This document shows, piece by piece, positions 1-64,000 of a stretch of DNA of 64,000 nucleotides (its first letter is position 1; each line of letters begins with the position of its first letter). Under the pieces are notes generated by a model that made no database searches, had not been told where the DNA came from, and saw only the letters and a list, made by a program, of their open reading frames with translations. Source of the DNA: an uncultured Candidatus Saccharibacteria bacterium (GTDB taxonomy: Bacteria; Patescibacteriota; Minisyncoccia; Phycocordibacterales; CAYGLL01); contig CAYGLL010000005.1 of NCBI GenBank assembly GCA_964350935.1, forward strand, positions 1,544 to 65,543, given 5' to 3'. The translations under genes were made by a program, and so were the position numbers.

Positions 1-1549
1 CCGGTGTCATAAACACTTTTGTTTCAGTAGTGCGGAAGCGGTTAACGCCCAAGAGCACGCCCGCCTGGGGCAAATCCGTGGGTGCGGGAGCTGCTCCCGC
101 TTTAGCTGTTTTAAGCTGTGGTGCAGCCTTCAAAACACTCGTCGGGAAATGCATGAGGGTCGTCAATTCTTTGAGGTTCATTGGCATGCGTTCATCGTTT
201 GAATAAAGACGGAACGTAAACTCACGCAACAATTTATCGAGCGCACTTCCTTTGGCTCGATTAAACACGAGTTTGTTTCCGTGCGTATTTTCAAACTGGT
301 TAAACGCACTCTCAACATGCGAAAGAATCTCAAGCGCCGAGCTTTCGCTGTGAGATGAGGCAATAAGGCGAATATTAGCGCACACGATCGGACTTCCGAC
401 CTTTGCCGTAATTTGTTCAACTGCTGTCTGGTCTATCACTTCTGGCTTTTTCACCTCGTCCTTCTTCTTATCACTTCCTTTGATTTCCTTGGCAAACATC
501 TTTGCAAACTGAAACACGTGCGCACCGACGGTGTCGGGAACATCGATCGCCTCTTTGACTTTTACGCCGTTGTGAATATCAGAAAGCGCTTTTTTGTATT
601 TTTTGAGATAGTCGGCATCTTTGACCGGAGCAAAAATAATCTGAACTGCTGCACCCTCGCCATCACGATCAATTTTCGAAAAACTGTTGAGAATAGTTGC
701 TAAGGGATCATGATCAAACTCCTCATACGTTTTGAGCGGGAAAATAGGCTTGTTTTTATAGGATGCGTATGAAGCAACTGATGCACCCTTTTCGTTGAAA
801 ATATTGTAGTCGTCTTTGTGCTCGCGAATTTTTGCGCTGTGAAAAATTGAAAGTATGTGTTTCTCGAAGAGATCACACTTGTTATTGGGGATCGCCGCAT
901 AAAAAACAAAGTCGTCGCTGTGATTTTCAACAGCAAGCTCGATCGTAAAATACTGCGCGCTCGTACTCTTGTCCTCGACCGAAAGCATACCCGCATAAAA
1001 CTGCTCCATTCCCGAGACAAGCTCTTTAAGTTGTTTTTCGCGACCCTGTTCGTCGTCGGCGGGAAGACTGATTTCATACAAGGTCATCGAGAGTCCTTTG
1101 AAAAGCGGGTTCGATTCTTTGAAACCTTCAACCGGAAAACCGGCCTTTATATACTGAACCAAGAGGCGCTCGAAATCGTCGGAAAGGTGCGGATTATCCA
1201 TTTTTTCCACAATCGAAAGCACATTTAACACACCTTTCTCGTGAAGAATTCCCATAAGCTCAGACATTTTTGTATCGTGTTCTTCAGGCGCCAAACCGAG
1301 CGCTATTTCCTCCTGTGTTTTTTTGGGAATTGTAAAACCGCGCTCTAAAACCTTACTTGCGGGTTTCTCTTTGTACTCATCAATTTTCTCTTTGATAACA
1401 CCCTCGCGAATCGGTGTTTCGTTTTGTTCTATGAGTTCCTGCTCGCGTTTTGCAACCTCAGCACGTAAAAATTCCAACTCTTCTTCTGGTCGTGAGAATT
1501 TCTCCGGTGAACCGTGGCTAGGTGGAAGTGTAAAACGGCCGAGTGCCAT
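1..1549 (-). CDS. Hypothetical protein, 5' part only (gene runs off the window start); absent from the ORF track because it is partial
   Basis: Hand translation of the reverse strand from ATG at 1549-1547 gives an uninterrupted, protein-like reading frame to position 1 (MALGRFTLPPSHGSPEKFSRPEEELEFLRAEVAKREQELIEQNETPIREG...KGVLNVLSIVEKMDNPHLSDDFERLLVQYIKAGFPVEG...). The frame (highest codon base = 1 mod 3) differs from the short listed ORFs here. An otherwise 1.5 kb gene-free gap would be anomalous in this dense region. No family recognised. Confidence 0.45.
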   Translation of the reverse strand, partial: MALGRFTLPPSHGSPEKFSRPEEELEFLRAEVAKREQELIEQNETPIREGVIKEKIDEYKEKPASKVLERGFTIPKKTQEEIALGLAPEEHDTKMSELMGILHEKGVLNVLSIVEKMDNPHLSDDFERLLVQYIKAGFPVEGFKESNPLFKGLSMTLYEISLPADDEQGREKQLKELVSGMEQFYAGMLSVEDKSTSAQYFTIELAVENHSDDFVFYAAIPNNKCDLFEKHILSIFHSAKIREHKDDYNIFNEKGASVASYASYKNKPIFPLKTYEEFDHDPLATILNSFSKIDRDGEGAAVQIIFAPVKDADYLKKYKKALSDIHNGVKVKEAIDVPDTVGAHVFQFAKMFAKEIKGSDKKKDEVKKPEVIDQTAVEQITAKVGSPIVCANIRLIASSHSESSALEILSHVESAFNQFENTHGNKLVFNRAKGSALDKLLREFTFRLYSNDERMPMNLKELTTLMHFPTSVLKAAPQLKTAKAGAAPAPTDLPQAGVLLGVNRFRTTETKVFMTP

Positions 1550-1608
1550 TCCTATAGTATACCCTGTCTCACTTCATTGAAAAATGAACTGGGGGCGAGG
1601 GAAAAACG

Positions 1609-2574
1609 TTAGTGAATTATGTCTCGCCTCACCGTTTTGCCACGTTTGGCGCTAAATGTTACTGAAACCTGTTCCTGAGGCGGAGGTCGCTTCTCAAATC
1701 GTTGATCGGGGTATGCCGGACCCTGCTGAAACAACCCGAAAAACTCTTTACCGAGTTTCTTAAGTCGACTGTCTGGTTTTTTAGCCTGAGATGGATCAGC
1801 TTTCAGTGCTTCTGGCTGAGCTCCCTGAACCCGCGCAGTAGATCCCGGCATAACCGGTGGCTGAAGAATTCCGGCCATTGAGGAGGGGGTCTGAACTTTA
1901 ATTGGTTCGGGAGGGTTTGCGACAGTTGGAGGTGCGGTTTTTTTAGCTTCAACTGTTGTGCCCGCCGCATCATTAACATGGAGAGCCTCAAGTGAAGTGT
2001 TGGTGCTAAACCCTCCGGTATGCCGGTACATGTTTGTTCCCGTCGGATTTGCGAACGAGACTTCTTCTGGTTTGTTAGTTTTTGCAACGGCCGGATTAGA
2101 AAAACTAATGCTCGATCCGGTGTTTGTTACTGGGGCAGAAACTACTGCCGATGGTTTCTTCTTTGCATCCTCATCGCTTTTTTTTGCACTTTCAGTCTTT
2201 CCGCCGCCCCCGTTTCCCGCCAAAAAACCTGCACCGATGAGTGCAGCGCCGCTCCCCACACCAATGAGCCAACGTTTAAAGAGGCTCTTTTTCGGAGTCG
2301 TTGCTTCCACCTGAACTTCAGTCTCCCGAGCTTCCGTTTCAGGTTCTAATGCCTCAGCTGCTGCAGGAACGTCAGTTTCTGTTCTCAGAGGACGAGCTGC
2401 TGCAGGAGACGCTTCACCCGCAAGTGCATCACGCAAAGATTTTAATCGCTCGAGATCTATTCGTTCTCCTTCTGGTCGTCTTGCTGACGCTTCAAATCTT
2501 CGTGTAGGAACAACACTGCTCCTTTTTTCAGGCGCGTGTTCACCCGGCGACTGTGGCATTTCGATACGAGCCAT
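1609..2574 (-). CDS. Hypothetical low-complexity (Pro/Ala/Thr-rich) protein with one predicted transmembrane segment
   Basis: 321-aa ORF. A hydrophobic Gly/Ala stretch (WLIGVGSGAALIGAGFLAGNGGGG) is flanked by charged, Pro/Ala-rich low-complexity sequence. No catalytic motif. Confidence 0.45.
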   Translation of the reverse strand: MARIEMPQSPGEHAPEKRSSVVPTRRFEASARRPEGERIDLERLKSLRDALAGEASPAAARPLRTETDVPAAAEALEPETEARETEVQVEATTPKKSLFKRWLIGVGSGAALIGAGFLAGNGGGGKTESAKKSDEDAKKKPSAVVSAPVTNTGSSISFSNPAVAKTNKPEEVSFANPTGTNMYRHTGGFSTNTSLEALHVNDAAGTTVEAKKTAPPTVANPPEPIKVQTPSSMAGILQPPVMPGSTARVQGAQPEALKADPSQAKKPDSRLKKLGKEFFGLFQQGPAYPDQRFEKRPPPQEQVSVTFSAKRGKTVRRDIIH

Positions 2575-2577
2575 GTG

Positions 2578-2811
2578 TTAGTTGAGCGAATCCAGATCGC
2601 GCTGAAGAATTTCAATGGTACTCCAGGCATCTTTTTGGTGGTCACTCTCAAGTTGCGGAGCGATAGCACGGGCATGTTCAAGTGCCATAGAGAGATCGGC
2701 TCTATTTTTTGCGGTTCGCGCAACTTTTGCATCTTGAATTACTTCCTTGAATTGATCGGAAGCGCTCTCACCTGAACCAACACCGTCCGTTTGTGGATCG
2801 AGATTCACCAT
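2578..2811 (-). CDS. Small hypothetical protein (77 aa)
   Basis: ORF tightly packed, 4 nt before the next gene on the same strand. No recognisable motif. Confidence 0.3.
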   Translation of the reverse strand: MVNLDPQTDGVGSGESASDQFKEVIQDAKVARTAKNRADLSMALEHARAIAPQLESDHQKDAWSTIEILQRDLDSLN

Positions 2812-2918
2812 AAATACGTAGTAATAATTCTACTTAGTAACGGGAACTTTGCTTTAAGTATAACAAAATACGACCAAACAAAAAGCCCTTGAGGGGCTTC
2901 ATGGAGGTTTGATTCGCC

Positions 2919-3209
2919 TTAAACGGCGAGATTCTGCCGGACCGACTTCAGTTTAAGAGAATCCTCAACCGAACGCTCCTTTTTATCAATTTCCTGAAGC
3001 ATTGAGGCGACACCCTGCAGTGCCTCGCGATATTGGCGGTTAATACTGTTCATGACACGCATGTAGGTTTCAGCGTAACTTAAGTGAAGCGCTGCTTTCT
3101 CTTCTTCAGAGAGGTCACCTTGAAGAAACTGGCTCAAAAGTACGCGAGCCTCGTCAAACTTTTTCGCCTCCAAGAGCTCATCTAATTTTTTTGTATCGAT
3201 AGGTGGCAT
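2919..3209 (-). CDS. Small hypothetical helical protein (96 aa)
   Basis: ORF with charged, heptad-like sequence. It sits 11 nt downstream of the 417-aa coiled-coil gene on the same strand. Confidence 0.4.
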   Translation of the reverse strand: MPPIDTKKLDELLEAKKFDEARVLLSQFLQGDLSEEEKAALHLSYAETYMRVMNSINRQYREALQGVASMLQEIDKKERSVEDSLKLKSVRQNLAV

Positions 3210-3219
3210 AGATAACGTA

Positions 3220-4473
3220 TTATGGGTTTAATTTGGCGATAAGACGACTAATCAAAATTTTCTTGGCCTGACTCATTTTTGGATCGGTAGAAATGACTGT
3301 CAAAGCTTCCTGCAAAAAGTTTTTGACATCATCACCCTCGCGTGAACCAATCCTCTCACGTGTCTTAAACTTCTCAATCGCCCGCTCAAGTGAGGTTAGA
3401 CTGCCGCTCGCTATGACGACCTTATTTATGGCCTCTGTGAGCATTTCGACTGATTTTAGCTCGATCTTTTTGTTCAACTGATCTCTAAACGCGGCCACAT
3501 CCTCGCCCTCAAGGTAATCTTGCCCACCCGTTTCGGCGACTTTCACAATCTTATTGAGATAATCCTGAGCCGCATCTGCTTTTTCAAAGGAGAAGACTTT
3601 TCCCACATCATTTCCCATCGCGTTTAAGCGTTCCTGAACCTTTGCTTTTGCGACCGCAACCACTTCAGCGACCGGCAAAAAACCTTCGGTGAGTTCGGTA
3701 CGGAGTCGGCCAAATTCTTTAAACGCGTCGCTTTTAGCTTGGGCAACATCTTCAATATACTTTATTTCATCCTCAATCTTTTGGAGCTCGGCATTTAATT
3801 TCTCTTGGGAAATTATGCCGAATCGATTCGAAATATTAAACTGATCTTTTGCCTTTGCCCGCTGTTCCATAATAGTGCTGGCAACACCTGTTTCGTCGCT
3901 ACGTTTGAAAAAGGCGCTTATCTTTTCACCCCAGCTTGCCAGTTTCAATAGAGGGAATTGTTCCGGCCCCGCACTTGAGGTACGCGCACCCATAAGCGAC
4001 CACTTACCCTCTTTAAGCTCAGCGAGCTTCTGTGCGATCGCCGTATCACCGCCATACCCCTGAATTTCAGCCTCAAGCTGAAGTATGGCTTCAGTATTAT
4101 GCTTAAAATCCGCTGCCATTTCGGCAACCTCAACAACGCGTTCCGGATCACGAACTGCTTCTTTGCCCAATAAATCTTCGACTGCTTTAAGCTCAGCGTC
4201 GTTTAACTTCAATCCGGTGTCTTTTTCTATCTGCTCACGATAAATCGCACGGAGATCTTTTCCGAGCTCTCCTTTCTTCTCAAAAGCTCTGAAACGTTTT
4301 TCAATCTCCTCTTTATCATTCACCACCGAATCACCGTCTGGAAATTCGGCCAAAAATTCCGGGAAACCTTTCGTATTAAGAGCGGCATCTATATACGCGG
4401 CTTCTTCAAGTGGCACCTCCGCTTCGGAGGAGGGTGTGCCGGTCGGAGCCGGAATTGGTGGAGGACGGGTCAT
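3220..4473 (-). CDS. Hypothetical coiled-coil protein (417 aa)
   Basis: Long ORF rich in E/K/A/L heptad-like segments. N-terminal Pro-rich segment (MTRPPPIPAPTGTPSSEAEVP). No enzymatic motif. Confidence 0.5.
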   Translation of the reverse strand: MTRPPPIPAPTGTPSSEAEVPLEEAAYIDAALNTKGFPEFLAEFPDGDSVVNDKEEIEKRFRAFEKKGELGKDLRAIYREQIEKDTGLKLNDAELKAVEDLLGKEAVRDPERVVEVAEMAADFKHNTEAILQLEAEIQGYGGDTAIAQKLAELKEGKWSLMGARTSSAGPEQFPLLKLASWGEKISAFFKRSDETGVASTIMEQRAKAKDQFNISNRFGIISQEKLNAELQKIEDEIKYIEDVAQAKSDAFKEFGRLRTELTEGFLPVAEVVAVAKAKVQERLNAMGNDVGKVFSFEKADAAQDYLNKIVKVAETGGQDYLEGEDVAAFRDQLNKKIELKSVEMLTEAINKVVIASGSLTSLERAIEKFKTRERIGSREGDDVKNFLQEALTVISTDPKMSQAKKILISRLIAKLNP

Positions 4474-4547
4474 AAATTAATTTACTCGAGACTACTACGT
4501 GTTAATGCTATAGCCTTAAGTGTAACACCCTCGTAATACTTCGCAAT

Positions 4548-5324
4548 CTAGAGCTTGGTCAAAATCTCACCGCCTTTTTTGGTAATGAGAATCGTGTGTT
4601 CAAAATGTGCTGCGAGTGATCCGTCTTTGGTTTCATACGTAAACCCATCACTCCCCAGTTTAATCTCCGAACCACCCAGTGTAAGCATGGGCTCGATCGC
4701 GATCACCATACCTGGCGTGAGTTCTGGTCCCTCACCCTCAGTTCCAAAATTGGGAACATACGGATCTTCGTGGACAGCGTACCCGACACCATGTCCAGCA
4801 AGTTCCCGAATGATGCTGAACTTCCCTTCTGCGCGAACAAACCCTTCGATTGCCGCGCCAACATCTCCCACCGTTTTGCCTGGTCGAATCGCTTTAATGC
4901 CAACGTAGAGAGCTTCCTCGGTAACCCGCATCAATTTTTTTGCTTCTTTGGAAATGTTTCCGACACCCACCGTTATAGCCGAGTCGGTATAGAGGCCGCG
5001 ATGAACAAGGCCGGTGTCGAGCGAAACAACGTCACCCTCTTTTAGAACTTTGTTGCTCTCGTGCGGAACCCCGTGCACCACCTCATTATTTATTGAGAGA
5101 CACAGCGCGGCAGGAAAACCACGTTTTGCGCCGCGAGGTTTGTAATCTAAAAAAGCAGGCGTATCACCCCCCTTTGCAATAAGCTCAAGCGTTAATTCTT
5201 CAAGTTCCGCCCCCGTTACGCCGGGCGCCACTTTCTTTTTAAGCACAGATAAAACAGCCGCGAGGTGCTTTCCGCCCTCACGAAGTATCTCAATATCTTT
5301 GGCTGTTTTAATGGTAATTGCCAT
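4548..5324 (-). CDS. map: Methionine aminopeptidase, type I
   Basis: 258 aa. Pita-bread fold signature with metal-ligand context (CLSINNEVVHGVP, DVVSLDTG, AGHGVGYAVHE, IAIEPML, FEHTILIT) and the length are typical of MetAP-I. Confidence 0.9.
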   Translation of the reverse strand: MAITIKTAKDIEILREGGKHLAAVLSVLKKKVAPGVTGAELEELTLELIAKGGDTPAFLDYKPRGAKRGFPAALCLSINNEVVHGVPHESNKVLKEGDVVSLDTGLVHRGLYTDSAITVGVGNISKEAKKLMRVTEEALYVGIKAIRPGKTVGDVGAAIEGFVRAEGKFSIIRELAGHGVGYAVHEDPYVPNFGTEGEGPELTPGMVIAIEPMLTLGGSEIKLGSDGFTYETKDGSLAAHFEHTILITKKGGEILTKL

Positions 5325-5980
5325 TACCCTCGAGTCTCTACTATCGGTGCAACTTTTGCAAGAATACTGTCATGAACTTCTTCGATAGAGTGTTCACCGT
5401 TTACCTCCACAAAGTGAACATCGCTCTGACCGCGGAAATAATCAATAGCCGGGCGGGTATTTTTTTCAAACCAAGAAAATCGTCGCATAATCTCAGCTTC
5501 ATCATCATCAGACCGGCCACGGCTCTTAAGCCGATCTTTCGCCCATTGTGGCGTTACATTAAGCACAATAATAACCAACTTTTTAAATCCATAGAACTTA
5601 AGCGCACCGTGAACAATCGGGCTTTCGTGTGCTCGGCGAGACACACCGTCGAGAACGAGATGTTCTTTTCCGGTATAGCGGGAAATGAGGAGGTGGGACC
5701 ACAAAGAAATCGGAATAAACTCCGGCAATAAACCTCCGTGATCAATAACTTCTTTTACTACATCGCGAGTGTACCCGGCATTATCGGCAATAAATTCGCG
5801 GATGCGTGCGCCAGTTTCAATATAAAAGACTTCTCGCGAAGGCTTAATCTTTTTTAAGTAGTCGATCAGGAGTTTTGCCTGAGTGCCTTTGCCGGCACCG
5901 GAAATTCCGTAAAAAATAAACGCATGTTGATTATTTTCAAGCATGCGATTGGGTAAGGCGGTTATGGGACGCGGCCGCAA
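5324..5980 (-). CDS. adk: Adenylate kinase-family nucleoside monophosphate kinase
   Basis: P-loop FYGISGAGKGTQAKLL matches GxPGxGKGTQ. VLDGVSRR matches the NMP-binding VLDGFPR motif. The LID-region Arg/Asp run (RLKSRGRSDDDEAEIMRRF) is also present. The true start may be the internal Met at 5944. Confidence 0.8.
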   Translation of the reverse strand: MRPRPITALPNRMLENNQHAFIFYGISGAGKGTQAKLLIDYLKKIKPSREVFYIETGARIREFIADNAGYTRDVVKEVIDHGGLLPEFIPISLWSHLLISRYTGKEHLVLDGVSRRAHESPIVHGALKFYGFKKLVIIVLNVTPQWAKDRLKSRGRSDDDEAEIMRRFSWFEKNTRPAIDYFRGQSDVHFVEVNGEHSIEEVHDSILAKVAPIVETRG

Positions 5981-6074
5981 CGACGGCTCGTTTCTTTTTT
6001 AAATGACCAATAGAATATTTCACGCCTCTAGTATACACAACTTTCATAATAATGAAAATATATCCTAATTAAGT

Positions 6075-6180
6075 GCGCGCGACCTAAATCTCTTGAGCGA
6101 CTTATTCCCTTCGAGCGAAGCGCGGCAGGGATTAGGAGTGCCTGTGGCGCGAAGCGATTAGAGATTGGAAGCACTCTTGT
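6075..6180. repeat. Intergenic repeat family 1, copy 1 (between argS and adk)
   Basis: See copy 2. Contains three GCGAAGCG motifs and the complementary segments AATCTCT/AGAGATT. Confidence 0.7.
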
Positions 6181-6210
6181 AGCGAAGCGCACCACTAACT
6201 TTTAAAGCGA

Positions 6211-6301
6211 AAACTTCTCATTTTAAAATATTGCGCTGGCCGACGGGCCAATCATAGAAGAAATCTCGCAAGATTTCTTCGTGTTTTAAAATGAGAAGTT
6301 T
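6211..6301 (-). terminator. Nested inverted repeat downstream of argS: 18-bp outer stem enclosing a second hairpin
   Basis: AAACTTCTCATTTTAAAA (6211-6228) pairs perfectly with TTTTAAAATGAGAAGTTT (6284-6301). The enclosed hairpin is GAAGAAATCT-CGCA-AGATTTCTTC (6257-6280). It starts 9 nt after the argS stop codon. Confidence 0.4.
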
Positions 6302-6309
6302 GAGCGGCT

Positions 6310-8025
6310 TTACATTTTCCCGGGAACGGAAATGCCGAGCAACGAAAGGCCGTTTCTCATCACAACAACAAATGCCTCGGTGAGTGCGACCTTAAAGGGC
6401 GCTGTTGCGTCCGTCTTGTCTACAATCTTATTCTTTGCATAGTAACTATTGAATTCCCCTGCAAGAGAAATAAGGTAGGTTGCAATATATTGGGGCGAAT
6501 AGTCAGTCTGCGCACGCGTTACCACTTCCGGAAAACGGGCAACGAGTTTGGCAAGTGCCGGAGCCTCGGGTGGTGGGTTTTCAAACGATCCTTTGATTTT
6601 TTCTTTTACCGCGTTTCGAATCACCGATTCAGCGCGCACAATAGAATATTGAAGATACGGCCCTGAATCACCTTCAAATGAGAGCGCGGCCTTTTCATCA
6701 AAAATAATATCTTTACCGATCGTTTGTTTGAGAATCGTGTACTTGATCGCACCGACGGCAACGCGCGTTGCAAGTTCCGGGCGCTCAGTCGAACTGATCT
6801 CGGCGCGTTCTTTCATTTTTTCAATGACTTTTTCAGTAAGTGACGCTATAAGTGACTCCCCTGAAACAATCTTCCCGGTTCGACTCGACATTTTTCCGCT
6901 TGAAAGCTTCATCATGCCATGCGGAATATTTTTATTTTTTCCTTTGAGTATTGGCAAAACCTCATCGATCGCCTTCAAAAGAACCTTGAAATATTCCGCC
7001 TGCTCCTGTGCGGTGATGATAACCGAATGGTCGTAGGGATACCGCTCGTACTTGAGTTTGGCGAGTCCCAGTTCTTTTCCGTCATAGGTCGGAAAACCTT
7101 CGGAGTTAATAAACACACGCGTGTGGAGGCCAAACTTCTCACCCCGAAAAATAATGGCGCCTTCGCTTTTTTCAAAAATACCCTTGGGAAGAAACTCGTT
7201 AATAATCGCAACTCCCACAGGCGCTGATTCGCTCTCAAAAAAATAATGGTCGAAAGTTGTTCCCAGTTTTTTGTACATGACCTCAAAACTCTCGAGGCTC
7301 CAGGTACGGCCGAGTTCATATAAGTGATTCAACTCCTTATCGCTTTTTGCAAAAAGTTTTCGATTTACCTCAATAACGTCTTCTTTAATAGCGTCCGTTT
7401 CTGCGTAGCCCGTCGCGCCTAATGCGTACGCCTTTCCCAGAAACGCAATCTTCTCGTTCAGAGGAGCGTGGCTGACGGGGAGTTCTTCTTTAAGTCGCTC
7501 CATTCCCCACACTGCCTGAGCAACGTTCAAACCCATGTCACCCTGATAACACGCGCGCTTAACTTCAGCCCCGGAAAATTCAGCCAAACGCGAGAGTGCC
7601 TCGCCTATCGTGTTCGACATGAGGTGACCGATATGAAATTCCTTAAACGGATTTGGATCAGTGTATTCATAGATAAACTTCTTTCCCGCATTCAGATTAT
7701 TACGCCCATACTGAGAAGGATTCTTAAGCACCAACTCCAACGCCTCGCACAAACGTGCTTCAGCAAGGTAGATATTGATAAACCCCGGACCGGCAACCTC
7801 AATCTTTCCAATTTCCGGCATATTAACTTCGCGAAGTTTGTCCGCAATTCGCTTTCCTAGGTCAGCAGGATTTAGTTTGTATTCTTTTGCATGCACAAAA
7901 GCGATGTTCGTCGTGTAATCACCGTGTCCGATATCTTCCGGTGGCTCAACACTAAAAGGACCGACTTCGATCGAGAGTGACCGAAGGGCTTCTTCGAGCG
8001 CTGTTCTTATTTTTTCTCTCAGCAT
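6310..8025 (-). CDS. argS: Arginyl-tRNA synthetase
   Basis: 571 aa. N-terminal Arg-tRNA-synthetase add-on domain (IGHGDYTTNIAF), class I HIGH motif (FHIGHLMSN), KMSKS-like MMKLSSGKMSSRTGK, and a C-terminal DALR-type anticodon-binding domain (YIATYLISLAGEFNSYYAKNKIV). Confidence 0.9.
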   Translation of the reverse strand: MLREKIRTALEEALRSLSIEVGPFSVEPPEDIGHGDYTTNIAFVHAKEYKLNPADLGKRIADKLREVNMPEIGKIEVAGPGFINIYLAEARLCEALELVLKNPSQYGRNNLNAGKKFIYEYTDPNPFKEFHIGHLMSNTIGEALSRLAEFSGAEVKRACYQGDMGLNVAQAVWGMERLKEELPVSHAPLNEKIAFLGKAYALGATGYAETDAIKEDVIEVNRKLFAKSDKELNHLYELGRTWSLESFEVMYKKLGTTFDHYFFESESAPVGVAIINEFLPKGIFEKSEGAIIFRGEKFGLHTRVFINSEGFPTYDGKELGLAKLKYERYPYDHSVIITAQEQAEYFKVLLKAIDEVLPILKGKNKNIPHGMMKLSSGKMSSRTGKIVSGESLIASLTEKVIEKMKERAEISSTERPELATRVAVGAIKYTILKQTIGKDIIFDEKAALSFEGDSGPYLQYSIVRAESVIRNAVKEKIKGSFENPPPEAPALAKLVARFPEVVTRAQTDYSPQYIATYLISLAGEFNSYYAKNKIVDKTDATAPFKVALTEAFVVVMRNGLSLLGISVPGKM

Positions 8026-8031
8026 AGATAG

Positions 8032-8721
8032 TTACGCGATTTTAAGAAAATTCTTCACCAGATTCATTACTTTGTGATGAATATCTTCACGCGAGAGCAT
8101 TTTCCCGCGCTCAAAACATTCAATCAATTTCCATTCGGCGCGCTTTTTTGTCATTTCCTTGTAAATGCCGATTACGGTTTCTTGATAGGCGACATTTTTT
8201 TCGTGAATATCTTTTGCGCCCTGCTTGCTCAAATACGAACGCTTTTGTTTCAGAGCAATAAGATCCGCTGAAATATGTGCGGGAACTGACAGATAAATGA
8301 CCAGATCAGGTACGGGCAAGCCCAGCTCCTCATACTCCCCTGTCTCAAGAAATTGAGTAAAGGCAGCACGTTCTCCGCGCGGAAGTTTTGCGGACTGAAA
8401 AACTAAATTGCTTGGCGTGTAGCGATCGCACACTACATTCCCTTCTTTAAGGGCCTCGTCGAGTAAACACTTCGCGCGCGCGCGATCAAGAATGTAGGGC
8501 AGCGAAGAAAGGTACGGTGAGAGCTTAAGAAAATCTCCGAACTCACCGGCAAGACAGCGACCGATCAAATTACCGAACGTTGATTTTTTGTAGCGTGGAA
8601 ATTCGAAACTTGAAACCGGACCGTACTCCTCGAGAGCGTTCGCGAGTAAGCGCGCCTGCGTCGCTTTACCCGATCCATCGGCCCCTTCGATCACAATCAG
8701 TTTCCCCTTATTTCTATACAT
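8032..8721 (-). CDS. tmk: Thymidylate (dTMP) kinase-like P-loop kinase
   Basis: 229 aa. N-terminal KLIVIEGADGSGKATQARLL matches the Tmk P-loop (IEGxxGxGK(S/T)T). DRY-like motif (CDRYTPS) present. Length fits. It sits in a dNTP-metabolism neighbourhood. Confidence 0.7.
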   Translation of the reverse strand: MYRNKGKLIVIEGADGSGKATQARLLANALEEYGPVSSFEFPRYKKSTFGNLIGRCLAGEFGDFLKLSPYLSSLPYILDRARAKCLLDEALKEGNVVCDRYTPSNLVFQSAKLPRGERAAFTQFLETGEYEELGLPVPDLVIYLSVPAHISADLIALKQKRSYLSKQGAKDIHEKNVAYQETVIGIYKEMTKKRAEWKLIECFERGKMLSREDIHHKVMNLVKNFLKIA

Positions 8722-8774
8722 ACGAGCTATTCTACTCTCTAAACAAAAAAAGCGTAAGCCCGGAGGCTTACGCT

Positions 8775-9269
8775 TTATGTATTCAAAGAACTGATAATGG
8801 GAAGGAGTTCACTCATCGACTTGATCCGAAACTGTGGAGTGTCGTGATCCGTCTCAGGCCTGAGATCCATGTATTTGCCGTAGCAAAACAGGACTGTAAC
8901 GCACCCGAGTGCATTCCCGAACCGAATCTCGCGGTCAATCCTGTCGCCAATGACGATGACTTCTTTTGGCTCGCATTTTCGCAAACGAATCTGTCGCGCA
9001 AACGCGTGACCTTTGTCTTCTGCCCGCTCACAGTAGACACATTCGTCCACAACACCTTTGGCATCGAGTCCCAAGACTTTGACCTTCTGCGTCTGGGTCA
9101 GACGGTTTCCAACGGTCACCAACACCTTTGGAAAAACAATCTGCCGTAAGGTGGGAATGGTATCCGGAAACGGCGTGATGTTCAGGAGATTTCGGTATGT
9201 CACATCCAACTGAGCATCAGTGGGAAACGCGGTATTATCCAGGTCCCAAAGACCGAGCCTAATCGCCAT
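8775..9269 (-). CDS. HAD-superfamily hydrolase (small phosphatase)
   Basis: N-terminal LWDLDNTAF matches HAD motif I (DxDxT). 164 aa. Overlaps the next gene by 11 nt, suggesting translational coupling. Confidence 0.55.
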   Translation of the reverse strand: MAIRLGLWDLDNTAFPTDAQLDVTYRNLLNITPFPDTIPTLRQIVFPKVLVTVGNRLTQTQKVKVLGLDAKGVVDECVYCERAEDKGHAFARQIRLRKCEPKEVIVIGDRIDREIRFGNALGCVTVLFCYGKYMDLRPETDHDTPQFRIKSMSELLPIISSLNT

Positions 9270-10275
9270 GGATCACCTCCATGAGAGCTTTGGCCAGTTT
9301 CACGGGATGATGCCGGACGATATCCGACTGCTGAACAAAATCGCCCGTCACAATCTTTTTCGTTACCTGCTGAAGCTCGACAACATCAACCTCGACCGGA
9401 TGGGCATTCTCGGCCGCATAGAGGGCCAGTAGCCGCTCCTCAATCCGAGCGGTGTTGCACAGCACAGCATCGAACTGATCGCGACCGATGTATGAGAGAA
9501 GCACGCGACTAAAATGCGAGGCTTTGAAGCCGAATGTCTCATTTGCCTTCGTGACAATGTTGGTGACATTGACAAGCTTGGCCTGTGTCTCCTGCATCGC
9601 CTCTTTGAAACCCTCCACCAGTGTGTTTGCACCAACAGAGCCATAGGTATCCCCTGGCGCGCAGATGATAACGTCGGCCATAGTGATTGCTTGGCGCATA
9701 TCACGCTGAATGTAAGCCTTCCGATCGAGAAAAATCCTCTTAATCGTGCGCTTATCGGTGTGTGGACGAAGATCGATTTTTTCCTCGCCTACAAGAATTT
9801 CCCCGTCGCTCAATTCAGCACACAAGTGTGCCTCATCGGTCGTCGTGTAGAGAATCCTTCCAACAACCCCAAATGCTTGTGCGAGATGATCAAGTCCGGC
9901 CTGATCATCGCCGCCACACTCGTCGCGAGCGGCAAGCGCCATAAGATTGCCGAGACTTTTACCCTGAAGACCGTTCGACTTGAACCGGTGAGCCAGCAGT
10001 TTTCGCAGGAAACCGCCTTCACGCGAACGCGCGATGATGTGCCGGCGAGAATCTCCCGGCGGTAATACTCCGTCAACGAGACGCAACTCACCTGAATGTC
10101 CACCGTTATCGAACGGCGTGCACGCAGAAGTGATCTCGAGAGCATAATCCTTTAGCCGCTCGAGCACTGCAGCCGCACCCGACCCACCCCCAATTACGAG
10201 GACTTTTTTCATTTTCGTCATATTTTCAAAGATTCCTTTCTTTCCACAATTGTTTGCCCCAGTCTCACGTACCAC
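9259..10275 (-). CDS. YvcK/CofD-family protein (gluconeogenesis factor / UPF0052-like)
   Basis: KVLVIGGGSGAAAVLERL (Rossmann-like GGGxG) plus FDNGGHSGELR resembles the YvcK/CofD DDGGSSG signature. 338 aa. Confidence 0.65.
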   Translation of the reverse strand: MVRETGANNCGKKGIFENMTKMKKVLVIGGGSGAAAVLERLKDYALEITSACTPFDNGGHSGELRLVDGVLPPGDSRRHIIARSREGGFLRKLLAHRFKSNGLQGKSLGNLMALAARDECGGDDQAGLDHLAQAFGVVGRILYTTTDEAHLCAELSDGEILVGEEKIDLRPHTDKRTIKRIFLDRKAYIQRDMRQAITMADVIICAPGDTYGSVGANTLVEGFKEAMQETQAKLVNVTNIVTKANETFGFKASHFSRVLLSYIGRDQFDAVLCNTARIEERLLALYAAENAHPVEVDVVELQQVTKKIVTGDFVQQSDIVRHHPVKLAKALMEVIHGD

Positions 10276-10662
10276 TTATAGAACTATCTACCCTTAGAAC
10301 CATTACGCTCTAAAAAGTGGTGGAGACCGACCGGCCCCCACCTTACATAAAATCACCCCTCTTTACAAGGGGTGATTTATATTTTTATTAGCGACGTAGA
10401 GCGAGCGACATTGTTTGATAAATCAAACAAGAAGTGCCCTCGTGGTATGAAATGGAGACTTCTTAGTTTCCATTTCCGAGCCGAGGTTGAGGCACGACAG
10501 CCGGCAGCGCCGAAAAACCTTGAGCGTTTTGTACTCAAAATGCGAAAGGTGTACTGCTCCTGTAAGGAGTTAACAAAGGTGGAATACCAAAGGGCATGTC
10601 CGCGCGAATGAACAAGTCTTCAAGATCCAATACTACCTCGGGGGCCCTACCCCAAGGAACCT

Positions 10663-11835
10663 TTATTTACGAAGTATGAAGTTTATTTTTTGAGCGATTT
10701 TTTTAAAGTCTGATTCTTTTTTGCCACGCGTTGTTTCGGCGGCTGCACCAAGGCGTATACCTGAAGGGTCAAACGGTGAACGCTTCTCGCCGGGGATAGT
10801 ATTCTTGTTGACGATGATCCTGGCCTTTTCAAGACGAGCTTCCGCTTCTTTCCCCGGGACCCCTTTGCCGTCCATCCAGGTATCAAGAAGTAGTAAATGT
10901 GTATCGGTGCCTCCTGAAACAACATGCCAACCGAGCGACATGAGTGTTTCTGCAAGTACCGCAGTGTTTTTCACAACTTGAGCTGCATATTTTTTGAACG
11001 ACGGCATCGCGTCTTCTTTAAGCGTAACCGCGACAGCCGCAATCTGCCCGACGTGAGGACCACCCTGAAGACCCGGAAAAACCGCTTTATCTATTTTTTT
11101 GGGAAGCTCACGCGTATCTTTTTTTGAAAAAATAATTGCCGAGCGAGGTCCGCGAAGTGTCTTGTGCGTCGTCGTCGTAACTACGTCAGCATAGGGAAAC
11201 GGCGATGGATAAGCGCCACCAGCGACAAGACCGGCAAAGTGCGACATGTCAACCATAAGAATCGATCCGGACGCATCGGCAATTTCACGAAACTTTTTAA
11301 AATCAATAATCCGCGGATAAGCGGTGTAGCCTGTAACGATAAGAGCGGGTCGTTCACGAATCGCCAACTCTTTGATGACTTTGTAATCCAAAACTTCAGT
11401 CGTGGAATCAACCTCATACACAACTTGCTTCCATGCTTTTCCGGTAAGCGAAACTTTCTGACCATGAGAGAGATGTCCGCCCGAAATAAGCGCCATCCCC
11501 ATTATTTTTCCTCCCAACGGGACAAGTCCGAGATAGACAGCAAGATTCGCATTCGCCCCTGAGAGCGCCTGGGCATTCACATGCCATTCGTTAGGAGAAA
11601 GTTTAAAAAGCTTGCGCGCGCGATCCTGCGCCAGAAGCTCTACCTGATCAACAACTTCATTACCTCCGTAGTAACGAGCTTTGGGGTACCCTTCGGAATA
11701 TTTATTATCAAACACTGAACCTAAGGCTTCAAGAACATCTTCTGAGCAATAATTTTCCGACGGAATAAGATTGATAACACTTTTCTGGCGTTTTTTTTCG
11801 GCGTTAATTAATTTTTTGATATGGGTGTCTTTCAT
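10663..11835 (-). CDS. glyA: Serine hydroxymethyltransferase
   Basis: 390 aa. LIPSENYCSEDVLEALGS, YSEGYPKARYYGGNEVVD, and the PLP-lysine region VVTTTTHKTLRGPRSA are diagnostic of SHMT. Confidence 0.92.
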   Translation of the reverse strand: MKDTHIKKLINAEKKRQKSVINLIPSENYCSEDVLEALGSVFDNKYSEGYPKARYYGGNEVVDQVELLAQDRARKLFKLSPNEWHVNAQALSGANANLAVYLGLVPLGGKIMGMALISGGHLSHGQKVSLTGKAWKQVVYEVDSTTEVLDYKVIKELAIRERPALIVTGYTAYPRIIDFKKFREIADASGSILMVDMSHFAGLVAGGAYPSPFPYADVVTTTTHKTLRGPRSAIIFSKKDTRELPKKIDKAVFPGLQGGPHVGQIAAVAVTLKEDAMPSFKKYAAQVVKNTAVLAETLMSLGWHVVSGGTDTHLLLLDTWMDGKGVPGKEAEARLEKARIIVNKNTIPGEKRSPFDPSGIRLGAAAETTRGKKESDFKKIAQKINFILRK

Positions 11836-11837
11836 GG

Positions 11838-11884
11838 TAAAAGAAAAAACCTACTAAATACTGACATGCTGCAGGTTGTAGGTT
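11838..11884 (-). terminator. Hairpin plus U-run immediately upstream of the glyA start codon (possible attenuator)
   Basis: On the minus strand the 7-bp stem AACCUAC/GUAGGUU (11884-11848) with a 23-nt loop is followed by UUUUUCUUUU, and then ACC-AUG of glyA. A terminator inside a 5' leader suggests attenuation or riboswitch-type control. Confidence 0.35.
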
Positions 11885-12033
11885 TGTTACACCATAGCTA
11901 AAGATTATTAGTTGCACGCATTGTAACAAATATAGGACAAAAAACACGCTTCGCGACAATTCACACCATAGGTTGAACGGCTCAAAAATAGTGAGATAAT
12001 AATCTATGGACAAACTCAACCGAGGAAACAGCC

Positions 12034-12243
12034 ATGAACATGAACGGAAGCATGCTCACCAACATCCCGACCATTCAGCGCAAGGAAAAGTGCCCAGTTC
12101 CGGACTGCCCTGAAACATTTCATGTATGGGAACATGAAGAAAAGAACCGGCATCTCATTACAGAACACAAAGGTTTTGTCATCATACAATTACGAAACGT
12201 CGGGCTTCATGCTGAAGCATCCGAACTTGCCGCTACACCCTAG
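12034..12243 (+). CDS. Small C2H2-like zinc-finger protein candidate (69 aa)
   Basis: CPVPDCPETFHVWEHEEKNRHLITEH has a C-x4-C...H-x4-H spacing. A hairpin plus T-run sits downstream at 12260-12282. It lies in an otherwise empty 540-bp intergenic region. Could be spurious. Confidence 0.3.
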   Translation: MNMNGSMLTNIPTIQRKEKCPVPDCPETFHVWEHEEKNRHLITEHKGFVIIQLRNVGLHAEASELAATP

Positions 12244-12259
12244 CGGCCCTACCAACGAT

Positions 12260-12282
12260 CCCGACCTTCGGGGTCGTTTTTT
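12260..12282 (+). terminator. Rho-independent terminator candidate
   Basis: CCGACC-TTCG-GGGTCG hairpin followed by TTTTTT. Confidence 0.4.
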
Positions 12283-12373
12283 ATACCTTAAAACCCACGT
12301 AAGGGAAAGGTACTCTGTTGCGTCACCAGTAACGAGCTAAACAAGCTCATAATTGTAAATTAAATTTGTACCT

Positions 12374-13567
12374 ATGAAAAAAACTTTGTACTCGACTATG
12401 ACCATTATGCTTCTCACAACCATTCTCACGACCTCGTTCGGGAATGTTGCGTTAGCCAAGGGAAATGACAAAAAGGAAGAAAAGCGTGAACAAAAAGAGT
12501 TAAAAATGCAGCTTAAAGCTGAAGTTAAGGCTCAAAAACACGAAGATAAAAAAGATAAGGATGACGATAAGAAAGCACACGTTGATAAATTCTGTCGTGG
12601 CAATTGGTGGAACTTCAACAACTGGCTCTGGCAGAAGGGTGCAATAGGTTTCAATCCCTGCGGGCCTAGGAACACTCCCGCCACGTCAACACCTGACACC
12701 ATCGCCCCAGTTATCTCAGGTCTTAACGTCCTGCGCACAACTGCGCGCTCAGCAACGATTGAGTGGAAAACAAACGAAAACTCGACCTCAGTTATTCACT
12801 ACGGAACTACCACCGCTTACGGAATGAAAAAGAAAGATGATGACCGCGATCGCAACCATCGCATCAAGATCAAGAAGCTCGTCCCAAATACAATATACAA
12901 CTTCGTTATTGTTGCTAAAGATCGTGCAGGAAACACCTCGACATCGACAAACATGACCTTCACGACTAAACCCAAAAACGTCGCTGACACTACGGCTCCC
13001 CTAATCTCAAATGTGACTGTGTCAGTCGGAACCTCAACCGCACGCATCCAGTGGACAACAAATGAAACCGCAACCGGGGATATTGATTTCGGGACAACCA
13101 CCGCCTACGGCTCGAACAAAGCCGGATCAACTTCGGGAACCGCTCAGGATATTATTCTCAGCGACCTTCTCCCCTCAACAACCTACCACTTTAAGGTTAG
13201 CGCTGAAGACACCAGTGGCAACAACGCATCAACAACTGACGCTACATTCACTACCGGATCACTTCCCGTTGTCGACACCACCGCCCCGGTCATCTCAAGC
13301 ATTGCTGTTTCGGGCCTTGCAAGCACAACCGCAACGGTCTCATGGAACACCAACGAGCTCGCCACTGGAAAGGTCTACTACGGAACAACAAGTCCGATCG
13401 GTTTGGGTGCGATCTTAAACATCGGCACGACAACACTCTCAACCGGACACTCATTTAACCTCTTAGGACTTACCGCGAGTACGACTTACTACTTCCTTCT
13501 TGAATCAAAGGATGGAAATAACAACGCAACAACCTCTGCCGAACAATCATTCACGTCAACGCAGTAG
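12374..13567 (+). CDS. Secreted protein with three tandem fibronectin type III-like repeats
   Basis: N-terminal signal peptide (MKKTLYSTMTIMLLTTILTTSFGNVALA), then a Lys/Glu/Asp-rich segment and a Trp-rich motif (FCRGNWWNFNNWLWQKG). Three ~95-aa repeats follow, each with TTAP(V/L)IS...(I/V)xWxTNExATG...YGTTTAYG...TTY(Y/H)F...D.SGN, as in the Fn3-like N-domains of purple acid phosphatases and glycosidases. Confidence 0.7.
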   Translation: MKKTLYSTMTIMLLTTILTTSFGNVALAKGNDKKEEKREQKELKMQLKAEVKAQKHEDKKDKDDDKKAHVDKFCRGNWWNFNNWLWQKGAIGFNPCGPRNTPATSTPDTIAPVISGLNVLRTTARSATIEWKTNENSTSVIHYGTTTAYGMKKKDDDRDRNHRIKIKKLVPNTIYNFVIVAKDRAGNTSTSTNMTFTTKPKNVADTTAPLISNVTVSVGTSTARIQWTTNETATGDIDFGTTTAYGSNKAGSTSGTAQDIILSDLLPSTTYHFKVSAEDTSGNNASTTDATFTTGSLPVVDTTAPVISSIAVSGLASTTATVSWNTNELATGKVYYGTTSPIGLGAILNIGTTTLSTGHSFNLLGLTASTTYYFLLESKDGNNNATTSAEQSFTSTQ

Positions 13568-13610
13568 AATTCTGTACGAAGAAAAACCGCCCCTACTACA
13601 GGGCGGTTTT

Positions 13611-14111
13611 TCATTTCTCAGCTTTTTCAAACTGTCGGCCGATGATATTCCCCTTTTTATTTTTATCGAAAAGTTTGTGACTGTTTTTTAAAAGATAGAT
13701 AGTTTTAATACCCGCATTCATCATGGACTCATAGCACCACCGACAGCACCACCAGTGACCCCAGAGATAAAGATCTGCGCCGGCAATATCTTTTCCCTGT
13801 GAAATTGCGTCAGTAATTGAACGTGGTTCAGCGTGATTTTTCGGGTGACACCCTTCGCAGAGTTCATACCCTTGTCCTGTCGGAACCTTAAGACGAACTC
13901 GCTCACAGACGTGCGTATCGTGATAATTGCTCCCATTCGCTCCTCTACCGACGATAACGCCGCTCTTTACCACAACAGCACCCGTCGGCACCGTTTTATC
14001 AAGAGAGTGAAGACGCGCGTATTCTCGCGCTTCTTTCATAAACTCATTTGCCATCGTCACAAATTGTATGTTCTTAGGCGTAGATTCGAGAGAAATATGT
14101 TCATCGTCCAT
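13611..14111 (-). CDS. dCMP (deoxycytidylate) deaminase / cytidine-deaminase-family zinc enzyme
   Basis: 166 aa. HAEPRSI (zinc-ligand H(A/C)E motif) and a downstream Cys cluster (WGHWWCCRWC). The size and the adjacency to thyA are typical of ComEB-type dCMP deaminases. Confidence 0.65.
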   Translation of the reverse strand: MDDEHISLESTPKNIQFVTMANEFMKEAREYARLHSLDKTVPTGAVVVKSGVIVGRGANGSNYHDTHVCERVRLKVPTGQGYELCEGCHPKNHAEPRSITDAISQGKDIAGADLYLWGHWWCCRWCYESMMNAGIKTIYLLKNSHKLFDKNKKGNIIGRQFEKAEK

Positions 14112-14183
14112 TGCAAATGCAGTATACTACGTGTGTACATTGCCCATCTACTTAGCATTTTCTACTAACTACTTACTAGTCCC

Positions 14184-15020
14184 GTGACCAAATTCGACGA
14201 AATCTATCAAAATCTGATCCGGCAAATTATGTCTGAGGGTATTCCTGAAGTAAACCAACGTACGCGCCATGAGACAAAAGCTATTATGGGCGCTCACTTT
14301 ACGATGGACATTGAAAAAGACGGCTTCCCGCTTTTGACGCTACGAAAAACTCGTTCCACCTTTTTCGTTGCTGAACAGATCTGGTTCATCACCGGCGCAC
14401 GAAAGCCGGAAATATTTCTGCGGCAATTTACGAAAGTCTGGGACGACTTTACCAACCCGGGCGATGTCGTCACAGTCGCCTATGGCTACCGCTGGCGTAA
14501 ACACTTCGGTCGCGACCAATTAGGCAAACTGATCGACCTTCTCAAAAAAGATCCTTCCTCACGGCATGGTGTCGTGGTTACCTGGGACCCCTCATCAGAT
14601 GGCTTGGGCGGCACTGCCAAGAAAAACGTTCCCTGCCCCTTTACCTTTACCGTTGGAATTGTAGGTGGGCGACTACACTTACATAACATTATCCGATCAA
14701 ACGACGTCATGCTTGGAACTCCGGCCGACGTTGCCGGCTTTGTACTCCTTCAAATGATCCTCGCACAAGAACTCGGTGTTCGCCCTGGCATTTACTCTCA
14801 TTCGATTTCAAACGCTCACATCTACGATATTCACTATGATGCAGCACAGGAACTACTGCGACGCACCAACGATCACAAAAAAATTGAATTGACGCTTCCA
14901 AAAAACACATTCAAACGCGCCGAGAAACAAGATGCAAAGCTCGTTCAAGAAATTGTTGCTGAACTCGAGCGCGACTATCGCCCCCTAGAACCTTTAAAGG
15001 GCCTAAAGATCGTACTGTAA
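14184..15020 (+). CDS. thyA: Thymidylate synthase (ThyA type)
   Basis: 278 aa. Active-site region VPCPFTFTVGIVGGRLHLHNIIRSNDVMLGTPADVAGFVLLQMILAQELGV...SNAHIYDIH matches ThyA (PCH.., Q..RS.D..LG.PFNIASY, D.HIY). Confidence 0.9.
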   Translation: MTKFDEIYQNLIRQIMSEGIPEVNQRTRHETKAIMGAHFTMDIEKDGFPLLTLRKTRSTFFVAEQIWFITGARKPEIFLRQFTKVWDDFTNPGDVVTVAYGYRWRKHFGRDQLGKLIDLLKKDPSSRHGVVVTWDPSSDGLGGTAKKNVPCPFTFTVGIVGGRLHLHNIIRSNDVMLGTPADVAGFVLLQMILAQELGVRPGIYSHSISNAHIYDIHYDAAQELLRRTNDHKKIELTLPKNTFKRAEKQDAKLVQEIVAELERDYRPLEPLKGLKIVL

Positions 15021-15022
15021 GA

Positions 15023-15541
15023 ATGCTCTCGATCATTGTTGCCACAGCGGAGAATAACGGAATCGGAAAGGGAAATAAAATTCCGTGGCATTTACCTAAG
15101 GATTGGAAACGTTTTGCCACGCTCACCAAAGGACACACCATTATCATAGGCCGCGCGACGTTTGAGTCTATATTAGAGTATTTAAAAAAACCATTGCCCG
15201 AGCGCACCTCGATCGTTATTACGCGAAATGGAAACTATAACGCACCCCCCGGGACAGTTGTTGTTCACTCACTTCACGAGGCACTCGAACACGCAAAGAC
15301 AAACGAGGAAACATTCATCGGCGGAGGCGCACAAATTTACCAGGAAACACTTCCCTTCACCGACCGGATCTACCTCACACGCGTTCATACAACCATCGAT
15401 GCCGATGCTTTCTTTCCTGAGATTAATGAAGGAGAGTGGGTCGCGAGTGCGAGCGAGTTTGTACCCAAAGATGATAAAAACCAGTACGATATGACCTTTC
15501 TTACCTATGACCGTCGCTCATCTTTGACCAAGGAAGCATAA
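15023..15541 (+). CDS. folA: Dihydrofolate reductase
   Basis: 172 aa. MLSIIVATAENNGIGKGNKIPWHLPKDWKRFATLTKGHTIIIGRATFESI is the DHFR N-terminal signature (IxAxxxNxxIGxxxxxPW...D...F...T). It starts 3 nt after thyA, which indicates a thyA-folA operon. Confidence 0.85.
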   Translation: MLSIIVATAENNGIGKGNKIPWHLPKDWKRFATLTKGHTIIIGRATFESILEYLKKPLPERTSIVITRNGNYNAPPGTVVVHSLHEALEHAKTNEETFIGGGAQIYQETLPFTDRIYLTRVHTTIDADAFFPEINEGEWVASASEFVPKDDKNQYDMTFLTYDRRSSLTKEA

Positions 15542-15559
15542 ATTGCGAAAATACCAGTT

Positions 15560-16195
15560 ATGGCCATTTTAACTAAATCAAAAATTCTTGATCGCGTTTC
15601 AAAAGGAGAAATAACCATTTCCCCCGCGCTCGATGCATTTCAACTCCAAGATCACGCCGTTGATCTCCGGATTGGCTTTACCTTTATGGTGCCAAAAGTA
15701 TGGCACATGACCCCTAAGGGGCGCGAGTCACTGAATATCACACACTTTGATAAATCGAATGCTGAGTTCTTTGATGTTGTGGAGCTGGAAGAAGGACAAT
15801 ACTTTGACCTCCTTCCGGGAGAATACATTCTCGTTGGCACACTCGAATCAATTAAGGTTCCAAACGACCTTATGGCGGTTCTCTATCCGCGTTCATCGAC
15901 CAACCGCAAAGGCCTTTCCCTCGACCTCACCGGCATTATCGATTCGGGTTATGAAGGCCAACTTACACTCCCTATCAGAAATAACACACACTCACAGCCT
16001 GTGCGCCTCTATCCCGGCGAGCGTCTCTGCCAGATCGTGTTTGAAGAACTGACTGAAAAAATTGTGGCTCCGCGCAAAAGCAAGTATCACAAACGCGACA
16101 TCATCGAGGGCATCGGCCGCGAAAAAAAAACCGAGGCTGAACTCATCTTGAAAGGGAAAATTCGGGAACTGAAGTCCAACCACAAAGTTAGTTAG
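15560..16195 (+). CDS. dcd: dCTP deaminase (dUTPase-fold)
   Basis: 211 aa. N-terminal MAILTKSKILDRVSKGEITISP...VDLRIG resembles Dcd (MILSDRDI...DLRLG). The G/S-rich dUTPase-fold motifs (IIDSGYEG) are present. Confidence 0.75.
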   Translation: MAILTKSKILDRVSKGEITISPALDAFQLQDHAVDLRIGFTFMVPKVWHMTPKGRESLNITHFDKSNAEFFDVVELEEGQYFDLLPGEYILVGTLESIKVPNDLMAVLYPRSSTNRKGLSLDLTGIIDSGYEGQLTLPIRNNTHSQPVRLYPGERLCQIVFEELTEKIVAPRKSKYHKRDIIEGIGREKKTEAELILKGKIRELKSNHKVS

Positions 16196-16232
16196 AAAAA
16201 AGACGTGTGCAGATCTCTCTGTACACGTCTTG
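16196..16232. terminator. Hairpin between the convergent dcd gene and the minus-strand gene 16246-16935
   Basis: AGACGTGTGCAGA/TCTGTACACGTCT 13-bp stem (one G.U) flanked by AAAAAA on the plus strand, which is a U-run for the minus-strand transcript. Confidence 0.5.
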
Positions 16233-16245
16233 TAAAACTGCGTGG

Positions 16246-16935
16246 CTACTGCCACTGAATTGAGGTCCGCAATCCATCGAGCGCATCGATTAACTTTTGG
16301 TCACTGTCAGCTGCCTCAATCTCCGCCCAACAGGGAACGTAGTATTCCCTGACTGGGTAGTCCTTGGGTTGCTTTTCGTAGCACGAACGCATGTATTCGA
16401 CGTTAAAGAGGATAAGATCACGCCACTCCCTGAGTTGTGCGACCGTTAGAGGCTTTTCACCTCCAGCGATAAGTTCAAGAAGTTTTTTCACCTCAAACTT
16501 TCGAAGGTATGGCCCCTTAGCCCTGATTTTGGACCAAAACGCTGAGGTTTGAGCTGCCGAGGCTACGGCGTTCAGTTTGGCTGCTTCATTTTCCAAAGCT
16601 TCACTCAAGCGATCAAGCCAGCCTGAGGCAATGAGTTCCGAAAACTTGAGTAGGTCGTGGCGGGAGTGAGTCCTCCCCAACGTCAATTTGAACTTGAGGA
16701 GTGCTCCCTTACCAAAACCTGCCTCAAACTCACCCGAAGGGTACATGGTGCAATCGTTAGGAAGTTGGAACCCTACCGGCACATTGTCTTTGAGCCACCT
16801 CAGGAGGCCGTCAGTTGCCTTGCGGAGTTTCTCCGTACTTTTGGAATGCTCATCACCGGCGCGATGAAGTCGCGCCACACTATCAGTCAGACTTTTCTCT
16901 TTCATAGTACTTTTCCTCTTGTGTTTTAAGTCCAC
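16246..16935 (-). CDS. Hypothetical protein (229 aa)
   Basis: ORF with a terminator hairpin downstream. No recognised motif. Confidence 0.5.
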   Translation of the reverse strand: MDLKHKRKSTMKEKSLTDSVARLHRAGDEHSKSTEKLRKATDGLLRWLKDNVPVGFQLPNDCTMYPSGEFEAGFGKGALLKFKLTLGRTHSRHDLLKFSELIASGWLDRLSEALENEAAKLNAVASAAQTSAFWSKIRAKGPYLRKFEVKKLLELIAGGEKPLTVAQLREWRDLILFNVEYMRSCYEKQPKDYPVREYYVPCWAEIEAADSDQKLIDALDGLRTSIQWQ

Positions 16936-17009
16936 TCGACTTGACGAGCAGGTTTCAAAACATATCCCTGCCTACACAGCCTATGTTCTGGTTGCGGTAT
17001 ACTCATCTC

Positions 17010-17040
17010 GACCTCAATGTACCTACAGTACATTGAGGTC
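17010..17040. promoter_or_regulatory. Perfect 13-bp inverted repeat (GACCTCAATGTAC-CTACA-GTACATTGAGGTC) in a 280-bp intergenic region
   Basis: Read directly from the sequence. Its position between two minus-strand genes fits an operator-like palindrome or an RNA hairpin. Confidence 0.3.
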
Positions 17041-17192
17041 TCCGATTCGACACCTCACCAACAAACATAGTCTGCTCGGCTTGGGAACTCTGGTTTTGAA
17101 AACTGCTCTTGCCTGTCTTCGGACATCCGCCCGAGCATTGCTTTCTAAAAGAAATATAGGCTAACTAAAGTTTAAGTCAAGGTTTCGCGCAA

Positions 17193-17226
17193 CAAAAAAC
17201 CGCCGTTCGCTTACGCTACTTGGCGG
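17193..17226 (-). terminator. Terminator candidate overlapping the stop of gene 17216-17779
   Basis: CCGCC...GGCGG stem followed by a U-run on the minus strand (plus-strand AAAAAA at 17193-17199). Confidence 0.35.
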
Positions 17227-17779
17227 AGTCATGCCGATGAACAAGATTCAGATTGCGGATCTGGTCTTCAATGTTGTACATTTTTGCGACCCAGGATAAA
17301 AAATCGGTGCGAATTTTTCCTGTCGGTAAATTTTCAGCAACCGCGCTGATCTCCCGTCTGAGATCAATAACGTTCGCCAACACACTCGACTTTTCGGGCG
17401 GATAAACCAGTTCATCGCGTCGGCGATTAACCAAAAACAGGGTCTTCTTGCGTATCATCGCGGCGTCGTCTTTTAGATCAATCACGATAACGATGGCGCG
17501 ATCACCGTACCGCTTGCGATGTTTTGCCGCCCAAAAGCGCGAGCTTTTGATCTGCAACTCAATCGTACCGAAGTCGTTGGTCACAAAGTGAACGTCCACG
17601 CCGTGAAATATATCTTTCTTTAGATTCGCTTTCTCGACCCGGAGAAGCCATGGCGGATAGTCATTTCGATTCTCCCAGGCTTCAAGAAAGCGTCGCTCAG
17701 TCTCGTTTCCAAATCTTTTGGCGGGAGTATCGGGGAAAGCCGCATTCAACCGTACTAAGTGTTGTTTTAATGAACTCAT
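17216..17779 (-). CDS. Hypothetical protein (start taken at the internal Met MSSLKQ)
   Basis: ORF of 188-200 aa. No family recognised. Confidence 0.45.
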   Translation of the reverse strand: MSSLKQHLVRLNAAFPDTPAKRFGNETERRFLEAWENRNDYPPWLLRVEKANLKKDIFHGVDVHFVTNDFGTIELQIKSSRFWAAKHRKRYGDRAIVIVIDLKDDAAMIRKKTLFLVNRRRDELVYPPEKSSVLANVIDLRREISAVAENLPTGKIRTDFLSWVAKMYNIEDQIRNLNLVHRHDSAK

Positions 17780-17897
17780 ACCATAACGCAAAATAGTATA
17801 AAAAATACATACTGTCAATGAAACCGGACCTTGCCGACAAAAAAACGTTCGTTGCTAAAATCGGAAGAGAAGAATAAACTTCCGTGAGAACTGTTCT

Positions 17898-18638
17898 ATG
17901 AAAGCAATCATTACTGCCAATCCCCTTCTCTCTACTGTTCTCAATGTCTGGACCCAGGCCCAGCAACCAATGTACAAAGTAAAGCGCTGGGGCAAACATC
18001 ACCGGAAGTACGCTCGACTGCGACGACAGAGTACACTCGAACACACGTATTCAATCTGCATTTTGGTTGATATTGTGACCTCGATACTTTCCCGCCGTCG
18101 AAACATCGACCACAACCTCCTCCGACGCGCATTCCTCTACCACGATTTCTCCGAGGGCATCCTCGGACGAGATGTCACTCTCCGCAACAAAACTGATCGC
18201 AAAGACCTGGCAGAATATCTCGCGATCAAGGCGGTACTGGAACAAATTGATAAAGATTTCTGGCGAGAAGTTGAACGTGACTACCTTCTACAGTTCGCCC
18301 GCAAAAACCCTCGTTGTTTTCCTCTTCATGCCCGCGAGGTTATGTCGGAGTTGTGGAATAGAAACCGGATTGAGTGCCTCCTCTTTTATGGGATTGAAAC
18401 TCTCGACTACATTCTCTACCCTCTTTCGCACAAGAAAAAAGCAATCGCACCAGATCTCTTTTTTGATGTGATTGTAGGAAATGCTTCCAAACTTGATCGC
18501 TTATCCAAAGAGCTTCCCGAGTTTGGTGAACTGATCTGGACACCTGACGTTTCAGATGCGGTCAAAGAGTTCGCAAGAGAACATTATGCAAGCAATCCTG
18601 TAAAACGGAACGGAAAAGCACATCGGGTTCAAAAGTAA
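17898..18638 (+). CDS. HD-domain phosphohydrolase candidate (YfbR-like 5'-deoxynucleotidase?)
   Basis: 246 aa. AFLYHDFSEGILGRDVT contains the H-D metal-binding dyad of the HD superfamily. Upstream His residues are present (KHHRKY..LEHTYS). It lies among dNTP-metabolism genes. A terminator follows at 18647-18677. Confidence 0.4.
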   Translation: MKAIITANPLLSTVLNVWTQAQQPMYKVKRWGKHHRKYARLRRQSTLEHTYSICILVDIVTSILSRRRNIDHNLLRRAFLYHDFSEGILGRDVTLRNKTDRKDLAEYLAIKAVLEQIDKDFWREVERDYLLQFARKNPRCFPLHAREVMSELWNRNRIECLLFYGIETLDYILYPLSHKKKAIAPDLFFDVIVGNASKLDRLSKELPEFGELIWTPDVSDAVKEFAREHYASNPVKRNGKAHRVQK

Positions 18639-18646
18639 CCTGACCC

Positions 18647-18677
18647 AACGCGTACAATTCCTTTGTACGCGTTTTTC
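18647..18677 (+). terminator. Rho-independent terminator
   Basis: AACGCGTACAA-TTCCT-TTGTACGCGTT stem followed by TTTTC. Confidence 0.55.
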
Positions 18678-18720
18678 AATTAAAAAAGCGCCCCAGGCTG
18701 GAGCGCTCACTGAGAAGTAT

Positions 18721-19275
18721 TCACGCGGTTGCAAAGGCGTGATCGAAAACTCCCTTCATCCGAAGATCAATCTCAACGGAAGAAACAATACTTTCAAGCG
18801 AATCATACGGAAGGAAGCCCATCCAAACCCCAACGTAACGATCAGTGTTAGAGTGAGGCCTACGTGAGAAATCAAGCCCGCTCACACGATATTGTCGCAT
18901 GGCATTAATAACCGTGCCGCTCATACCAAGTGAATGATGTTCACCTGAAATGGTAATAACGCAATCGGCAATTCTGATGAAATCCTCGATTTCACTACTA
19001 AACGGATCAAACCCAAGAACTTCAATCGGGGTAGTAAAGTCGAGGACGATGATTCCCACAGCGCGAAGCTTTTCTTTAAGCTCGCAGATTTTTAGGTCGA
19101 GTGACTTCCTCTCAAGCCATGTTTCTCTTCCGCCCGAACCATCCTGCGAACAATCAATGTACACCTTCATAGTTTTTTGCGTTCCTTTCTCTAAAAGAGA
19201 GGTTACCACAGGCTTAGGTTTAGGTAAAACAAAATCCCGCCGCGAGTACACTCGCGGCGGGAAAAGAAAACTCAC
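18721..19275 (-). CDS. Hypothetical protein (184 aa)
   Basis: ORF overlapping the upstream gene's stop by 4 nt (coupled). No family recognised. Confidence 0.45.
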   Translation of the reverse strand: MSFLFPPRVYSRRDFVLPKPKPVVTSLLEKGTQKTMKVYIDCSQDGSGGRETWLERKSLDLKICELKEKLRAVGIIVLDFTTPIEVLGFDPFSSEIEDFIRIADCVITISGEHHSLGMSGTVINAMRQYRVSGLDFSRRPHSNTDRYVGVWMGFLPYDSLESIVSSVEIDLRMKGVFDHAFATA

Positions 19276-19964
19276 TTAACTGAAAAGCTTTCTGCAATCG
19301 GGTAGCCGCAGCGACAAGGTACGCGCTTACAATCGATGCATCCATCAGAAAACATTTCTTGATAAGCAGTGCCCAATTCAACCTTGAGACAATTGAACAC
19401 GGCAAATGCATTCGCAAGAACATCCACAAACTCTTCCTGAACCTTCGGGAAAAGATCGTACCGGTGCGTGGCGCAAAATCGATCAAGTGCCGTTTGAAGT
19501 TCGATTGCCTCTTCGACAAAGTGGGGCGCTGAAACTTCGAGCTCGTTTAACGGATAAATCCGCGCAAACATTGCTTGGAAGTCAGTAATGCTTGTGGGTC
19601 GTAGATCGAAGCGGCCGCAATATCGTTCGAGGTCAAGCCGTTTCTTGTCCTTCAAATGTTTCGAAGGGTCGCAAGGGCAACAAGCACAATAAGGGCACGC
19701 GGCCGGAAAGTGCTTCCAGACTTGACCTCTAACGCTAATCTCAAGCGCGTTAGCTAGCGCCATCGCCCAAGAAAAGGCCAGGGCAACATTTTGCTTTAGA
19801 AGCGCTTCCTCCCCTTTGCGATTCGCTTTGAGCACTCGGCCGGACGCTTCAACAATTCTTCCAGCCATACCCTTGGGGCCAAACTGTCGTTGGTTCTGAA
19901 TACGATAGATCGCAGCATTAAGGCCCTGCGCATCATCAAAAGAGAAATCAGGATCAATTTTCAT
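19272..19964 (-). CDS. MazG-like (all-alpha NTP pyrophosphohydrolase) tandem-domain protein with a Cys-rich insert (tentative)
   Basis: Two segments fit the MazG EExxE(L)...D...LA..LGI pattern (KGEEALLKQNVALAFSWAMALANALEI and HFVEEAIELQTALDRF...VDVLANAFAVFNCL). Cys clusters CPYCACCPCD and CIDCKRVPCRCG are present. Assignment is by motif only. Confidence 0.35.
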   Translation of the reverse strand: MKIDPDFSFDDAQGLNAAIYRIQNQRQFGPKGMAGRIVEASGRVLKANRKGEEALLKQNVALAFSWAMALANALEISVRGQVWKHFPAACPYCACCPCDPSKHLKDKKRLDLERYCGRFDLRPTSITDFQAMFARIYPLNELEVSAPHFVEEAIELQTALDRFCATHRYDLFPKVQEEFVDVLANAFAVFNCLKVELGTAYQEMFSDGCIDCKRVPCRCGYPIAESFSVK

Positions 19965-20042
19965 AGATCAAACCTTTCTCCCGCCAACTTACCACAGGTG
20001 CAGAAAAAGAAAACTGTTTGACAAACCCCGCAGCCGAAGCTA

Positions 20043-20408
20043 ATGTCTCGAGAGAAAGGAAACTGTATGTCACTGGATCGATTTGTTTACTGGAAAGACA
20101 AAAGACCGAAAGCAACCGATGTTGGAAAAGTTCTCCGGAATTTCATTGGTGAAAGCGGAAAGGTAACGTGGACGGGCGGAAGATGGTTCTGTACTTTCCC
20201 CGGCAAACCAACCCATCCACTCAAGGACGTTCCCGGTTTCCCTCAGGAAAAATTGATTCCGCCACGAGATGATGAACGTTGGTTCGAAGTTTATTGTGCA
20301 GATGACAACATCGACATTATCACGCGCATGCAGGACGAGTTCACCAACGCAGTTGCTTTAGGGTTTCAAGACCTCTGCGCCCGCATTTGGGAAGGTAAGC
20401 TTCACTAA
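20043..20408 (+). CDS. Hypothetical protein (121 aa)
   Basis: ORF followed by a hairpin plus T-run at 20419-20448. Confidence 0.4.
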   Translation: MSREKGNCMSLDRFVYWKDKRPKATDVGKVLRNFIGESGKVTWTGGRWFCTFPGKPTHPLKDVPGFPQEKLIPPRDDERWFEVYCADDNIDIITRMQDEFTNAVALGFQDLCARIWEGKLH

Positions 20409-20418
20409 TATCTTCCGC

Positions 20419-20448
20419 CCCTGCGCCACAACCGGCGCAGGTTTTTTG
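20419..20448 (+). terminator. Rho-independent terminator (plus strand)
   Basis: CCTGCGCC-ACAACC-GGCGCAGG followed by TTTTTT. Confidence 0.55.
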
Positions 20449-20452
20449 TTAC

Positions 20453-20484
20453 AAAAAACCGCCCTGAGTATGAGCTCAGGGCGG
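20453..20484 (-). terminator. Rho-independent terminator (minus strand) for the histidine phosphatase gene
   Basis: CCGCCCTGAG-TATG-CTCAGGGCGG stem preceded on the plus strand by AAAAAA, which is a U-run on the minus strand. Forms a convergent pair with the preceding terminator. Confidence 0.55.
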
Positions 20485-20489
20485 ACTGA

Positions 20490-21326
20490 TCAAAAGACCA
20501 TGCGGGGGAACTTTCTCACGCGCGTGAGAAGCTCCTTATTGGTGTACTTTTTTCGAAGAATCGGCTGCCACTCGTTAGGTGAGAGCGTCAAATCCCAAGG
20601 ACAGAGAGACCGAACCCACGCGTAGTACGGATGGACCACCGTGCTCTGTGGACACACGCGTGTGTAGTGAATGATCTGACAGTTGTGAATATCGTGGAAT
20701 GGATCTTTGGAATTTTTCCGCCGATTGAACTCGTCAATCGAGTAGCGTTCGAGGCGAGTCCGAAATGCCCACATCATCTCACCGTGACAAACCATGATGA
20801 CACTTTTTCCCACATACTCTCGATGGAGCGTATGGAGGACGCGATCTCCACGCAGGCACACATCGGCCACACTCAAACCATTCTGAGGAATCCACAGTAG
20901 TGGCTCCCGCTTTCGCGCTTCATTTGCCTCAGCGTGAATGGTCGTTCGCTTGCTCGCAGGTAAATGCTCCATCACTCCACCATCACGTTCACGCAAGTAG
21001 AGCTCGGATTTCCAGAGCGCCCCACGTAGGCCAAGAAGTGCGGCAGTTTCCATCGCACGAACATACTCGGATGTGAAATAACCGTCAAAGCGTTTGGAGA
21101 TGTTCTCCTTGATCCATACGCCGGCTGCGCGAGCCTGAGATCGACCAGTCGACGTAAGACGCCACTGCCAACTGTGGCGATTCTTGAATTCTTCAGTATA
21201 GGCGCTCTCGTCATTTTCATGGAACGATCGTCGTATTGCCAGATTTCCCTCGGATTCGCCATGACGAACGAGGATAAGGTGTAGCGGCATTGCCATAGCT
21301 GTATTTCCTTTCTTGACCCGCCCCAA
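20490..21326 (-). CDS. Histidine phosphatase superfamily protein (phosphoglycerate mutase-like)
   Basis: LHLILVRHGESEGN contains the RHGE catalytic motif. The second catalytic His lies in VIMVCHGEMM. 278 aa. Confidence 0.65.
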   Translation of the reverse strand: MGRVKKGNTAMAMPLHLILVRHGESEGNLAIRRSFHENDESAYTEEFKNRHSWQWRLTSTGRSQARAAGVWIKENISKRFDGYFTSEYVRAMETAALLGLRGALWKSELYLRERDGGVMEHLPASKRTTIHAEANEARKREPLLWIPQNGLSVADVCLRGDRVLHTLHREYVGKSVIMVCHGEMMWAFRTRLERYSIDEFNRRKNSKDPFHDIHNCQIIHYTRVCPQSTVVHPYYAWVRSLCPWDLTLSPNEWQPILRKKYTNKELLTRVRKFPRMVF

Positions 21327-21392
21327 AGGCGTAGGTCGTTGGTTGTAAATATCTGTCTAAACTCACTATACTCAATTCAGTCATTCGAGCAA

Positions 21393-21423
21393 GAAAAAAC
21401 CCCGCAACATCGCTGCTGCGGGG
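21393..21423 (-). terminator. Rho-independent terminator after the pilin gene
   Basis: CCCCGCA...TGCGGGG stem with a plus-strand A-run (U-run on the minus strand). Confidence 0.55.
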
Positions 21424-21444
21424 TTTGCCACTAGGTGGCTCTGA

Positions 21445-21831
21445 TCACTTGGCACCGAGACTCGGCCCGGGCAGAGCGTGGTCATTCCAAGTGTGCGAAA
21501 TGTCACGATGCGAACAGGTCGGCACCTCAGCCACCGTGCCGATGGTATAGGTGCCACTGGCAGGACAGGTTGGCTCGTCGCGGATGTAGTTCTGCGAGCC
21601 GTAGAGCTCTGTCGCTGCCGGCGTGTCCGTGCCGACCTTCTTCTTCTCGATGGCCCAGGTCGCCTTGGCGCCATCAATCTGCTTGAGATTGGCGACACAG
21701 GCGTTCTTGTGAGACGTAGCTCGCGCTCGGACGAAGTTCGGAATCGCGATCGCGGCCAAGAGGCCGATAATGGCGACGACGATCATGATTTCGACGAGGG
21801 TAAATGCGTTTCGGGATTTGTTCATGTTCAT
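21445..21831 (-). CDS. Type IV pilin / pseudopilin-like protein with prepilin N-terminal methylation motif
   Basis: MNMNKSRNAFTLVEIMIVVAIIGLLAAIAIPNF carries the class III signal (G/A-F-T-L-(V/I)-E) followed by a hydrophobic helix. 128 aa. A canonical promoter lies upstream. Confidence 0.8.
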   Translation of the reverse strand: MNMNKSRNAFTLVEIMIVVAIIGLLAAIAIPNFVRARATSHKNACVANLKQIDGAKATWAIEKKKVGTDTPAATELYGSQNYIRDEPTCPASGTYTIGTVAEVPTCSHRDISHTWNDHALPGPSLGAK

Positions 21832-21885
21832 TCAGGATATGCGGTTGTTGGTTTTGTGCGGGTGGGTTTTTCCACCTCTTGGTCA

Positions 21886-21913
21886 ATTATAGCACAAATA
21901 TAAACTATGTCAA
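21886..21913 (-). promoter_or_regulatory. Sigma70-type promoter (TTGACA-16 nt-TATAAT) for the pilin gene
   Basis: On the minus strand, TTGACA is at 21913-21908 and TATAAT at 21891-21886, roughly 45 nt upstream of the ATG at 21831. Confidence 0.5.
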
Positions 21914-21919
21914 TATAAC

Positions 21920-21949
21920 AAAAAACGGCTCAGTAGGAGCCGTTTTTGT
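21920..21949. terminator. Bidirectional hairpin terminator immediately after rplK
   Basis: AAAAACGGCTC-AGTAG-GAGCCGTTTTT is symmetric with A/T runs on both sides. It sits directly downstream of rplK on the minus strand, so rplK is not followed by rplA here. Confidence 0.6.
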
Positions 21950-21967
21950 AAAGAAAACAAACTTGTA

Positions 21968-22390
21968 TTATTTGATATCGACTCCCATTGCTCTTGCAGA
22001 TCCTTGAATTGTTCTCATCGCAGATTCAACTGAATTTACTGCGAGATCTTTCATTTTACGCTCAGCGATCTCTTGAAGCTGACCCTTAGTGATTGATCCG
22101 GCTTTGGCAGTTGCGTTCTTTCCCGATCCTTTTTCAATCTTAGCTGCTTTCTTAATCAAATAGGCCGCGGGTGGCTGATGAAGGTCGAGTTGGAAGGTTT
22201 TGTCATCGTAAATCATAACGTTGACCGGAACCAATTCCCCCATTCGATCTTTGGTTGCCGTGTTAAACCGGCTCACAAATTCACCGATGTTAACCTTTGC
22301 CTGACCAAGTGCAGGGCCAATAGGCGGCGCGGCTGAAGCTTTGCCTCCGTCAATTGCTAACTTAAGTTTTCTGACCAATTTTTTTGCCAT
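21968..22390 (-). CDS. rplK: 50S ribosomal protein L11
   Basis: 140 aa. KLAIDGGKASAAPPIGPALGQAKVNIGEFVSRFN and the C-terminal TKGQLQEIAE match L11. Confidence 0.92.
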   Translation of the reverse strand: MAKKLVRKLKLAIDGGKASAAPPIGPALGQAKVNIGEFVSRFNTATKDRMGELVPVNVMIYDDKTFQLDLHQPPAAYLIKKAAKIEKGSGKNATAKAGSITKGQLQEIAERKMKDLAVNSVESAMRTIQGSARAMGVDIK

Positions 22391-22392
22391 GA

Positions 22393-22510
22393 TTGATTTT
22401 TCTTAGTGAGCGGAGCGAGCTTAGAAACAATCCTCACCCCGTGGAGTACAAATCTAGCAGATTTGTATTTGCGAAGCAAATTACTCCACGGGGTTAACAA
22501 TTATATAGTC
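22393..22510 (-). ncRNA. Conserved 5' leader element of rplK (hairpin CCCCGUGGAGUA...UACUCCACGGGG), paralogous to the secE leader
   Basis: A 12-bp stem with a ~33-nt loop lies directly between a -10-like TATAAT and the rplK ATG. A near-identical element precedes secE (23274-23400) with similar flanks. Confidence 0.45.
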
Positions 22511-22528
22511 GTTCTACTCCTTATAATT

Positions 22529-23074
22529 CTAAATTTTACGAATTTGCAAGAAGTCGAGCTCAACTGGAGTTTCGCGCCCGAACATTGAGACCAACACCTT
22601 GATTTTGCCGCGTTCATTGTCGACTTCGAACACTTTACCTTCAAGATCTTTAAAGGGACCGTCAACGATGGTAACCGCATCATCAACCACAAGGTCAATG
22701 TTATGTTTTACCGTATCAGCGTTCATGCGGCGGAAGAGTTCGTCAATTTCCTTCTGCTCCAAGGGAACAGGAAACACACCTGAACCTACGAAACCGGTGA
22801 CGCGCGGCGTGTTACGGACCACGTACCACGAGTCGTCGGTAACAATCATATCTACCAAAACATATCCGGGATATATTTTTTCTTCTTCTTCAACGCGCTT
22901 GCCTCCCTTAACCTTGATCTTCTTTTCAGTTGGTACGACAACGGCAAAAATCTTAGACTCCATGCCCAGAGACTCAATGCGCTGTTTCAAATTGCGGCAC
23001 ACCGCATTTTCGTACCCAGCATACGTATGAATTGCATACCAACTGCGAGACCCTTCGTTTTGTTGTTTTGCCAT
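22529..23074 (-). CDS. nusG: Transcription termination/antitermination factor NusG
   Basis: NGN domain (WYAIHTYAGYENAVCRNLKQRI) and KOW domain (GDAVTIVDGPFKDLEGKVFEVDNERGKIKVLVSMFGRETPVELDFLQI). The start is taken at the internal Met (MAKQQ). The listed ORF runs further upstream into non-coding sequence. Confidence 0.9.
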   Translation of the reverse strand: MAKQQNEGSRSWYAIHTYAGYENAVCRNLKQRIESLGMESKIFAVVVPTEKKIKVKGGKRVEEEEKIYPGYVLVDMIVTDDSWYVVRNTPRVTGFVGSGVFPVPLEQKEIDELFRRMNADTVKHNIDLVVDDAVTIVDGPFKDLEGKVFEVDNERGKIKVLVSMFGRETPVELDFLQIRKI

Positions 23075-23087
23075 GACTAAAAATAAA

Positions 23088-23273
23088 TTACTTAAGTATG
23101 ATGCTGTTGAGAGCCAGTGAGAAAATACCGTCAAAGATACCGAGGTATGCCGAAACTGCAACTGAAATTGCAACAACTGAAAGTGTGTAGCCGATCGCCT
23201 GTTTCCGTGTCGGCCACGAAACATGTTTCATCTCTGCGCGCGTTTCTTTAATATATTCAACAATTTTTGACAT
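23088..23273 (-). CDS. secE: Preprotein translocase subunit SecE
   Basis: 61 aa with a single C-terminal TM helix (IGYTLSVVAISVAVSAYLGIFDGIFSLAL). It sits in the conserved position immediately upstream of nusG. Confidence 0.8.
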   Translation of the reverse strand: MSKIVEYIKETRAEMKHVSWPTRKQAIGYTLSVVAISVAVSAYLGIFDGIFSLALNSIILK

Positions 23274-23400
23274 GAATGATTTTCTTAACGAACGAAGTGA
23301 GTCTATAGAAAATCTTTACCCCGTGGAATACAAATCCTTCAGATTTGAATGCGTAAAACACATTATTCCACGGGGTAAGAAAATACAGTCGCTTCGCTCC
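23274..23400 (-). ncRNA. Conserved 5' leader element of secE (hairpin CCCCGUGGAAUA...UAUUCCACGGGG), paralog of the rplK leader
   Basis: 12-bp stem and similar flanking sequence (CTTA..GAGCGAAG..) to the rplK leader. A terminator of the upstream gene sits at 23420-23440. Confidence 0.45.
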
Positions 23401-23489
23401 GAATTTTCTTACTAAAAAAGGCCCGACGGCCTTTATAGATGTGTATACTACTCTCTTTAAGGGCTTTGTCAAACACGCGCTCCCACGAT

Positions 23490-24146
23490 CTAGTTCCCGC
23501 TAAACGTTATGCGTGGAATAAGTGCAATGAGCTCCTCACGTGCAAGAGCGGTTTTTTGCTGAAGATTTATCGACACCATAACGATAAGTTCACCTTTAGG
23601 AGCAGCCATTTTTACCACGTGCACCAACGACCCGCCACCATCATACCCTTCAATAATTTTGAACTGTTTTTCTCCGATCGTAACAATTTCAGTTCCTTTT
23701 TTTTGTAACGTCGTAAACGCCGCGCTCTCAATTGCACAACAAGCGATCGTAATCGTTAGGGGTGACTTTGAAGATCGAAACGCTAGACTCTGATCAGGAT
23801 ATTGCAACTTTCCTTCGGTAAAAGGGGCTGACATATCTATCGAGACTCCCCAGTTTATAAAATCAAAATGGTTGAACCCCTCCCTGGTTTTGGTAGTTGC
23901 AGTAACGATTCCCGCATTGGGGAGAAGTGGCCTCTTAGTAACCTCGCTAATTGATATAACGGCGCGCGGTGATTCATCTCGGGGTGGCATCCACACATTT
24001 ACGGTCGGTGATTCTTGGGGTTGGGGCGGTTCTGAAACCGTTGCAGATACCCAGCACCACACCACCACACCTACGGCGATAACGATACCGCTGACGATAT
24101 AAAAAGTTCGAGATAGTTTTATCATGTTATATTTCTTTAAAATCAT
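23490..24146 (-). CDS. Membrane-anchored hypothetical protein
   Basis: 218 aa. N-terminal TM segment (FYIVSGIVIAVGVVVWCWV) followed by a Pro-rich linker. Overlaps the start of the 1298-aa gene by 20 nt. Confidence 0.5.
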   Translation of the reverse strand: MILKKYNMIKLSRTFYIVSGIVIAVGVVVWCWVSATVSEPPQPQESPTVNVWMPPRDESPRAVISISEVTKRPLLPNAGIVTATTKTREGFNHFDFINWGVSIDMSAPFTEGKLQYPDQSLAFRSSKSPLTITIACCAIESAAFTTLQKKGTEIVTIGEKQFKIIEGYDGGGSLVHVVKMAAPKGELIVMVSINLQQKTALAREELIALIPRITFSGN

Positions 24147-27100
24147 CTTTTCGCACCTTAATCTCTACTGTTTGTATAACAGACACACTGGTCTGATCGA
24201 GACACGTAATGGTGAAGCTTACTGGCGAAAGTATCGAGCTCGTTACAAACGTGCCGTTACGTGAACCTCCCGATGAAAGCGGCCACAAACTTGTCCCACC
24301 ACTTCGCGTACAGCTGTTATCCTGAATCGCGCTGTTCGACGCCCAGTCGAGACGGGCACGCGAGCCCAAACTAACTGTTACAGGACCTGAGCTTCCATTT
24401 GCCGTAAGTATCAAACTTCCTGTCGGAGCTGAACCCACCGGAACAACCCGCGTAACAGGGCCACTCGAGAGACCATCAAGACCCTGACACTCAATCGTAA
24501 AGGTTTTACTCAAAACTCCTGAGGCGGGGATAGTGACGACATCTGAACCGGAAAGCGCATTGTTGGAACTTGTCCAGTCCCCGCTTCGCGTACACGTGGT
24601 TGCTTCGGCCGATGACCACACCACGGTAATCTGTCCGCCTGCAAAAGCACTACTCGGTGCCGTGATGAAAGCGCGCGGCAGAGGAACATATCGTAGGGTA
24701 ACTTTGGTAACAGTCTGATTAGTGACTGACAATGAGAGCGAACACTGCGTTCCATCACAGGTAGGAATTGCTACGTAATTCCCTGGATTAGAATTAACAC
24801 ATTCGGTGCCACCGATGAGATAGGTGCATGACGCCCACGTCTCGCGATAGTTAGGAAAGTCGTGAATTAAGAGCGTATGAGCTCCCGACGGAATACCGTT
24901 AAAATCGGCTATTCCACTTAGCGCATTCGCCGTTACCCATAAACCACTATTGAGTTTTGCCTCAACACCGGCCGGTGCAGACTCAGGAAAACCGCTGGCA
25001 ACAGTATCAGTGACAAATGTGGCGCGGATATTTCCTCCATTAAAACCAACGGTCACTGATTGCGATCCTGCGCCCGATGCTCCGGTACAGTTTGCGGTGA
25101 ACGTTGTTGCCGCGGGAATAGTGAGATTATTTTGTGTTCCTGATGTTCCCGTCCACGAATAACTCCCACCGGAAACGGTACAACTCGTAGCGCCAGGTGC
25201 CGACCACGTAAGAGTGAATGTCTCCCCCGAACTTACCGATGCCTTTGAACTTGAGATTGAAATGTTTAATGGATTTGGCGTGTACTGAAACACAAACTTA
25301 GGCTGGTCTGAGACACTGAGTGCTGGAGTTGCGTAGGAACAAACGGTACCATTGCATGTTGGTGTAAAAGGGTACGTAGTAACACTGCATCCGGCTGAAT
25401 AACAAGCGCCAACACGTTCAGTAAAACCTGACGCGTCAGTTACATAGAGCGTATGCGGTAAAGCAGCGACACTCGTAGTATAAGGATTATTAGCAATCAG
25501 TGACGTACTTGAATCTACTCCGGTGCGTGTGCCTGCTGGTGCTGAAGCTACTGTTCCCGAGACACCGACACGCGTAATTGTTATAGGCAGCGTAGCGACA
25601 GTGTATCCTACAAAAAATTGACGCGCAGTACCAGGTCGAATATCAAACGCGGGTGTTGTACACCACCCCCCGCCACAATTCATAGCAGTATACGTACCAC
25701 TTCCGGTGCATCCAATCGGGCCGGTTGGATTAAAGTAACGATCATAGGTACAGAAATCGTACCGAGCCGTGTACCCCGGAATATCTTTTACCTGGAGAGT
25801 TTGTCCGGTAAGTGGAGGACTGATATTCCAACGCACCGAACCGTCGGGCTGCGGGTTTTGCGTCAGACTTGGACTACTATTTATCCTTCCCTGAATACCT
25901 GCTGGGAACGTTCCTGAATTAGCAAATAACGCGATAACTTCGCCTGAATTTGGAACATACCTAAACACCACCTTTCGAGTAATACCCACGGGCAGGTTTG
26001 GCGACTGAACTCCAAAACCAGAAACGCCACCACTCGTGGTAAACGCTGACGTGTTACTTGTGAGTAAAGCCGGAAACGAAGCGAAACACTCAAGACCTTG
26101 TGGTTCCCCTCCCAAGGGGTACTCACAGGTATCCGTTTGAACAACATATCCCGATTGTGCCGTCACTCCAATAAAGAAATTTCCTCCGGCTTTATCAGTG
26201 CGTTGACCGTACGGGTTCAGAGAAACTGAATTGGTAAAAGGAATGCTCGTAAGTGATACAGGGGTAAAATCGGCATACCATGTTTTAGTTGAGGACGTTT
26301 CAGGGATAAGATTTAAATACTCATCGTAACGTTCAATGAAAAAGGAATTTTTAGGAACTACGCCAAGAATAGTACAGCCTGTTACAACTCCGGGACCAGT
26401 ATCCTGAACGGTTGTTCCCGGTAAACCACTCTGAATGTCATTCACTATTCCACGGATGTAAAAACTATTGTACCGAATGCCCGGGTAGGTACCTTCGTAT
26501 CCGCCATTAAACGTACCGGGAACAATTGAAATAGTTACTGGTCTCCCCGTCGTCTCGTATATGGGCGGACAGGTTGAAGGATTACAGCCACCCGGAAGGA
26601 AGAAGAGTCGATACCACAGCGTGTCGGTGTTATAGGTTCCGTCGTTTGGCGCACCACCCGAGAGATTGGGGGTTAGCGTGACGGTGTCACCGACAAAATA
26701 TGACTTGAGCCCCGCGTTATAACTTGAGACAGGAAATGGGTTTGATGCCTGAACAAGAGGACTGCTTATCGTACACCCGTTCACTACCAAGCATTCCGTA
26801 TATCGTGTTGAAACACCGGTGGACTGCGGAGTCTCACTATTAAACGGCGCGCCAAAATACGCACTCACACGATAGGTATGATTGCTGCCGCTTACCATTG
26901 CTGAGGCATCGGTATAACTTGGAGTCAAACCCCGATAAATAGGCGTGGGATTTGAATCGCGATAGAGGCGATACTCTGTTATGCCAACCATCGTATCATC
27001 CCAGGAAAGTTTTATCGGACCGCAGTCCTGTGGAAGATTGGCGTTCAGGCGGATATCGTACGTTGAAGTATGCAACACTTGAAGTCCGGTCGGAGACGTA

Positions 27101-28023
27101 ACAGGCGGCGTAATCACCACTGGAATGGTAACTAAGGGGCCAAACCGTCCACCCGCGTTCCACCAATTCATCTGAACTCTAAACGATGTATTTCCGACCG
27201 GCTGACTCAAAGGTGCAGTAATATTGAAATCAAACCACGCGTCACCATTAGTAGGAATTGCACTGTCATACGGTGGCGCAGTCGGAACTGTCCCGAAGTT
27301 CGAAACAGGAGCAACCGGACCCGCGGTCGTGTAATCAGGAAAAAGTAACGGAAAAAAAGGTCCTCCATCTACCGCTTCGAGCACATACCCCCCGTCTCCC
27401 CATCCGGCCAAAAACTGCGCGTTACCGGTATTGCGCATATGAACCCGTATACGCTTCGTCTGACCCTGACCAAGCGATGTGAACGCAGCTCCTTCGACCC
27501 CACTTCCATTTAACTCTTTTACTGAAAGGTAGGTTGCATTGTTACGCAGCGTCTTAAACGGAATGGAAGAAATGGTAGTCCAGGGGATACCGACACAGGG
27601 AGAGAGTGAAGGAATGCTAGCCTGGAGAACTGCTGTATGCTGAGCGTTTGAGTATGGGTAGGGATTGCTGGTGATCGAGAGCCCTCCACTTGCAAGACTT
27701 TGCGATGAACCGAACAGCGAACCGTCAACGAGCATGCGAGCACTTCCTAAATTTACCGAAGTAGTACAACCGGTACTATAGGCATTGCCGTAATATTCTC
27801 CGTGGAAACTTGAGTCGGGATAAATGTAGGTAACTGTGTTTGGATAGAGACTGCTCAAACCACCAATGGGGAAAATCCCTGAGAGAGTGCCGCTGTTACG
27901 TGTTATCGACGTGAAAACCGTCACGTCGTGTGCCGCACGTGCGACACCTGGAAAAAAAACTGCCAGCAAAAGAAACACGGCAAAAACGAATGGTCGAACT
28001 GTTTCCCTGAGACAAAACGTCAT
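24127..28023 (-). CDS. Very large secreted/cell-surface protein (1298 aa), Thr/Ser/Gly/Asn-rich
   Basis: N-terminal signal peptide (MTFCLRETVRPFVFAVFLLLAVFFPGVARA). The whole length is biased to T/S/G/N/Y/P, typical of beta-rich adhesin or S-layer-like proteins, with many Cys pairs. No catalytic motif. Confidence 0.7.
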   Translation of the reverse strand: MTFCLRETVRPFVFAVFLLLAVFFPGVARAAHDVTVFTSITRNSGTLSGIFPIGGLSSLYPNTVTYIYPDSSFHGEYYGNAYSTGCTTSVNLGSARMLVDGSLFGSSQSLASGGLSITSNPYPYSNAQHTAVLQASIPSLSPCVGIPWTTISSIPFKTLRNNATYLSVKELNGSGVEGAAFTSLGQGQTKRIRVHMRNTGNAQFLAGWGDGGYVLEAVDGGPFFPLLFPDYTTAGPVAPVSNFGTVPTAPPYDSAIPTNGDAWFDFNITAPLSQPVGNTSFRVQMNWWNAGGRFGPLVTIPVVITPPVTSPTGLQVLHTSTYDIRLNANLPQDCGPIKLSWDDTMVGITEYRLYRDSNPTPIYRGLTPSYTDASAMVSGSNHTYRVSAYFGAPFNSETPQSTGVSTRYTECLVVNGCTISSPLVQASNPFPVSSYNAGLKSYFVGDTVTLTPNLSGGAPNDGTYNTDTLWYRLFFLPGGCNPSTCPPIYETTGRPVTISIVPGTFNGGYEGTYPGIRYNSFYIRGIVNDIQSGLPGTTVQDTGPGVVTGCTILGVVPKNSFFIERYDEYLNLIPETSSTKTWYADFTPVSLTSIPFTNSVSLNPYGQRTDKAGGNFFIGVTAQSGYVVQTDTCEYPLGGEPQGLECFASFPALLTSNTSAFTTSGGVSGFGVQSPNLPVGITRKVVFRYVPNSGEVIALFANSGTFPAGIQGRINSSPSLTQNPQPDGSVRWNISPPLTGQTLQVKDIPGYTARYDFCTYDRYFNPTGPIGCTGSGTYTAMNCGGGWCTTPAFDIRPGTARQFFVGYTVATLPITITRVGVSGTVASAPAGTRTGVDSSTSLIANNPYTTSVAALPHTLYVTDASGFTERVGACYSAGCSVTTYPFTPTCNGTVCSYATPALSVSDQPKFVFQYTPNPLNISISSSKASVSSGETFTLTWSAPGATSCTVSGGSYSWTGTSGTQNNLTIPAATTFTANCTGASGAGSQSVTVGFNGGNIRATFVTDTVASGFPESAPAGVEAKLNSGLWVTANALSGIADFNGIPSGAHTLLIHDFPNYRETWASCTYLIGGTECVNSNPGNYVAIPTCDGTQCSLSLSVTNQTVTKVTLRYVPLPRAFITAPSSAFAGGQITVVWSSAEATTCTRSGDWTSSNNALSGSDVVTIPASGVLSKTFTIECQGLDGLSSGPVTRVVPVGSAPTGSLILTANGSSGPVTVSLGSRARLDWASNSAIQDNSCTRSGGTSLWPLSSGGSRNGTFVTSSILSPVSFTITCLDQTSVSVIQTVEIKVRKDDFKEI

Positions 28024-28075
28024 GGTTCTATTATAGAGCAGTGACGCAAAAAACTATCAACAGAAGGGTGTACAA

Positions 28076-28112
28076 CAAAAAACCCGCCCATAAGAGAATA
28101 GAGCGGGTTTTT
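28076..28112. terminator. Bidirectional hairpin terminator
   Basis: AAAAAACCCGC-...-GCGGGTTTTT sits between the SIMPL-like gene stop and the large surface protein gene start. Confidence 0.5.
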
Positions 28113-28135
28113 AAAACTGTTAATCCGAAAACTGG

Positions 28136-28936
28136 TTAACGAATCTCGTAGGTTATGGTCACATTTGAGACAAAAGTGTTTTCTCCAGCAGGAACCTCGG
28201 GGGCGGCATTACCAGCGCTGTCAGCGGCCATCGTTTTGTACATCATCGGGCTTGGATAGTTGCCTGACTCCGAAAAGTTTACAATGCGGACAATTGAAAC
28301 ACCGAGATCGCGAGCCAAGCGGTCAGCGTCAGCGCGTGCATCAGCTATCGCCTTTTCACGTGCTTCTTTCTTAAGTTCGTCATCTTTGTCATTCGTGAAG
28401 TTCAAACCACTCACGTTCGTAACACCAAGCTCACCAACGCCGGCAAGAATCTTACCGGCATCAGCAGTAGTACGAATTTTAACTTCAATCATCTGAGAAA
28501 CAACATACGCGGCAAGGATCTGCTTTCCGTTACCAGGATAATAAATCGTTGCAGTGCGAGATTCATACTCGTAACGCGGATAAATGTTGTAGCCAATTGT
28601 TTTTATGTCTTTTTCAGCTATGCCGTTTTTGCGGAGAAAATCCACGGCTGCGTTGATTTTAGCGGTAGCTTTAGTTTGGGCATCTGCAACAGTTGCCGCC
28701 TCTTCCTCAACACCAAAACTCAAGGTGACAATATCAGGGATCGCCACAACCTCTCCCTTCCCTGAAACAGTGATTATATTTTGGTTCGCCTCACCTTTAC
28801 CGATGTAACCAAATTGTTTAAATCCATTTATTGCACCGACAACCAAAAAAAGTGTGAGCGCCATTAATACAAACGCAGCCCACTTTCCGATTCGACGACC
28901 TGTCGGACTTTCAAACATGTTTCCTACATTTTCCAT
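28136..28936 (-). CDS. SIMPL/DUF541-family periplasmic or secreted protein (YggE-like)
   Basis: 266 aa. N-terminal membrane anchor, then ITVSGKGEVVAIPDIVTLSFGVEEEAATVADAQTKATAKINAAVDFLRKNGI...KDIKT, and a C-terminal ARADADRLARDLGVSIVRIVNFSE. This is the characteristic SIMPL layout. Confidence 0.6.
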   Translation of the reverse strand: MENVGNMFESPTGRRIGKWAAFVLMALTLFLVVGAINGFKQFGYIGKGEANQNIITVSGKGEVVAIPDIVTLSFGVEEEAATVADAQTKATAKINAAVDFLRKNGIAEKDIKTIGYNIYPRYEYESRTATIYYPGNGKQILAAYVVSQMIEVKIRTTADAGKILAGVGELGVTNVSGLNFTNDKDDELKKEAREKAIADARADADRLARDLGVSIVRIVNFSESGNYPSPMMYKTMAADSAGNAAPEVPAGENTFVSNVTITYEIR

Positions 28937-29008
28937 ATAAATAACTTTAACGATTAAAAAATTTTCTACAGTATACCAGACGGATGAATCTTCAAAAAAT
29001 TACACGCA

Positions 29009-30148
29009 TTAGCGACGTGGGCATGACAACCCAAGGAGCTCCTTTTCAATAAGAGAGAGGCCCTCGTGAACACCACTGAAGGAATCACTGAAAAAGAATT
29101 TCGTCCGAATTCCCTCGAGGTCGATCTCAATCTCTGCAAGCATGTCGAGCTTTTTATTTACGTATTCATCGCCTAGTTTCCCCTGAACTGACCCGAGGTA
29201 CGTTCGCAGATCCTCAATGCGACGTTCGTAGTACTCCTTACCTCCGAGCGAGTTCTTAAAACAACTGAGTGAAACGCTGACCTGTTGCGGTGTCGTGCTC
29301 GCAGGCGACGTTTTAGTTGCAGCATCAAAAAGAGTGTTCCCTGGAGCCTGCATCATCATCGGCTGAGGAACCGCCGTCGGGTCGGGCGCACCCGGAGTAC
29401 TCTCAGAATTTTTTCCTGGGGAAGCATCCTCACTTTTTCCGGACTTGGAAGGCTCCCGTGTACGTGAAGGCTCAACGTAGATTTTAAGTGCTGGTGCACT
29501 TTTTTTAGAGTCGGCATTAGGGTTGCTTGGTGCAGCCATAAACGTCTGAGGCTCGAACTTCGTTGCGCGCGGCTTGTCGCGGCGCTCTTTTATATTTTTG
29601 AGACGCTCCTTAACCTTTTCGATGCGACTCGTTTCTTTATTTTTAGCTTTATTTTGAGTCTCGGCTGATTCAATCTTTTTTTCAGCACGATCAACATGCA
29701 CCTGGAGCTGTTTCTCAAGAGTAGTGACTGTCTCGGGAGGCGTTTCGGATTTTGCGGTAACTTGTTCAAGCTCGGTTAGGCGACGATCAGCAAGATCTGT
29801 TTCAAATTCAGCAACAGACTCGGCGGAGGTTTCAAGAAGACCTCGCACCTCTTCATTAAAACCAGTTTTAACCGGATACAAAATATCGCCGGGCAATGAA
29901 TTCTCGGCAACCTGTGATATTCCACCGCCCAGGAAAAAGAGAACGATGAGAGCAACGGGTGCAAGGCGGAAAACCGGAAGATGGATAAAGTTTACTGAAA
30001 AGAATCCGCGCGGTCGCACAGGGTTTTCATGCACAAACGAAACCAGGCGCGCCTTAAGAGCGTTACGCTCGTCACTACGGAGCGCTGCTTCGTCGAATTC
30101 CTTTTTAAGTTGGTTAAGATTGTGGTCCATGTTAGTGCTCATGAGCAT
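29009..30148 (-). CDS. Membrane-anchored anti-sigma-factor-like protein (tentative)
   Basis: 379 aa. Cytoplasmic N-terminus, one TM (LAPVALIVLFFLGGGI), and a long coiled-coil/low-complexity extracytoplasmic part. Its start overlaps the ECF sigma gene stop by 17 nt, the classic sigma/anti-sigma arrangement. Confidence 0.45.
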   Translation of the reverse strand: MLMSTNMDHNLNQLKKEFDEAALRSDERNALKARLVSFVHENPVRPRGFFSVNFIHLPVFRLAPVALIVLFFLGGGISQVAENSLPGDILYPVKTGFNEEVRGLLETSAESVAEFETDLADRRLTELEQVTAKSETPPETVTTLEKQLQVHVDRAEKKIESAETQNKAKNKETSRIEKVKERLKNIKERRDKPRATKFEPQTFMAAPSNPNADSKKSAPALKIYVEPSRTREPSKSGKSEDASPGKNSESTPGAPDPTAVPQPMMMQAPGNTLFDAATKTSPASTTPQQVSVSLSCFKNSLGGKEYYERRIEDLRTYLGSVQGKLGDEYVNKKLDMLAEIEIDLEGIRTKFFFSDSFSGVHEGLSLIEKELLGLSCPRR

Positions 30149-30668
30149 GAAGTATTTCCTTCAACTTCTGCGTGCCGCGTGTGAGTCGTACTGATACATT
30201 ATTCTCGCTCTCCCCTACCAGATCTGCAATCTCGTTAATCGCATGACCGGAAATGAAACGCAATTCCATGATTTTTCGGTAAGGTTCGGGGAGGTGTTTG
30301 ATCCCTTCGACGGCAATACGGGCTTCAGCGGAGAGAACCATACGAGTGTGACTTTCTGCTTCGGCGGGGTCAAAACCTTCTTCGACGAGCGAGTCCAGTG
30401 ATTCTGATTTTCGTTTTCGATATTCATCGATGATGAGGTTATTGGCAATCTTATAAATAAACGACTTTAAGTGCGTTACTTTTTTACCCTCGGAAAGATA
30501 CTGCCAGGCTCGCGTAAAGGTATCTTGCACCAGGTCAAGAGCTTTTTCGCGGTTTGAGATTTTGTAGAGGCAATGACGAAATAGAGGGTCAGCAAGCTGA
30601 TCATAGACAGCAAGGAATTCATTATTAATATCGTGTGTTCCTTTCATAGAGTATGACGGGATACCCAT
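30132..30668 (-). CDS. ECF-type RNA polymerase sigma-70 family factor
   Basis: 178 aa. Region 2 (LVQDTFTRAWQYL...FIYKIANNLIIDEYRKRK) and region 4 HTH (YRKIMELRFISGHAINEIADLVGESENNVSVRLTRGTQKLKEIL). Confidence 0.8.
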   Translation of the reverse strand: MGIPSYSMKGTHDINNEFLAVYDQLADPLFRHCLYKISNREKALDLVQDTFTRAWQYLSEGKKVTHLKSFIYKIANNLIIDEYRKRKSESLDSLVEEGFDPAEAESHTRMVLSAEARIAVEGIKHLPEPYRKIMELRFISGHAINEIADLVGESENNVSVRLTRGTQKLKEILHAHEH

Positions 30669-31534
30669 TATCTCCTTACAACGGCTTCCAGAGCTTCGAC
30701 CACATTTTCAAAAAGGGATGCAACGGTCATGGGACCGACACCTCCGGGAACGGGAGAAATAGCCGAAACAAGGCCCGAAACAGCCTCAAAATCAACATCT
30801 CCGGTGAGTTTTTGAGTGCCGATTTCATCCTCAAGTTTTTTAGCCGAGACATTAATACCAACATCGATGACAACCTGGCGCGGACTCACATAATCTGCCG
30901 TAATAAGGTTTGGTACGCCTGCAGCAACAACAATGATGTCGGCGGTATGAGTGACTTCAGCCACATCCTTCGTTTTGCTGTGGCAAATAGTAACCGTTGC
31001 GTCATGGTTTAACAAAAGAAGCGCGGTGGGTTTTCCCACCAAGACCGAACGTCCGATGACAACAATTTTTTTACCCGCGACAGAAATATCGTAGTATGAG
31101 AGAAGCGAAAGAACACCGCGAGCAGTTGCCGGAACAAAACCCCTGCGGTTGTCCCAGAGCGCTTTGGTGTTTGTTGACGTTAATCCATCAACATCTTTTG
31201 TCGGAGTAATGGCTTCAATAATATTCCATCGATTGAGATGCTTCGGGATTGGCATTTGAACAATAATGCCGTGCACGGAAATGTCCGCATTCAATTTTTT
31301 AATTTCTGCGAGCACATCAATTTCACCGACATCCTCATCAAGGACTATGTGATTGACTGAGGCTCCGATTTTTTCAGCAAATTTCTTTTTTTGGGTAATG
31401 TAAGCAGTTGATTCCGGAAGCGAGCCAATCTGTATCACCGCGAGCGTCGGAACGAGAGAGCTGCGCCCAACCTTTTCTTTGAGTTTCTGCGCAATCATAT
31501 CGCGAACTATCGTGCCCTTAAGAATTCTTGCCAT
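30668..31534 (-). CDS. folD: Bifunctional methylene-THF dehydrogenase / methenyl-THF cyclohydrolase
   Basis: 288 aa. ILKGTIVRDMIAQKL..., the NAD(P)-binding VVIGRSVLVGKPTALLLLNHDATVTICHSKT, and GGVGPMTVA are all FolD hallmarks. Confidence 0.9.
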   Translation of the reverse strand: MARILKGTIVRDMIAQKLKEKVGRSSLVPTLAVIQIGSLPESTAYITQKKKFAEKIGASVNHIVLDEDVGEIDVLAEIKKLNADISVHGIIVQMPIPKHLNRWNIIEAITPTKDVDGLTSTNTKALWDNRRGFVPATARGVLSLLSYYDISVAGKKIVVIGRSVLVGKPTALLLLNHDATVTICHSKTKDVAEVTHTADIIVVAAGVPNLITADYVSPRQVVIDVGINVSAKKLEDEIGTQKLTGDVDFEAVSGLVSAISPVPGGVGPMTVASLFENVVEALEAVVRR

Positions 31535-31658
31535 AATTTAAAACCTGTGACGTAGACCGCCTAACCATACCGGATTTTAGGGCTTTTTGAAAGTGTTCCT
31601 TTACAATATCCCCCATCTCTTCTAACGTACATCATCGGACCTAAACCAAAGGATCTTC

Positions 31659-31883
31659 ATGTTCACTCGTCTTCCGAATGATATGTGGGTGCTCGTTGTT
31701 ATACTTCTTTTTGTTGGCCTTGTGGCAGCCTCAGTGCGACACGATCGTTTTCAGCGTTCCATGGGAATCGCTGCGCTCGGCATTGCTCTCATCTTAGGAT
31801 CGTGCCTCCTCTTCAGTCCCAAAGCGAAAACTGCATCGGCCGAAATCTCTCCGCAAAAAGGAATCGCCACCGTTTCGAAGTGA
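31659..31883 (+). CDS. Small membrane protein (74 aa) candidate
   Basis: Two hydrophobic helices (WVLVVILLFVGLVAASV; IAALGIALILGSCLLF). A clean terminator sits directly downstream. Confidence 0.4.
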   Translation: MFTRLPNDMWVLVVILLFVGLVAASVRHDRFQRSMGIAALGIALILGSCLLFSPKAKTASAEISPQKGIATVSK

Positions 31884-31890
31884 CTTTCTT

Positions 31891-31925
31891 CCCCGCTCCG
31901 GCTATACCGGAGCGGGGATTTTTCA
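31891..31925 (+). terminator. Rho-independent terminator
   Basis: CCCCGCTCCGG-CTATA-CCGGAGCGGGG followed by ATTTTTC. Confidence 0.6.
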
Positions 31926-32000
31926 ACAAGATTTTTGTAGTTAAAAATATTTCCTTTAATCTCCAGAGCGAGAATCTCGATTTTAAAAACATTGTGAAGC

Positions 32001-32106
32001 TCGCGACCTAAATCTCTTGAGCGACTTAAATTCCTTCGAGCGAAGCGAGGTAGGGATTAGGAGTGCCTGTGGTGCGAAGCGATTAGAGATTGGAAGTACT
32101 CTTGTG
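32001..32106. repeat. Intergenic repeat family 1, copy 2 (~105 bp, ~92% identical to 6075-6180)
   Basis: The shared core runs CGCGACCTAAATCTCTTGAGCGACTTA and continues with one indel and ~4 mismatches over ~105 nt as (C/A)GG(C/T)AGGGATTAGGAGTGCCTGTGG(C/T)GCGAAGCGATTAGAGATTGGAAG(C/T)ACTCTTGT. Both copies are intergenic. Confidence 0.7.
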
Positions 32107-32225
32107 GTAACTGGTGCGAGCATAGTAATTTTCAGCGACCGAGCGTTGAGCGAGGAAGTACTGAGCTCAGCAGAGCGAATGTGCAGGATTTTATCCATGT
32201 TTTTAAAAAAGAGTTTGAGCGCCCC

Positions 32226-33464
32226 CTACTCGTAGCGAAGCGCTTCAATCGGGCTTTTCTTTGAAGCTTTGCGTGCTGGGTAAATTCCAAAGACAAGACC
32301 GACTCCGGTTGAGACCACGAGACCGATAACAATTGCATCCCAGGGAAAAACAAATGCCCACGAGAGACCTGCGAAATTACTAATAGCGAGAGCCGCCGCG
32401 TAGGAAACCAGAAGTCCGAGGGTAATACCGATCACGCCGCCGATACCCGTGAGTAAAACTGCTTCGATCAAAAACTGAGTCAGAATATTTTTCGTTGTAG
32501 CGCCAAGTGCCTTGCGTAAACCAATCTCACGCGTACGCTCAGTCACCGAGACGAGCATGATATTCATAATGCCGATGCCTGCGACAACAAGTGAGATAGC
32601 GGCAACTGCAACGAGAAAGAGCGTAAGCGCGGTCGTAATTGCACCCAGACGAAGTGCGAGGTCAGCCTGTGTCTGAACAAAGAAATCATCCTTGTCCGGA
32701 TCGGTAATATCATGACTGTCCCGCAGTACGGTTTTTATCTGCTCTACCGTATCGTTGATTGCTTCCTCCGACACCGCTTTTATAAAAAATCGATGGAAGT
32801 ATTTGATACCAAAAACATATTGCTGGGCAGACGTATATGGAACAATCGCCATTTCGTCGAAATTAAAAAATGCACTGGTGCCACCAGTCGGCAAAACGCC
32901 GATTACACGAAAACTGCGATTCTTTATCCGGATCTTCTTGCCCAAGGCGCTCTCATCGCCGAATAATTCTTCCTTAACCTTTCCGCCAATAACAGCAACA
33001 TCAGCTTTACCCAACACATCGTCCTCGGTAAAGAAAACACCTTCAGCGGGACGCAAATCGAAAACGTCAGCCATGAGTTCAGATCCGCCAAAAATAGTGA
33101 GGCGATATGTTTCGCTCCCATAACTTCCTGTTTCCCCACCAAAAACGATCGGCATCACGCTTTCAGCATCCGGCACATTAGATTTTTTGGTAAGAAGCTC
33201 AAGATCATGTTCTTTGAGTGAGTCGCTGAAAATTTGTGCTGAATCCGACGGACCCTTAGGCTCACGTCCAGGAATAACCGCAATGGTTTTGGTGCCAATC
33301 CCCTGAATTTGTCCGAGAATAAAATTCTGCGCGCCCTTACCGGTCGACATGACAATAATGATCGAGGTGATGCCGATGATAATGCCAAGGATCGTTAAAA
33401 AAGAACGGAACTTGTGAGTAGTGATTCCGGTGAATGCTGTTTTGAATGAGTATTGAATACGCAT
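32226..33464 (-). CDS. ABC transporter permease, MacB/FtsX family
   Basis: 412 aa. N-terminal TM (FRSFLTILGIIIGITSIIIVMS), a large extracytoplasmic domain, and a C-terminal FtsX 3-TM bundle (LVSVTERTREIGLRKALGA..., ARKASKKSPIEALRYE). Confidence 0.85.
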   Translation of the reverse strand: MRIQYSFKTAFTGITTHKFRSFLTILGIIIGITSIIIVMSTGKGAQNFILGQIQGIGTKTIAVIPGREPKGPSDSAQIFSDSLKEHDLELLTKKSNVPDAESVMPIVFGGETGSYGSETYRLTIFGGSELMADVFDLRPAEGVFFTEDDVLGKADVAVIGGKVKEELFGDESALGKKIRIKNRSFRVIGVLPTGGTSAFFNFDEMAIVPYTSAQQYVFGIKYFHRFFIKAVSEEAINDTVEQIKTVLRDSHDITDPDKDDFFVQTQADLALRLGAITTALTLFLVAVAAISLVVAGIGIMNIMLVSVTERTREIGLRKALGATTKNILTQFLIEAVLLTGIGGVIGITLGLLVSYAAALAISNFAGLSWAFVFPWDAIVIGLVVSTGVGLVFGIYPARKASKKSPIEALRYE

Positions 33465-33476
33465 AGATGTTCCAGA

Positions 33477-34196
33477 TTACTTGATCAATGCATCGCCACT
33501 TTTAAACCGCTTCACAACAGGTCTGTCGCTCTCAATCTTGCCGTCGCGAAAGGTGATAATGCGTTCAGCGTGCTCAGCGGTGTAGGTCTCGTGCGTAATG
33601 AGGATAATCGTGTGTCCGTGCTCCTCACTTAATTTTTGGAGAATTGCCATAACTGCTCCCCCTGAGACCGAATCAAGATTTCCCGTTGGTTCATCGGCAA
33701 AAATAACTTCTGGATCCATGACGAGGGCTCGTGCAATTGCCACACGCTGTTTTTCACCACCGGAAAGTTGTGAGGATTGATGATGGGTACGATGTTCGAG
33801 TTTCACCGAGGCAATAGCTTTTTCAATCAACGCGTTCCACTCGCGCTCCGGAATAGTTGAGTACAAAAGTGGTAGACGTACATTTTCGTACACGGTGGTT
33901 TTTGCGAGAAGATTGAATGCCTGGAAAATAAAACCAAATTTCTCATTTCTGACTTTGGCAATCTCATCATCTGAATATGAGTCAAAACCTCGGCCGTCTA
34001 AGAGATACTCTCCGCCACTCTGTTTATCCAAAAATCCCAGCACATGGAGCAGTGTCGATTTGCCAGAGCCGCTCGGCCCCATGATTGCTACGAACTCGCC
34101 TTTCTTAATCTCGAAAGAAACCCCACGAAGCGCAGGTGTTTCAACACCCTCGTTCACATAGACTTTCTCTAAGTTCTTAACCTCAATAAGAGACAT
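33477..34196 (-). CDS. ABC transporter ATP-binding protein (MacB/LolD type)
   Basis: Walker [11 protein letters not shown]-loop, signature [15 protein letters not shown], Walker [12 protein letters not shown], and the H-loop. Confidence 0.9.
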
Positions 34197-34245
34197 GTAT
34201 GCGAGAAGTATAGCTTAACAAGGCCATTTGTGCACATCGTATTAT

Positions 34246-34274
34246 TTGACATAATACTATATATATGATACAAT
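34246..34274 (+). promoter_or_regulatory. Sigma70-type promoter (TTGACA-17-TACAAT) upstream of 34327
   Basis: TTGACA at 34246-34251 and TACAAT at 34269-34274, ~50 nt before the ATG. Confidence 0.45.
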
Positions 34275-34326
34275 ATTATCTAGGTTCTTCACATAAATCC
34301 TCAACCCAAGAAAGACTCCTCCCTGA

Positions 34327-35028
34327 ATGAAATTCGTATTCGTCCGTCATGGACATGCAGTATCCGCCGTTTCAGGTGCCCACCACGACCGTACACGCGA
34401 ACTGAGCAGCAAAGGCACTGCCCAAGTTCGCTCTATCGGAGAGCAATTCGGTACCCGCTTCAGCGGATCTCTCAAGCCAGCGGCCGTGTTCACTTCCCCA
34501 CTTCCTCGGACCATCAAAACCGCAGAGGTGCTCGTCGGGGGCGTAGAGAGGCTGGAGCATGTCCCCATGTTCTGTCTCCCCTCTCTCTTCTACCATCCTG
34601 ACCTTGCCAAGCACGACAAAGCCAATGCGCTTTTCGAGCGGCTCCGTTATCGGCCACTTCGAGAATATGTGGCTGAACCCGACGGCCCCCTCATGCTCGA
34701 GATTGGACACAATGCTGCCACGCAGATCCGTTCGCTGTGGGACAGTCTCGAAAAATCCGGCGATGTACTGATCGTTGGTCACGCAGTGGCACTGCCCGCA
34801 GTCATCCGCAGCTTCATGCCGACAACGGAGCTTATGGAGGAAGCCCTCGACCTTAATTTGGGAGAGGCCGACTGTGTGGTCTGGCACACTAACCCGGGAA
34901 TCCTAGAGCCAATCTCACCTAAACTCAAACAAGGAGAAGGTGAGCCGGTTCGCCACGCTGATGAGCACGTGCTGTCCAGAAGCCCTGACGGGGTCGTTCT
35001 CAAACCTGGTGCTCCAGGTCACGGTTGA
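34327..35028 (+). CDS. Histidine phosphatase superfamily protein (SixA/PGM-like)
   Basis: MKFVFVRHGHAV contains the RHG motif. A second His region lies in VLIVGHAVALPAVI. 233 aa. A terminator follows at 35053-35082. Confidence 0.6.
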   Translation: MKFVFVRHGHAVSAVSGAHHDRTRELSSKGTAQVRSIGEQFGTRFSGSLKPAAVFTSPLPRTIKTAEVLVGGVERLEHVPMFCLPSLFYHPDLAKHDKANALFERLRYRPLREYVAEPDGPLMLEIGHNAATQIRSLWDSLEKSGDVLIVGHAVALPAVIRSFMPTTELMEEALDLNLGEADCVVWHTNPGILEPISPKLKQGEGEPVRHADEHVLSRSPDGVVLKPGAPGHG

Positions 35029-35052
35029 TCAGTTCTTCGTCGGTTTCACAAC

Positions 35053-35082
35053 CACGTTCGCGAGTGCGGACGTGGTTTTTTT
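35053..35082 (+). terminator. Rho-independent terminator
   Basis: CCACGT-TCGCGAGTGCGG-ACGTGG followed by TTTTTTT. Confidence 0.55.
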
Positions 35083-36144
35083 CTATTTAATTATTCTCAC
35101 CACCCCTTTATCTGCATCAACTTCCACTGAGTCGCCTGTTTTTAAAAATCTCGTCGCATATTTTGTTCCCATGATGCAGGGTTTTTTGAGTTCGCGGGAA
35201 ACAATCGCGGCGTGACACGTAAGCCCCCCTTCATCAGTTACAATTGCAGAACATTTTTTAATTAAATGCATGAGATGTGGATTCGAATTAATTGAAACAA
35301 GAATATCCCCCTCATTAAATTCAACTCCCGCACCGTCAATACTTAAAACTACGCGCGCAACCCCCTTTGCTTTTCCCTTGTACGCAATCTGGCCTTTAAG
35401 TTCTTGCGGCATTTCAACACTCACCTGCTCCAACTTTGAAACAATCGGCGATGTATCAGAAATCCAGTTAAGCGAAGACTTCTTATTTACAACCTGAAAA
35501 ATGAACTTTTTGTTATTTTTTCTTTCTTCCAACCGTGGGGCAATACCGCTTATATCTTTTCTGAGCAACTCATCAATGGTCATAAGCTGGATAGCCTTTT
35601 CCGGATCTGCAATTCCCTGTGATTTTAAAAAGGTGGCCCCCAAAGGAACAAGAATCTGCTGCATAATCGCCGGATAGAATGAGGTCGCACGCAAATGCTC
35701 ACAGGTGGCGAGCAATTCTTTGTCATCTTTCTGTGCAGCTGTTAAACCTAAGTGTATGAAGTGCGGCAACATCGTCGAATGAAACGCGACCTTAAAAAGA
35801 AAACTGACCGCATCGGGAATATTCTCAAACGCAGATACACCTAAAGCAACTTTGTCTTCAGCGATCGTATTGAGTCGATACGCTTCGGCTAAAAGTTCTC
35901 TGCATTTAAGAGGATTTTCAACTGCCAATTTCTTTACCGAATCCTTCAAATACTGAAGTTGCTCTTCAACTCGATAATGTCGTAATACTCCCTCGTGCTC
36001 TTCTACGAAAAGCACGTCAGAAACATCCATACCGATTAGTTCGCGAACGTAGTCAGCGTACCAGCAATACCACAGAGAACATCCGAACAAATTGAATGGA
36101 CGTGTCAGATAGTGAACCCATTTTTTTGAAGTATCATATAGCAT
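35083..36144 (-). CDS. PEP-utilising-enzyme mobile (phosphohistidine swivel) domain protein lacking an ATP-binding domain (paralog 1 of 4)
   Basis: 353 aa. C-terminal ILVSINSNPHLMHLIKKCSAIVTDEGGLTCHAAIVSRELKKPCIMGTKYATRFLKTGDSVEVDADKGVVRIIK matches the PEP-utilisers mobile domain (GGxT(S/C)HAAI(V/I)(A/S)RE..P.VVG) with the catalytic His conserved. The N-terminal ~260 aa are an unrecognised helical domain. Confidence 0.7.
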   Translation of the reverse strand: MLYDTSKKWVHYLTRPFNLFGCSLWYCWYADYVRELIGMDVSDVLFVEEHEGVLRHYRVEEQLQYLKDSVKKLAVENPLKCRELLAEAYRLNTIAEDKVALGVSAFENIPDAVSFLFKVAFHSTMLPHFIHLGLTAAQKDDKELLATCEHLRATSFYPAIMQQILVPLGATFLKSQGIADPEKAIQLMTIDELLRKDISGIAPRLEERKNNKKFIFQVVNKKSSLNWISDTSPIVSKLEQVSVEMPQELKGQIAYKGKAKGVARVVLSIDGAGVEFNEGDILVSINSNPHLMHLIKKCSAIVTDEGGLTCHAAIVSRELKKPCIMGTKYATRFLKTGDSVEVDADKGVVRIIK

Positions 36145-36146
36145 AT

Positions 36147-37580
36147 TTATTTAATTATCCTCACCACCCCTTTATCCGCATCAACTTCCACCATATCGCC
36201 GTCCTTCAGGACCTTCGTGGCGATCTTGGTTCCTACAATACAAGGCTTCTTAAGTTCACGTGCAACAATCGCGGCATGTGAAGTAATTCCACCCTCATCG
36301 GTCACAAAAGCGGAAGCGATCTTCATTGCCGGCGTATAATCAGGCATTGTCGTCCGTGCGACAAGGATATTTCCTTGCTTAACCTTTCCGAGGTCTTCTT
36401 TAGAAAACACGAGTGCAATCTGGCCTGTAACCTTTCCTTTGAACGCAGGAGTACCTTTAATATTCGTATCAGTCTCCACCTTCGTCACGATCTCAACCAC
36501 TTCAGTGACGAAGTCTTCCTCGGTGATCGTCTCCGTCTCACCTTGCCGGTAATAGAATACGAACAAGCCCGTAGTTCTCTTTTTGAGAGCATCGATATCC
36601 GGCAAAACTCCCGATTCAAGATAAGCTATTACTTCGCGATTCATGAGATAAGCCATATCTTTTGCGTCCACCGATGTTCCGCTTTCCGACATAGAGCGAG
36701 CCATTTTTTGAAACAAACCGCGCACGTGGACCTGAACCTTTTTAAAAATATCCACTCGTGCTGTACGCAAGTAGATGTATTTATTAATGAACTTCGCCCC
36801 AGCTTTTAAATAAGGATCTGTTATCTCATCTCTTGTTTTTTCAAAATGCTTTTTTCCTTCCTCGATATGGGAAAGGATACTTTCTTTTTCGATCCTCGCT
36901 TGATCTGCGGTCAACGACCCAACTTCTTTCTCAAAATATGTTTCGTCCCAAAGTGTCTCTACAAAAGAATACTCTCCACCCCATGAATAGTTCTGAGCGA
37001 GATCACTAATTCGTGCCTTGCGCTCGGAAAGAGGCGCGACGGCAGTATCACATACAGCGATCCTGATCTTTTGGTAATCAATGAGCTCCGTGGGAGATGT
37101 TATGGCTGCATAGATATCTTCGTATGTCTTTGGGTATGTTCCTTGAAGTTTCGCGAGATACACCGGCGTAAAATAATCTTCAAGTACCCACGGCATCCAA
37201 GCGTATGGGGCAATTTTCGGCATGAGTGTCAGCCACATCTTATACGCAATAAGTATTTCTTTTGAATCCGTATTCGTTCTTTTTATCTTCTCGATCGTTT
37301 CCTCACGAAATTTTTCAACCGCCTCATATTCATCGATATGTTTCTGCATCGACTCAGCGTCTTTGAAGACTTCTTTCAGATATTCAAATATCCAGTCCCG
37401 ATGAGTCCTGTCGATGTAATAACCTCGATTACCATTTCCAAGCGGAACAGTAACCACTGTCGGCTTTTTATCGTTCGACAATAGACTGACAAGCGCGGCG
37501 TATTCATCACGTTGGGTCGTTGACGGTCGCGAAGCCCAAAATACTACCTTCTTAAAAAAATCAGGAATTTTTTTACTCAT
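36147..37580 (-). CDS. PEP-utilising-enzyme mobile domain protein lacking an ATP-binding domain (paralog 2 of 4)
   Basis: 477 aa. C-terminal ILVARTTMPDYTPAMKIASAFVTDEGGITSHAAIVARELKKPCIVGTKIATKVLKDGDMVEVDADKGVVRIIK. The N-terminal ~370 aa are unrecognised. The last ~45 nt of the coding sequence are almost identical to paralogs 1 and 3. Confidence 0.7.
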   Translation of the reverse strand: MSKKIPDFFKKVVFWASRPSTTQRDEYAALVSLLSNDKKPTVVTVPLGNGNRGYYIDRTHRDWIFEYLKEVFKDAESMQKHIDEYEAVEKFREETIEKIKRTNTDSKEILIAYKMWLTLMPKIAPYAWMPWVLEDYFTPVYLAKLQGTYPKTYEDIYAAITSPTELIDYQKIRIAVCDTAVAPLSERKARISDLAQNYSWGGEYSFVETLWDETYFEKEVGSLTADQARIEKESILSHIEEGKKHFEKTRDEITDPYLKAGAKFINKYIYLRTARVDIFKKVQVHVRGLFQKMARSMSESGTSVDAKDMAYLMNREVIAYLESGVLPDIDALKKRTTGLFVFYYRQGETETITEEDFVTEVVEIVTKVETDTNIKGTPAFKGKVTGQIALVFSKEDLGKVKQGNILVARTTMPDYTPAMKIASAFVTDEGGITSHAAIVARELKKPCIVGTKIATKVLKDGDMVEVDADKGVVRIIK

Positions 37581-39007
37581 TTGATTATCCTCACCACCCC
37601 CTTATCTGCGTCCACTTCCACCATGTCACCATCTTTTAAAATTTGAGTTGCAAATTTAGTTCCGATAACACAAGGCTTATTGATCTCTCGAGAAACGATC
37701 GCCGCATGACAAAGCATGCCTCCAATGTCGGTTATGATCGCGCCTGCCTTATGCATTAAAACCACAAAGTCGGGCGTGGTCATAGTTGAAACCAAAACAT
37801 CCCCAGTTTCCATTTTTGCAAAATCATGTGTATTCATAATAACTTTTGCTGGACCGGTATAGTGCCCTTTATTACCAACCTGACCTCGTATTTCCTTATC
37901 TGAAATATTCGCCTCTGGAATCATTAATTTTTTTAAGCGTTCAACATCTTCGGGATCCTCACTAAAGAAAACTTTCTCTCCTTTTCCCGCAAATAAAATC
38001 GTGTCCATCGCTTGTCTACACTTTGCATTATTCTTTAATGTTTCTGCGTTTACACGCCCTTTCAACGCTTCAACCACTTCAACGTCAAGTTGTAGTAGCA
38101 ATTCCTGATAAGTAAGTCCGAACTTATTTCCGATAGCTTTGAGGTATGGCTGAGCTTTTTCTGACAACATAAAGAAATACTCAGCCCCTGCCTGTCGAAT
38201 ATATCCACAGTAGCTCATACATTTTGCATGAAAGGCAAGACTTTCTGAAACAGCGGGTAACGCCTTCCTCTTCGGGGTGTGCTCATCCGTAGCATGGACA
38301 ATCTGTTCATACAACCTTTCAACAGTGAGAGGTTCGCCGACAAGATTAGCAATTTCAATCCAGGCAAACCGCTGTGCATGATCTTTAAGTTTTTGGTAAA
38401 GCTCCTCATCTTTTTTTATTTCTTCAAGCGAGCGGCCACCGACCTCTTTTTTGAGCTCTACCACTTCTCTGTGCTGTTGATTTAGCGGCGTATCAAACTT
38501 TGGAATAGTTTCGGATAACAACTCTGCCGGAAATGACTCAGCCACTGCTGCATCTGCTAATTTTTCCTGCGCATGTTCTGAAAACTGCTCCGCTCCCAAC
38601 ATCCAAAGAAACGTGATCTTTTTTCCAAGAATAAGATATTCTGAAAAAGCCTCTGCGGTTAGTTTTTTATCTTTGAACGTTTTTCCAAAAACAACTGCCT
38701 CTCTAAAATAATCGTCAGAGACTGTGACCATATTCTTAAAGAAAGCTTCATCTTTTACTTCTATCTTCTGCCTGATTTGTTTTCCTATATTCTCGATCTC
38801 TGACTTTTTAATAAAAAAATTTCCTTGCGTGAGTACTGCCGTTCCGGATTCTTCTGTTTCTATTCCAAGCCTATCTGCCACTTCCCTGCTGAAGCAATCT
38901 GCCCAAAAACATGCGGAAAATAAATTTTGCTTCCAAAGACCGAAGAAATGATACGCCTTCGGATCAAAGTTTTTTAATACGGCCGATTTAAATTCAAAAG
39001 TATTCAC
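37577..39007 (-). CDS. PEP-utilising-enzyme mobile domain protein lacking an ATP-binding domain (paralog 3 of 4)
   Basis: 476 aa. C-terminal VLVSTMTTPDFVVLMHKAGAIITDIGGMLCHAAIVSREINKPCVIGTKFATQILKDGDMVEVDADKGVVRIIK. Overlaps paralog 2's start by 4 nt. Confidence 0.7.
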   Translation of the reverse strand: MNTFEFKSAVLKNFDPKAYHFFGLWKQNLFSACFWADCFSREVADRLGIETEESGTAVLTQGNFFIKKSEIENIGKQIRQKIEVKDEAFFKNMVTVSDDYFREAVVFGKTFKDKKLTAEAFSEYLILGKKITFLWMLGAEQFSEHAQEKLADAAVAESFPAELLSETIPKFDTPLNQQHREVVELKKEVGGRSLEEIKKDEELYQKLKDHAQRFAWIEIANLVGEPLTVERLYEQIVHATDEHTPKRKALPAVSESLAFHAKCMSYCGYIRQAGAEYFFMLSEKAQPYLKAIGNKFGLTYQELLLQLDVEVVEALKGRVNAETLKNNAKCRQAMDTILFAGKGEKVFFSEDPEDVERLKKLMIPEANISDKEIRGQVGNKGHYTGPAKVIMNTHDFAKMETGDVLVSTMTTPDFVVLMHKAGAIITDIGGMLCHAAIVSREINKPCVIGTKFATQILKDGDMVEVDADKGVVRIIK

Positions 39008-39012
39008 ACTAG

Positions 39013-41031
39013 TTAGGAAATAATTTTTACAATTCCCTTCTCTGCATCCACCTCGACCATATCACCGTCTTTGAGAGCTTGTGTTGCGCTTTTAGTTCCT
39101 ACGATACAGGGTATTCTGAGCTCCCTACTTACAATTGCAGCGTGACACACCACACCACCCTCATCGGTTACAATTGCGCTGCATTTTTTCATTGCAGGGA
39201 CATAATCAGGTGAGGTTGCATACGTAACCATGACATCACCGTCCTGAATTTCATCCAGATTTAATTTTGTGAGTACTAATTTTACTTTACCCGTCACAAC
39301 TCCCGGAGAAGCGGGCATACCTTTTAATTCGGGTGTTGATTCCACGCTGCTTTTCTCTAAAACTGCGTGGGCGTTTTTTAACTCGCCTGATAACTCACTA
39401 GCGGAAATGAGCTTCGATTTTCCACCAAGGGTTGCTAACACACAACCGTTCTTTCTGTCTTTGATCTGCTTAATTTCTTTTTCTGACAAAGAATCAATTC
39501 GGTAGACTTCATCGGGCGTGAAGAGATGTGCAACCGACTGATATTGTGGGTAGTTACCATCGATAAAATCAGTGAAAATACGGTCTCCTTCATCAGAATA
39601 TTCTTGAGTTTGCTCTCTCACTTTCAAGGCTTTCTTGCGCAATTCTTCAGGCACCTCACTTCTGTCCGGAATCACAAACACGTAAGCCATTGGCGACCAC
39701 CACCGCATCCAATTAGTGTAATATTCTTTCAACTCACCAACTGTCTGAATACGCTTTTTCTTTTGAACGTACGGTAGTAACTTCTCCCAATATTGATAAA
39801 ATTGGGCAGTAACTGCATCTAAAATTTTCGGATCTTTCTTAATTGCGGAAGCGATACGATCGAAGACCATTTCTATCTCCTTAAGATCGTAATACACTTC
39901 CAATACGCCAAGCTTGTTGAAGGAAAAAAGCATGTTCCGAATGTTAGTTTCTGGAACGTGTTCGTTAAAGAAATCTCTATTCGCCTCATTCCAAACATGG
40001 GCGTAAAACAAAGAGTGCTCACGACTCATATACTTACTGAGTACTATTTCTGGGTAAGAGTTCTTTTTTGAAAGCGTGGTTATCGGGCGGCTCTGAACGA
40101 TATAAAATTTGCCGGCTTCAAAAGCCCACTCGATATCACATGGAAAACCGTAATGGTTTTCGATTTTTAAAATAATCTCAGAAAGTTCGAGGATCTGCTC
40201 TGTGGTTAAAACCTGCGATGACGCTCGCGGTTCAGGAATGTCACGCCATTCATTGTTTCCATGTTCTGCGGAACTTTTTTCAGAACGATAGAGAGCGCGT
40301 TCCTGTGTCGAAACATTTACGTCTAAAATATTCCGTGGCTCTTTCTCCACCACATAGCTATCGGGTGTTATTTGCCCCGAAACAATCGCTTCGCCTAAAC
40401 CAAAACCCGCCTCAATAATGAGCTGGTTGTAATCTTCAGTCACCGGATGAACGGAAAACGCGATACCGCTCACTTCTGACTCCACCATATTCTGAACAAC
40501 CACCGCAACCGAAATCTTTGTCGCATGTAATCCTTTCTCAAATCGATAGAAAATGGCGCGTGGGGTGAAAAGCGATGACCAACAGCGTTTAACTTTTTCC
40601 AAAAGATCCACCTTCGTCGTGTTGAGATAACTTTCCAACTGACCCGCCCAGGCATGATCCATACCATCTTCAGCGGTCGCAGAAGAACGCACCGCAACAA
40701 AAGTTGTACCTAATTTTGCAAACTGTGACTCGATATCTTTTTTAATATCTTCCGGCATCTCCCGACTTAAAATCAAACCACGAATATCTTCTGAAGCGCG
40801 ATCAACCGTGTGAATCTCTTTATGATTCACCCTGCCAAGAATCGCATCGATCTCCTGAACCAGATCGGTTTCTTCGATGAATCGCTCAAAAGAATTCGAG
40901 AGTACAACAAATCCCGGCGGAACAGGAATTCCTGCCTGAGTCATCTCACCTAAAGACGCGCCTTTACCCCCAGCAAGAGAAGCATCTCCTTTATTCAAAG
41001 CATTGAAATTGCGCGTGAGTTCAGGCGACAT
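39013..41031 (-). CDS. PEP synthase / rifampin-phosphotransferase-like enzyme: N-terminal pyruvate-phosphate-dikinase-type ATP-binding domain plus C-terminal phosphohistidine swivel domain (no PEP/pyruvate TIM-barrel domain)
   Basis: 672 aa. The N-terminus (LAGGKGASLGEMTQAGIPVPPGFVV...FVAVRSSATAEDGMDHAWAGQLESYLN...VAVVVQNMVESEVSGIAFSVHPVT...CDIEWAFEAGKFYIVQSRPITTL) matches the PPDK_N/PpsA ATP-grasp domain. The C-terminus (VMVTYATSPDYVPAMKKCSAIVTDEGGVVCHAAIVSRELRIPCIVGTKSATQALKDGDMVEVDAEKGIVKIIS) is the mobile His domain. Domain order is ATP-grasp, middle domain, swivel, as in rifampin phosphotransferase. Confidence 0.8.
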   Translation of the reverse strand: MSPELTRNFNALNKGDASLAGGKGASLGEMTQAGIPVPPGFVVLSNSFERFIEETDLVQEIDAILGRVNHKEIHTVDRASEDIRGLILSREMPEDIKKDIESQFAKLGTTFVAVRSSATAEDGMDHAWAGQLESYLNTTKVDLLEKVKRCWSSLFTPRAIFYRFEKGLHATKISVAVVVQNMVESEVSGIAFSVHPVTEDYNQLIIEAGFGLGEAIVSGQITPDSYVVEKEPRNILDVNVSTQERALYRSEKSSAEHGNNEWRDIPEPRASSQVLTTEQILELSEIILKIENHYGFPCDIEWAFEAGKFYIVQSRPITTLSKKNSYPEIVLSKYMSREHSLFYAHVWNEANRDFFNEHVPETNIRNMLFSFNKLGVLEVYYDLKEIEMVFDRIASAIKKDPKILDAVTAQFYQYWEKLLPYVQKKKRIQTVGELKEYYTNWMRWWSPMAYVFVIPDRSEVPEELRKKALKVREQTQEYSDEGDRIFTDFIDGNYPQYQSVAHLFTPDEVYRIDSLSEKEIKQIKDRKNGCVLATLGGKSKLISASELSGELKNAHAVLEKSSVESTPELKGMPASPGVVTGKVKLVLTKLNLDEIQDGDVMVTYATSPDYVPAMKKCSAIVTDEGGVVCHAAIVSRELRIPCIVGTKSATQALKDGDMVEVDAEKGIVKIIS

Positions 41032-41202
41032 AAAAAGATGTTAGTACTTAAAGTATAGCATTTGAGCCATTTCTGACATTACATCTGAATGTAGAATGAA
41101 TCTCTGACAAGATTAAGTTTTATTTCTGTATGTTGACCTCAGCAATAACTACTGGTAACCTTTTTGAGGACTCAAGGAACGACACATATAGAAAGGAATC
41201 AT

Positions 41203-41481
41203 ATGAGTGCACATGCAAAACGGGGTGACCAGAACCAATTAACACTGGGTGAGATGATCGGTCGCGAGAAGCACGTACGAGAAACAGGGGTCAGACGTTG
41301 CCCTTGTGGAACACGACTACGCCGAGGCAACAAAGGGCCGTGCTCCCTTTGCCAGCAATCAAAACAGGAGCTTAGCCTTGCCGGAAACGGCGCCCAAACG
41401 AGCGCCAAACTCCGCCAGATTGAAATCCTTCGAAATCGTGCAACAACAGGGAGGAAAGTTTCTTTCTCCCTGTTCCACTAA
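41203..41481 (+). CDS. Small zinc-ribbon-like protein candidate (92 aa)
   Basis: ATG at 41203 is preceded by GAAAGGAA (SD-like). Cys pairs RRCPCGTR...GPCSLCQQ. A strong terminator hairpin plus T-run sits 15 nt downstream. It is divergent from the swivel-domain array. Could be spurious. Confidence 0.3.
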   Translation: MSAHAKRGDQNQLTLGEMIGREKHVRETGVRRCPCGTRLRRGNKGPCSLCQQSKQELSLAGNGAQTSAKLRQIEILRNRATTGRKVSFSLFH

Positions 41482-41498
41482 TTTCAGTCCAACAAACC

Positions 41499-41526
41499 GA
41501 CACCCGCACCGGGTGTCTTTTTTTAT
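41499..41526 (+). terminator. Rho-independent terminator
   Basis: GACACCCG-CAC-CGGGTGTC followed by TTTTTTTAT. Confidence 0.6.
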
Positions 41527-41562
41527 TAACGACTCAGAACTCTACCCTGAGGTTTAGCACCT

Positions 41563-43245
41563 TTATTCTGAAACTGTTTCCGAGGGAACTTCCTCCGACA
41601 CCACCTCAGTGGGAGTTGTTGGCTCAGTAGTTTGAGCGGGCTCAGTTTCTACAATTGTTTCAGGGGGATTTTCTGTTTCAACAGGATCTGAAGTAGAAAC
41701 CGGCGGTTCCGGAACCCCTTCAGGTTCAGCTGGCACCGAAGATGCTGGGATTTCAGAAACTGGCTCTAATTCAGGTTCATCGTTAGTGACTTCTTCTGGA
41801 AGAGTTTGCTCCTGAACATCTTCTGATTCATCAACAACTGATTGATCTGACGTTCCCGCCCCCGAGGTTCCGTGCGGTTCTTCCGGAACAATCTCTGGTG
41901 TTAGAGACTCTTCTTCTACAATCTCAGGCACCGGAGTTTCTACTACAACTTCTTCTGAAGAGGAACTCTCCGTTGAGGTTGCCGGCGACTCAACAATTGA
42001 ACTTTCTTCTACAACCACCAGTTCATCTTTCAAAACTTCCTGAACAGGCACTGCATCATTATTGTTCGCAAACCCCGGTGTCGGAATAGGGTCAATGCGC
42101 GGACCTAAACCATCAGGAATACGTGCGTATGATTTGTTCGGTGGAACAACCCCACATACCCCTCCCGCAGTCGAAGAACCGTTTGCTGTTCCCGCGGTTG
42201 GCTCATGCTCACACACGTCATGTCCGTCATAGGCAAACGTATCAGTGAGTTCGTTCTGAAGATTGTAAAGGCGAACCTCGTCGTGATCATTATCAAGAAT
42301 TGCCTTATTGAGATATACCGCGAGCCATCCGTGCGCCGGAATAGTTGTCTCACCACTATTCGTATTCACCGAACTTATGAAAACCTTATTTGAATTATCT
42401 ACGCTTCCGTCCCAAATATACCAACCATTCACATTAATTGAGGTCGATGCATTGTTGTACAACTCCACCCACTCACCCTGAGGTTTGAGACTCGCGTCAT
42501 CGCCAAAATCAAAACCAAAGGCCGAGCCTTCCGGATTGGGGAGAAACTCATTGATTACAATCTGTCGGGCACGGAAGGTGAGATGGATACGCTCCTCATC
42601 TCGATAACCACTCCCCGGAGTTTGACTGACTGATCCTCGATAAACGAGATCGACCGTACACAAATCTCCCTGAGGAATCTGTGCGGTGTTACCTGTCATC
42701 GTGAACGTGAGTGGCCAGGCGGTTTGTGACGTTGTTGTTCCGGTTGAAAGCGCGAGAAGCGGTCCTTCATACGAGAACGGATCAGACGCTGTCGATGCAA
42801 CCTGAATAAGACTACAAAATGCGTTACTTCCCCCGGTTTTCTCAGCCTTAATCGTGTACTGCAATGGAAATGCGTCCGGAACTGAAACCGCACCCGGAGA
42901 AATTAGTAAACTCGAGCCGTCTTCTGTTCCAATGTAGACATTCGTACTGTCGCCTGACTCTAGTGTGAAGTCGAGAGTTCCCGCACGAAGCGAGTTTCCC
43001 TGCGAGCGATCTATATCAATGAAGTATGAGAACGTATAACCGGCACTCTGTGTAAGAAGTGCAACGACAATGAGACAGGCAAGAATAATGCTGCCTGAGG
43101 AAACCAGTGAGCGTCTCCCTTTAGTTTCGTGAGCCGATTTCAACCGAAAAGTTTTCTGCACAAGAGAAAGGGGGCGGCGAACACGCACATCCTGAAACGG
43201 ACGCGCTCGCACCACCGCTGTCTTTTTTAATTCAATACTTCTCAT
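41563..43245 (-). CDS. Secreted lamin-tail-domain (LTD) protein with SipW-cognate-type signal peptide and acidic Glu/Pro/Thr/Ser-rich C-terminal tail
   Basis: 560 aa. After the N-terminal TM, AGYTFSYFIDIDRSQGNSLRAGTLDF resembles the SipW-cognate signal class (F(S/F)D.E.S.GN.F.AG.LD). The central IVINEFLPNPEGSAFGFDF...EWVELYNNASTSINVNGWYIWDG...IPAHGWLAVYL matches the LTD. The C-terminal ~180 aa are E/P/T/S/V-rich. Confidence 0.6.
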   Translation of the reverse strand: MRSIELKKTAVVRARPFQDVRVRRPLSLVQKTFRLKSAHETKGRRSLVSSGSIILACLIVVALLTQSAGYTFSYFIDIDRSQGNSLRAGTLDFTLESGDSTNVYIGTEDGSSLLISPGAVSVPDAFPLQYTIKAEKTGGSNAFCSLIQVASTASDPFSYEGPLLALSTGTTTSQTAWPLTFTMTGNTAQIPQGDLCTVDLVYRGSVSQTPGSGYRDEERIHLTFRARQIVINEFLPNPEGSAFGFDFGDDASLKPQGEWVELYNNASTSINVNGWYIWDGSVDNSNKVFISSVNTNSGETTIPAHGWLAVYLNKAILDNDHDEVRLYNLQNELTDTFAYDGHDVCEHEPTAGTANGSSTAGGVCGVVPPNKSYARIPDGLGPRIDPIPTPGFANNNDAVPVQEVLKDELVVVEESSIVESPATSTESSSSEEVVVETPVPEIVEEESLTPEIVPEEPHGTSGAGTSDQSVVDESEDVQEQTLPEEVTNDEPELEPVSEIPASSVPAEPEGVPEPPVSTSDPVETENPPETIVETEPAQTTEPTTPTEVVSEEVPSETVSE

Positions 43246-43802
43246 TAGTTTGTTTCGATTTCTTTACGGCGACTTCGACGCAGGTACATAACCTCACGAA
43301 CAATGCGCATACTTTCATCAACGATGATAATTCCAGCCGGAATTCCGATGAGAAGTAAAAAACCAACGGGCTGGCGCGCAAAATCCAAAATGTAACCGGC
43401 GTACGGCACGTCAAACGCAACGCGTCCGATCACCTCACGAAACGCTACCGGTGATGGATCAATTTCTTCATTTGCATCTCCTTTGGTGGTGAATTCTGTT
43501 GATTCACCTTCGCCTTCAATCGATACGATGCGGTGCGTTGTTGGAATCTGACGCTTAGTGTCTTCTCCGAATGTAATAACATCGCCCACAGCATATGAGT
43601 CGGCAGACTTAACAACAACAATTGAACCTGTGGTAATTGCCGGCTCCATTGAGCCTGATTTCACAATCTTTATTTCAATATTTCCGGGAACACGTACCAG
43701 AGAAACAAGAAATAGTCCGGCCACTGCAACAAGAACAACAATAAAGACAGCGTAGAAAAAGCTTGAGAGAAATGTGGTGAATCGTTGTAATGAAGTGTTC
43801 AT
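43245..43802 (-). CDS. Signal peptidase I, SipW/archaeal type (S26B)
   Basis: 185 aa. VKSGSMEPAITTGSIVVVK (SGSMEP catalytic Ser box), THRIV, and TKGDANEE (GDxN) boxes. N- and C-terminal TM helices as in B. subtilis SipW. Its start overlaps the LTD gene. Confidence 0.8.
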   Translation of the reverse strand: MNTSLQRFTTFLSSFFYAVFIVVLVAVAGLFLVSLVRVPGNIEIKIVKSGSMEPAITTGSIVVVKSADSYAVGDVITFGEDTKRQIPTTHRIVSIEGEGESTEFTTKGDANEEIDPSPVAFREVIGRVAFDVPYAGYILDFARQPVGFLLLIGIPAGIIIVDESMRIVREVMYLRRSRRKEIETN

Positions 43803-43820
43803 AGTATTACTTTCTAACTC

Positions 43821-44996
43821 CTACCAGCGCGACGAATGTGAATTGTTGGAATTAGTGCGGTTGTTGTTACCACCACGACTATCGCTACCACGCGACTCGC
43901 TATCATTTTCTAATGGACAGTAAACCGTATTACTTTTCTCAAATTTATTTTTCAATGTTTCGTAATTCCCTCCCGGATAGACCGCGTTGAACATACTAAT
44001 CACCTGCGCCGTCGTGTACGGATAGTCGACATCACCGCTTGCAGCATTCAAAAGTGCGGCAACCGTTTGCCGACCCAACGCATTTAATCCGCCACCGCCC
44101 TGAGCAAGAACCTGTAGCAATGTTTTCCCTGGAAAGGCATTCTTAAACACTTTCGAGAATTTTTTCGACGGTGTATACGGGGACGCCCAATCATCGAAAT
44201 GATGTGACTGCTTCCAGTAACCAGGACTGCACCCTTCCTCTTCGTTACTATTCCCTGTGCAGAGAAACTGCGGATTTTCGTTTGACGGTAACGCGCGAAT
44301 TCCCACGTCGACGGTCATAACATCGCTTTGCGCCGCATTTCCAAGCACACTTCCGTCACAGGTGAGCTTGGCCGTCTGAAGATTGACCGTAAGATTTCCG
44401 GCACACCAGTAGATACCCACGTAGCGCACCTGATTAATTCCGCACGCATTGTTGTTTTGTGAATCTCCGACTGCATACGTCGTGTTGTTCAACAAGGTTG
44501 AGGCTGCCTGATCGCCCGTGCTCCCGAAAACAGGCTTCTCATTTTTCTCGAAAACGTTATCGCCGTCGTCGATCCAGGCAAAGAATTCCATACCTTGAGC
44601 AAGTTCACCGTGTGCAAGATCACTGTCAACCTGACCCTCGGGTTCGTTGACACCGTTATCGGTGTTGGTGAGATTTTTAAAATCAAGACAAAGCCACGCA
44701 GATTTTTTCTTGATGTGCATACTGATCGTCGTCTTTCCTGAGTCTCCCGGCTTGATGTCGTTAAACTTGAAGAAACGATCGGCGGTTGGTATCAAATTCT
44801 TCAACGACCACGTTGAACCGGGAACGAGCAAACCATTGTACGTTGAGTAACTGTCGATCTTAAGATCAATCCCCTCAGTTGCAAACGTAATCCCCGGCTC
44901 AACACTGCGCGCAAGAAGAGACGCGACTAAAAGCCCGGATATGCCGAAGATGATGATGCCTCGCACCGCTATTCTTTTAATCGCGCCTGAAATCAT
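43821..44996 (-). CDS. TasA/camelysin-like secreted protein (divergent paralog)
   Basis: 391 aa. N-terminal TM then SVEPGITFATEGIDLKIDSYSTYNG, a degenerate SipW-cognate signal. Body composition and conserved blocks are similar to the two downstream paralogs (e.g. FFAWIDDGDNVFE, LTCDGS...NAAQSDVMTVDVGIRALPSNENPQFLC). Gly/Asn/Ser/Arg-rich C-terminal tail. Confidence 0.5.
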   Translation of the reverse strand: MISGAIKRIAVRGIIIFGISGLLVASLLARSVEPGITFATEGIDLKIDSYSTYNGLLVPGSTWSLKNLIPTADRFFKFNDIKPGDSGKTTISMHIKKKSAWLCLDFKNLTNTDNGVNEPEGQVDSDLAHGELAQGMEFFAWIDDGDNVFEKNEKPVFGSTGDQAASTLLNNTTYAVGDSQNNNACGINQVRYVGIYWCAGNLTVNLQTAKLTCDGSVLGNAAQSDVMTVDVGIRALPSNENPQFLCTGNSNEEEGCSPGYWKQSHHFDDWASPYTPSKKFSKVFKNAFPGKTLLQVLAQGGGGLNALGRQTVAALLNAASGDVDYPYTTAQVISMFNAVYPGGNYETLKNKFEKSNTVYCPLENDSESRGSDSRGGNNNRTNSNNSHSSRW

Positions 44997-45014
44997 ACGA
45001 ACTGAAGTACGTTT

Positions 45015-46994
45015 TTAATTTGCTGTTATTGTTGCACCATCAAGACGGAAGCTTTCGTTTCCACCATTAGAATCAGCTGAGAAACGAATAAAGAAGGTCG
45101 AGTTGTTAAGTGATGCCGGGAGATTGATTGTCTGAAGAACACTCCACGGCTCGGTTACGTTGTTATTTCCATCATCAAGCTCGTGAGATGCGAGTGCCGT
45201 CAACGTACCGGGTGCGGCACAGGTTCCGGAAGTAAAGTAACTCACAGATCCTGTTTCGTTGTCTTCTGCTTCTGTGTCTCCACGCCAGTAGTAGTTCAGT
45301 ACCAAATTACTCAAACCGGTAGCGTTCACACTGCGACACAGGTAACCATTGTTTCCTGACAAGAGACCGAAGCGTCCACCCTCAGGACTTACCGTATTGT
45401 CGCCACTTCCAGTAGCAGCTGCGACAGTGCCGTTGGTACAACTCTCACCTGCATCCTCGTCCCATCCTGGGATATCCGTAAGACACGTCCCCGTTCCAAA
45501 GTTTTCATTCAAAACTGTAGGACTTGGTGAAGGCGACGGGAGTGGAGATAGAGCGGGAATATCATCGTCATTCGTGATCGTACACGTAATTGCTTCACCT
45601 TCATCAAGAATGGCGGAACCGCCGAGAACAGCCGGGCATTTCGCACTTCCGGTAATTGAAACAAAGTGATATCCGGCGCGGCCATTTTCGTTAATGCTAT
45701 GGGGCGAGTTCGCTGAAACTGCAACTGAAGTATTGTTAGGAACAACAGCGTCATCAATTTTAAGACCCCAGGCAGAGTTTGCGGTTGCCGTACCGTTGTT
45801 ATCATTGATCACTGATTTAATGAGCGTGATATTGGCCGGGAGATCGTTGTTGGTGATGGTACAAACTTTTTCATCGCCGGGATTTAACGTAAGCTGACCT
45901 GACTCATCACAGTCACCGCTAAATGAAGCTACGTAACCCGAAACACCCGTTTCTGTAATCGTATAATTACCTTCAGCCACCAACGTTGGAACGTTTGATG
46001 TTACCGGAACTTCGTTAACACCATTATCAACAAAGAGTTGGAAGTCCGGCACGACGTTGTTTCCACCGTTGTCATTTGTCACCTCTTTGATGACCGTAAT
46101 CGTAGCCAAGCGCGGCTTCTCTCCCCCACAGAGAAAGTTAGGATTGTTGCGGGACTGAATGGCACGAAATGCAATATCGAGCGTGGCACCATCAGTCTGC
46201 GTCAGGTTATTGAGCGCAGTTCCGTCACAGGTTATCCCTGAAGCGATCGAAGGATTTACACCGCCTCCTTCGGCAACAGGACTTAGGCTCAGGTTTCCAA
46301 AGCACCATGCTTTTGCAATGTAGGTGGTTGTGTTTGCAATAACTGGTCCCGGAATGTCGGTCCAAACATTGTGTTCGCTGTCCGCAAGTGCGACTGAGAA
46401 CGGACCGGTGGTTGAGGCGAGTGCAAACAGTGTCTGAATCCCACTTGAAACTGTTTGCTCATCAGCCTCATACACATTGTCACCGTCATCCGCCCACCAG
46501 AAGAACTGGAGATTCTGCGCAAGTTCGCCGTCCCAGGTATTGTTGATGTTTTCCGGCGTATCGCCGTCAACCAATTCCGGCTCGCTTGATGAGCGATCAT
46601 CGTTTGAGGTCAAGGAAACATCCATGCATGCCCATGCATCGTTTTGAACATGGAGCGAGATCGTATCTTCACTCTCATCATCAGGCTTAAGATCAGTGAA
46701 GTTGAAAAAGAGACGGCCGTTTGAAAGATCATCTAAATTCCAGCTTGTGGTACAGGTTGTTCCAGAAACCGGATACGGGGCCGTACCAACCCACTGCCAG
46801 ACATTCTCCTCAACTTCCGTACAACGATTACCGTTGTAGTAGCTGTCGTTATCAACCTTAAGGTCGATCGATCCCGCGGCAAAGGTGTTGCCGGTTGAAG
46901 ACTCGGTGTCGCTGAAGAATGCACCGGTTGCGCCTGAGGCGATAACCGCCGCCGCTCCACCAATGAATATGAGACTTAAAATAATTCGTCGCAT
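45015..46994 (-). CDS. TasA/camelysin-like secreted protein with additional Ig-like C-terminal domains
   Basis: 659 aa. N-terminal GATGAFFSDTESSTGNTFAAGSIDLKVD is a textbook SipW-cognate signal peptide. The TasA-like core (FFNFTDLKPDDESEDTISLHVQNDAWACMDVSL...FFWWADDGDNVYE...ITCDGT) is followed by ~300 aa of beta-rich domains. Confidence 0.65.
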   Translation of the reverse strand: MRRIILSLIFIGGAAAVIASGATGAFFSDTESSTGNTFAAGSIDLKVDNDSYYNGNRCTEVEENVWQWVGTAPYPVSGTTCTTSWNLDDLSNGRLFFNFTDLKPDDESEDTISLHVQNDAWACMDVSLTSNDDRSSSEPELVDGDTPENINNTWDGELAQNLQFFWWADDGDNVYEADEQTVSSGIQTLFALASTTGPFSVALADSEHNVWTDIPGPVIANTTTYIAKAWCFGNLSLSPVAEGGGVNPSIASGITCDGTALNNLTQTDGATLDIAFRAIQSRNNPNFLCGGEKPRLATITVIKEVTNDNGGNNVVPDFQLFVDNGVNEVPVTSNVPTLVAEGNYTITETGVSGYVASFSGDCDESGQLTLNPGDEKVCTITNNDLPANITLIKSVINDNNGTATANSAWGLKIDDAVVPNNTSVAVSANSPHSINENGRAGYHFVSITGSAKCPAVLGGSAILDEGEAITCTITNDDDIPALSPLPSPSPSPTVLNENFGTGTCLTDIPGWDEDAGESCTNGTVAAATGSGDNTVSPEGGRFGLLSGNNGYLCRSVNATGLSNLVLNYYWRGDTEAEDNETGSVSYFTSGTCAAPGTLTALASHELDDGNNNVTEPWSVLQTINLPASLNNSTFFIRFSADSNGGNESFRLDGATITAN

Positions 46995-47136
46995 AATTTC
47001 TAATAATTTATCCCCCGCTTTGGTTCCCTCAAATGGAGTTTGTTAATAATTAATATAAACTGCACTTTCGTTTACAACCCGTCGCGCGCCACAGTACGTG
47101 ACGCGCAAGCCGGTTATAAGCGAATAGCTTAGAAAA

Positions 47137-48309
47137 CTAGTTTGGTAGGAGTGAAACCGAGTTCGTAATGGTACACGTCGGGTTAACACCTGCCACTACG
47201 TTCATCGTTCCTACGCCAGTGTCTCCAACTTCAGAACATCCACCGCTAAATGACGCGTTGAACGTCACGTTAGCTGGATCACCAGAATAGACTTCAGAAA
47301 TTGAGTACGTTCCAATCGGAAGACCTGCGGTCGCAGCTTCGTCAGCTACAACTTGTGGAGCTCCTGGTCCGTCAATAGTGAGAGTAAAGTCGGTTACATC
47401 AACTCCTGCAATTTGCTGGTTTGAGAAAGTAACAATCTTATCAACTGTCACCGTTGCTGTCTCTTGCGGAGGAGGTGTCGGGGTTACTTCTGGATTACAG
47501 AGGAAGTTTTCGTTGTTTCGTGACTGAACTGCGTCAAACGAAACATCGACTGAAATTCCATCAGTCTGACCGATGTTAGTTGCCTCAGAACCATCACAAA
47601 CAAAACCTGTTCCAACAGTGAGTGGACTGCGTCCTTCTTCAGCGCCAGCTACAACAGGTGATGCTGTAATTTCACCGTAACACCAGTACTTCGCAATATA
47701 GCGGGTACTGTCGCCCGGGAGAACCTCCTCACCCCAGACATTGTTGTCTGAGTCAGCAAGTGCCCACGTACCATTGTTTGCGGCAAAGAGGGTTGCAGCG
47801 CTTCCCTCTGCAAAGATGGTCTCACCAACTTCGTACACATTGTCACCGTCATCACCCCACCAAGCGAAGTTGAGTTCGTTTTGGAGCTCGCCATCTGGGC
47901 CATCATCCTGAAGATCTCCCTCAGGTTCTGTGACCGTGTTCTCAGGGGTTGCTGTCAACGTAACATCCATACAAGCGTATGAATCGTTATTGTTCACGTG
48001 AAGTGAAATAGTGTCCTCGCCAATATCTCCTGGCTTTACGTCAGTAAAGTTAAAGAAAAGTTCGTTGGTAAGATCTGCAAGTGCCCATGAGGTTGCTGAA
48101 CTCAAAGCTAACGCTCCTGTTGGATCTACAAATCCTGGAATTGTGTAGTCAGTTGCGTAACTTGTGTTATCGATTTGTAAATCAATCTCTCCAGCGGCAA
48201 ACGTGTTGCCGGTTGAAGTTTCTGAGTCCGAAAAGAATGCACCGGTTGCGCCGACAGCGAGGGCGCCGACGAAGGTGATCATTCCCAGACCAATTAATAT
48301 TTTTCGCAT
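47137..48309 (-). CDS. TasA/camelysin-like secreted protein
   Basis: 390 aa. N-terminal GATGAFFSDSETSTGNTFAAGEIDLQID SipW-cognate signal. The same core blocks as 45015-46994 (FFNFTDVKPGDIGEDTISLHVNNNDSYACMDVTL, FAWWGDDGDNVYE, FVCDGS...QTDGISVDVSFDAVQSRNNENFLC). Confidence 0.65.
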   Translation of the reverse strand: MRKILIGLGMITFVGALAVGATGAFFSDSETSTGNTFAAGEIDLQIDNTSYATDYTIPGFVDPTGALALSSATSWALADLTNELFFNFTDVKPGDIGEDTISLHVNNNDSYACMDVTLTATPENTVTEPEGDLQDDGPDGELQNELNFAWWGDDGDNVYEVGETIFAEGSAATLFAANNGTWALADSDNNVWGEEVLPGDSTRYIAKYWCYGEITASPVVAGAEEGRSPLTVGTGFVCDGSEATNIGQTDGISVDVSFDAVQSRNNENFLCNPEVTPTPPPQETATVTVDKIVTFSNQQIAGVDVTDFTLTIDGPGAPQVVADEAATAGLPIGTYSISEVYSGDPANVTFNASFSGGCSEVGDTGVGTMNVVAGVNPTCTITNSVSLLPN

Positions 48310-48492
48310 TGTTAATTCAATTAAGATACTACTTATAATTTATTTCCCCCGACCACTCATCAAGACTCGATAGACTTTCACTGGCTGATTCAGGACCATA
48401 CTGCGATGAAGTCCTGATCAGTGCGGGGGTTACTAATTCCTCCTGCATTCCACACACAGAATTACCTGCGTCGACCTATGGAATGTGCTGCA

Positions 48493-48537
48493 GTCGGGGA
48501 AAACGAGAGAATAAGGCTTTCCATCGTTTTCCCCGAC
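48493..48537. promoter_or_regulatory. Perfect 14-bp-stem hairpin in the 620-bp non-coding region upstream of the TasA-like cluster
   Basis: GTCGGGGAAAACGA-(17 nt)-TCGTTTTCCCCGAC. The surrounding region 48310-48935 has only short overlapping ORFs of poor coding character. Confidence 0.3.
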
Positions 48538-48935
48538 AACGCAAAACGGCCCTCGGTGGTCGAGAGCCTGACAACTTACAAACAAGAAACTTTAAAGGTA
48601 CACACGCGAACAAAGAACATGACAGTTCAAAGAGAACTAATAAGAGCTCACGTGCGGTTTCCCGGCGCACAGGTATCAAGTGTGCTGCCAAGCGGTGCAC
48701 CTCGTCAATGATTTTTTTGGTTTTTTCGCACGATGAAAAACGTAAGTCCTTGAGTGTCAATCGCTGTCCTTGTGACCCATGTAGAAATCAACCGATGAGC
48801 CACAAAAAACTTTGTCCTCAAGAGCGTCTCTGAAAAAAAAATTAAAAATACGTTTTTCTAAAAAACGAGTGCCTCACTGCAGCTCAACTTATCAACGTCT
48901 GATCCACAGTCTTTCCCCAGACTTTTCCCCTTTTA

Positions 48936-49619
48936 TCACAAGCTTCCAGATTCGATGGAAAGAATTTTTCCGTCGCGAAGCGTCACGACGCGGTCGGCAA
49001 GCTTGGTGTATTCCTCTTCGTGAGTCACCATAACGATGGTCTGTCCGCCACGATTCAAGTCGACGAAAAGGTCAATAATCTTCTGAGCGCTTTCACTATC
49101 AAGGTTTGCGGTCGGTTCATCGGCAAAAACAATTTTTGGTTTGTCGGCAATGGCACGAGCAACAGAAACACGCTGCTGCTCCCCACCAGAAAGCTGTGAG
49201 GGTAGATTGTTGAGCTTCGTACCTATTCCTACCTTAACGAGTGCCTGTAAAGCCTTATGCAGAGCCTCTTTTTTGGTATTCCCTTTCATAAGAAGCGGCG
49301 CCATAATGTTTTCCGATGCGGTAAGTTCGGGCACCAGAGCGTAATCTTGGAAAATGTAGCCGAGTTCGGTAAGCCGGATATACGTACGTTCTTTTTGGCT
49401 CAAAGCTGTCATATCACGATTTTCAAGAAGAATTGTTCCTGAGGTCGGGTGATCCAAGAGCCCCAACTGGTAGAGAAGCGTGGACTTTCCGGCACCGGAG
49501 CGACCGATAATCATAAGGAATTCTCCGTCGTTGATCTTAAGCGAGACATCGTTCAACACGGTCTGATCCTGCTGACCATTGTGGAAACTTTTGATGATGT
49601 TTTTTGCTTCTATAGACAT
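48936..49619 (-). CDS. ABC transporter ATP-binding protein (MacB/FtsE-like)
   Basis: Walker A GRSGAGKSTLLYQLGLLD, signature LSGGEQQRVSVARAI, Walker B IVFADEPTANLD. Confidence 0.9.
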   Translation of the reverse strand: MSIEAKNIIKSFHNGQQDQTVLNDVSLKINDGEFLMIIGRSGAGKSTLLYQLGLLDHPTSGTILLENRDMTALSQKERTYIRLTELGYIFQDYALVPELTASENIMAPLLMKGNTKKEALHKALQALVKVGIGTKLNNLPSQLSGGEQQRVSVARAIADKPKIVFADEPTANLDSESAQKIIDLFVDLNRGGQTIVMVTHEEEYTKLADRVVTLRDGKILSIESGSL

Positions 49620-49630
49620 GGCACTTTAAA

Positions 49631-50899
49631 TTAACGTCCGAGTATCGCGTCGAGTGTATTCTGTCGTACGACTATTTTTGCCGGAACGTACCCTGCGATA
49701 AGAGTTGCGAGAAAGAGAATGCCGGCACGCGTGAGAGTTCCGGGAACAGTTGCGACTAAAATACCGTCACTAAACGGAAAGTTGATCGGGTGCGCAGCAA
49801 TAAACGGCTGAAGAAAACCAAAAACCAAGAGAAACCCCAGACTGGTTCCGACGAAGGCGTAAAAGAGCGATTGCGTTATGTAGGCAACCTCGATCGCGAG
49901 ACCCTCGATGCCGACACCCTTCAAAATGCCGATAAACTTTCGACGCGTAATGGCGTTGATAAAAATAACAATGAAAACAGTAATGACTGCAACTGCAAGA
50001 CCAATCGCGCTGATCATGTTTCCCAAAAGCGCAAAGGTTGCTTTAATATCTTTCAAAAATTTAGGTTGTGCATCTTCATAGGTCTGCACATCAGCGTAAC
50101 TACCAAAACCATAGGACAAGAAAAGTTCTTTGATCGTTATGGGATCAACGCCGGGCTTTAATTTCACTGCAATCTCGTCAACATTGTGATCAGTGCGGCC
50201 AATTAATGTGCGCACCTCTGAATCGACCATAAACACACGTCGATCAATTTCATCGATCTTACTTTTGGTAATACCTTTCACCGTTACCTCGCGAAGTATT
50301 CCGTTAACTTCAAGTCGGACTTTTGAGCCGAGTTCTACGTCACGGAGCGTTGTAAAACCTTCAAACTCATCAGGAAAATATTTTTTCAGAAGCTGTGAAC
50401 CAATGATGATTTGGTCGTAATCATCAGGTTCTAAATACTCACCCTCTATAAGAAGCGTTGAAAGTCCAGTTACTGCATCTTCGGCAACCGGATCGATACC
50501 GGTAATGTTGGTGCCGGCCTTTTCAGGAAGATCGGTTGGACGTTTGGTAGTTTTGTAGTTTGCCTCCACACTTCCTCCCTCACTATAGCGAGCCGTATAG
50601 CGTTCAATTCCCGGTGTGTGTTCGATCGTGTCGATAATCTCATTTGAGTGTTCGATGTATTGCTTGGCTTTGAGATTGTTCAAAATAAGATCGCTCGTGT
50701 AGTGAGTCCGAGCCGCTTCAACTGATCCTTCGATAAGCCCCACCAAGATACCACTCACAACAACCAAGTTCAAAAAGGTAAGGGTCATGATAAGGATAAT
50801 GAGCCCTGTTGTCCATTTACTGCTACGCCGTACCTGACGTAGTGCTAGGAATAGCCCGACGCGCAATGCTCGGCCGTGTGTAGTGAGATATTCCATCAA
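49631..50899 (-). CDS. ABC transporter permease, MacB/FtsX family
   Basis: 422 aa. N-terminal TM, ~230-aa extracytoplasmic domain, and a C-terminal FtsX-type TM bundle (TRRKFIGILKGVGIEG...). Confidence 0.8.
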   Translation of the reverse strand: MMEYLTTHGRALRVGLFLALRQVRRSSKWTTGLIILIMTLTFLNLVVVSGILVGLIEGSVEAARTHYTSDLILNNLKAKQYIEHSNEIIDTIEHTPGIERYTARYSEGGSVEANYKTTKRPTDLPEKAGTNITGIDPVAEDAVTGLSTLLIEGEYLEPDDYDQIIIGSQLLKKYFPDEFEGFTTLRDVELGSKVRLEVNGILREVTVKGITKSKIDEIDRRVFMVDSEVRTLIGRTDHNVDEIAVKLKPGVDPITIKELFLSYGFGSYADVQTYEDAQPKFLKDIKATFALLGNMISAIGLAVAVITVFIVIFINAITRRKFIGILKGVGIEGLAIEVAYITQSLFYAFVGTSLGFLLVFGFLQPFIAAHPINFPFSDGILVATVPGTLTRAGILFLATLIAGYVPAKIVVRQNTLDAILGR

Positions 50900-52462
50900 T
50901 TATTTAGTCGGCGGAACGATCACGGTGTCGCCTTCGTTTAAGCCGAAGACAACTTCAACCAACGCATCACCACCGCGAAGTCCTGTCTTCACCATTACTT
51001 CTTCCTGCGTCTCTCCGCGAATCAGCGTTACCTTCTTCTCGCCATTAATCGTCGTGACAGCTTTTTGAGGAATGAGGAGAATGCCAGTTTTTGAATGTAC
51101 GGCGATATCGATGTTTGCGGTCATACCACTTTTAATACGTGGATCCTGATTTATAAATTCAAAGGTGACCTTGTAGGTCGGAACTCCGTCGACGATTGTT
51201 TCTCCCGGTTCAAGCGTCACTACTTTGGCCTCGAAGAATGTCTCTGAGCCGTAGGCATCAAGTGTTACTGAAGCAGTGTTGCCAACCGCGAGCTTTGCAA
51301 TATCAGCCTCGGCAACATTTGCCTCAATTTTAAAGTGCCCATCTGAAATGAGCGTAATGACAGAAGTATTTGCCGGCAGGATTTCACCGGTATGTGCTTC
51401 TTGTTTAACGACAACACCGGTAAACGGAGCGCGGATAATACTTTTTTCGAGTGCGGCAGAGGCATTCTTCACTTCAGCCCGCGCGTAATCAAGTGCCGCT
51501 TCTTCAGCTCTGATATTTTCTGCGGTGCTCCCTGCCTGCTTGAGAGCGAGTTCATGTTTTGATGTTGCAAGAGCATTCGCGGCACTGCGGTATTTTTCTT
51601 CTGCAGCAGTAAGACCTGTAACGCCCGTGTTCAAATTAGTACGTGCCGTTGAAACATTTGATTTGTACGTATCAATCGTTGTTTGCGAAAGTGTTGCGGT
51701 TGGAGTGAGGCCGTTTACCAAAAGTCCTACTTTCTCGAGAAAGAGACGTGTCTGTTCAAGATCATCCTTACTTTCTTTAAGTATAGCGTCGAAATTGGCC
51801 GAAGCTACTGACGTTGAACGCGCACTCTGTTCCCACGCGACAAGGACTGCCTCAATTTTAACGCGACCATTCTTTACGTCATTGTTGAGCTGATTATCAG
51901 GAGAGTTTGCAACTAATTCAGGATTGGTTGAGCGTGGGTTGGTAAACATGACATCAACCTTGTTGCGGACCGCATCATCAGAGCGCGTGTACGCGTCGAC
52001 AATACTGTCCACTAGAGATCGTTTTGCATCTTCAAGCGCAATTTCGGCGCTCGCTACCTGCGATTCAGAAACCTGCAGTTCCTCGGGACGAGTACCGCGT
52101 ACCAATTCCGCGAGCTTTGCTTCTTCCTTTTTAACGTTGGCGCGCGCCTGATCGAGCGAAGCCGAGAGATCGCCATTTTCTATTGAGAGTAAACGTTGTC
52201 CGGCAACCACAGAGTCTCCTACCTCAACGCCAATCCAGGAAATGCGACCTCCACGTTCAAGGCCAAGTGACGCATTGTTAACAGCCTTCACTCGTCCGGT
52301 CACACTCACCTCCTGAGAAATATCGCCGCGCACAACCGTAGCAACACTCAGGTCATTTGAACCATTTTTAAATGAGGCAACGATAGCAATCAAAATAATA
52401 AGGACAACAACCCCGATGACGAGGTGGGTTTTAGCGAGGCCAGCATTGGTGGTTTGTTTCAT
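50900..52462 (-). CDS. Membrane-fusion / periplasmic adaptor protein (HlyD/MacA/YknX-like) with long coiled-coil hairpin
   Basis: 520 aa. N-terminal TM. Biotin-lipoyl-like lobes (ATVVRGDISQEVSVTGRVKA...QRLLSIENGDLSASL and, at the C-terminus, SDGHFKIEANVAEADIAKL). A ~250-aa central alpha-helical coiled coil. A C-terminal beta-barrel-like region. It abuts the permease gene (stop/start adjacent). Confidence 0.7.
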   Translation of the reverse strand: MKQTTNAGLAKTHLVIGVVVLIILIAIVASFKNGSNDLSVATVVRGDISQEVSVTGRVKAVNNASLGLERGGRISWIGVEVGDSVVAGQRLLSIENGDLSASLDQARANVKKEEAKLAELVRGTRPEELQVSESQVASAEIALEDAKRSLVDSIVDAYTRSDDAVRNKVDVMFTNPRSTNPELVANSPDNQLNNDVKNGRVKIEAVLVAWEQSARSTSVASANFDAILKESKDDLEQTRLFLEKVGLLVNGLTPTATLSQTTIDTYKSNVSTARTNLNTGVTGLTAAEEKYRSAANALATSKHELALKQAGSTAENIRAEEAALDYARAEVKNASAALEKSIIRAPFTGVVVKQEAHTGEILPANTSVITLISDGHFKIEANVAEADIAKLAVGNTASVTLDAYGSETFFEAKVVTLEPGETIVDGVPTYKVTFEFINQDPRIKSGMTANIDIAVHSKTGILLIPQKAVTTINGEKKVTLIRGETQEEVMVKTGLRGGDALVEVVFGLNEGDTVIVPPTK

Positions 52463-52579
52463 GGAGTATATAAATAATTAACGGTGGAGCCATCATACAA
52501 TAAGTATGAAAAATACGGAACTCCCCCGCTTTTTCGTGAAAAAGCGGGGGAGTTTCTCAAGTTAGTCGCGCCAAACGTC

Positions 52580-53884
52580 TTAACTTACGATACGACTGAT
52601 CTCTTCAAGCGTGGTGACGCCGAGACGAACTTTTTCAAGTGCATCCTCACGGAGCGTCTTCATGCCGACCTCTTCCATATGGGTTTCGAGTTCTTTCATC
52701 GGCACATTTTGTACGATTGATGAGCGCATAATGTCGTCGAACTCAAAGATTTCAAAAACACCAATGCGTCCCAAAAATCCGGTGTGATCACACTTCTCGC
52801 ACCCGGCTCCTTTCATAAATTTCCAGCCACTCTCACGCAACGCAAACTGATCTACCAGTTTGTCGCTCGGTGTATAGGGAGCAACACAGGTTTTACACAC
52901 CCGGCGTACGAGACGCTGTGAAATAACACCGTTGATAGCATAGGCGATCATGGCACGCTCGATGTTCATATCAATGAGACGTGCAATCGTACCAACCGTA
53001 TTATTCGAGTGGATCGTCGAACCGACAATGCGGCCAACCAACGAAATACTAATTGCGTTTTCAGCCGCAACCCTGTCGCGGATCTCACCGATCATCAAAA
53101 TATCGGGGTCCTGGCGCAACATGGAACGTAGTGCGCTGTCAAAATCAAAACCGCGTTCAGGCTTGAGCTCGCTTTGGCGCAACCACTCAAGGTGAAACTC
53201 AACCGGGTCTTCAAGTGTCATGATATTTTTTACATCACTCTTCATTTCCTGCATCAGTGAATACAATGTGGTGGTTTTACCTGCACCAACCGGACCCGTG
53301 ATCAAAATCATGCCGTAATCTTTGGAAATGATTGACTGAACTTTTTCAAGCGCATGCTCGTCCATTCCCAACTGATTCAAGGTCATCAAAGCGTCGAGAC
53401 GATTCAAAAGCCTCGCAACCAAAATCTCACCATTAACACTCGGAAAAACCGAAACACGAATATCGAGCACTCGTTGCTGCTCGTGGTGCTGCGGTTCCAC
53501 CTGCGGATGAGTCGCCGCCTTTTTATTAAGTGCTTTGAAATTTTCAGCTATTTCATCGTATGCCGACTTGTCGGAGTGGTGTGCTTCTTTCTTTTGGCTC
53601 TCGTCGACACGCTCGTAAAGTTCAAAGTGGCCGTCTTGAGGACGTTCACGATTTGCAATATCAAGGTTTGCCGCAACCTTGATCGTGTTGATGATCTGAT
53701 CCGCCTCATATCGTGGGAGACTCCAGCGGTTTTGGAGAGCGCCATCGATACGGAAACGAATGCGCATAACATTCATTAATTGCTCAAAGTGAATGTCGGA
53801 GGTTCTGTCGTGAATGGCGCGATCAAAAATGTAGGCCACAAATTCTTCCGGACTCATCTCTTTGTTTTCCTCTTTTACAAACAT
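52580..53884 (-). CDS. Type II/IV secretion-system ATPase (PilB/GspE family)
   Basis: 434 aa. Walker A ILITGPVGAGKTTTL, Asp box, Walker B DPDILMIGEIRD, His box (GSTIHSNNTVG), and a C-terminal tetra-Cys (CKTCVAPY...GAGCEKCDHTGF). The N-terminal domain is short compared with canonical PilB. Confidence 0.85.
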   Translation of the reverse strand: MFVKEENKEMSPEEFVAYIFDRAIHDRTSDIHFEQLMNVMRIRFRIDGALQNRWSLPRYEADQIINTIKVAANLDIANRERPQDGHFELYERVDESQKKEAHHSDKSAYDEIAENFKALNKKAATHPQVEPQHHEQQRVLDIRVSVFPSVNGEILVARLLNRLDALMTLNQLGMDEHALEKVQSIISKDYGMILITGPVGAGKTTTLYSLMQEMKSDVKNIMTLEDPVEFHLEWLRQSELKPERGFDFDSALRSMLRQDPDILMIGEIRDRVAAENAISISLVGRIVGSTIHSNNTVGTIARLIDMNIERAMIAYAINGVISQRLVRRVCKTCVAPYTPSDKLVDQFALRESGWKFMKGAGCEKCDHTGFLGRIGVFEIFEFDDIMRSSIVQNVPMKELETHMEEVGMKTLREDALEKVRLGVTTLEEISRIVS

Positions 53885-53973
53885 AGTGTGTGAAATTAAC
53901 TTTCTTTAAGTATACAACGTATACACCCCTTTCAGAGCAAGAACTGGGGAGAAAAACTGCACCCATGAATTTC

Positions 53974-55266
53974 TTACGAGATGCGTCCTTTTGAAAAACG
54001 GCTGAGACGCGTATACAGTTGAACCCCAAACTCAAAAAGAAGCGTCACGCTCGTAAACGACAAAACACCGACAGCGATACCACCCAGAACGTCAGAAAAC
54101 CAATGCACTCCGAGGTACATACGACTAAAACCCACCGTGAGGATGGCAAGTGTAGCGAGCGACAAAACAAGAGTTTCCGAATAGCCTTTTTTCACGCGTC
54201 GAATAAGAATATAGGCGATCAACAGAAAGAAGACCGTTGCAGTCGAAGTGTGGCCGCTGGGAAAACTATAGGAAAAAAGTCCGGGAACATTAAAGCCCGG
54301 CGGACGGGGCAACATCAAAATCTCCTTGAGCGATAAGGTCACAACGTAACCCGCGCCGCTCGTCACGAGAACGAGGAGAGACTCGAACCACCGACGCTTG
54401 AACGCCAAGAATGCGACGAGAGTGACAGTTAACACTGCGAGCGGTCCGGAGTTAAAGAAAAACGACGCGGTTAAAAAAATATAGTCGAGAACCGACACAT
54501 GAACCGCGGGCAATGAAACATACTGATAGAGAACCGTATCAACCTCCGAGAAAAAGGTTTTTGAAACCAGATCTTCAATCAACTTACCCAGAAGAAAAAC
54601 AGAAAGCACGAGCGCGGTAAACGCGTAAATCTTAAAGGATTCTATCTTTTTAAAAAGTGGGCGTAATGAACGGAAACTTAAAATGAGCAACACTCCCAGA
54701 ATAACCGCCGTGAGAAAAATGCGCCCAACCTTGGGGGCAACAAGTTCAAATCCGTAGCCAAAGAAAAACCCAATGTAGACGGTTAAAAATCCCCAAAATG
54801 CGCTTCCGGCGATTGAAAAAATGGCGAAGCGCGGAAGCTTGCAACCGACAACTCCCGCTAAAAACGGTGCGAACACCCGAACCGGAAAGATAAAGCGGCC
54901 GAGCGTCAGTGACTTCCCCGTATGATCGTGTACAAACTTTCTGACCCGTTCGATACGTGATTCTTCAACTGAAAAAATACCCGCCATGCGCACGAGAAAC
55001 GGATACCCGAGCGAGACACCGAGTCGGTATGCGGTAAAATCTCCGACAATAAGACCCGCGGTCACAATCGTCAGAACCGTTACGATGTTGAGCTCGCCTT
55101 GATTGGCAAAAAAACCTCCGACGTGCGCGACCGTGGCGCCGGGACTTATGAGTCCCAAAAAGGGAATCGACTCAAAAAATGAGGAGAAAAAAATAACCAC
55201 GTACCCCCAGGTACGGATAACCTCAAGCGGCATATGAGCCAGACTGTATCCTAGATCATGGAACAT
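53974..55266 (-). CDS. Fusion membrane protein: N-terminal DedA/SNARE-associated domain plus C-terminal PAP2 (type 2 phosphatidic-acid phosphatase) domain
   Basis: DedA region (VIFFSSFFESIPFLGLISPGATVAH...VTAGLIVGDFTAYRLG). PAP2 motifs KxxxxxxRP-like (LKEILMLPRPPG), PSGH (YSFPSGHTSTA), and SRxxxxxHxxxD (FSRMYLGVHWFSDVLGG). The start is taken at the internal Met (MFHDLGYS). The listed ORF extends further upstream into the non-coding hairpin region. Confidence 0.6.
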   Translation of the reverse strand: MFHDLGYSLAHMPLEVIRTWGYVVIFFSSFFESIPFLGLISPGATVAHVGGFFANQGELNIVTVLTIVTAGLIVGDFTAYRLGVSLGYPFLVRMAGIFSVEESRIERVRKFVHDHTGKSLTLGRFIFPVRVFAPFLAGVVGCKLPRFAIFSIAGSAFWGFLTVYIGFFFGYGFELVAPKVGRIFLTAVILGVLLILSFRSLRPLFKKIESFKIYAFTALVLSVFLLGKLIEDLVSKTFFSEVDTVLYQYVSLPAVHVSVLDYIFLTASFFFNSGPLAVLTVTLVAFLAFKRRWFESLLVLVTSGAGYVVTLSLKEILMLPRPPGFNVPGLFSYSFPSGHTSTATVFFLLIAYILIRRVKKGYSETLVLSLATLAILTVGFSRMYLGVHWFSDVLGGIAVGVLSFTSVTLLFEFGVQLYTRLSRFSKGRIS

Positions 55267-55331
55267 TAGTAAGAATTTTAACACGAAACAACAGCACACC
55301 CGCCGACAGTAAAGAATTTTCCGCAACGAGC

Positions 55332-55376
55332 GAAAAGAAAAAGTCCCACCAAGCCAATGCACAGGCTCGGTGGGAC
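55332..55376 (-). terminator. Rho-independent terminator hairpin 1 of 3 in the queA-downstream non-coding region
   Basis: Minus strand: GUCCCACCGAGCCUGUGCAUUGGCUUGGUGGGAC followed by UUUUUCUUUUCG. Confidence 0.55.
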
Positions 55377-55499
55377 AATCGACGGAGGAACTGCACTGCA
55401 CGCGCTTCGAGAAAACCTCGAAAGCAACGAGCCCATACTTTAGCAAAGGCAATTCTTTTTTGCAAGCACGAGCGGAAAAGTCTCAAAAATGGCTCAAAA

Positions 55500-55542
55500 C
55501 AAAAAGAAAAAGTCCCACTAAGCAATCCTTGCTTAGTGGGAC
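55500..55542 (-). terminator. Rho-independent terminator hairpin 2 of 3
   Basis: Minus strand: perfect GUCCCACUAAGCAA-GGA-UUGCUUAGUGGGAC followed by UUUUUCUUUUU. The stem and trailer are nearly identical to hairpin 1. Confidence 0.6.
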
Positions 55543-55660
55543 GGGCCGCGGGTAGCGATGGGGACTGGCCGAGAAAGAACAAAAATCCTTGCCTAGAGTG
55601 TAGCATGGAAAAGAACCTCAGCAAGCCAAAAAAGTGGATAACCTTCGACCGATTCTCGTT

Positions 55661-55696
55661 AAAAAAGAAAAACCCACCCAAAAAAGAAAGGGTGAG
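55661..55696 (-). terminator. Terminator-like hairpin 3 of 3 (weaker)
   Basis: Minus strand: CACCC-UUUCUUUUUU-GGGUG followed by UUUUUCUUUUUU. Short 5-bp stem. Confidence 0.3.
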
Positions 55697-55840
55697 CATG
55701 AGACGTGAACTCCCGAATGGAAAGGGTTTAGTGAATTCCGGAGAACTCAATTGACCTGAAGTTAGGATTAGACATTCACTAAAACATGCAAGCTTATAAA
55801 CAGACTAGAAAACAAAAAATAGTCGTGGGTCAATCTCATC

Positions 55841-56890
55841 CTACGAAATGAGCATCGCATCGCCAAAGGAATAGAAACGGAAATGCTTTCGTACCGCCTC
55901 ACCATACAACTCTTCAATTGAGCGGGAAACCCTTTTATATCTTAGAAAAGCATCAACTAAATAAACAAGTGACGACCCCGGCACGTGAAAGTTGGTGACA
56001 AGTGCATCAACAACACGGAAACGATAGGGATCGCGGACAAACAGTGTTGTTGATTGAGAAATAGTCTGAGAAGAACCCGAAAGAATTAGTCGTGCTGCAG
56101 ATTCAAGTGAACGCAACGCTGTGGTACCTACAGCCACTATCGGACGGCCGTCACGCTTAGCTTTACGAATTTTTAAAATAGTGGAATGAGGTATTTCAAA
56201 AAATTCAGAATGTAATTTCCCCAGAGCAAGTTCCTGCTCTCCCACCGGGGCAAACGTTCCGAGCCCCACATCAAGCGTCACGAAGGCCTTATCAATCTTC
56301 TTTTTCTTGAGATCGCGCAACACTCGCTTGGTAAAATGAAGTGACGCCGTTGGTGCTGCAGCTGAATTTCCCCGTGAAGCAAAAATACTCTGGTACTTTA
56401 CACGAAGTTTCGATTCCGAAAGTACTGTGCGCGAGAGATAGGGCGGAATAGGCGTCTTTCCGTAACGCAGTAAAAGTTCGGGAAGTTTTCGCACGGAAAA
56501 AAGAGGCTTGAGATAAAAAATGTTTTTGTCCTGCCCTACCACCTGAAACTCTTCCCATGACGGAAACTTTAGTTTCATACCAAGCGTGAGTCGTTCGCGT
56601 GCAAGTACTTTTATTGATGCGTCCCCGGGACGAAACTCATTTACCAAGAGCAGCAGGACCACCTTTCCACCCGTTGGCTTCTCCACCATGACACGCGCAG
56701 GAACCACGCGCGTATCATTGAAAACGACCAACGCACCTTGAGGAAGATGCTGCGACAGATTTTTAAAGATATCGATCGTAGCATCTTCGATACCATGTTT
56801 GATTACCATAAGCTTTGAGCTGTCACGCGGCGAAGCAGGCAGTGTGGCTATGCGCGAAACAGGTATAGTGAGAGAAAGAAGGTTATGCAT
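55841..56890 (-). CDS. queA: S-adenosylmethionine:tRNA ribosyltransferase-isomerase
   Basis: 349 aa. LVVFNDTRVVPARV matches the QueA core motif (L(L/V)VFNDT(R/K)V(I/V)PAR). The N-terminus (LPASPRDSSKLMVI) and C-terminal region (NFHVPGSSLVYLVDAF) fit QueA. Confidence 0.8.
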   Translation of the reverse strand: MHNLLSLTIPVSRIATLPASPRDSSKLMVIKHGIEDATIDIFKNLSQHLPQGALVVFNDTRVVPARVMVEKPTGGKVVLLLLVNEFRPGDASIKVLARERLTLGMKLKFPSWEEFQVVGQDKNIFYLKPLFSVRKLPELLLRYGKTPIPPYLSRTVLSESKLRVKYQSIFASRGNSAAAPTASLHFTKRVLRDLKKKKIDKAFVTLDVGLGTFAPVGEQELALGKLHSEFFEIPHSTILKIRKAKRDGRPIVAVGTTALRSLESAARLILSGSSQTISQSTTLFVRDPYRFRVVDALVTNFHVPGSSLVYLVDAFLRYKRVSRSIEELYGEAVRKHFRFYSFGDAMLIS

Positions 56891-56973
56891 GAAAAAAGTT
56901 GTACACAGCAGTAGTATACACAGATTTAAAATGTGTTGTAGAATAATCCCATTACAATTTCACTCATTATCTA

Positions 56974-57179
56974 TGGATACCATGAACAACAAGCCTCACG
57001 GCCCAACCTGTAGCTGCCCTCATCACAAGGTGATTCCGGCAACAATTATGCTGGTAGGTTTTGCAATGCTTATCGACCAACTGTCTCTCTACCACGGGCT
57101 TACGATGTGGGCGATTGCCGTCGGATTAGTGGTCACTGGTTGCGTCAAATTCTTTGAATCAAGTTGTAAGTGCTGCTAG
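56974..57179 (+). CDS. Small Cys-rich membrane protein candidate (68 aa)
   Basis: Start at MDTMNNKP (56974), or at an in-frame Met two codons later. Motifs CSCPHH and a C-terminal CKCC flank a hydrophobic helix pair (IMLVGFAMLIDQ...AIAVGLVVTGCV). A 14-bp-stem hairpin sits 20 nt downstream. Confidence 0.35.
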
Positions 57180-57199
57180 TTACTCTGCGCTAGGAAATC

Positions 57200-57245
57200 A
57201 AACAAAAACAACTCCGCGCAACACGAAGTTGTTTTTGTTTATATT
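57200..57245. terminator. Perfect 14-bp-stem hairpin (AAACAAAAACAACT-13 nt-AGTTGTTTTTGTTT)
   Basis: Lies between the plus-strand small ORF and the minus-strand small ORF. It is A/T-rich and symmetric, consistent with a bidirectional terminator. Confidence 0.45.
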
Positions 57246-57260
57246 GAACACCCTGCCTGC

Positions 57261-57449
57261 TTACTTATGCATGAGTCGCTCGGCAGCGCGATCCTGAGAT
57301 TCCTTAAGCTCGGCTACTTTTCGCGCCTCATACTCGCGCAACTCTTCAGCTTTTCGGTGTTCATACTCTTTAAGTTCTGCAGCCTTACGTTCTTCAAGTT
57401 CTCTCAAGCCTTCCGCTAAATAGGCCTGGTTTCCTTTTAGGTCTGCCAC
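57261..57449 (-). CDS. Small charged coiled-coil protein (62 aa) candidate
   Basis: Repetitive ELKEYEHRKAEELREYEARKVAELKE. It is isolated between hairpins. Could be spurious. Confidence 0.25.
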   Translation of the reverse strand: MADLKGNQAYLAEGLRELEERKAAELKEYEHRKAEELREYEARKVAELKESQDRAAERLMHK

Positions 57450-57611
57450 TTGATTTTTGTATTAGTTAGTAATTTTTCAATGCTATTTCACGTTATTACC
57501 GCCTTGTAACCCAAGCCAGGTAGTGCTGGCTACTCTTTACACAAACGAACATAATTCGACCTCTGAATAAACCCTACGCTCTCATTATGAAAATAAGATA
57601 AAAGTTTCAAC

Positions 57612-57648
57612 GAAAAACACCCCGCGCTTCGCGGGGTGTTTTTGTTTT
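57612..57648. terminator. Hairpin terminator (ACACCCCGCG-CTTC-CGCGGGGTGT) with A-run and T-run flanks
   Basis: Immediately downstream of the minus-strand gene 57658-58059. Confidence 0.55.
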
Positions 57649-57657
57649 ACTTTACGT

Positions 57658-58059
57658 TTACTGCATTTGCGGTGGCATCGATGCGGCAGGAGCCGTAGGT
57701 GCGCCGGCTTTCTTGAAGGAAACAGCGACGAGCACGATACCGAGCACGACGTGAAGCCAATGATCAGCAACGTTTGCTGTAATGAAACCGAGAAGATCAC
57801 CGCCTGCGGGAGCCGTTACAAAACCAAGCACTGCAACAATGAGATAGATAATACCGAAAACGCGCAGGCCGACATCTGATTTTGCCGGCGCCATCGTGGC
57901 GATAAGGAGAAGCACGACACCAATTATAAGATGAACCAGGTTGTGAACGAGATTTGTCTCAAAATATCCCGCAGAACCGACGATCGGATTTGCGATAAAT
58001 CCAAGAAGTCCCACAAGCACAAATACGACACCGAACACCATACTAAGTGTTTTAGCCAT
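57658..58059 (-). CDS. Small integral membrane protein, DUF4383-like internal duplication
   Basis: 133 aa with four hydrophobic helices. Repeated LLGFI(A/T)(N/A)...H(N/W)L(V/H)H(L/V)(I/V)(I/L)G(V/I)VL motif, as in the DUF4383 family. Confidence 0.5.
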   Translation of the reverse strand: MAKTLSMVFGVVFVLVGLLGFIANPIVGSAGYFETNLVHNLVHLIIGVVLLLIATMAPAKSDVGLRVFGIIYLIVAVLGFVTAPAGGDLLGFITANVADHWLHVVLGIVLVAVSFKKAGAPTAPAASMPPQMQ

Positions 58060-58137
58060 TGATTATTAATTACATTATTAAATTCTCCCTTAATGGTAGT
58101 ACGCAATATCACAATAGAAAAGCACGAACGGGGGATA

Positions 58138-58167
58138 GAAAAAGCCGGCTCAACAGAGAGCCGGCTT
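58138..58167 (-). terminator. Rho-independent terminator for gene 58199-59086
   Basis: AGCCGGCTC-AACAGAG-GAGCCGGCT preceded on the plus strand by AAAAAG (U-run on the minus strand). Confidence 0.55.
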
Positions 58168-58198
58168 AAAGAGAACAGTGGGTCGCTCCACCCTGCGA

Positions 58199-59086
58199 TC
58201 AGGTAATGCACTCCCGGTGATCAACAAGAGAGATGTAGAGGTAGAGACAGACAGCCGAGTGATCAGCGGCAAGACCAACTCCAATCTTACCTTTATGTTT
58301 TTTACGCACGTAGCGGTAGGCTTCCTCTACCTTCTGCAACAGACGTGGCCTTTTCGATTCGATCATAACCTGAAGCATTTCCTGAATGTCTCTAAATCCA
58401 TCGACAAACTGACGATTATGAAGAATGCCGGTCTCCTTTCCTTCCTGCAGTTCAATCTCCAATTCGTAGGAGTAGTATTCGAGAACGGTGAGCACTCGAT
58501 GGTTCCGTACGGGGTACTTGTCCTCAACGCCGCTCACCTTATTCCCAACCGTTTTGGCTTCAATGAGATCAAGAACATCTTCCCACGACGTATTCGCCAG
58601 AAGAAAAGAAGCCCTCTCGAAAATGAGGCTGGGATTCTCTCGTATTTCTTCAAAAAACAATACCTGGGCTGCTATGAGGGGAAAAATTGGCTCCAGAATT
58701 CCTTGGTTGATTTTTCCGCCTCGGCGATTGAACTTGCTCATAACTACGGCTTCCGTGAGGAACCTGAATGAGCCAAGCATCGTTCTTTCTCCGGCCTCTT
58801 TTCTTTGAAGGAGATACTCGACGAACCGACGAATAGGAAAGCCGCTGTTAATGCCTGCGGTCAAAAAGAATTCCAGGCGCTTCGAGTCTTTGATATCTCG
58901 ATAGCGCGTCGTGCAGCCTTTCTTACTGGCGACAGGCTCGAGCACCGAGGCAATAATGAACTTTCGCATAAGTTCATCCGCGAGCGAGTACTCGGCCCGA
59001 ATGGTTCTGATGCGCTCTCCGATTTCTGTGCCGCGCTCTGTAGAAGCAACGAGTGTTTTCATACGTTGATATGACTGTGTCAACAT
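58199..59086 (-). CDS. Hypothetical protein (295 aa)
   Basis: ORF with its own terminator. No family recognised. Confidence 0.5.
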   Translation of the reverse strand: MLTQSYQRMKTLVASTERGTEIGERIRTIRAEYSLADELMRKFIIASVLEPVASKKGCTTRYRDIKDSKRLEFFLTAGINSGFPIRRFVEYLLQRKEAGERTMLGSFRFLTEAVVMSKFNRRGGKINQGILEPIFPLIAAQVLFFEEIRENPSLIFERASFLLANTSWEDVLDLIEAKTVGNKVSGVEDKYPVRNHRVLTVLEYYSYELEIELQEGKETGILHNRQFVDGFRDIQEMLQVMIESKRPRLLQKVEEAYRYVRKKHKGKIGVGLAADHSAVCLYLYISLVDHRECIT

Positions 59087-59151
59087 TCAAAAGTCCAATA
59101 CCACGATACACTGAAATATGTACTTAGTCAATAGTAGTGGCGCCGAGATAC

Positions 59152-59183
59152 AAAAAAACCCCGTTCCGCAAAGCGGGACGGGG
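59152..59183 (-). terminator. Rho-independent terminator for gene 59193-60974
   Basis: CCCCGTTCCGC-AAA-GCGGGACGGGG with a plus-strand AAAAAAA (U-run on the minus strand). Confidence 0.55.
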
Positions 59184-59192
59184 TTGAAGAAC

Positions 59193-60974
59193 TCACTTTT
59201 TCTTTTTCTTCGTCCGCACGGTATGCGGACGTAAAAGATCGTAGACCGTTTCGTACGGAGTTGTACTCGACTTATCGTGCCGGACACGCTCAACAAAACA
59301 ATTGCTGAGACAGAACGAATCACCAAACCAGGAATGAAATCCCGCCGGGTGCGGTGACGCTCCCCACTTCAGGTCAAAGACATGAGTCTCAACAATAATG
59401 GGGTTCGTCATTCGCACCAGAAGCTGAGGCCTAACTAGTTTTTTCGACAACGCCTTAATCTGAGGCGCCTGTGAAAAATACTCGAGAAACCGGGCTTTCT
59501 TTTTTTCATCCAGATCATCAATCGCTGTAAAAAACGAAAGGTGTTCGAGGATGAAACGCTCAGCGGCTTTCGGCTTCTTAATCGACGACGCTTCGAATTC
59601 TTTCCGACGCGAATGAAAGACGTCGGTGAGCATCGTGAGTGTGTGTCCGCGAGGCAGATGCTCAAGAACTTCGGCCACATTAAGAGACATTGCTTCAGGC
59701 AGAATGAACTGCAACACCTTCGCGCCCTGCATCAGGAACACATCATGCAATGTGTAGAGATGGGTTTCGGCATGAGCTCGCTCGGCCACAAGTTCGGATA
59801 TTTCCTTCCGCAGACCATTCAAGCGATCTCGCTGGCCCTGTGTCTTGATCTGTGGACCTGACGGGTCAAGATTCGCTTTCGTCACCGAAAGGTACACGCC
59901 GAGAACCTCGTCATAAAGACCAACGAGAACACCTTTGATGTTTTCTTCCTTCTCACAACCTCTCGCCGCGTCGTGAAGATATACCCCAAGAACGGCACAG
60001 TCGATATTCTCATACTTCTTAACCTTGATGCTCCGCGGTCCGACAACAAGTACGCCTTGAGCGTCTCGCACCGACTGCGCAACACAGATTCCTTCGACTC
60101 CCTCGTCGTACTTAGCGCGAAGATACGCGGCAAGCTCGGGGTGAGTTTTGATCACTTGACGCTCAACAACCCGCGCATTCAATCCATGTTCTTCAATGAA
60201 TCCTTCGAGGAGATTCAGAAGCTCATCGATTCGTTCAATGTCCAATGGAACCCCACAGAGCGAGATCAGATGCTTCATCTGCGTCGCGCGGGATTTGTTC
60301 CATGTTGTCGGGTGAGAGATCGCAAAGAGTCCGTGAAATGAGAGCGTCATCTCAAGATCTTCGATCGGCTTTCCACCAACAAACAAAGTTTGGTCGGCCA
60401 AATATTCAGCAAGAATCTCTTTCGAGAGTCCATTCTCACTACGCTTGGGCCACACGCGTGTCCCTGGAATCCGCAGTTCGACGCGATTGAAACCGGCCAG
60501 GTGCTTATGGTGCTTATTGATAAGTTCCGCATCACCGATCATGACCGGCAGCTTCTTCAGGGTCGTCTGAAGCTCAGGAAACATCCGCAGATCATAGGGC
60601 GTAAACTGGCGGGTAAAAGCGCTCGCCTCACATTCACCACGATGAAACTGAAAACGGTAGCCGTTCTCTTTGAGTGAGCCCCGCGTATACACGCGGTGAT
60701 CACGGCGCACAAGTTCAATTCCGCCAACCGAATCAACAAATGTTGGATTGAACGAAGCGACCGGCGTTCCGATCAACGGCATCTTGCCTTCAAGATAAAC
60801 CGCGCGTTGGTACCGAATAAACTCAGCAATCTCGTCGTCTTCCGCTCCAACAAACTGCGGAACATACCGTGCAAGCTCGGCCTCAAGAAAATCTTCTCGT
60901 TCCGTTCCGTCAAATTCTCCGAACATGAGCGTCTGAACACGCAGACTCGTCTCAGGAGTTACGAACCTCGACAT
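59193..60974 (-). CDS. Hypothetical protein with possible divergent covalent-nucleotidyltransferase (ligase/capping-enzyme-like) motif series
   Basis: 593 aa. Candidate motif I KENGYR (res 102-107; KxDG is the canonical form, and KxNG occurs in tRNA ligases). Motif III-like VMIGDAELI (~144-152). Motif IV-like EGICVAQ (~292-298). Motif V-like SIKVKK (~315-320). The spacings are roughly ligase-like. Lys/Arg-rich tail. Weak, motif-only inference. Confidence 0.45.
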   Translation of the reverse strand: MSRFVTPETSLRVQTLMFGEFDGTEREDFLEAELARYVPQFVGAEDDEIAEFIRYQRAVYLEGKMPLIGTPVASFNPTFVDSVGGIELVRRDHRVYTRGSLKENGYRFQFHRGECEASAFTRQFTPYDLRMFPELQTTLKKLPVMIGDAELINKHHKHLAGFNRVELRIPGTRVWPKRSENGLSKEILAEYLADQTLFVGGKPIEDLEMTLSFHGLFAISHPTTWNKSRATQMKHLISLCGVPLDIERIDELLNLLEGFIEEHGLNARVVERQVIKTHPELAAYLRAKYDEGVEGICVAQSVRDAQGVLVVGPRSIKVKKYENIDCAVLGVYLHDAARGCEKEENIKGVLVGLYDEVLGVYLSVTKANLDPSGPQIKTQGQRDRLNGLRKEISELVAERAHAETHLYTLHDVFLMQGAKVLQFILPEAMSLNVAEVLEHLPRGHTLTMLTDVFHSRRKEFEASSIKKPKAAERFILEHLSFFTAIDDLDEKKKARFLEYFSQAPQIKALSKKLVRPQLLVRMTNPIIVETHVFDLKWGASPHPAGFHSWFGDSFCLSNCFVERVRHDKSSTTPYETVYDLLRPHTVRTKKKKK

Positions 60975-61131
60975 ACTACTTTCCTTTCTCGTTAGGGGTT
61001 TGATCTATTTTTTCTTTCAAAGAAACTACCGACGCAAACTAAGGTAAAGAGAGGGTTTTGTCAAAGAAATTCAGACAAAAAACCGACCTCACTGTTACGG
61101 GAGCCGGAATGATCTCATTATCAAAAAGTAA

Positions 61132-61344
61132 TTAGTGATCCTGTTTTCCGTAACGGATCTCACCTGCCAGCCGAACTGCTTCTACAGCCGAAATTCGTTT
61201 CTCGCGAAAATCCTCTTGAAGTTTCGTAAGGTTGGGAATCTCGGCATCATTCCTCCCCAACTGCCAACACTCGGCCTTCATCGCCTCAATGAAACCAATA
61301 GGATCGGCTGCTTCAGATTCAACTAACTCGTGACTCATGAACAC
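61132..61344 (-). CDS. Small hypothetical protein (70 aa)
   Basis: ORF downstream of a terminator-like hairpin (61355-61385). No motif. Confidence 0.3.
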   Translation of the reverse strand: MFMSHELVESEAADPIGFIEAMKAECWQLGRNDAEIPNLTKLQEDFREKRISAVEAVRLAGEIRYGKQDH

Positions 61345-61552
61345 AGTATAGCAAACAAAAAACCACCGGCCGAAGCAAGTGGTTTTAACCTTCGAACTTA
61401 TCCCTGAAAATAAAGGTTTCTTGGGGCAGACCCCTAGGAATTTGCGGAACTTGGGACTCGTCCTGAAGCGTGGCAGAGCCGCGCGGTATTAACCTTTGTT
61501 TCGTCTTCGCTCGGACGAAATGAATCCACCGAAGGATTCATTTCGCTCCTCG

Positions 61553-62011
61553 CTAGCCGAAATAAAGTTGCCAAGTGAGGTCCTCTGCTGAATTCCTCTG
61601 AAAAAATTCGAGAGCAGCATTGCGCAACTCAAGAGGCTTCCCAACAAGCGTTGTGTGGTACTGATCGACAAACTCGTTGGGACGTTCACACAAGAGTACC
61701 GCCGCGGCAATTTTGGCCAATCGGCCATAGCGCCGTTCAATCCAGGAAAAAATAATGCTTACAGGAAGCGCTTTCTCTTTCCAACCAAACGCGGTCATCG
61801 GAAGCGGAATAACGTCTTCCACTTCCTTACAGCTCCGCCACGCCTCCTCTTTGAGTTCCAGAAGTAGAGATTTTTTTACATGACCTGTTGGCGTAAGAAA
61901 TTCGGAGCCGCGTTCAGCAAGAATTTGTTCAGCCCGCAGTGCCACCTCTTCCCCTTCGTACGTGAGAATCCACTGTATGGCATTTTCAACTGTCCGGTCT
62001 TTAGTGTTCAT
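61553..62011 (-). CDS. Hypothetical protein, paralog A of a tandem pair (152 aa)
   Basis: ~50% identical to 62298-62756 (shared blocks W(I/L)(L/K)TYEGEEVA(L/N)RAEQIL.ER..EFL.P.G.VK..LL.ELKEEAWR.C.EVED.IPL.MT.F, FSW(I/L)ERRYGRLA, W.QVYF). No known family. Confidence 0.55.
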   Translation of the reverse strand: MNTKDRTVENAIQWILTYEGEEVALRAEQILAERGSEFLTPTGHVKKSLLLELKEEAWRSCKEVEDVIPLPMTAFGWKEKALPVSIIFSWIERRYGRLAKIAAAVLLCERPNEFVDQYHTTLVGKPLELRNAALEFFQRNSAEDLTWQLYFG

Positions 62012-62260
62012 AGAGAATACCTTTCTGTTTTTAGCTTACACTTTTGCAAATCTATTTCAACTCTGCGATAGAAGGGGTGCGGGAAAAACGGGAACCGGAG
62101 AAAACGAAACCGCAGCAGTATTTTTTATCATTTTACTCCGGGAATAGGAAAACACTGAGGTAGCCGAAAGAAACAAAACACTCACAAAAACCGCTGCCGC
62201 CATCTGTGATCTGCTCATAATTTTAATTGTGACCAGTGAAGATGAAGACCGAGTGAGATT

Positions 62261-62288
62261 AAAAAACCACCCTGCGGTGCGGGGTGGT
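62261..62288 (-). terminator. Rho-independent terminator for paralog B
   Basis: ACCACCC-TGCGGTGCG-GGGTGGT preceded on the plus strand by AAAAAA (U-run on the minus strand), 10 nt after the stop. Confidence 0.55.
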
Positions 62289-62297
62289 TTTGTTCAC

Positions 62298-62756
62298 CTA
62301 CATAAAGTAGACCTGCCAACCACATTCAGCAAACGAACCAACCTGAAACAACTCAAGTACTTCATCGCGAAGACCGAGCGGATCGGTAACGAAAGAGGTG
62401 TCCCTCTTTAAAACAAACTCCTGAGCAGGCTCGGAGAGAATAATGGCTGCGGCTACAATGGCCAACCGGCCGTAACGTCGTTCGAGCCAGGAAAACACAG
62501 CGTTAAGTGGTAGTCCGTCTCTCTCTGCAAAAAAAGTGGTCATCGAAAGAGGTATACGATCTTCAACCTCCGTGCATGTTCGCCAGGCCTCTTCCTTGAG
62601 CTCCACAAGCAGCCCTTCCTTAACTGAGCCATCAGGGGCCAAAAACTCACCAGCCCGTTCGCAGAGTATCTGCTCTGCCCTATTCGCCACCTCCTCACCT
62701 TCATATGTTTTGATCCAGTGAAGTGCGGCCTCAACCGTTGTTAGTATCGTATTCAT
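62298..62756 (-). CDS. Hypothetical protein, paralog B of a tandem pair (152 aa)
   Basis: See paralog A. Identical length, collinear conserved blocks. Confidence 0.55.
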   Translation of the reverse strand: MNTILTTVEAALHWIKTYEGEEVANRAEQILCERAGEFLAPDGSVKEGLLVELKEEAWRTCTEVEDRIPLSMTTFFAERDGLPLNAVFSWLERRYGRLAIVAAAIILSEPAQEFVLKRDTSFVTDPLGLRDEVLELFQVGSFAECGWQVYFM

Positions 62757-62817
62757 AGAACCTATCTTTCTATCTACAAACTACACGCTTCTGAAACTAT
62801 TTCAACCATAGCACCAC

Positions 62818-63588
62818 TTATTTATACGACTCGCTCATATTCCAAATAGTTTCAAACATAGCCTCTACGATATGGTAAATATCTTTTGACGTAACAATCA
62901 CCCCACCCCCGTCTTCACCATACGAAATGAACGCAACTGACGTATCGTAGAGGATCATCATTGTGTTGAATTTGTTTGTCATATTTTTAGGCATAAAGCG
63001 CGGATTGCGCAGTTTTATATCTTCAGTAGAAAGCTTTCGGGTTGAATTCCCCGATTCCCACAACGTCCGCGAATGAATGCCGTGATACTTTCGCGCTTTG
63101 AGATAGTAATCCCCGAACTCACTGTCGATATCTCGTAAATAATTATTGTAGGGAGCAATGATATCCCACTTTTTACTCTTTGCCCGAAAGGCAGCATCAA
63201 AAAGTGACCGGATCCCATTTTTACCTGAAAACTTCTTAACGATAAATTCGTTAGTGTTGCCGCCTCGAAAAGTGCCGAGTGATTCGAGAAGAGCCGGCAA
63301 ACTTTTTTCCAATTTTAGAATCCTGTGTTTTTCTTCTTCGAGAAGCGATTTAAGGCGACCGGGGTCAACGGCAGCGTATCGCTTTACCGCCTCACCGGTA
63401 TCCAAAACCAAGCCTTTCGTAATAAGGGAAAGGAGGTTGTGATAAACCGTTGGTCGTTTAATAGTTAAAGCCAGTGAAAGTTCCTGAAGCGTTGATGATG
63501 GTTTTTTGGTAAGCGCCACAAAGACCTCTGCTTCTTTTTGTGAAAGACCGAATTCAACCAAATGTTCGACTATGTTCGTTTTTTTCAT
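62818..63588 (-). CDS. TrmB-like winged-helix transcriptional regulator
   Basis: 256 aa. N-terminal VEFGLSQKEAEVFVALTKKPSSTLQELSLALTIKRPTVYHNLLSLITKGLV matches the TrmB HTH (LGLSxxEAxVYxALL..G..TA.EIS..SG.PR..VY..L..L...G.V), followed by a coiled-coil and a C-terminal domain. Confidence 0.6.
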   Translation of the reverse strand: MKKTNIVEHLVEFGLSQKEAEVFVALTKKPSSTLQELSLALTIKRPTVYHNLLSLITKGLVLDTGEAVKRYAAVDPGRLKSLLEEEKHRILKLEKSLPALLESLGTFRGGNTNEFIVKKFSGKNGIRSLFDAAFRAKSKKWDIIAPYNNYLRDIDSEFGDYYLKARKYHGIHSRTLWESGNSTRKLSTEDIKLRNPRFMPKNMTNKFNTMMILYDTSVAFISYGEDGGGVIVTSKDIYHIVEAMFETIWNMSESYK

Positions 63589-63689
63589 ATTTTATTTGTC
63601 CATATTTTTTATGGACAATTTTGACCCTAGCGTACCAACCGGCGTACTCTTTGTAAAGAAGGAGATCAACACAGAACATTGACAAGTAT

Positions 63690-64000
63690 ATGAAAACAAA
63701 ACGAACCTCAACTGAATGGTGGGTAGCGACAAAAAGCGATCCTGCGGCTTTTATCAAATGGCTCAAGGATCAGTATCACGGAGAGGTGACGGCGGCGGTG
63801 CGAATCCGTGAGCTCATCCTTATCTACCCCGCGAATCCCAAGTGGAAAAACACTGTTGAGACCATCGCCTCTCAGGAAGAAACTCACGCAGAGTGGGTAG
63901 GAGAACTACTCACGGCGCGCGGAGTGAAACCTGAAACACTTGAAAAGCGTGAGAGGTATTGGGAGAACACCCTCAAACAAATTACCGACTGGGACAGCGG
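63690..64000 (+). CDS. Hypothetical protein, N-terminal part only (runs off the window end)
   Basis: ATG at 63690, then an open frame to the window end (MKTKRTSTEWWVATKSDPAAFIKWLKDQYHGEVTAAVRIRELILIYPANPKWKNTVETIASQEETHAEWVGELL...). It is divergent from the TrmB-like gene. Not in the ORF track because it is partial. Confidence 0.4.
   Translation, partial: MKTKRTSTEWWVATKSDPAAFIKWLKDQYHGEVTAAVRIRELILIYPANPKWKNTVETIASQEETHAEWVGELLTARGVKPETLEKRERYWENTLKQITDWDS

Follow-up and report, generated by a model that had tools for sequence, protein, structure and literature searches.

Five co-directional genes occupy positions 41563-48309 on the minus strand of the 64-kb window (the whole stretch of DNA analysed), and all five open reading frames listed in the first-pass annotation were recovered at their coordinates. 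They encode a canonical ('C-type') TasA-superfamily subunit of 390 aa (T390, 47137..48309), a second C-type subunit of 659 aa (T659, 45015..46994), a divergent ('D-type') subunit of 391 aa (T391, 43821..44996), an ER/archaeal-type signal peptidase I of 185 aa (SipW185, 43245..43802), and a 560-aa lamin-tail-domain (LTD) protein that is a putative TapA-like partner (LTD560, 41563..43245), with a 1-nt ATGA overlap between the last two genes. A SipW-type peptidase is embedded among cognate substrates, as the first-pass annotation stated. The genes are real, with at least 1802 homologs for T390 and 346 for LTD560. Beyond the LTD560 stop codon, at a distance of 46 nt, a terminator scan identified an inverted repeat rich in G+C (41499..41517, assigned to neither strand). 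Six of its 8 pairs are G-C and, as a consensus match only, it is probably the operon terminator. A non-coding gap of 626 nt (48310..48935, minus strand) lies between the operon and the upstream ABC-transporter genes and presumably holds the promoter and leader; no long minus-strand ORF, Rfam match, or strong sigma-70 match was found within it.

The three paralogs share a core of 250-290 aa that carries four invariant cysteines and a DDGDN acidic loop, in agreement with the earlier description of three TasA-like proteins of different sizes. T390 and T659 are 43% identical over 410 aa (E 6e-79), and both possess a near-canonical SipW-cognate signal, reading GATGAFFSDSETSTGNTFAAGEIDL in T390 and GATGAFFSDTESSTGNTFAAGSIDL in T659, that passes the TIGR04088 model (22.8 and 20.2 bits, respectively; cut-off, 19 bits). 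T390 starts with a signal peptide (aa 1-24). Directly after the predicted SipW cleavage site A24|F25 comes its predicted donor strand (FFSDSETSTGNTFAAG; aa 25-40, nt 48190..48237), then the beta-sandwich core (aa 41-275) and a single CnaB/SpaA-like domain (aa 285-387). In T659, the corresponding donor-strand motif (aa 26-41, nt 46872-46919) is followed by the core (aa ~42-292), a pair of CnaB/SpaA_2 domains (aa 297-476; PF19403, 43.5 bits), and a C-terminal domain of ~170 aa without an assignment (aa 490-659). The extra Ig-like domains that had been ascribed to a single paralog are therefore present, but in both T390 and T659. When checked for a Lys/Glu/Asn isopeptide triad, the T659 domains presented the motif sets ITVIKEV/YTITE/CTITN and ITLIKSV/HSINE/CTITN.

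T391 has the same core, at 33-35% identity to T390 and T659 over ~270-296 aa (E ~1e-39), and is the divergent further paralog reported previously for the cluster. It lacks the AFFSD..STGN donor-strand motif, with the signal running directly into RSVEPGITFATEGIDL, and had no Pfam or NCBIfam match. Its C-terminus holds a Cys-flanked module of ~105 aa (aa ~255-363, nt 43896-44213) with 55-70% identity to standalone proteins of other phyla. The strandless class represented by T391 is recurrent and almost always last before SipW; of 64 loci, about 20 have a D-type gene at this position, with patterns such as CCD, ?CCD, and CCCD.

The N-terminus of the LTD protein (aa 1-45) is basic and cytoplasmic and leads to a transmembrane segment at aa ~52-66. 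A motif resembling the donor strand follows (aa 74-89, nt 42979-43026), and after it come a beta-sandwich of the Ig-like type (aa ~90-226) and the lamin-tail domain (aa 227-339; PF00932, 49.5 bits, above the cut-off). The protein ends in an acidic tail rich in E, V, P, S, and T (aa 396-560; E39, V27, P23, S21, T18; net charge -45), so that the domain and the long acidic tail previously attributed to it are both there. The related signal noted in the first-pass annotation was also found, with LTD560 reading FSYFIDIDRSQGNSLRAGTLDF. Neither T391 nor LTD560 matched TIGR04088 at E<=0.1 or PF12389. The LTD560 signal region aligned weakly to the subunit profile (hhalign, E 1e-3), several members of its family carry PF12389 matches, and the consensus of this family, T.A|YF.D.E.S..N.F.AG.LDF, parallels the motif of the subunits. 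In Bacillus, the N-terminus of TapA mimics the TasA donor strand (PMC9674648), and by analogy LTD560 may be a TapA-like partner, acting as nucleator or anchor.

SipW185 has transmembrane segments at both its N- and C-termini and contains the SGSMEP...HR...GDxN motifs quoted earlier, with SGSMEP (Ser51), THRI (His90), and GDAN (Asp109) providing the catalytic residues and aligning with the motifs of SEC11A/C. The protein matches human SEC11A/C (E ~4e-9), and none of 61 Patescibacteria orthologs departs from S51, H90, D109, or D115. By sequence, SipW185 is thus assigned to the ER/archaeal-type signal peptidase I with a Ser-His-Asp set and not the Ser-Lys dyad of LepB. As it scores above the cut-off of TIGR02228 (111.2 bits; cut-off, 51.85) and under that of NF046067, the Bacillus SipW equivalog (114.7; cut-off, 190), it is best regarded as a member of the archaeal/ER-type class and not as a SipW at the ortholog level.

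A pattern scan of GTDB species genomes returned 312 confirmed matches, and synteny was scored in 78 Patescibacteria loci from GTDB genomes with 1-4 tandem cores each. Gene order was fixed as subunits, sipW, and partner. SipW lies directly downstream of the last core in 64 of the 78 loci, while the contig ends within 1.26 kb past the last core in the other 14, such that SipW is present in every locus without a contig-end cut (64/64), and all genes of a locus share one strand; TasA-like genes in related genomes are accordingly found with their peptidase. Rosetta-stone fusions, found in 17 of 60 loci and in MAGs from many different studies, join SipW to a transmembrane segment, the cognate motif, and an Ig-like domain, the features of an LTD-type substrate.

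As the first-pass annotation stated, an ABC ATPase, a MacB/FtsX permease, an HlyD-type adaptor, and a PilB/GspE ATPase are encoded on the same strand in the window. Its proposal of a composite appendage locus was considered in an extended form, with the MacAB-type tripartite exporter and the PilB ATPase as machinery for the export or assembly of the TasA-like proteins. This reading draws on the adjacency and on a precedent in C. perfringens, where the secretion of BsaC depends on type IV pili, a functional link between these pili and the sipW-bsa operon (PMC11580942), but is not supported by the comparison across loci, where MacB occurred within 10 kb of the TasA-like genes in 0/78, HlyD in 1/78, and PilB in 3/78. 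The units are further separated by the 626-nt gap and a 16-bp terminator-like hairpin (52519-52554), and the orphan PilB gene has a PAP2/VTT membrane protein on one side and QueA on the other, with no PilC, PilM, or pilin genes beside it in the window. A joint machinery is highly improbable, and the exporter and PilB are unrelated neighbours outside of the operon.

Conservation in the subunit family is highest in the segment FFSD.ETSTGNTFAAG, which lies just past the predicted cleavage site, and residues 22-40 are nearly invariant. Among 122 members, conservation reached 120 for T22, 118 for A24, 117 for D28, 121 for S32, 120 for G34, 121 for N35, 113 for F37, and 121 for G40 (T390 numbering); K92 is present in 122/122 and E98 in 120/122, and the only member without N35 is T391. 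An hhalign comparison of T390 with verified TasA aligned residues 1-51 (probability 88%, E 3e-6), placing the TasA cleavage site at T390 24|25 and the experimentally defined TasA donor strand (residues 28-38) at T390 25-36, with T390 aa 25-40 on TasA residues 28-42. In the monomer model, T390 aa 25-40 is disordered (pLDDT <50). Beyond the first ~50 residues, sequence comparison detects no significant similarity between the cores and TasA: the core-only hhalign probability was 1.4%, a profile search of PDB sequences returned no match, and the TasA equivalog NF046066 scored 13.4 against a cut-off of 450. PF12389 (Peptidase_M73/camelysin) matched T390 at 32.3 bits (cut-off, 22.5) through profile positions 6-50 of 196 alone, and T659 scored 19.3 bits, under the gathering cut-off. 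The earlier label 'TasA/camelysin-like' holds at the sequence level only for the first ~50 residues, the signal and donor-strand region, but not for T391 and LTD560, which match neither HMM. The same PF12389 match, together with the NCBI name 'M73 family metallopeptidase' for some homologs, might be taken to indicate camelysin-type (M73) metalloproteases, an identity that is extremely improbable given that the match does not reach past the signal and the first strand, that an HExxH motif is found in none of the three paralogs, and that the peptidase label of the family is itself regarded as a probable misidentification (PMC11580942).

The conserved N-terminal segment could serve for peptidase recognition alone, in which case the proteins would be monomeric secreted or surface adhesins processed by SipW, and the CnaB-like stalks and variable heads would belong to individual host- or substrate-binding proteins. 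This alternative is rather unlikely, as conservation extends ~16 residues past the predicted cleavage site into the TasA donor-strand positions, and a paralog that lacks only the strand alongside a partner that has only the strand is hard to explain without strand exchange. The modelled core, which also speaks against adhesins, matches the fibre-forming TasA, AbpA, and thread subunits. It is a TasA-like jelly-roll/beta-sandwich with a TM-score of 0.44 normalised to TasA, a moderate value for a fold type that is common, so that the structural comparison proposed in the first-pass annotation came out in favour of the TasA fibre fold; none of the refuting conditions named in that annotation applied. 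Across the core as a whole, the top structural matches are linear filaments of the donor-strand type, and one donor strand per subunit gives linear connectivity and not a lattice; a two-dimensional surface layer or sheath of strand-swapped TasA-like subunits covering the Patescibacteria cell is therefore improbable.

With distant TasA relatives, a dedicated SipW-type peptidase, and a TapA-like partner in one operon, the locus probably builds an extracellular fibre. The genes form a self-contained five-gene operon that is conserved across Patescibacteria (CPR bacteria of the Paceibacteria/Parcubacteria type), and we estimate a probability of roughly 60% for the most likely product, a fibre of the TasA/BsaA/AbpA kind. 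In the proposed assembly, Sec would export the three paralogs and the LTD protein, and the operon-encoded Ser-His-Asp peptidase would cut its substrates after the conserved T-x-A site (A24|F25 in T390). The N-terminal strand freed by this cleavage would enter the beta-sandwich core of the next subunit by donor-strand exchange, as in TasA, allowing the subunits to polymerise. Possessing both a strand and an acceptor core, T390 and T659 would form the shaft, with their CnaB-like stalks and variable heads pointing away from it. T391, with an acceptor core and no donor strand, could occupy one fibre end only and is a candidate for capping the fibre or forming its tip, much as FimH does in chaperone-usher pili, while LTD560, with a donor-strand motif and no TasA-like core, would supply a strand at the opposite end as a TapA-like nucleator or anchor.

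A more elaborate version, an ordered three-role heteropolymer (tip, shaft, and base) so far undescribed for the TasA superfamily, with a peptidase platform and an isopeptide lock, is speculative and on balance doubtful. Its tip may be the strandless T391 class with an exchangeable head module and its shaft the T390/T659 class decorated with CnaB stalks, while the strand-only LTD base may be tethered to the membrane, with covalent fusion to the peptidase in about a quarter of lineages. The peptidase may then double as an assembly platform that couples subunit cleavage to strand insertion at the base, and an intermolecular isopeptide lock like that of BsaA could form between the invariant donor-strand residue Asn35 and Lys92 of the KPGD strand.

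Patescibacteria represent a large share of bacterial diversity, and attachment to host cells is their presumed way of life. Studies of surface appendages in this group that a literature search found concerned type IV pili (e.g., PMC11623550), and a second, TasA-type system would, if the locus does build a fibre, be a further candidate attachment or matrix structure; were the three-role heteropolymer correct, it would be a major appendage of Paceibacteria-type episymbionts, instead of or alongside type IV pili. With a strandless subunit class, a strand-only partner, and repeated peptidase-partner fusion, the locus amounts to a small natural experiment in how fibres of the donor-strand type start and end. 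The labels under which these genes are currently annotated, 'M73 metallopeptidase' or 'hypothetical', either say little or mislead. The earlier remark that the cluster is not annotated as such was only partly true: homologs already bear names such as 'TasA family protein', 'M73 family metallopeptidase', and 'SipW-dependent-type signal peptide-containing protein', and PF12389 homologs in Patescibacteria have been noted (PMC9245690).

The locus is a variant of the known TasA-type system, and the variant itself is new. [quoted passage not shown] LTD560, as a putative second substrate, is likewise comparable to the nucleator TapA in that a donor-strand-like N-terminus sits on an unrelated beta-sandwich body. 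Unlike B. subtilis with its one subunit gene, the Patescibacteria loci have 1-4 subunit paralogs, in the order subunits, sipW, and partner, and SipW185 falls under the Bacillus equivalog cut-off. The core is about 40 residues longer than that of TasA and undetectable by sequence; the larger subunits and the four invariant cysteines and DDGDN loop, both absent from TasA, suggest that assembly could differ. The C-terminal CnaB-like and variable domains and the paralog class without a donor strand are further departures from TasA, and the partner differs from TapA in being a lamin-tail-domain protein with a long acidic tail, of a type that is fused to the peptidase in the loci described above.

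In C. perfringens, the sipW-bsaA-bsaB-bsaC operon also combines several TasA-family paralogs with SipW. For BsaA, the description is of TasA-family paralogs, in operons with SipW and SpaA domains, that assemble by donor-strand exchange (PMC11580942), predicted to proceed through residues ~28-38, as is likewise predicted in Patescibacteria. N35 and F37 of BsaA correspond to N35 and F37 of T390, an Asn two residues ahead of a Phe in the donor strand, and BsaB resembles T391 as a paralog with a different assembly behaviour. BsaA forms an intermolecular isopeptide lock through an N-E-K triad, with the Asn in the donor strand and the Lys and a catalytic Glu in the acceptor, to which the near-invariant N35 and invariant K92 of the T390 family were compared at the residue level; the isopeptide-forming TasA clade reported so far is mainly from Clostridia and not Patescibacteria (PMC11580942). 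The Patescibacteria operon has no equivalent of the vWA-domain BsaC, and the link to type IV pili is unsupported by synteny. The archaeal bundling pili (AbpA/AbpB, Pyrobaculum calidifontis, 7UEG) and Sulfolobus 'threads' (7PNB) are built from single-domain subunits with no sequence similarity, and their loci contain no dedicated signal peptidase (PMC9245690). Chaperone-usher pili (FimH/FimA) follow the same logic of subunit classes, with shaft subunits that carry a donor strand and a groove, and FimH, which has a groove, no donor strand, and an extra domain, parallels T391 as a functional analogy only; the Patescibacteria system involves no chaperone, usher, or outer membrane, and the folds and secretion route are unrelated.

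The block at positions 41563–48309 comprises five co-directional ORFs on the minus strand, in the layout proposed by the first-pass annotation: three TasA-like core paralogs, T390 (47137–48309, 390 aa), T659 (45015–46994, 659 aa), and T391 (43821–44996, 391 aa), the signal peptidase SipW185 (43245–43802, 185 aa), and the lamin-tail-domain protein LTD560 (41563–43245, 560 aa). Intergenic spacers within the block are 18–142 nt, with the SipW185 and LTD560 ORFs sharing one base (ATGA), and all of the motifs quoted in that annotation were found in the ORFs. T390 and LTD560 represent real genes, given at least 1802 and 346 database relatives, respectively, nearly all from Patescibacteria/Parcubacteria-type metagenome bins. 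The interpretation of the block as an extracellular fibre locus is plausible, though unproven (probability of roughly 0.6).

T390 and T659 share 43% identity across 410 residues and T391 is 33–35% identical to both over spans of ~270–296 residues. The SipW-cognate signals ascribed to two of the TasA-like genes are borne out, with T390 (22.8 bits) and T659 (20.2 bits) both above the TIGR04088 cut-off (19). Matches to PF12389 (camelysin/TasA) are limited to profile positions 6–50 of 196, corresponding to the signal peptide and first strand, and of the three paralogs only T390 exceeds the threshold. Similarly, hhalign aligned the family with TasA (the TasA sequence being 100% identical to 8AUR) over residues 1–51 only (probability 88%, E 3e-6). 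Homology to TasA past the N-terminus rests on predicted fold, because a profile of 56 family members had no match among PDB sequences and the core-only hhalign comparison, with the N-terminus removed, was not significant (probability 1.4%), yet collinear; at that non-significant level, the invariant KPGD strand is superposed on TasA NLKPGD and the N245..Q248..F258..Q262 strand falls on TasA NKYQ..FSFEATQ. An AlphaFold2 model of T390 built from the family alignment (mean pLDDT 81; core aa 44–270 mostly >85) matched 8aur_A as the second-ranked Foldseek hit (E 1.9e-4, probability 1.0, TM-score 0.44 normalised to TasA) and the archaeal bundling pilin AbpA at E 5.6e-3, matches that identify the modelled core as a strongly diverged TasA-superfamily beta-sandwich at the fold level. 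Compared to TasA, the Patescibacteria core has four invariant cysteines (C113, C210, C238, and C271), an invariant DDGDN..E..E acidic loop (aa 153–163), and ~25 additional residues linking the first strand to the KPGD strand. The name 'M73 metallopeptidase' is unsupported, and a metalloprotease reading is rejected, as the HExxH motif is absent from T390, T659, and T391.

Beyond the core, T390 and T659 contain three CnaB/SpaA-like domains (47149–47457 and 45567–46106, minus strand), each with a Lys in the first strand, a Glu (YxIxE), an Asn in the last strand (CTITN), and a Cys pair; the Lys/Glu/Asn pattern is characteristic of domains with a stabilising intramolecular isopeptide bond, which these domains may form. 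A Pfam search at E ≤ 10 returned nothing on the LTD560 N-domain, the T391 C-module, or the T659 C-domain.

The segment following the predicted cleavage site carries a donor-strand signature. In the hhalign register, the TasA SipW cleavage site A27|A28 corresponds to T390 A24|F25, and TasA residues 28–38, experimentally defined as the donor strand (PMC9674648), correspond to T390 residues 25–36. Conservation within the family peaks in this segment (T22 in 120, A24 in 118, D28 in 117, S32 in 121, G34 in 120, N35 in 121, F37 in 113, and G40 in 121 of 122 aligned members), which is also the lowest-confidence part of the T390 monomer model (pLDDT <50 at aa 15–39). An intermolecular strand would be expected to combine strong conservation with disorder in the modelled monomer, as seen here, though this is no proof of one.

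By sequence, SipW185 is SipW-class by type but not an ortholog-level SipW, since it passes TIGR02228, the archaeal/ER-type signal peptidase I model (111 bits, cut-off 51.85), falls under the cut-off of the Bacillus SipW equivalog (114.7 bits, cut-off 190), and retains Ser51 (SGSMEP), His90 (THRI), Asp109 (GDAN), and Asp115, all 100% conserved among 61 Patescibacteria orthologs. Among proteins of solved structure, the human SEC11A/C catalytic subunits are its closest relatives (E ~4e-9).

Scanning two family motifs against one genome per GTDB species confirmed 312 relatives, with the closest loci in MAGs of the Paceibacterota, Zambryskibacteria, Vogelbacteria, Taylorbacteria, and Kaiserbacteria; the window likewise derives from a Patescibacteria/Parcubacteria-type organism. 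Synteny was analyzed for the best 78 of the 312, with 10-kb flanks. All 78 loci possess one to four tandem core genes (mode, three), and in 64 a SipW185 homolog lies directly downstream on the same strand; the other 14 are cut by a contig end and do not count as negative, because in all of them the sequence stops ≤1.26 kb past the last core match. In 34 loci, an LTD560-type N-domain is encoded after SipW, and in a few more the match there is to the LTD domain only; the order of cores, SipW, and LTD-type protein did not vary among the loci examined.

Core genes were sorted by N-terminus into a C class, with the AFFSD..STGN strand (T390 and T659), and a D class, resembling T391, with ..G(I/T)TFAT.G.DLKIDS directly after the signal; among the 122 aligned members, N35 is absent from T391 alone. 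No other single architecture is as frequent as that of the window, C-C-D followed by SipW (14 loci), which also has ?CCD, CCCD, and ?CD variants, and with one exception the D-type gene is the last before SipW. A third class, in which an additional N-terminal domain with the motif ..NPAGLLYKL.. precedes the TasA-like core, replaces the D-type gene directly upstream of SipW in seven loci (L009, L024, L027, L029, L068, L069, and L079). The C-terminal module of T391 (43896–44213, minus strand; aa ~255–363; GCSPGYWKQSHHFDDW...GGGGLNALGRQTVAALLNAAS...YCPLE) is 55–70% identical to standalone secreted proteins of 110–230 aa (259 matches), some of which contain PF27764 or are linked to DUF4215 or thrombospondin-type repeats. 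These relatives occur in MAGs from unrelated phyla (Gaiellaceae, Limnocylindrales, Gemmatimonadales, and Steroidobacteraceae), an apparent cross-phylum conservation that is striking at this level of identity.

Past the transmembrane segment, the LTD family has the consensus T.A|YF.D.E.S..N.F.AG.LDF, which mirrors the cleavage site and strand of the subunits, but on an unrelated Ig-like body. The relation of TapA to TasA is comparable, with a copied motif on an unrelated body (PMC9674648). In 17 of 60 loci (L007, L011, L013, L016, L022, L026, L032, L034, L036, L043, L048, L055, L058, L066, L073, L074, and L076), drawn from MAGs of many independent studies, SipW is fused in frame to a substrate-type region, forming ORFs of 288–731 aa in which SipW is followed by a basic linker, a third transmembrane segment, the cognate motif (e.g., GSTVSYFNDMEASLGNFLKAG), an extracellular region with an Ig-like domain in most, and an acidic tail. 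The topology agrees with that of the separate SipW185 and LTD560. Joining a peptidase to its own apparent substrate, the fusions argue, in Rosetta-stone fashion, for a one-to-one functional tie.

The first-pass annotation had suggested a possible extension of the fibre locus to the flanking MacA/MacB/ATPase exporter and PilB genes. The core operon stands as a plausible fibre locus, but the composite appendage is rejected based on the lack of synteny (within the 10-kb flanks, MacB homologs in none, HlyD in one, and PilB in three of the 78 loci), a 626-nt gap (48310–48935) parting T390 from the ABC genes, terminator-like hairpins, one of 16 bp and G+C-rich between PilB and the adaptor gene (52519–52554) and a second downstream of LTD560, and a PilB without pilus genes. 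This PilB/GspE-family ATPase (52580–53884, minus strand; 434 aa; T2SSE, 328 bits) is an orphan: genes for PilC, PilM, or pilins were not found near it in the window, and the remaining genes beside it encode a PAP2/VTT membrane protein and QueA. The gap is an unusually long non-coding stretch that may harbour a leader or a regulatory element for the operon; neither an Rfam match nor a convincing sigma-70 promoter was found in it. A promoter scan gave a number of sites not exceeding chance expectation, and Rfam and tRNA scans of the whole window had no match.

Elsewhere in the window, AT skew reaches 0.36 at 54001–56000 (~0.16 or less in all other 2-kb windows), overlapping the Phe/Leu-rich PAP2/VTT ORF (53974–55452, minus strand). 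Four tandem PEP-utilising-enzyme paralogs (35083–41031, minus strand; 353, 477, 476, and 672 aa) share a near-identical C-terminal mobile-domain sequence, ...DGD(M/S)VEVDA(D/E)KG(V/I)V(R/K)II(K/S); the 672-aa paralog, the one scanned with Pfam, has a PPDK N-terminal ATP-binding domain.

In the mechanism proposed as most likely, substrates would be exported by Sec and cut by SipW at T-x-A|F, with the freed N-terminal strand entering the core of the next subunit. T390 and T659, with both strand and acceptor, would form a shaft displaying CnaB stalks, to which T659 would add an unassigned 170-aa head. T391 (acceptor only) would fit just one fibre end, bringing a 105-aa Cys-flanked module, and LTD560 (strand only) just the other, as nucleator or anchor.

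This kind of system is known from Bacillus (TasA/TapA/SipW), Clostridium (BsaA/BsaB/SipW), and archaea (AbpA/AbpB). Operons that combine several paralogs with SpaA domains and signal peptidases are on record for the TasA family, and PF12389 matches in Patescibacteria have been listed in passing; a literature search found no paper on this operon in Patescibacteria, nor a description of its subunit classes, LTD partner, or peptidase-substrate fusions. Growth could take place distally, the assumption made for TasA, or at the base on a SipW platform, the option that the fusion loci suggest for the Patescibacteria system. The invariant N35 matches the register of N35/F37 (N-x-F) in BsaA (PMC11580942), and together with K92, likewise invariant, may leave room for a BsaA-like intermolecular isopeptide lock.
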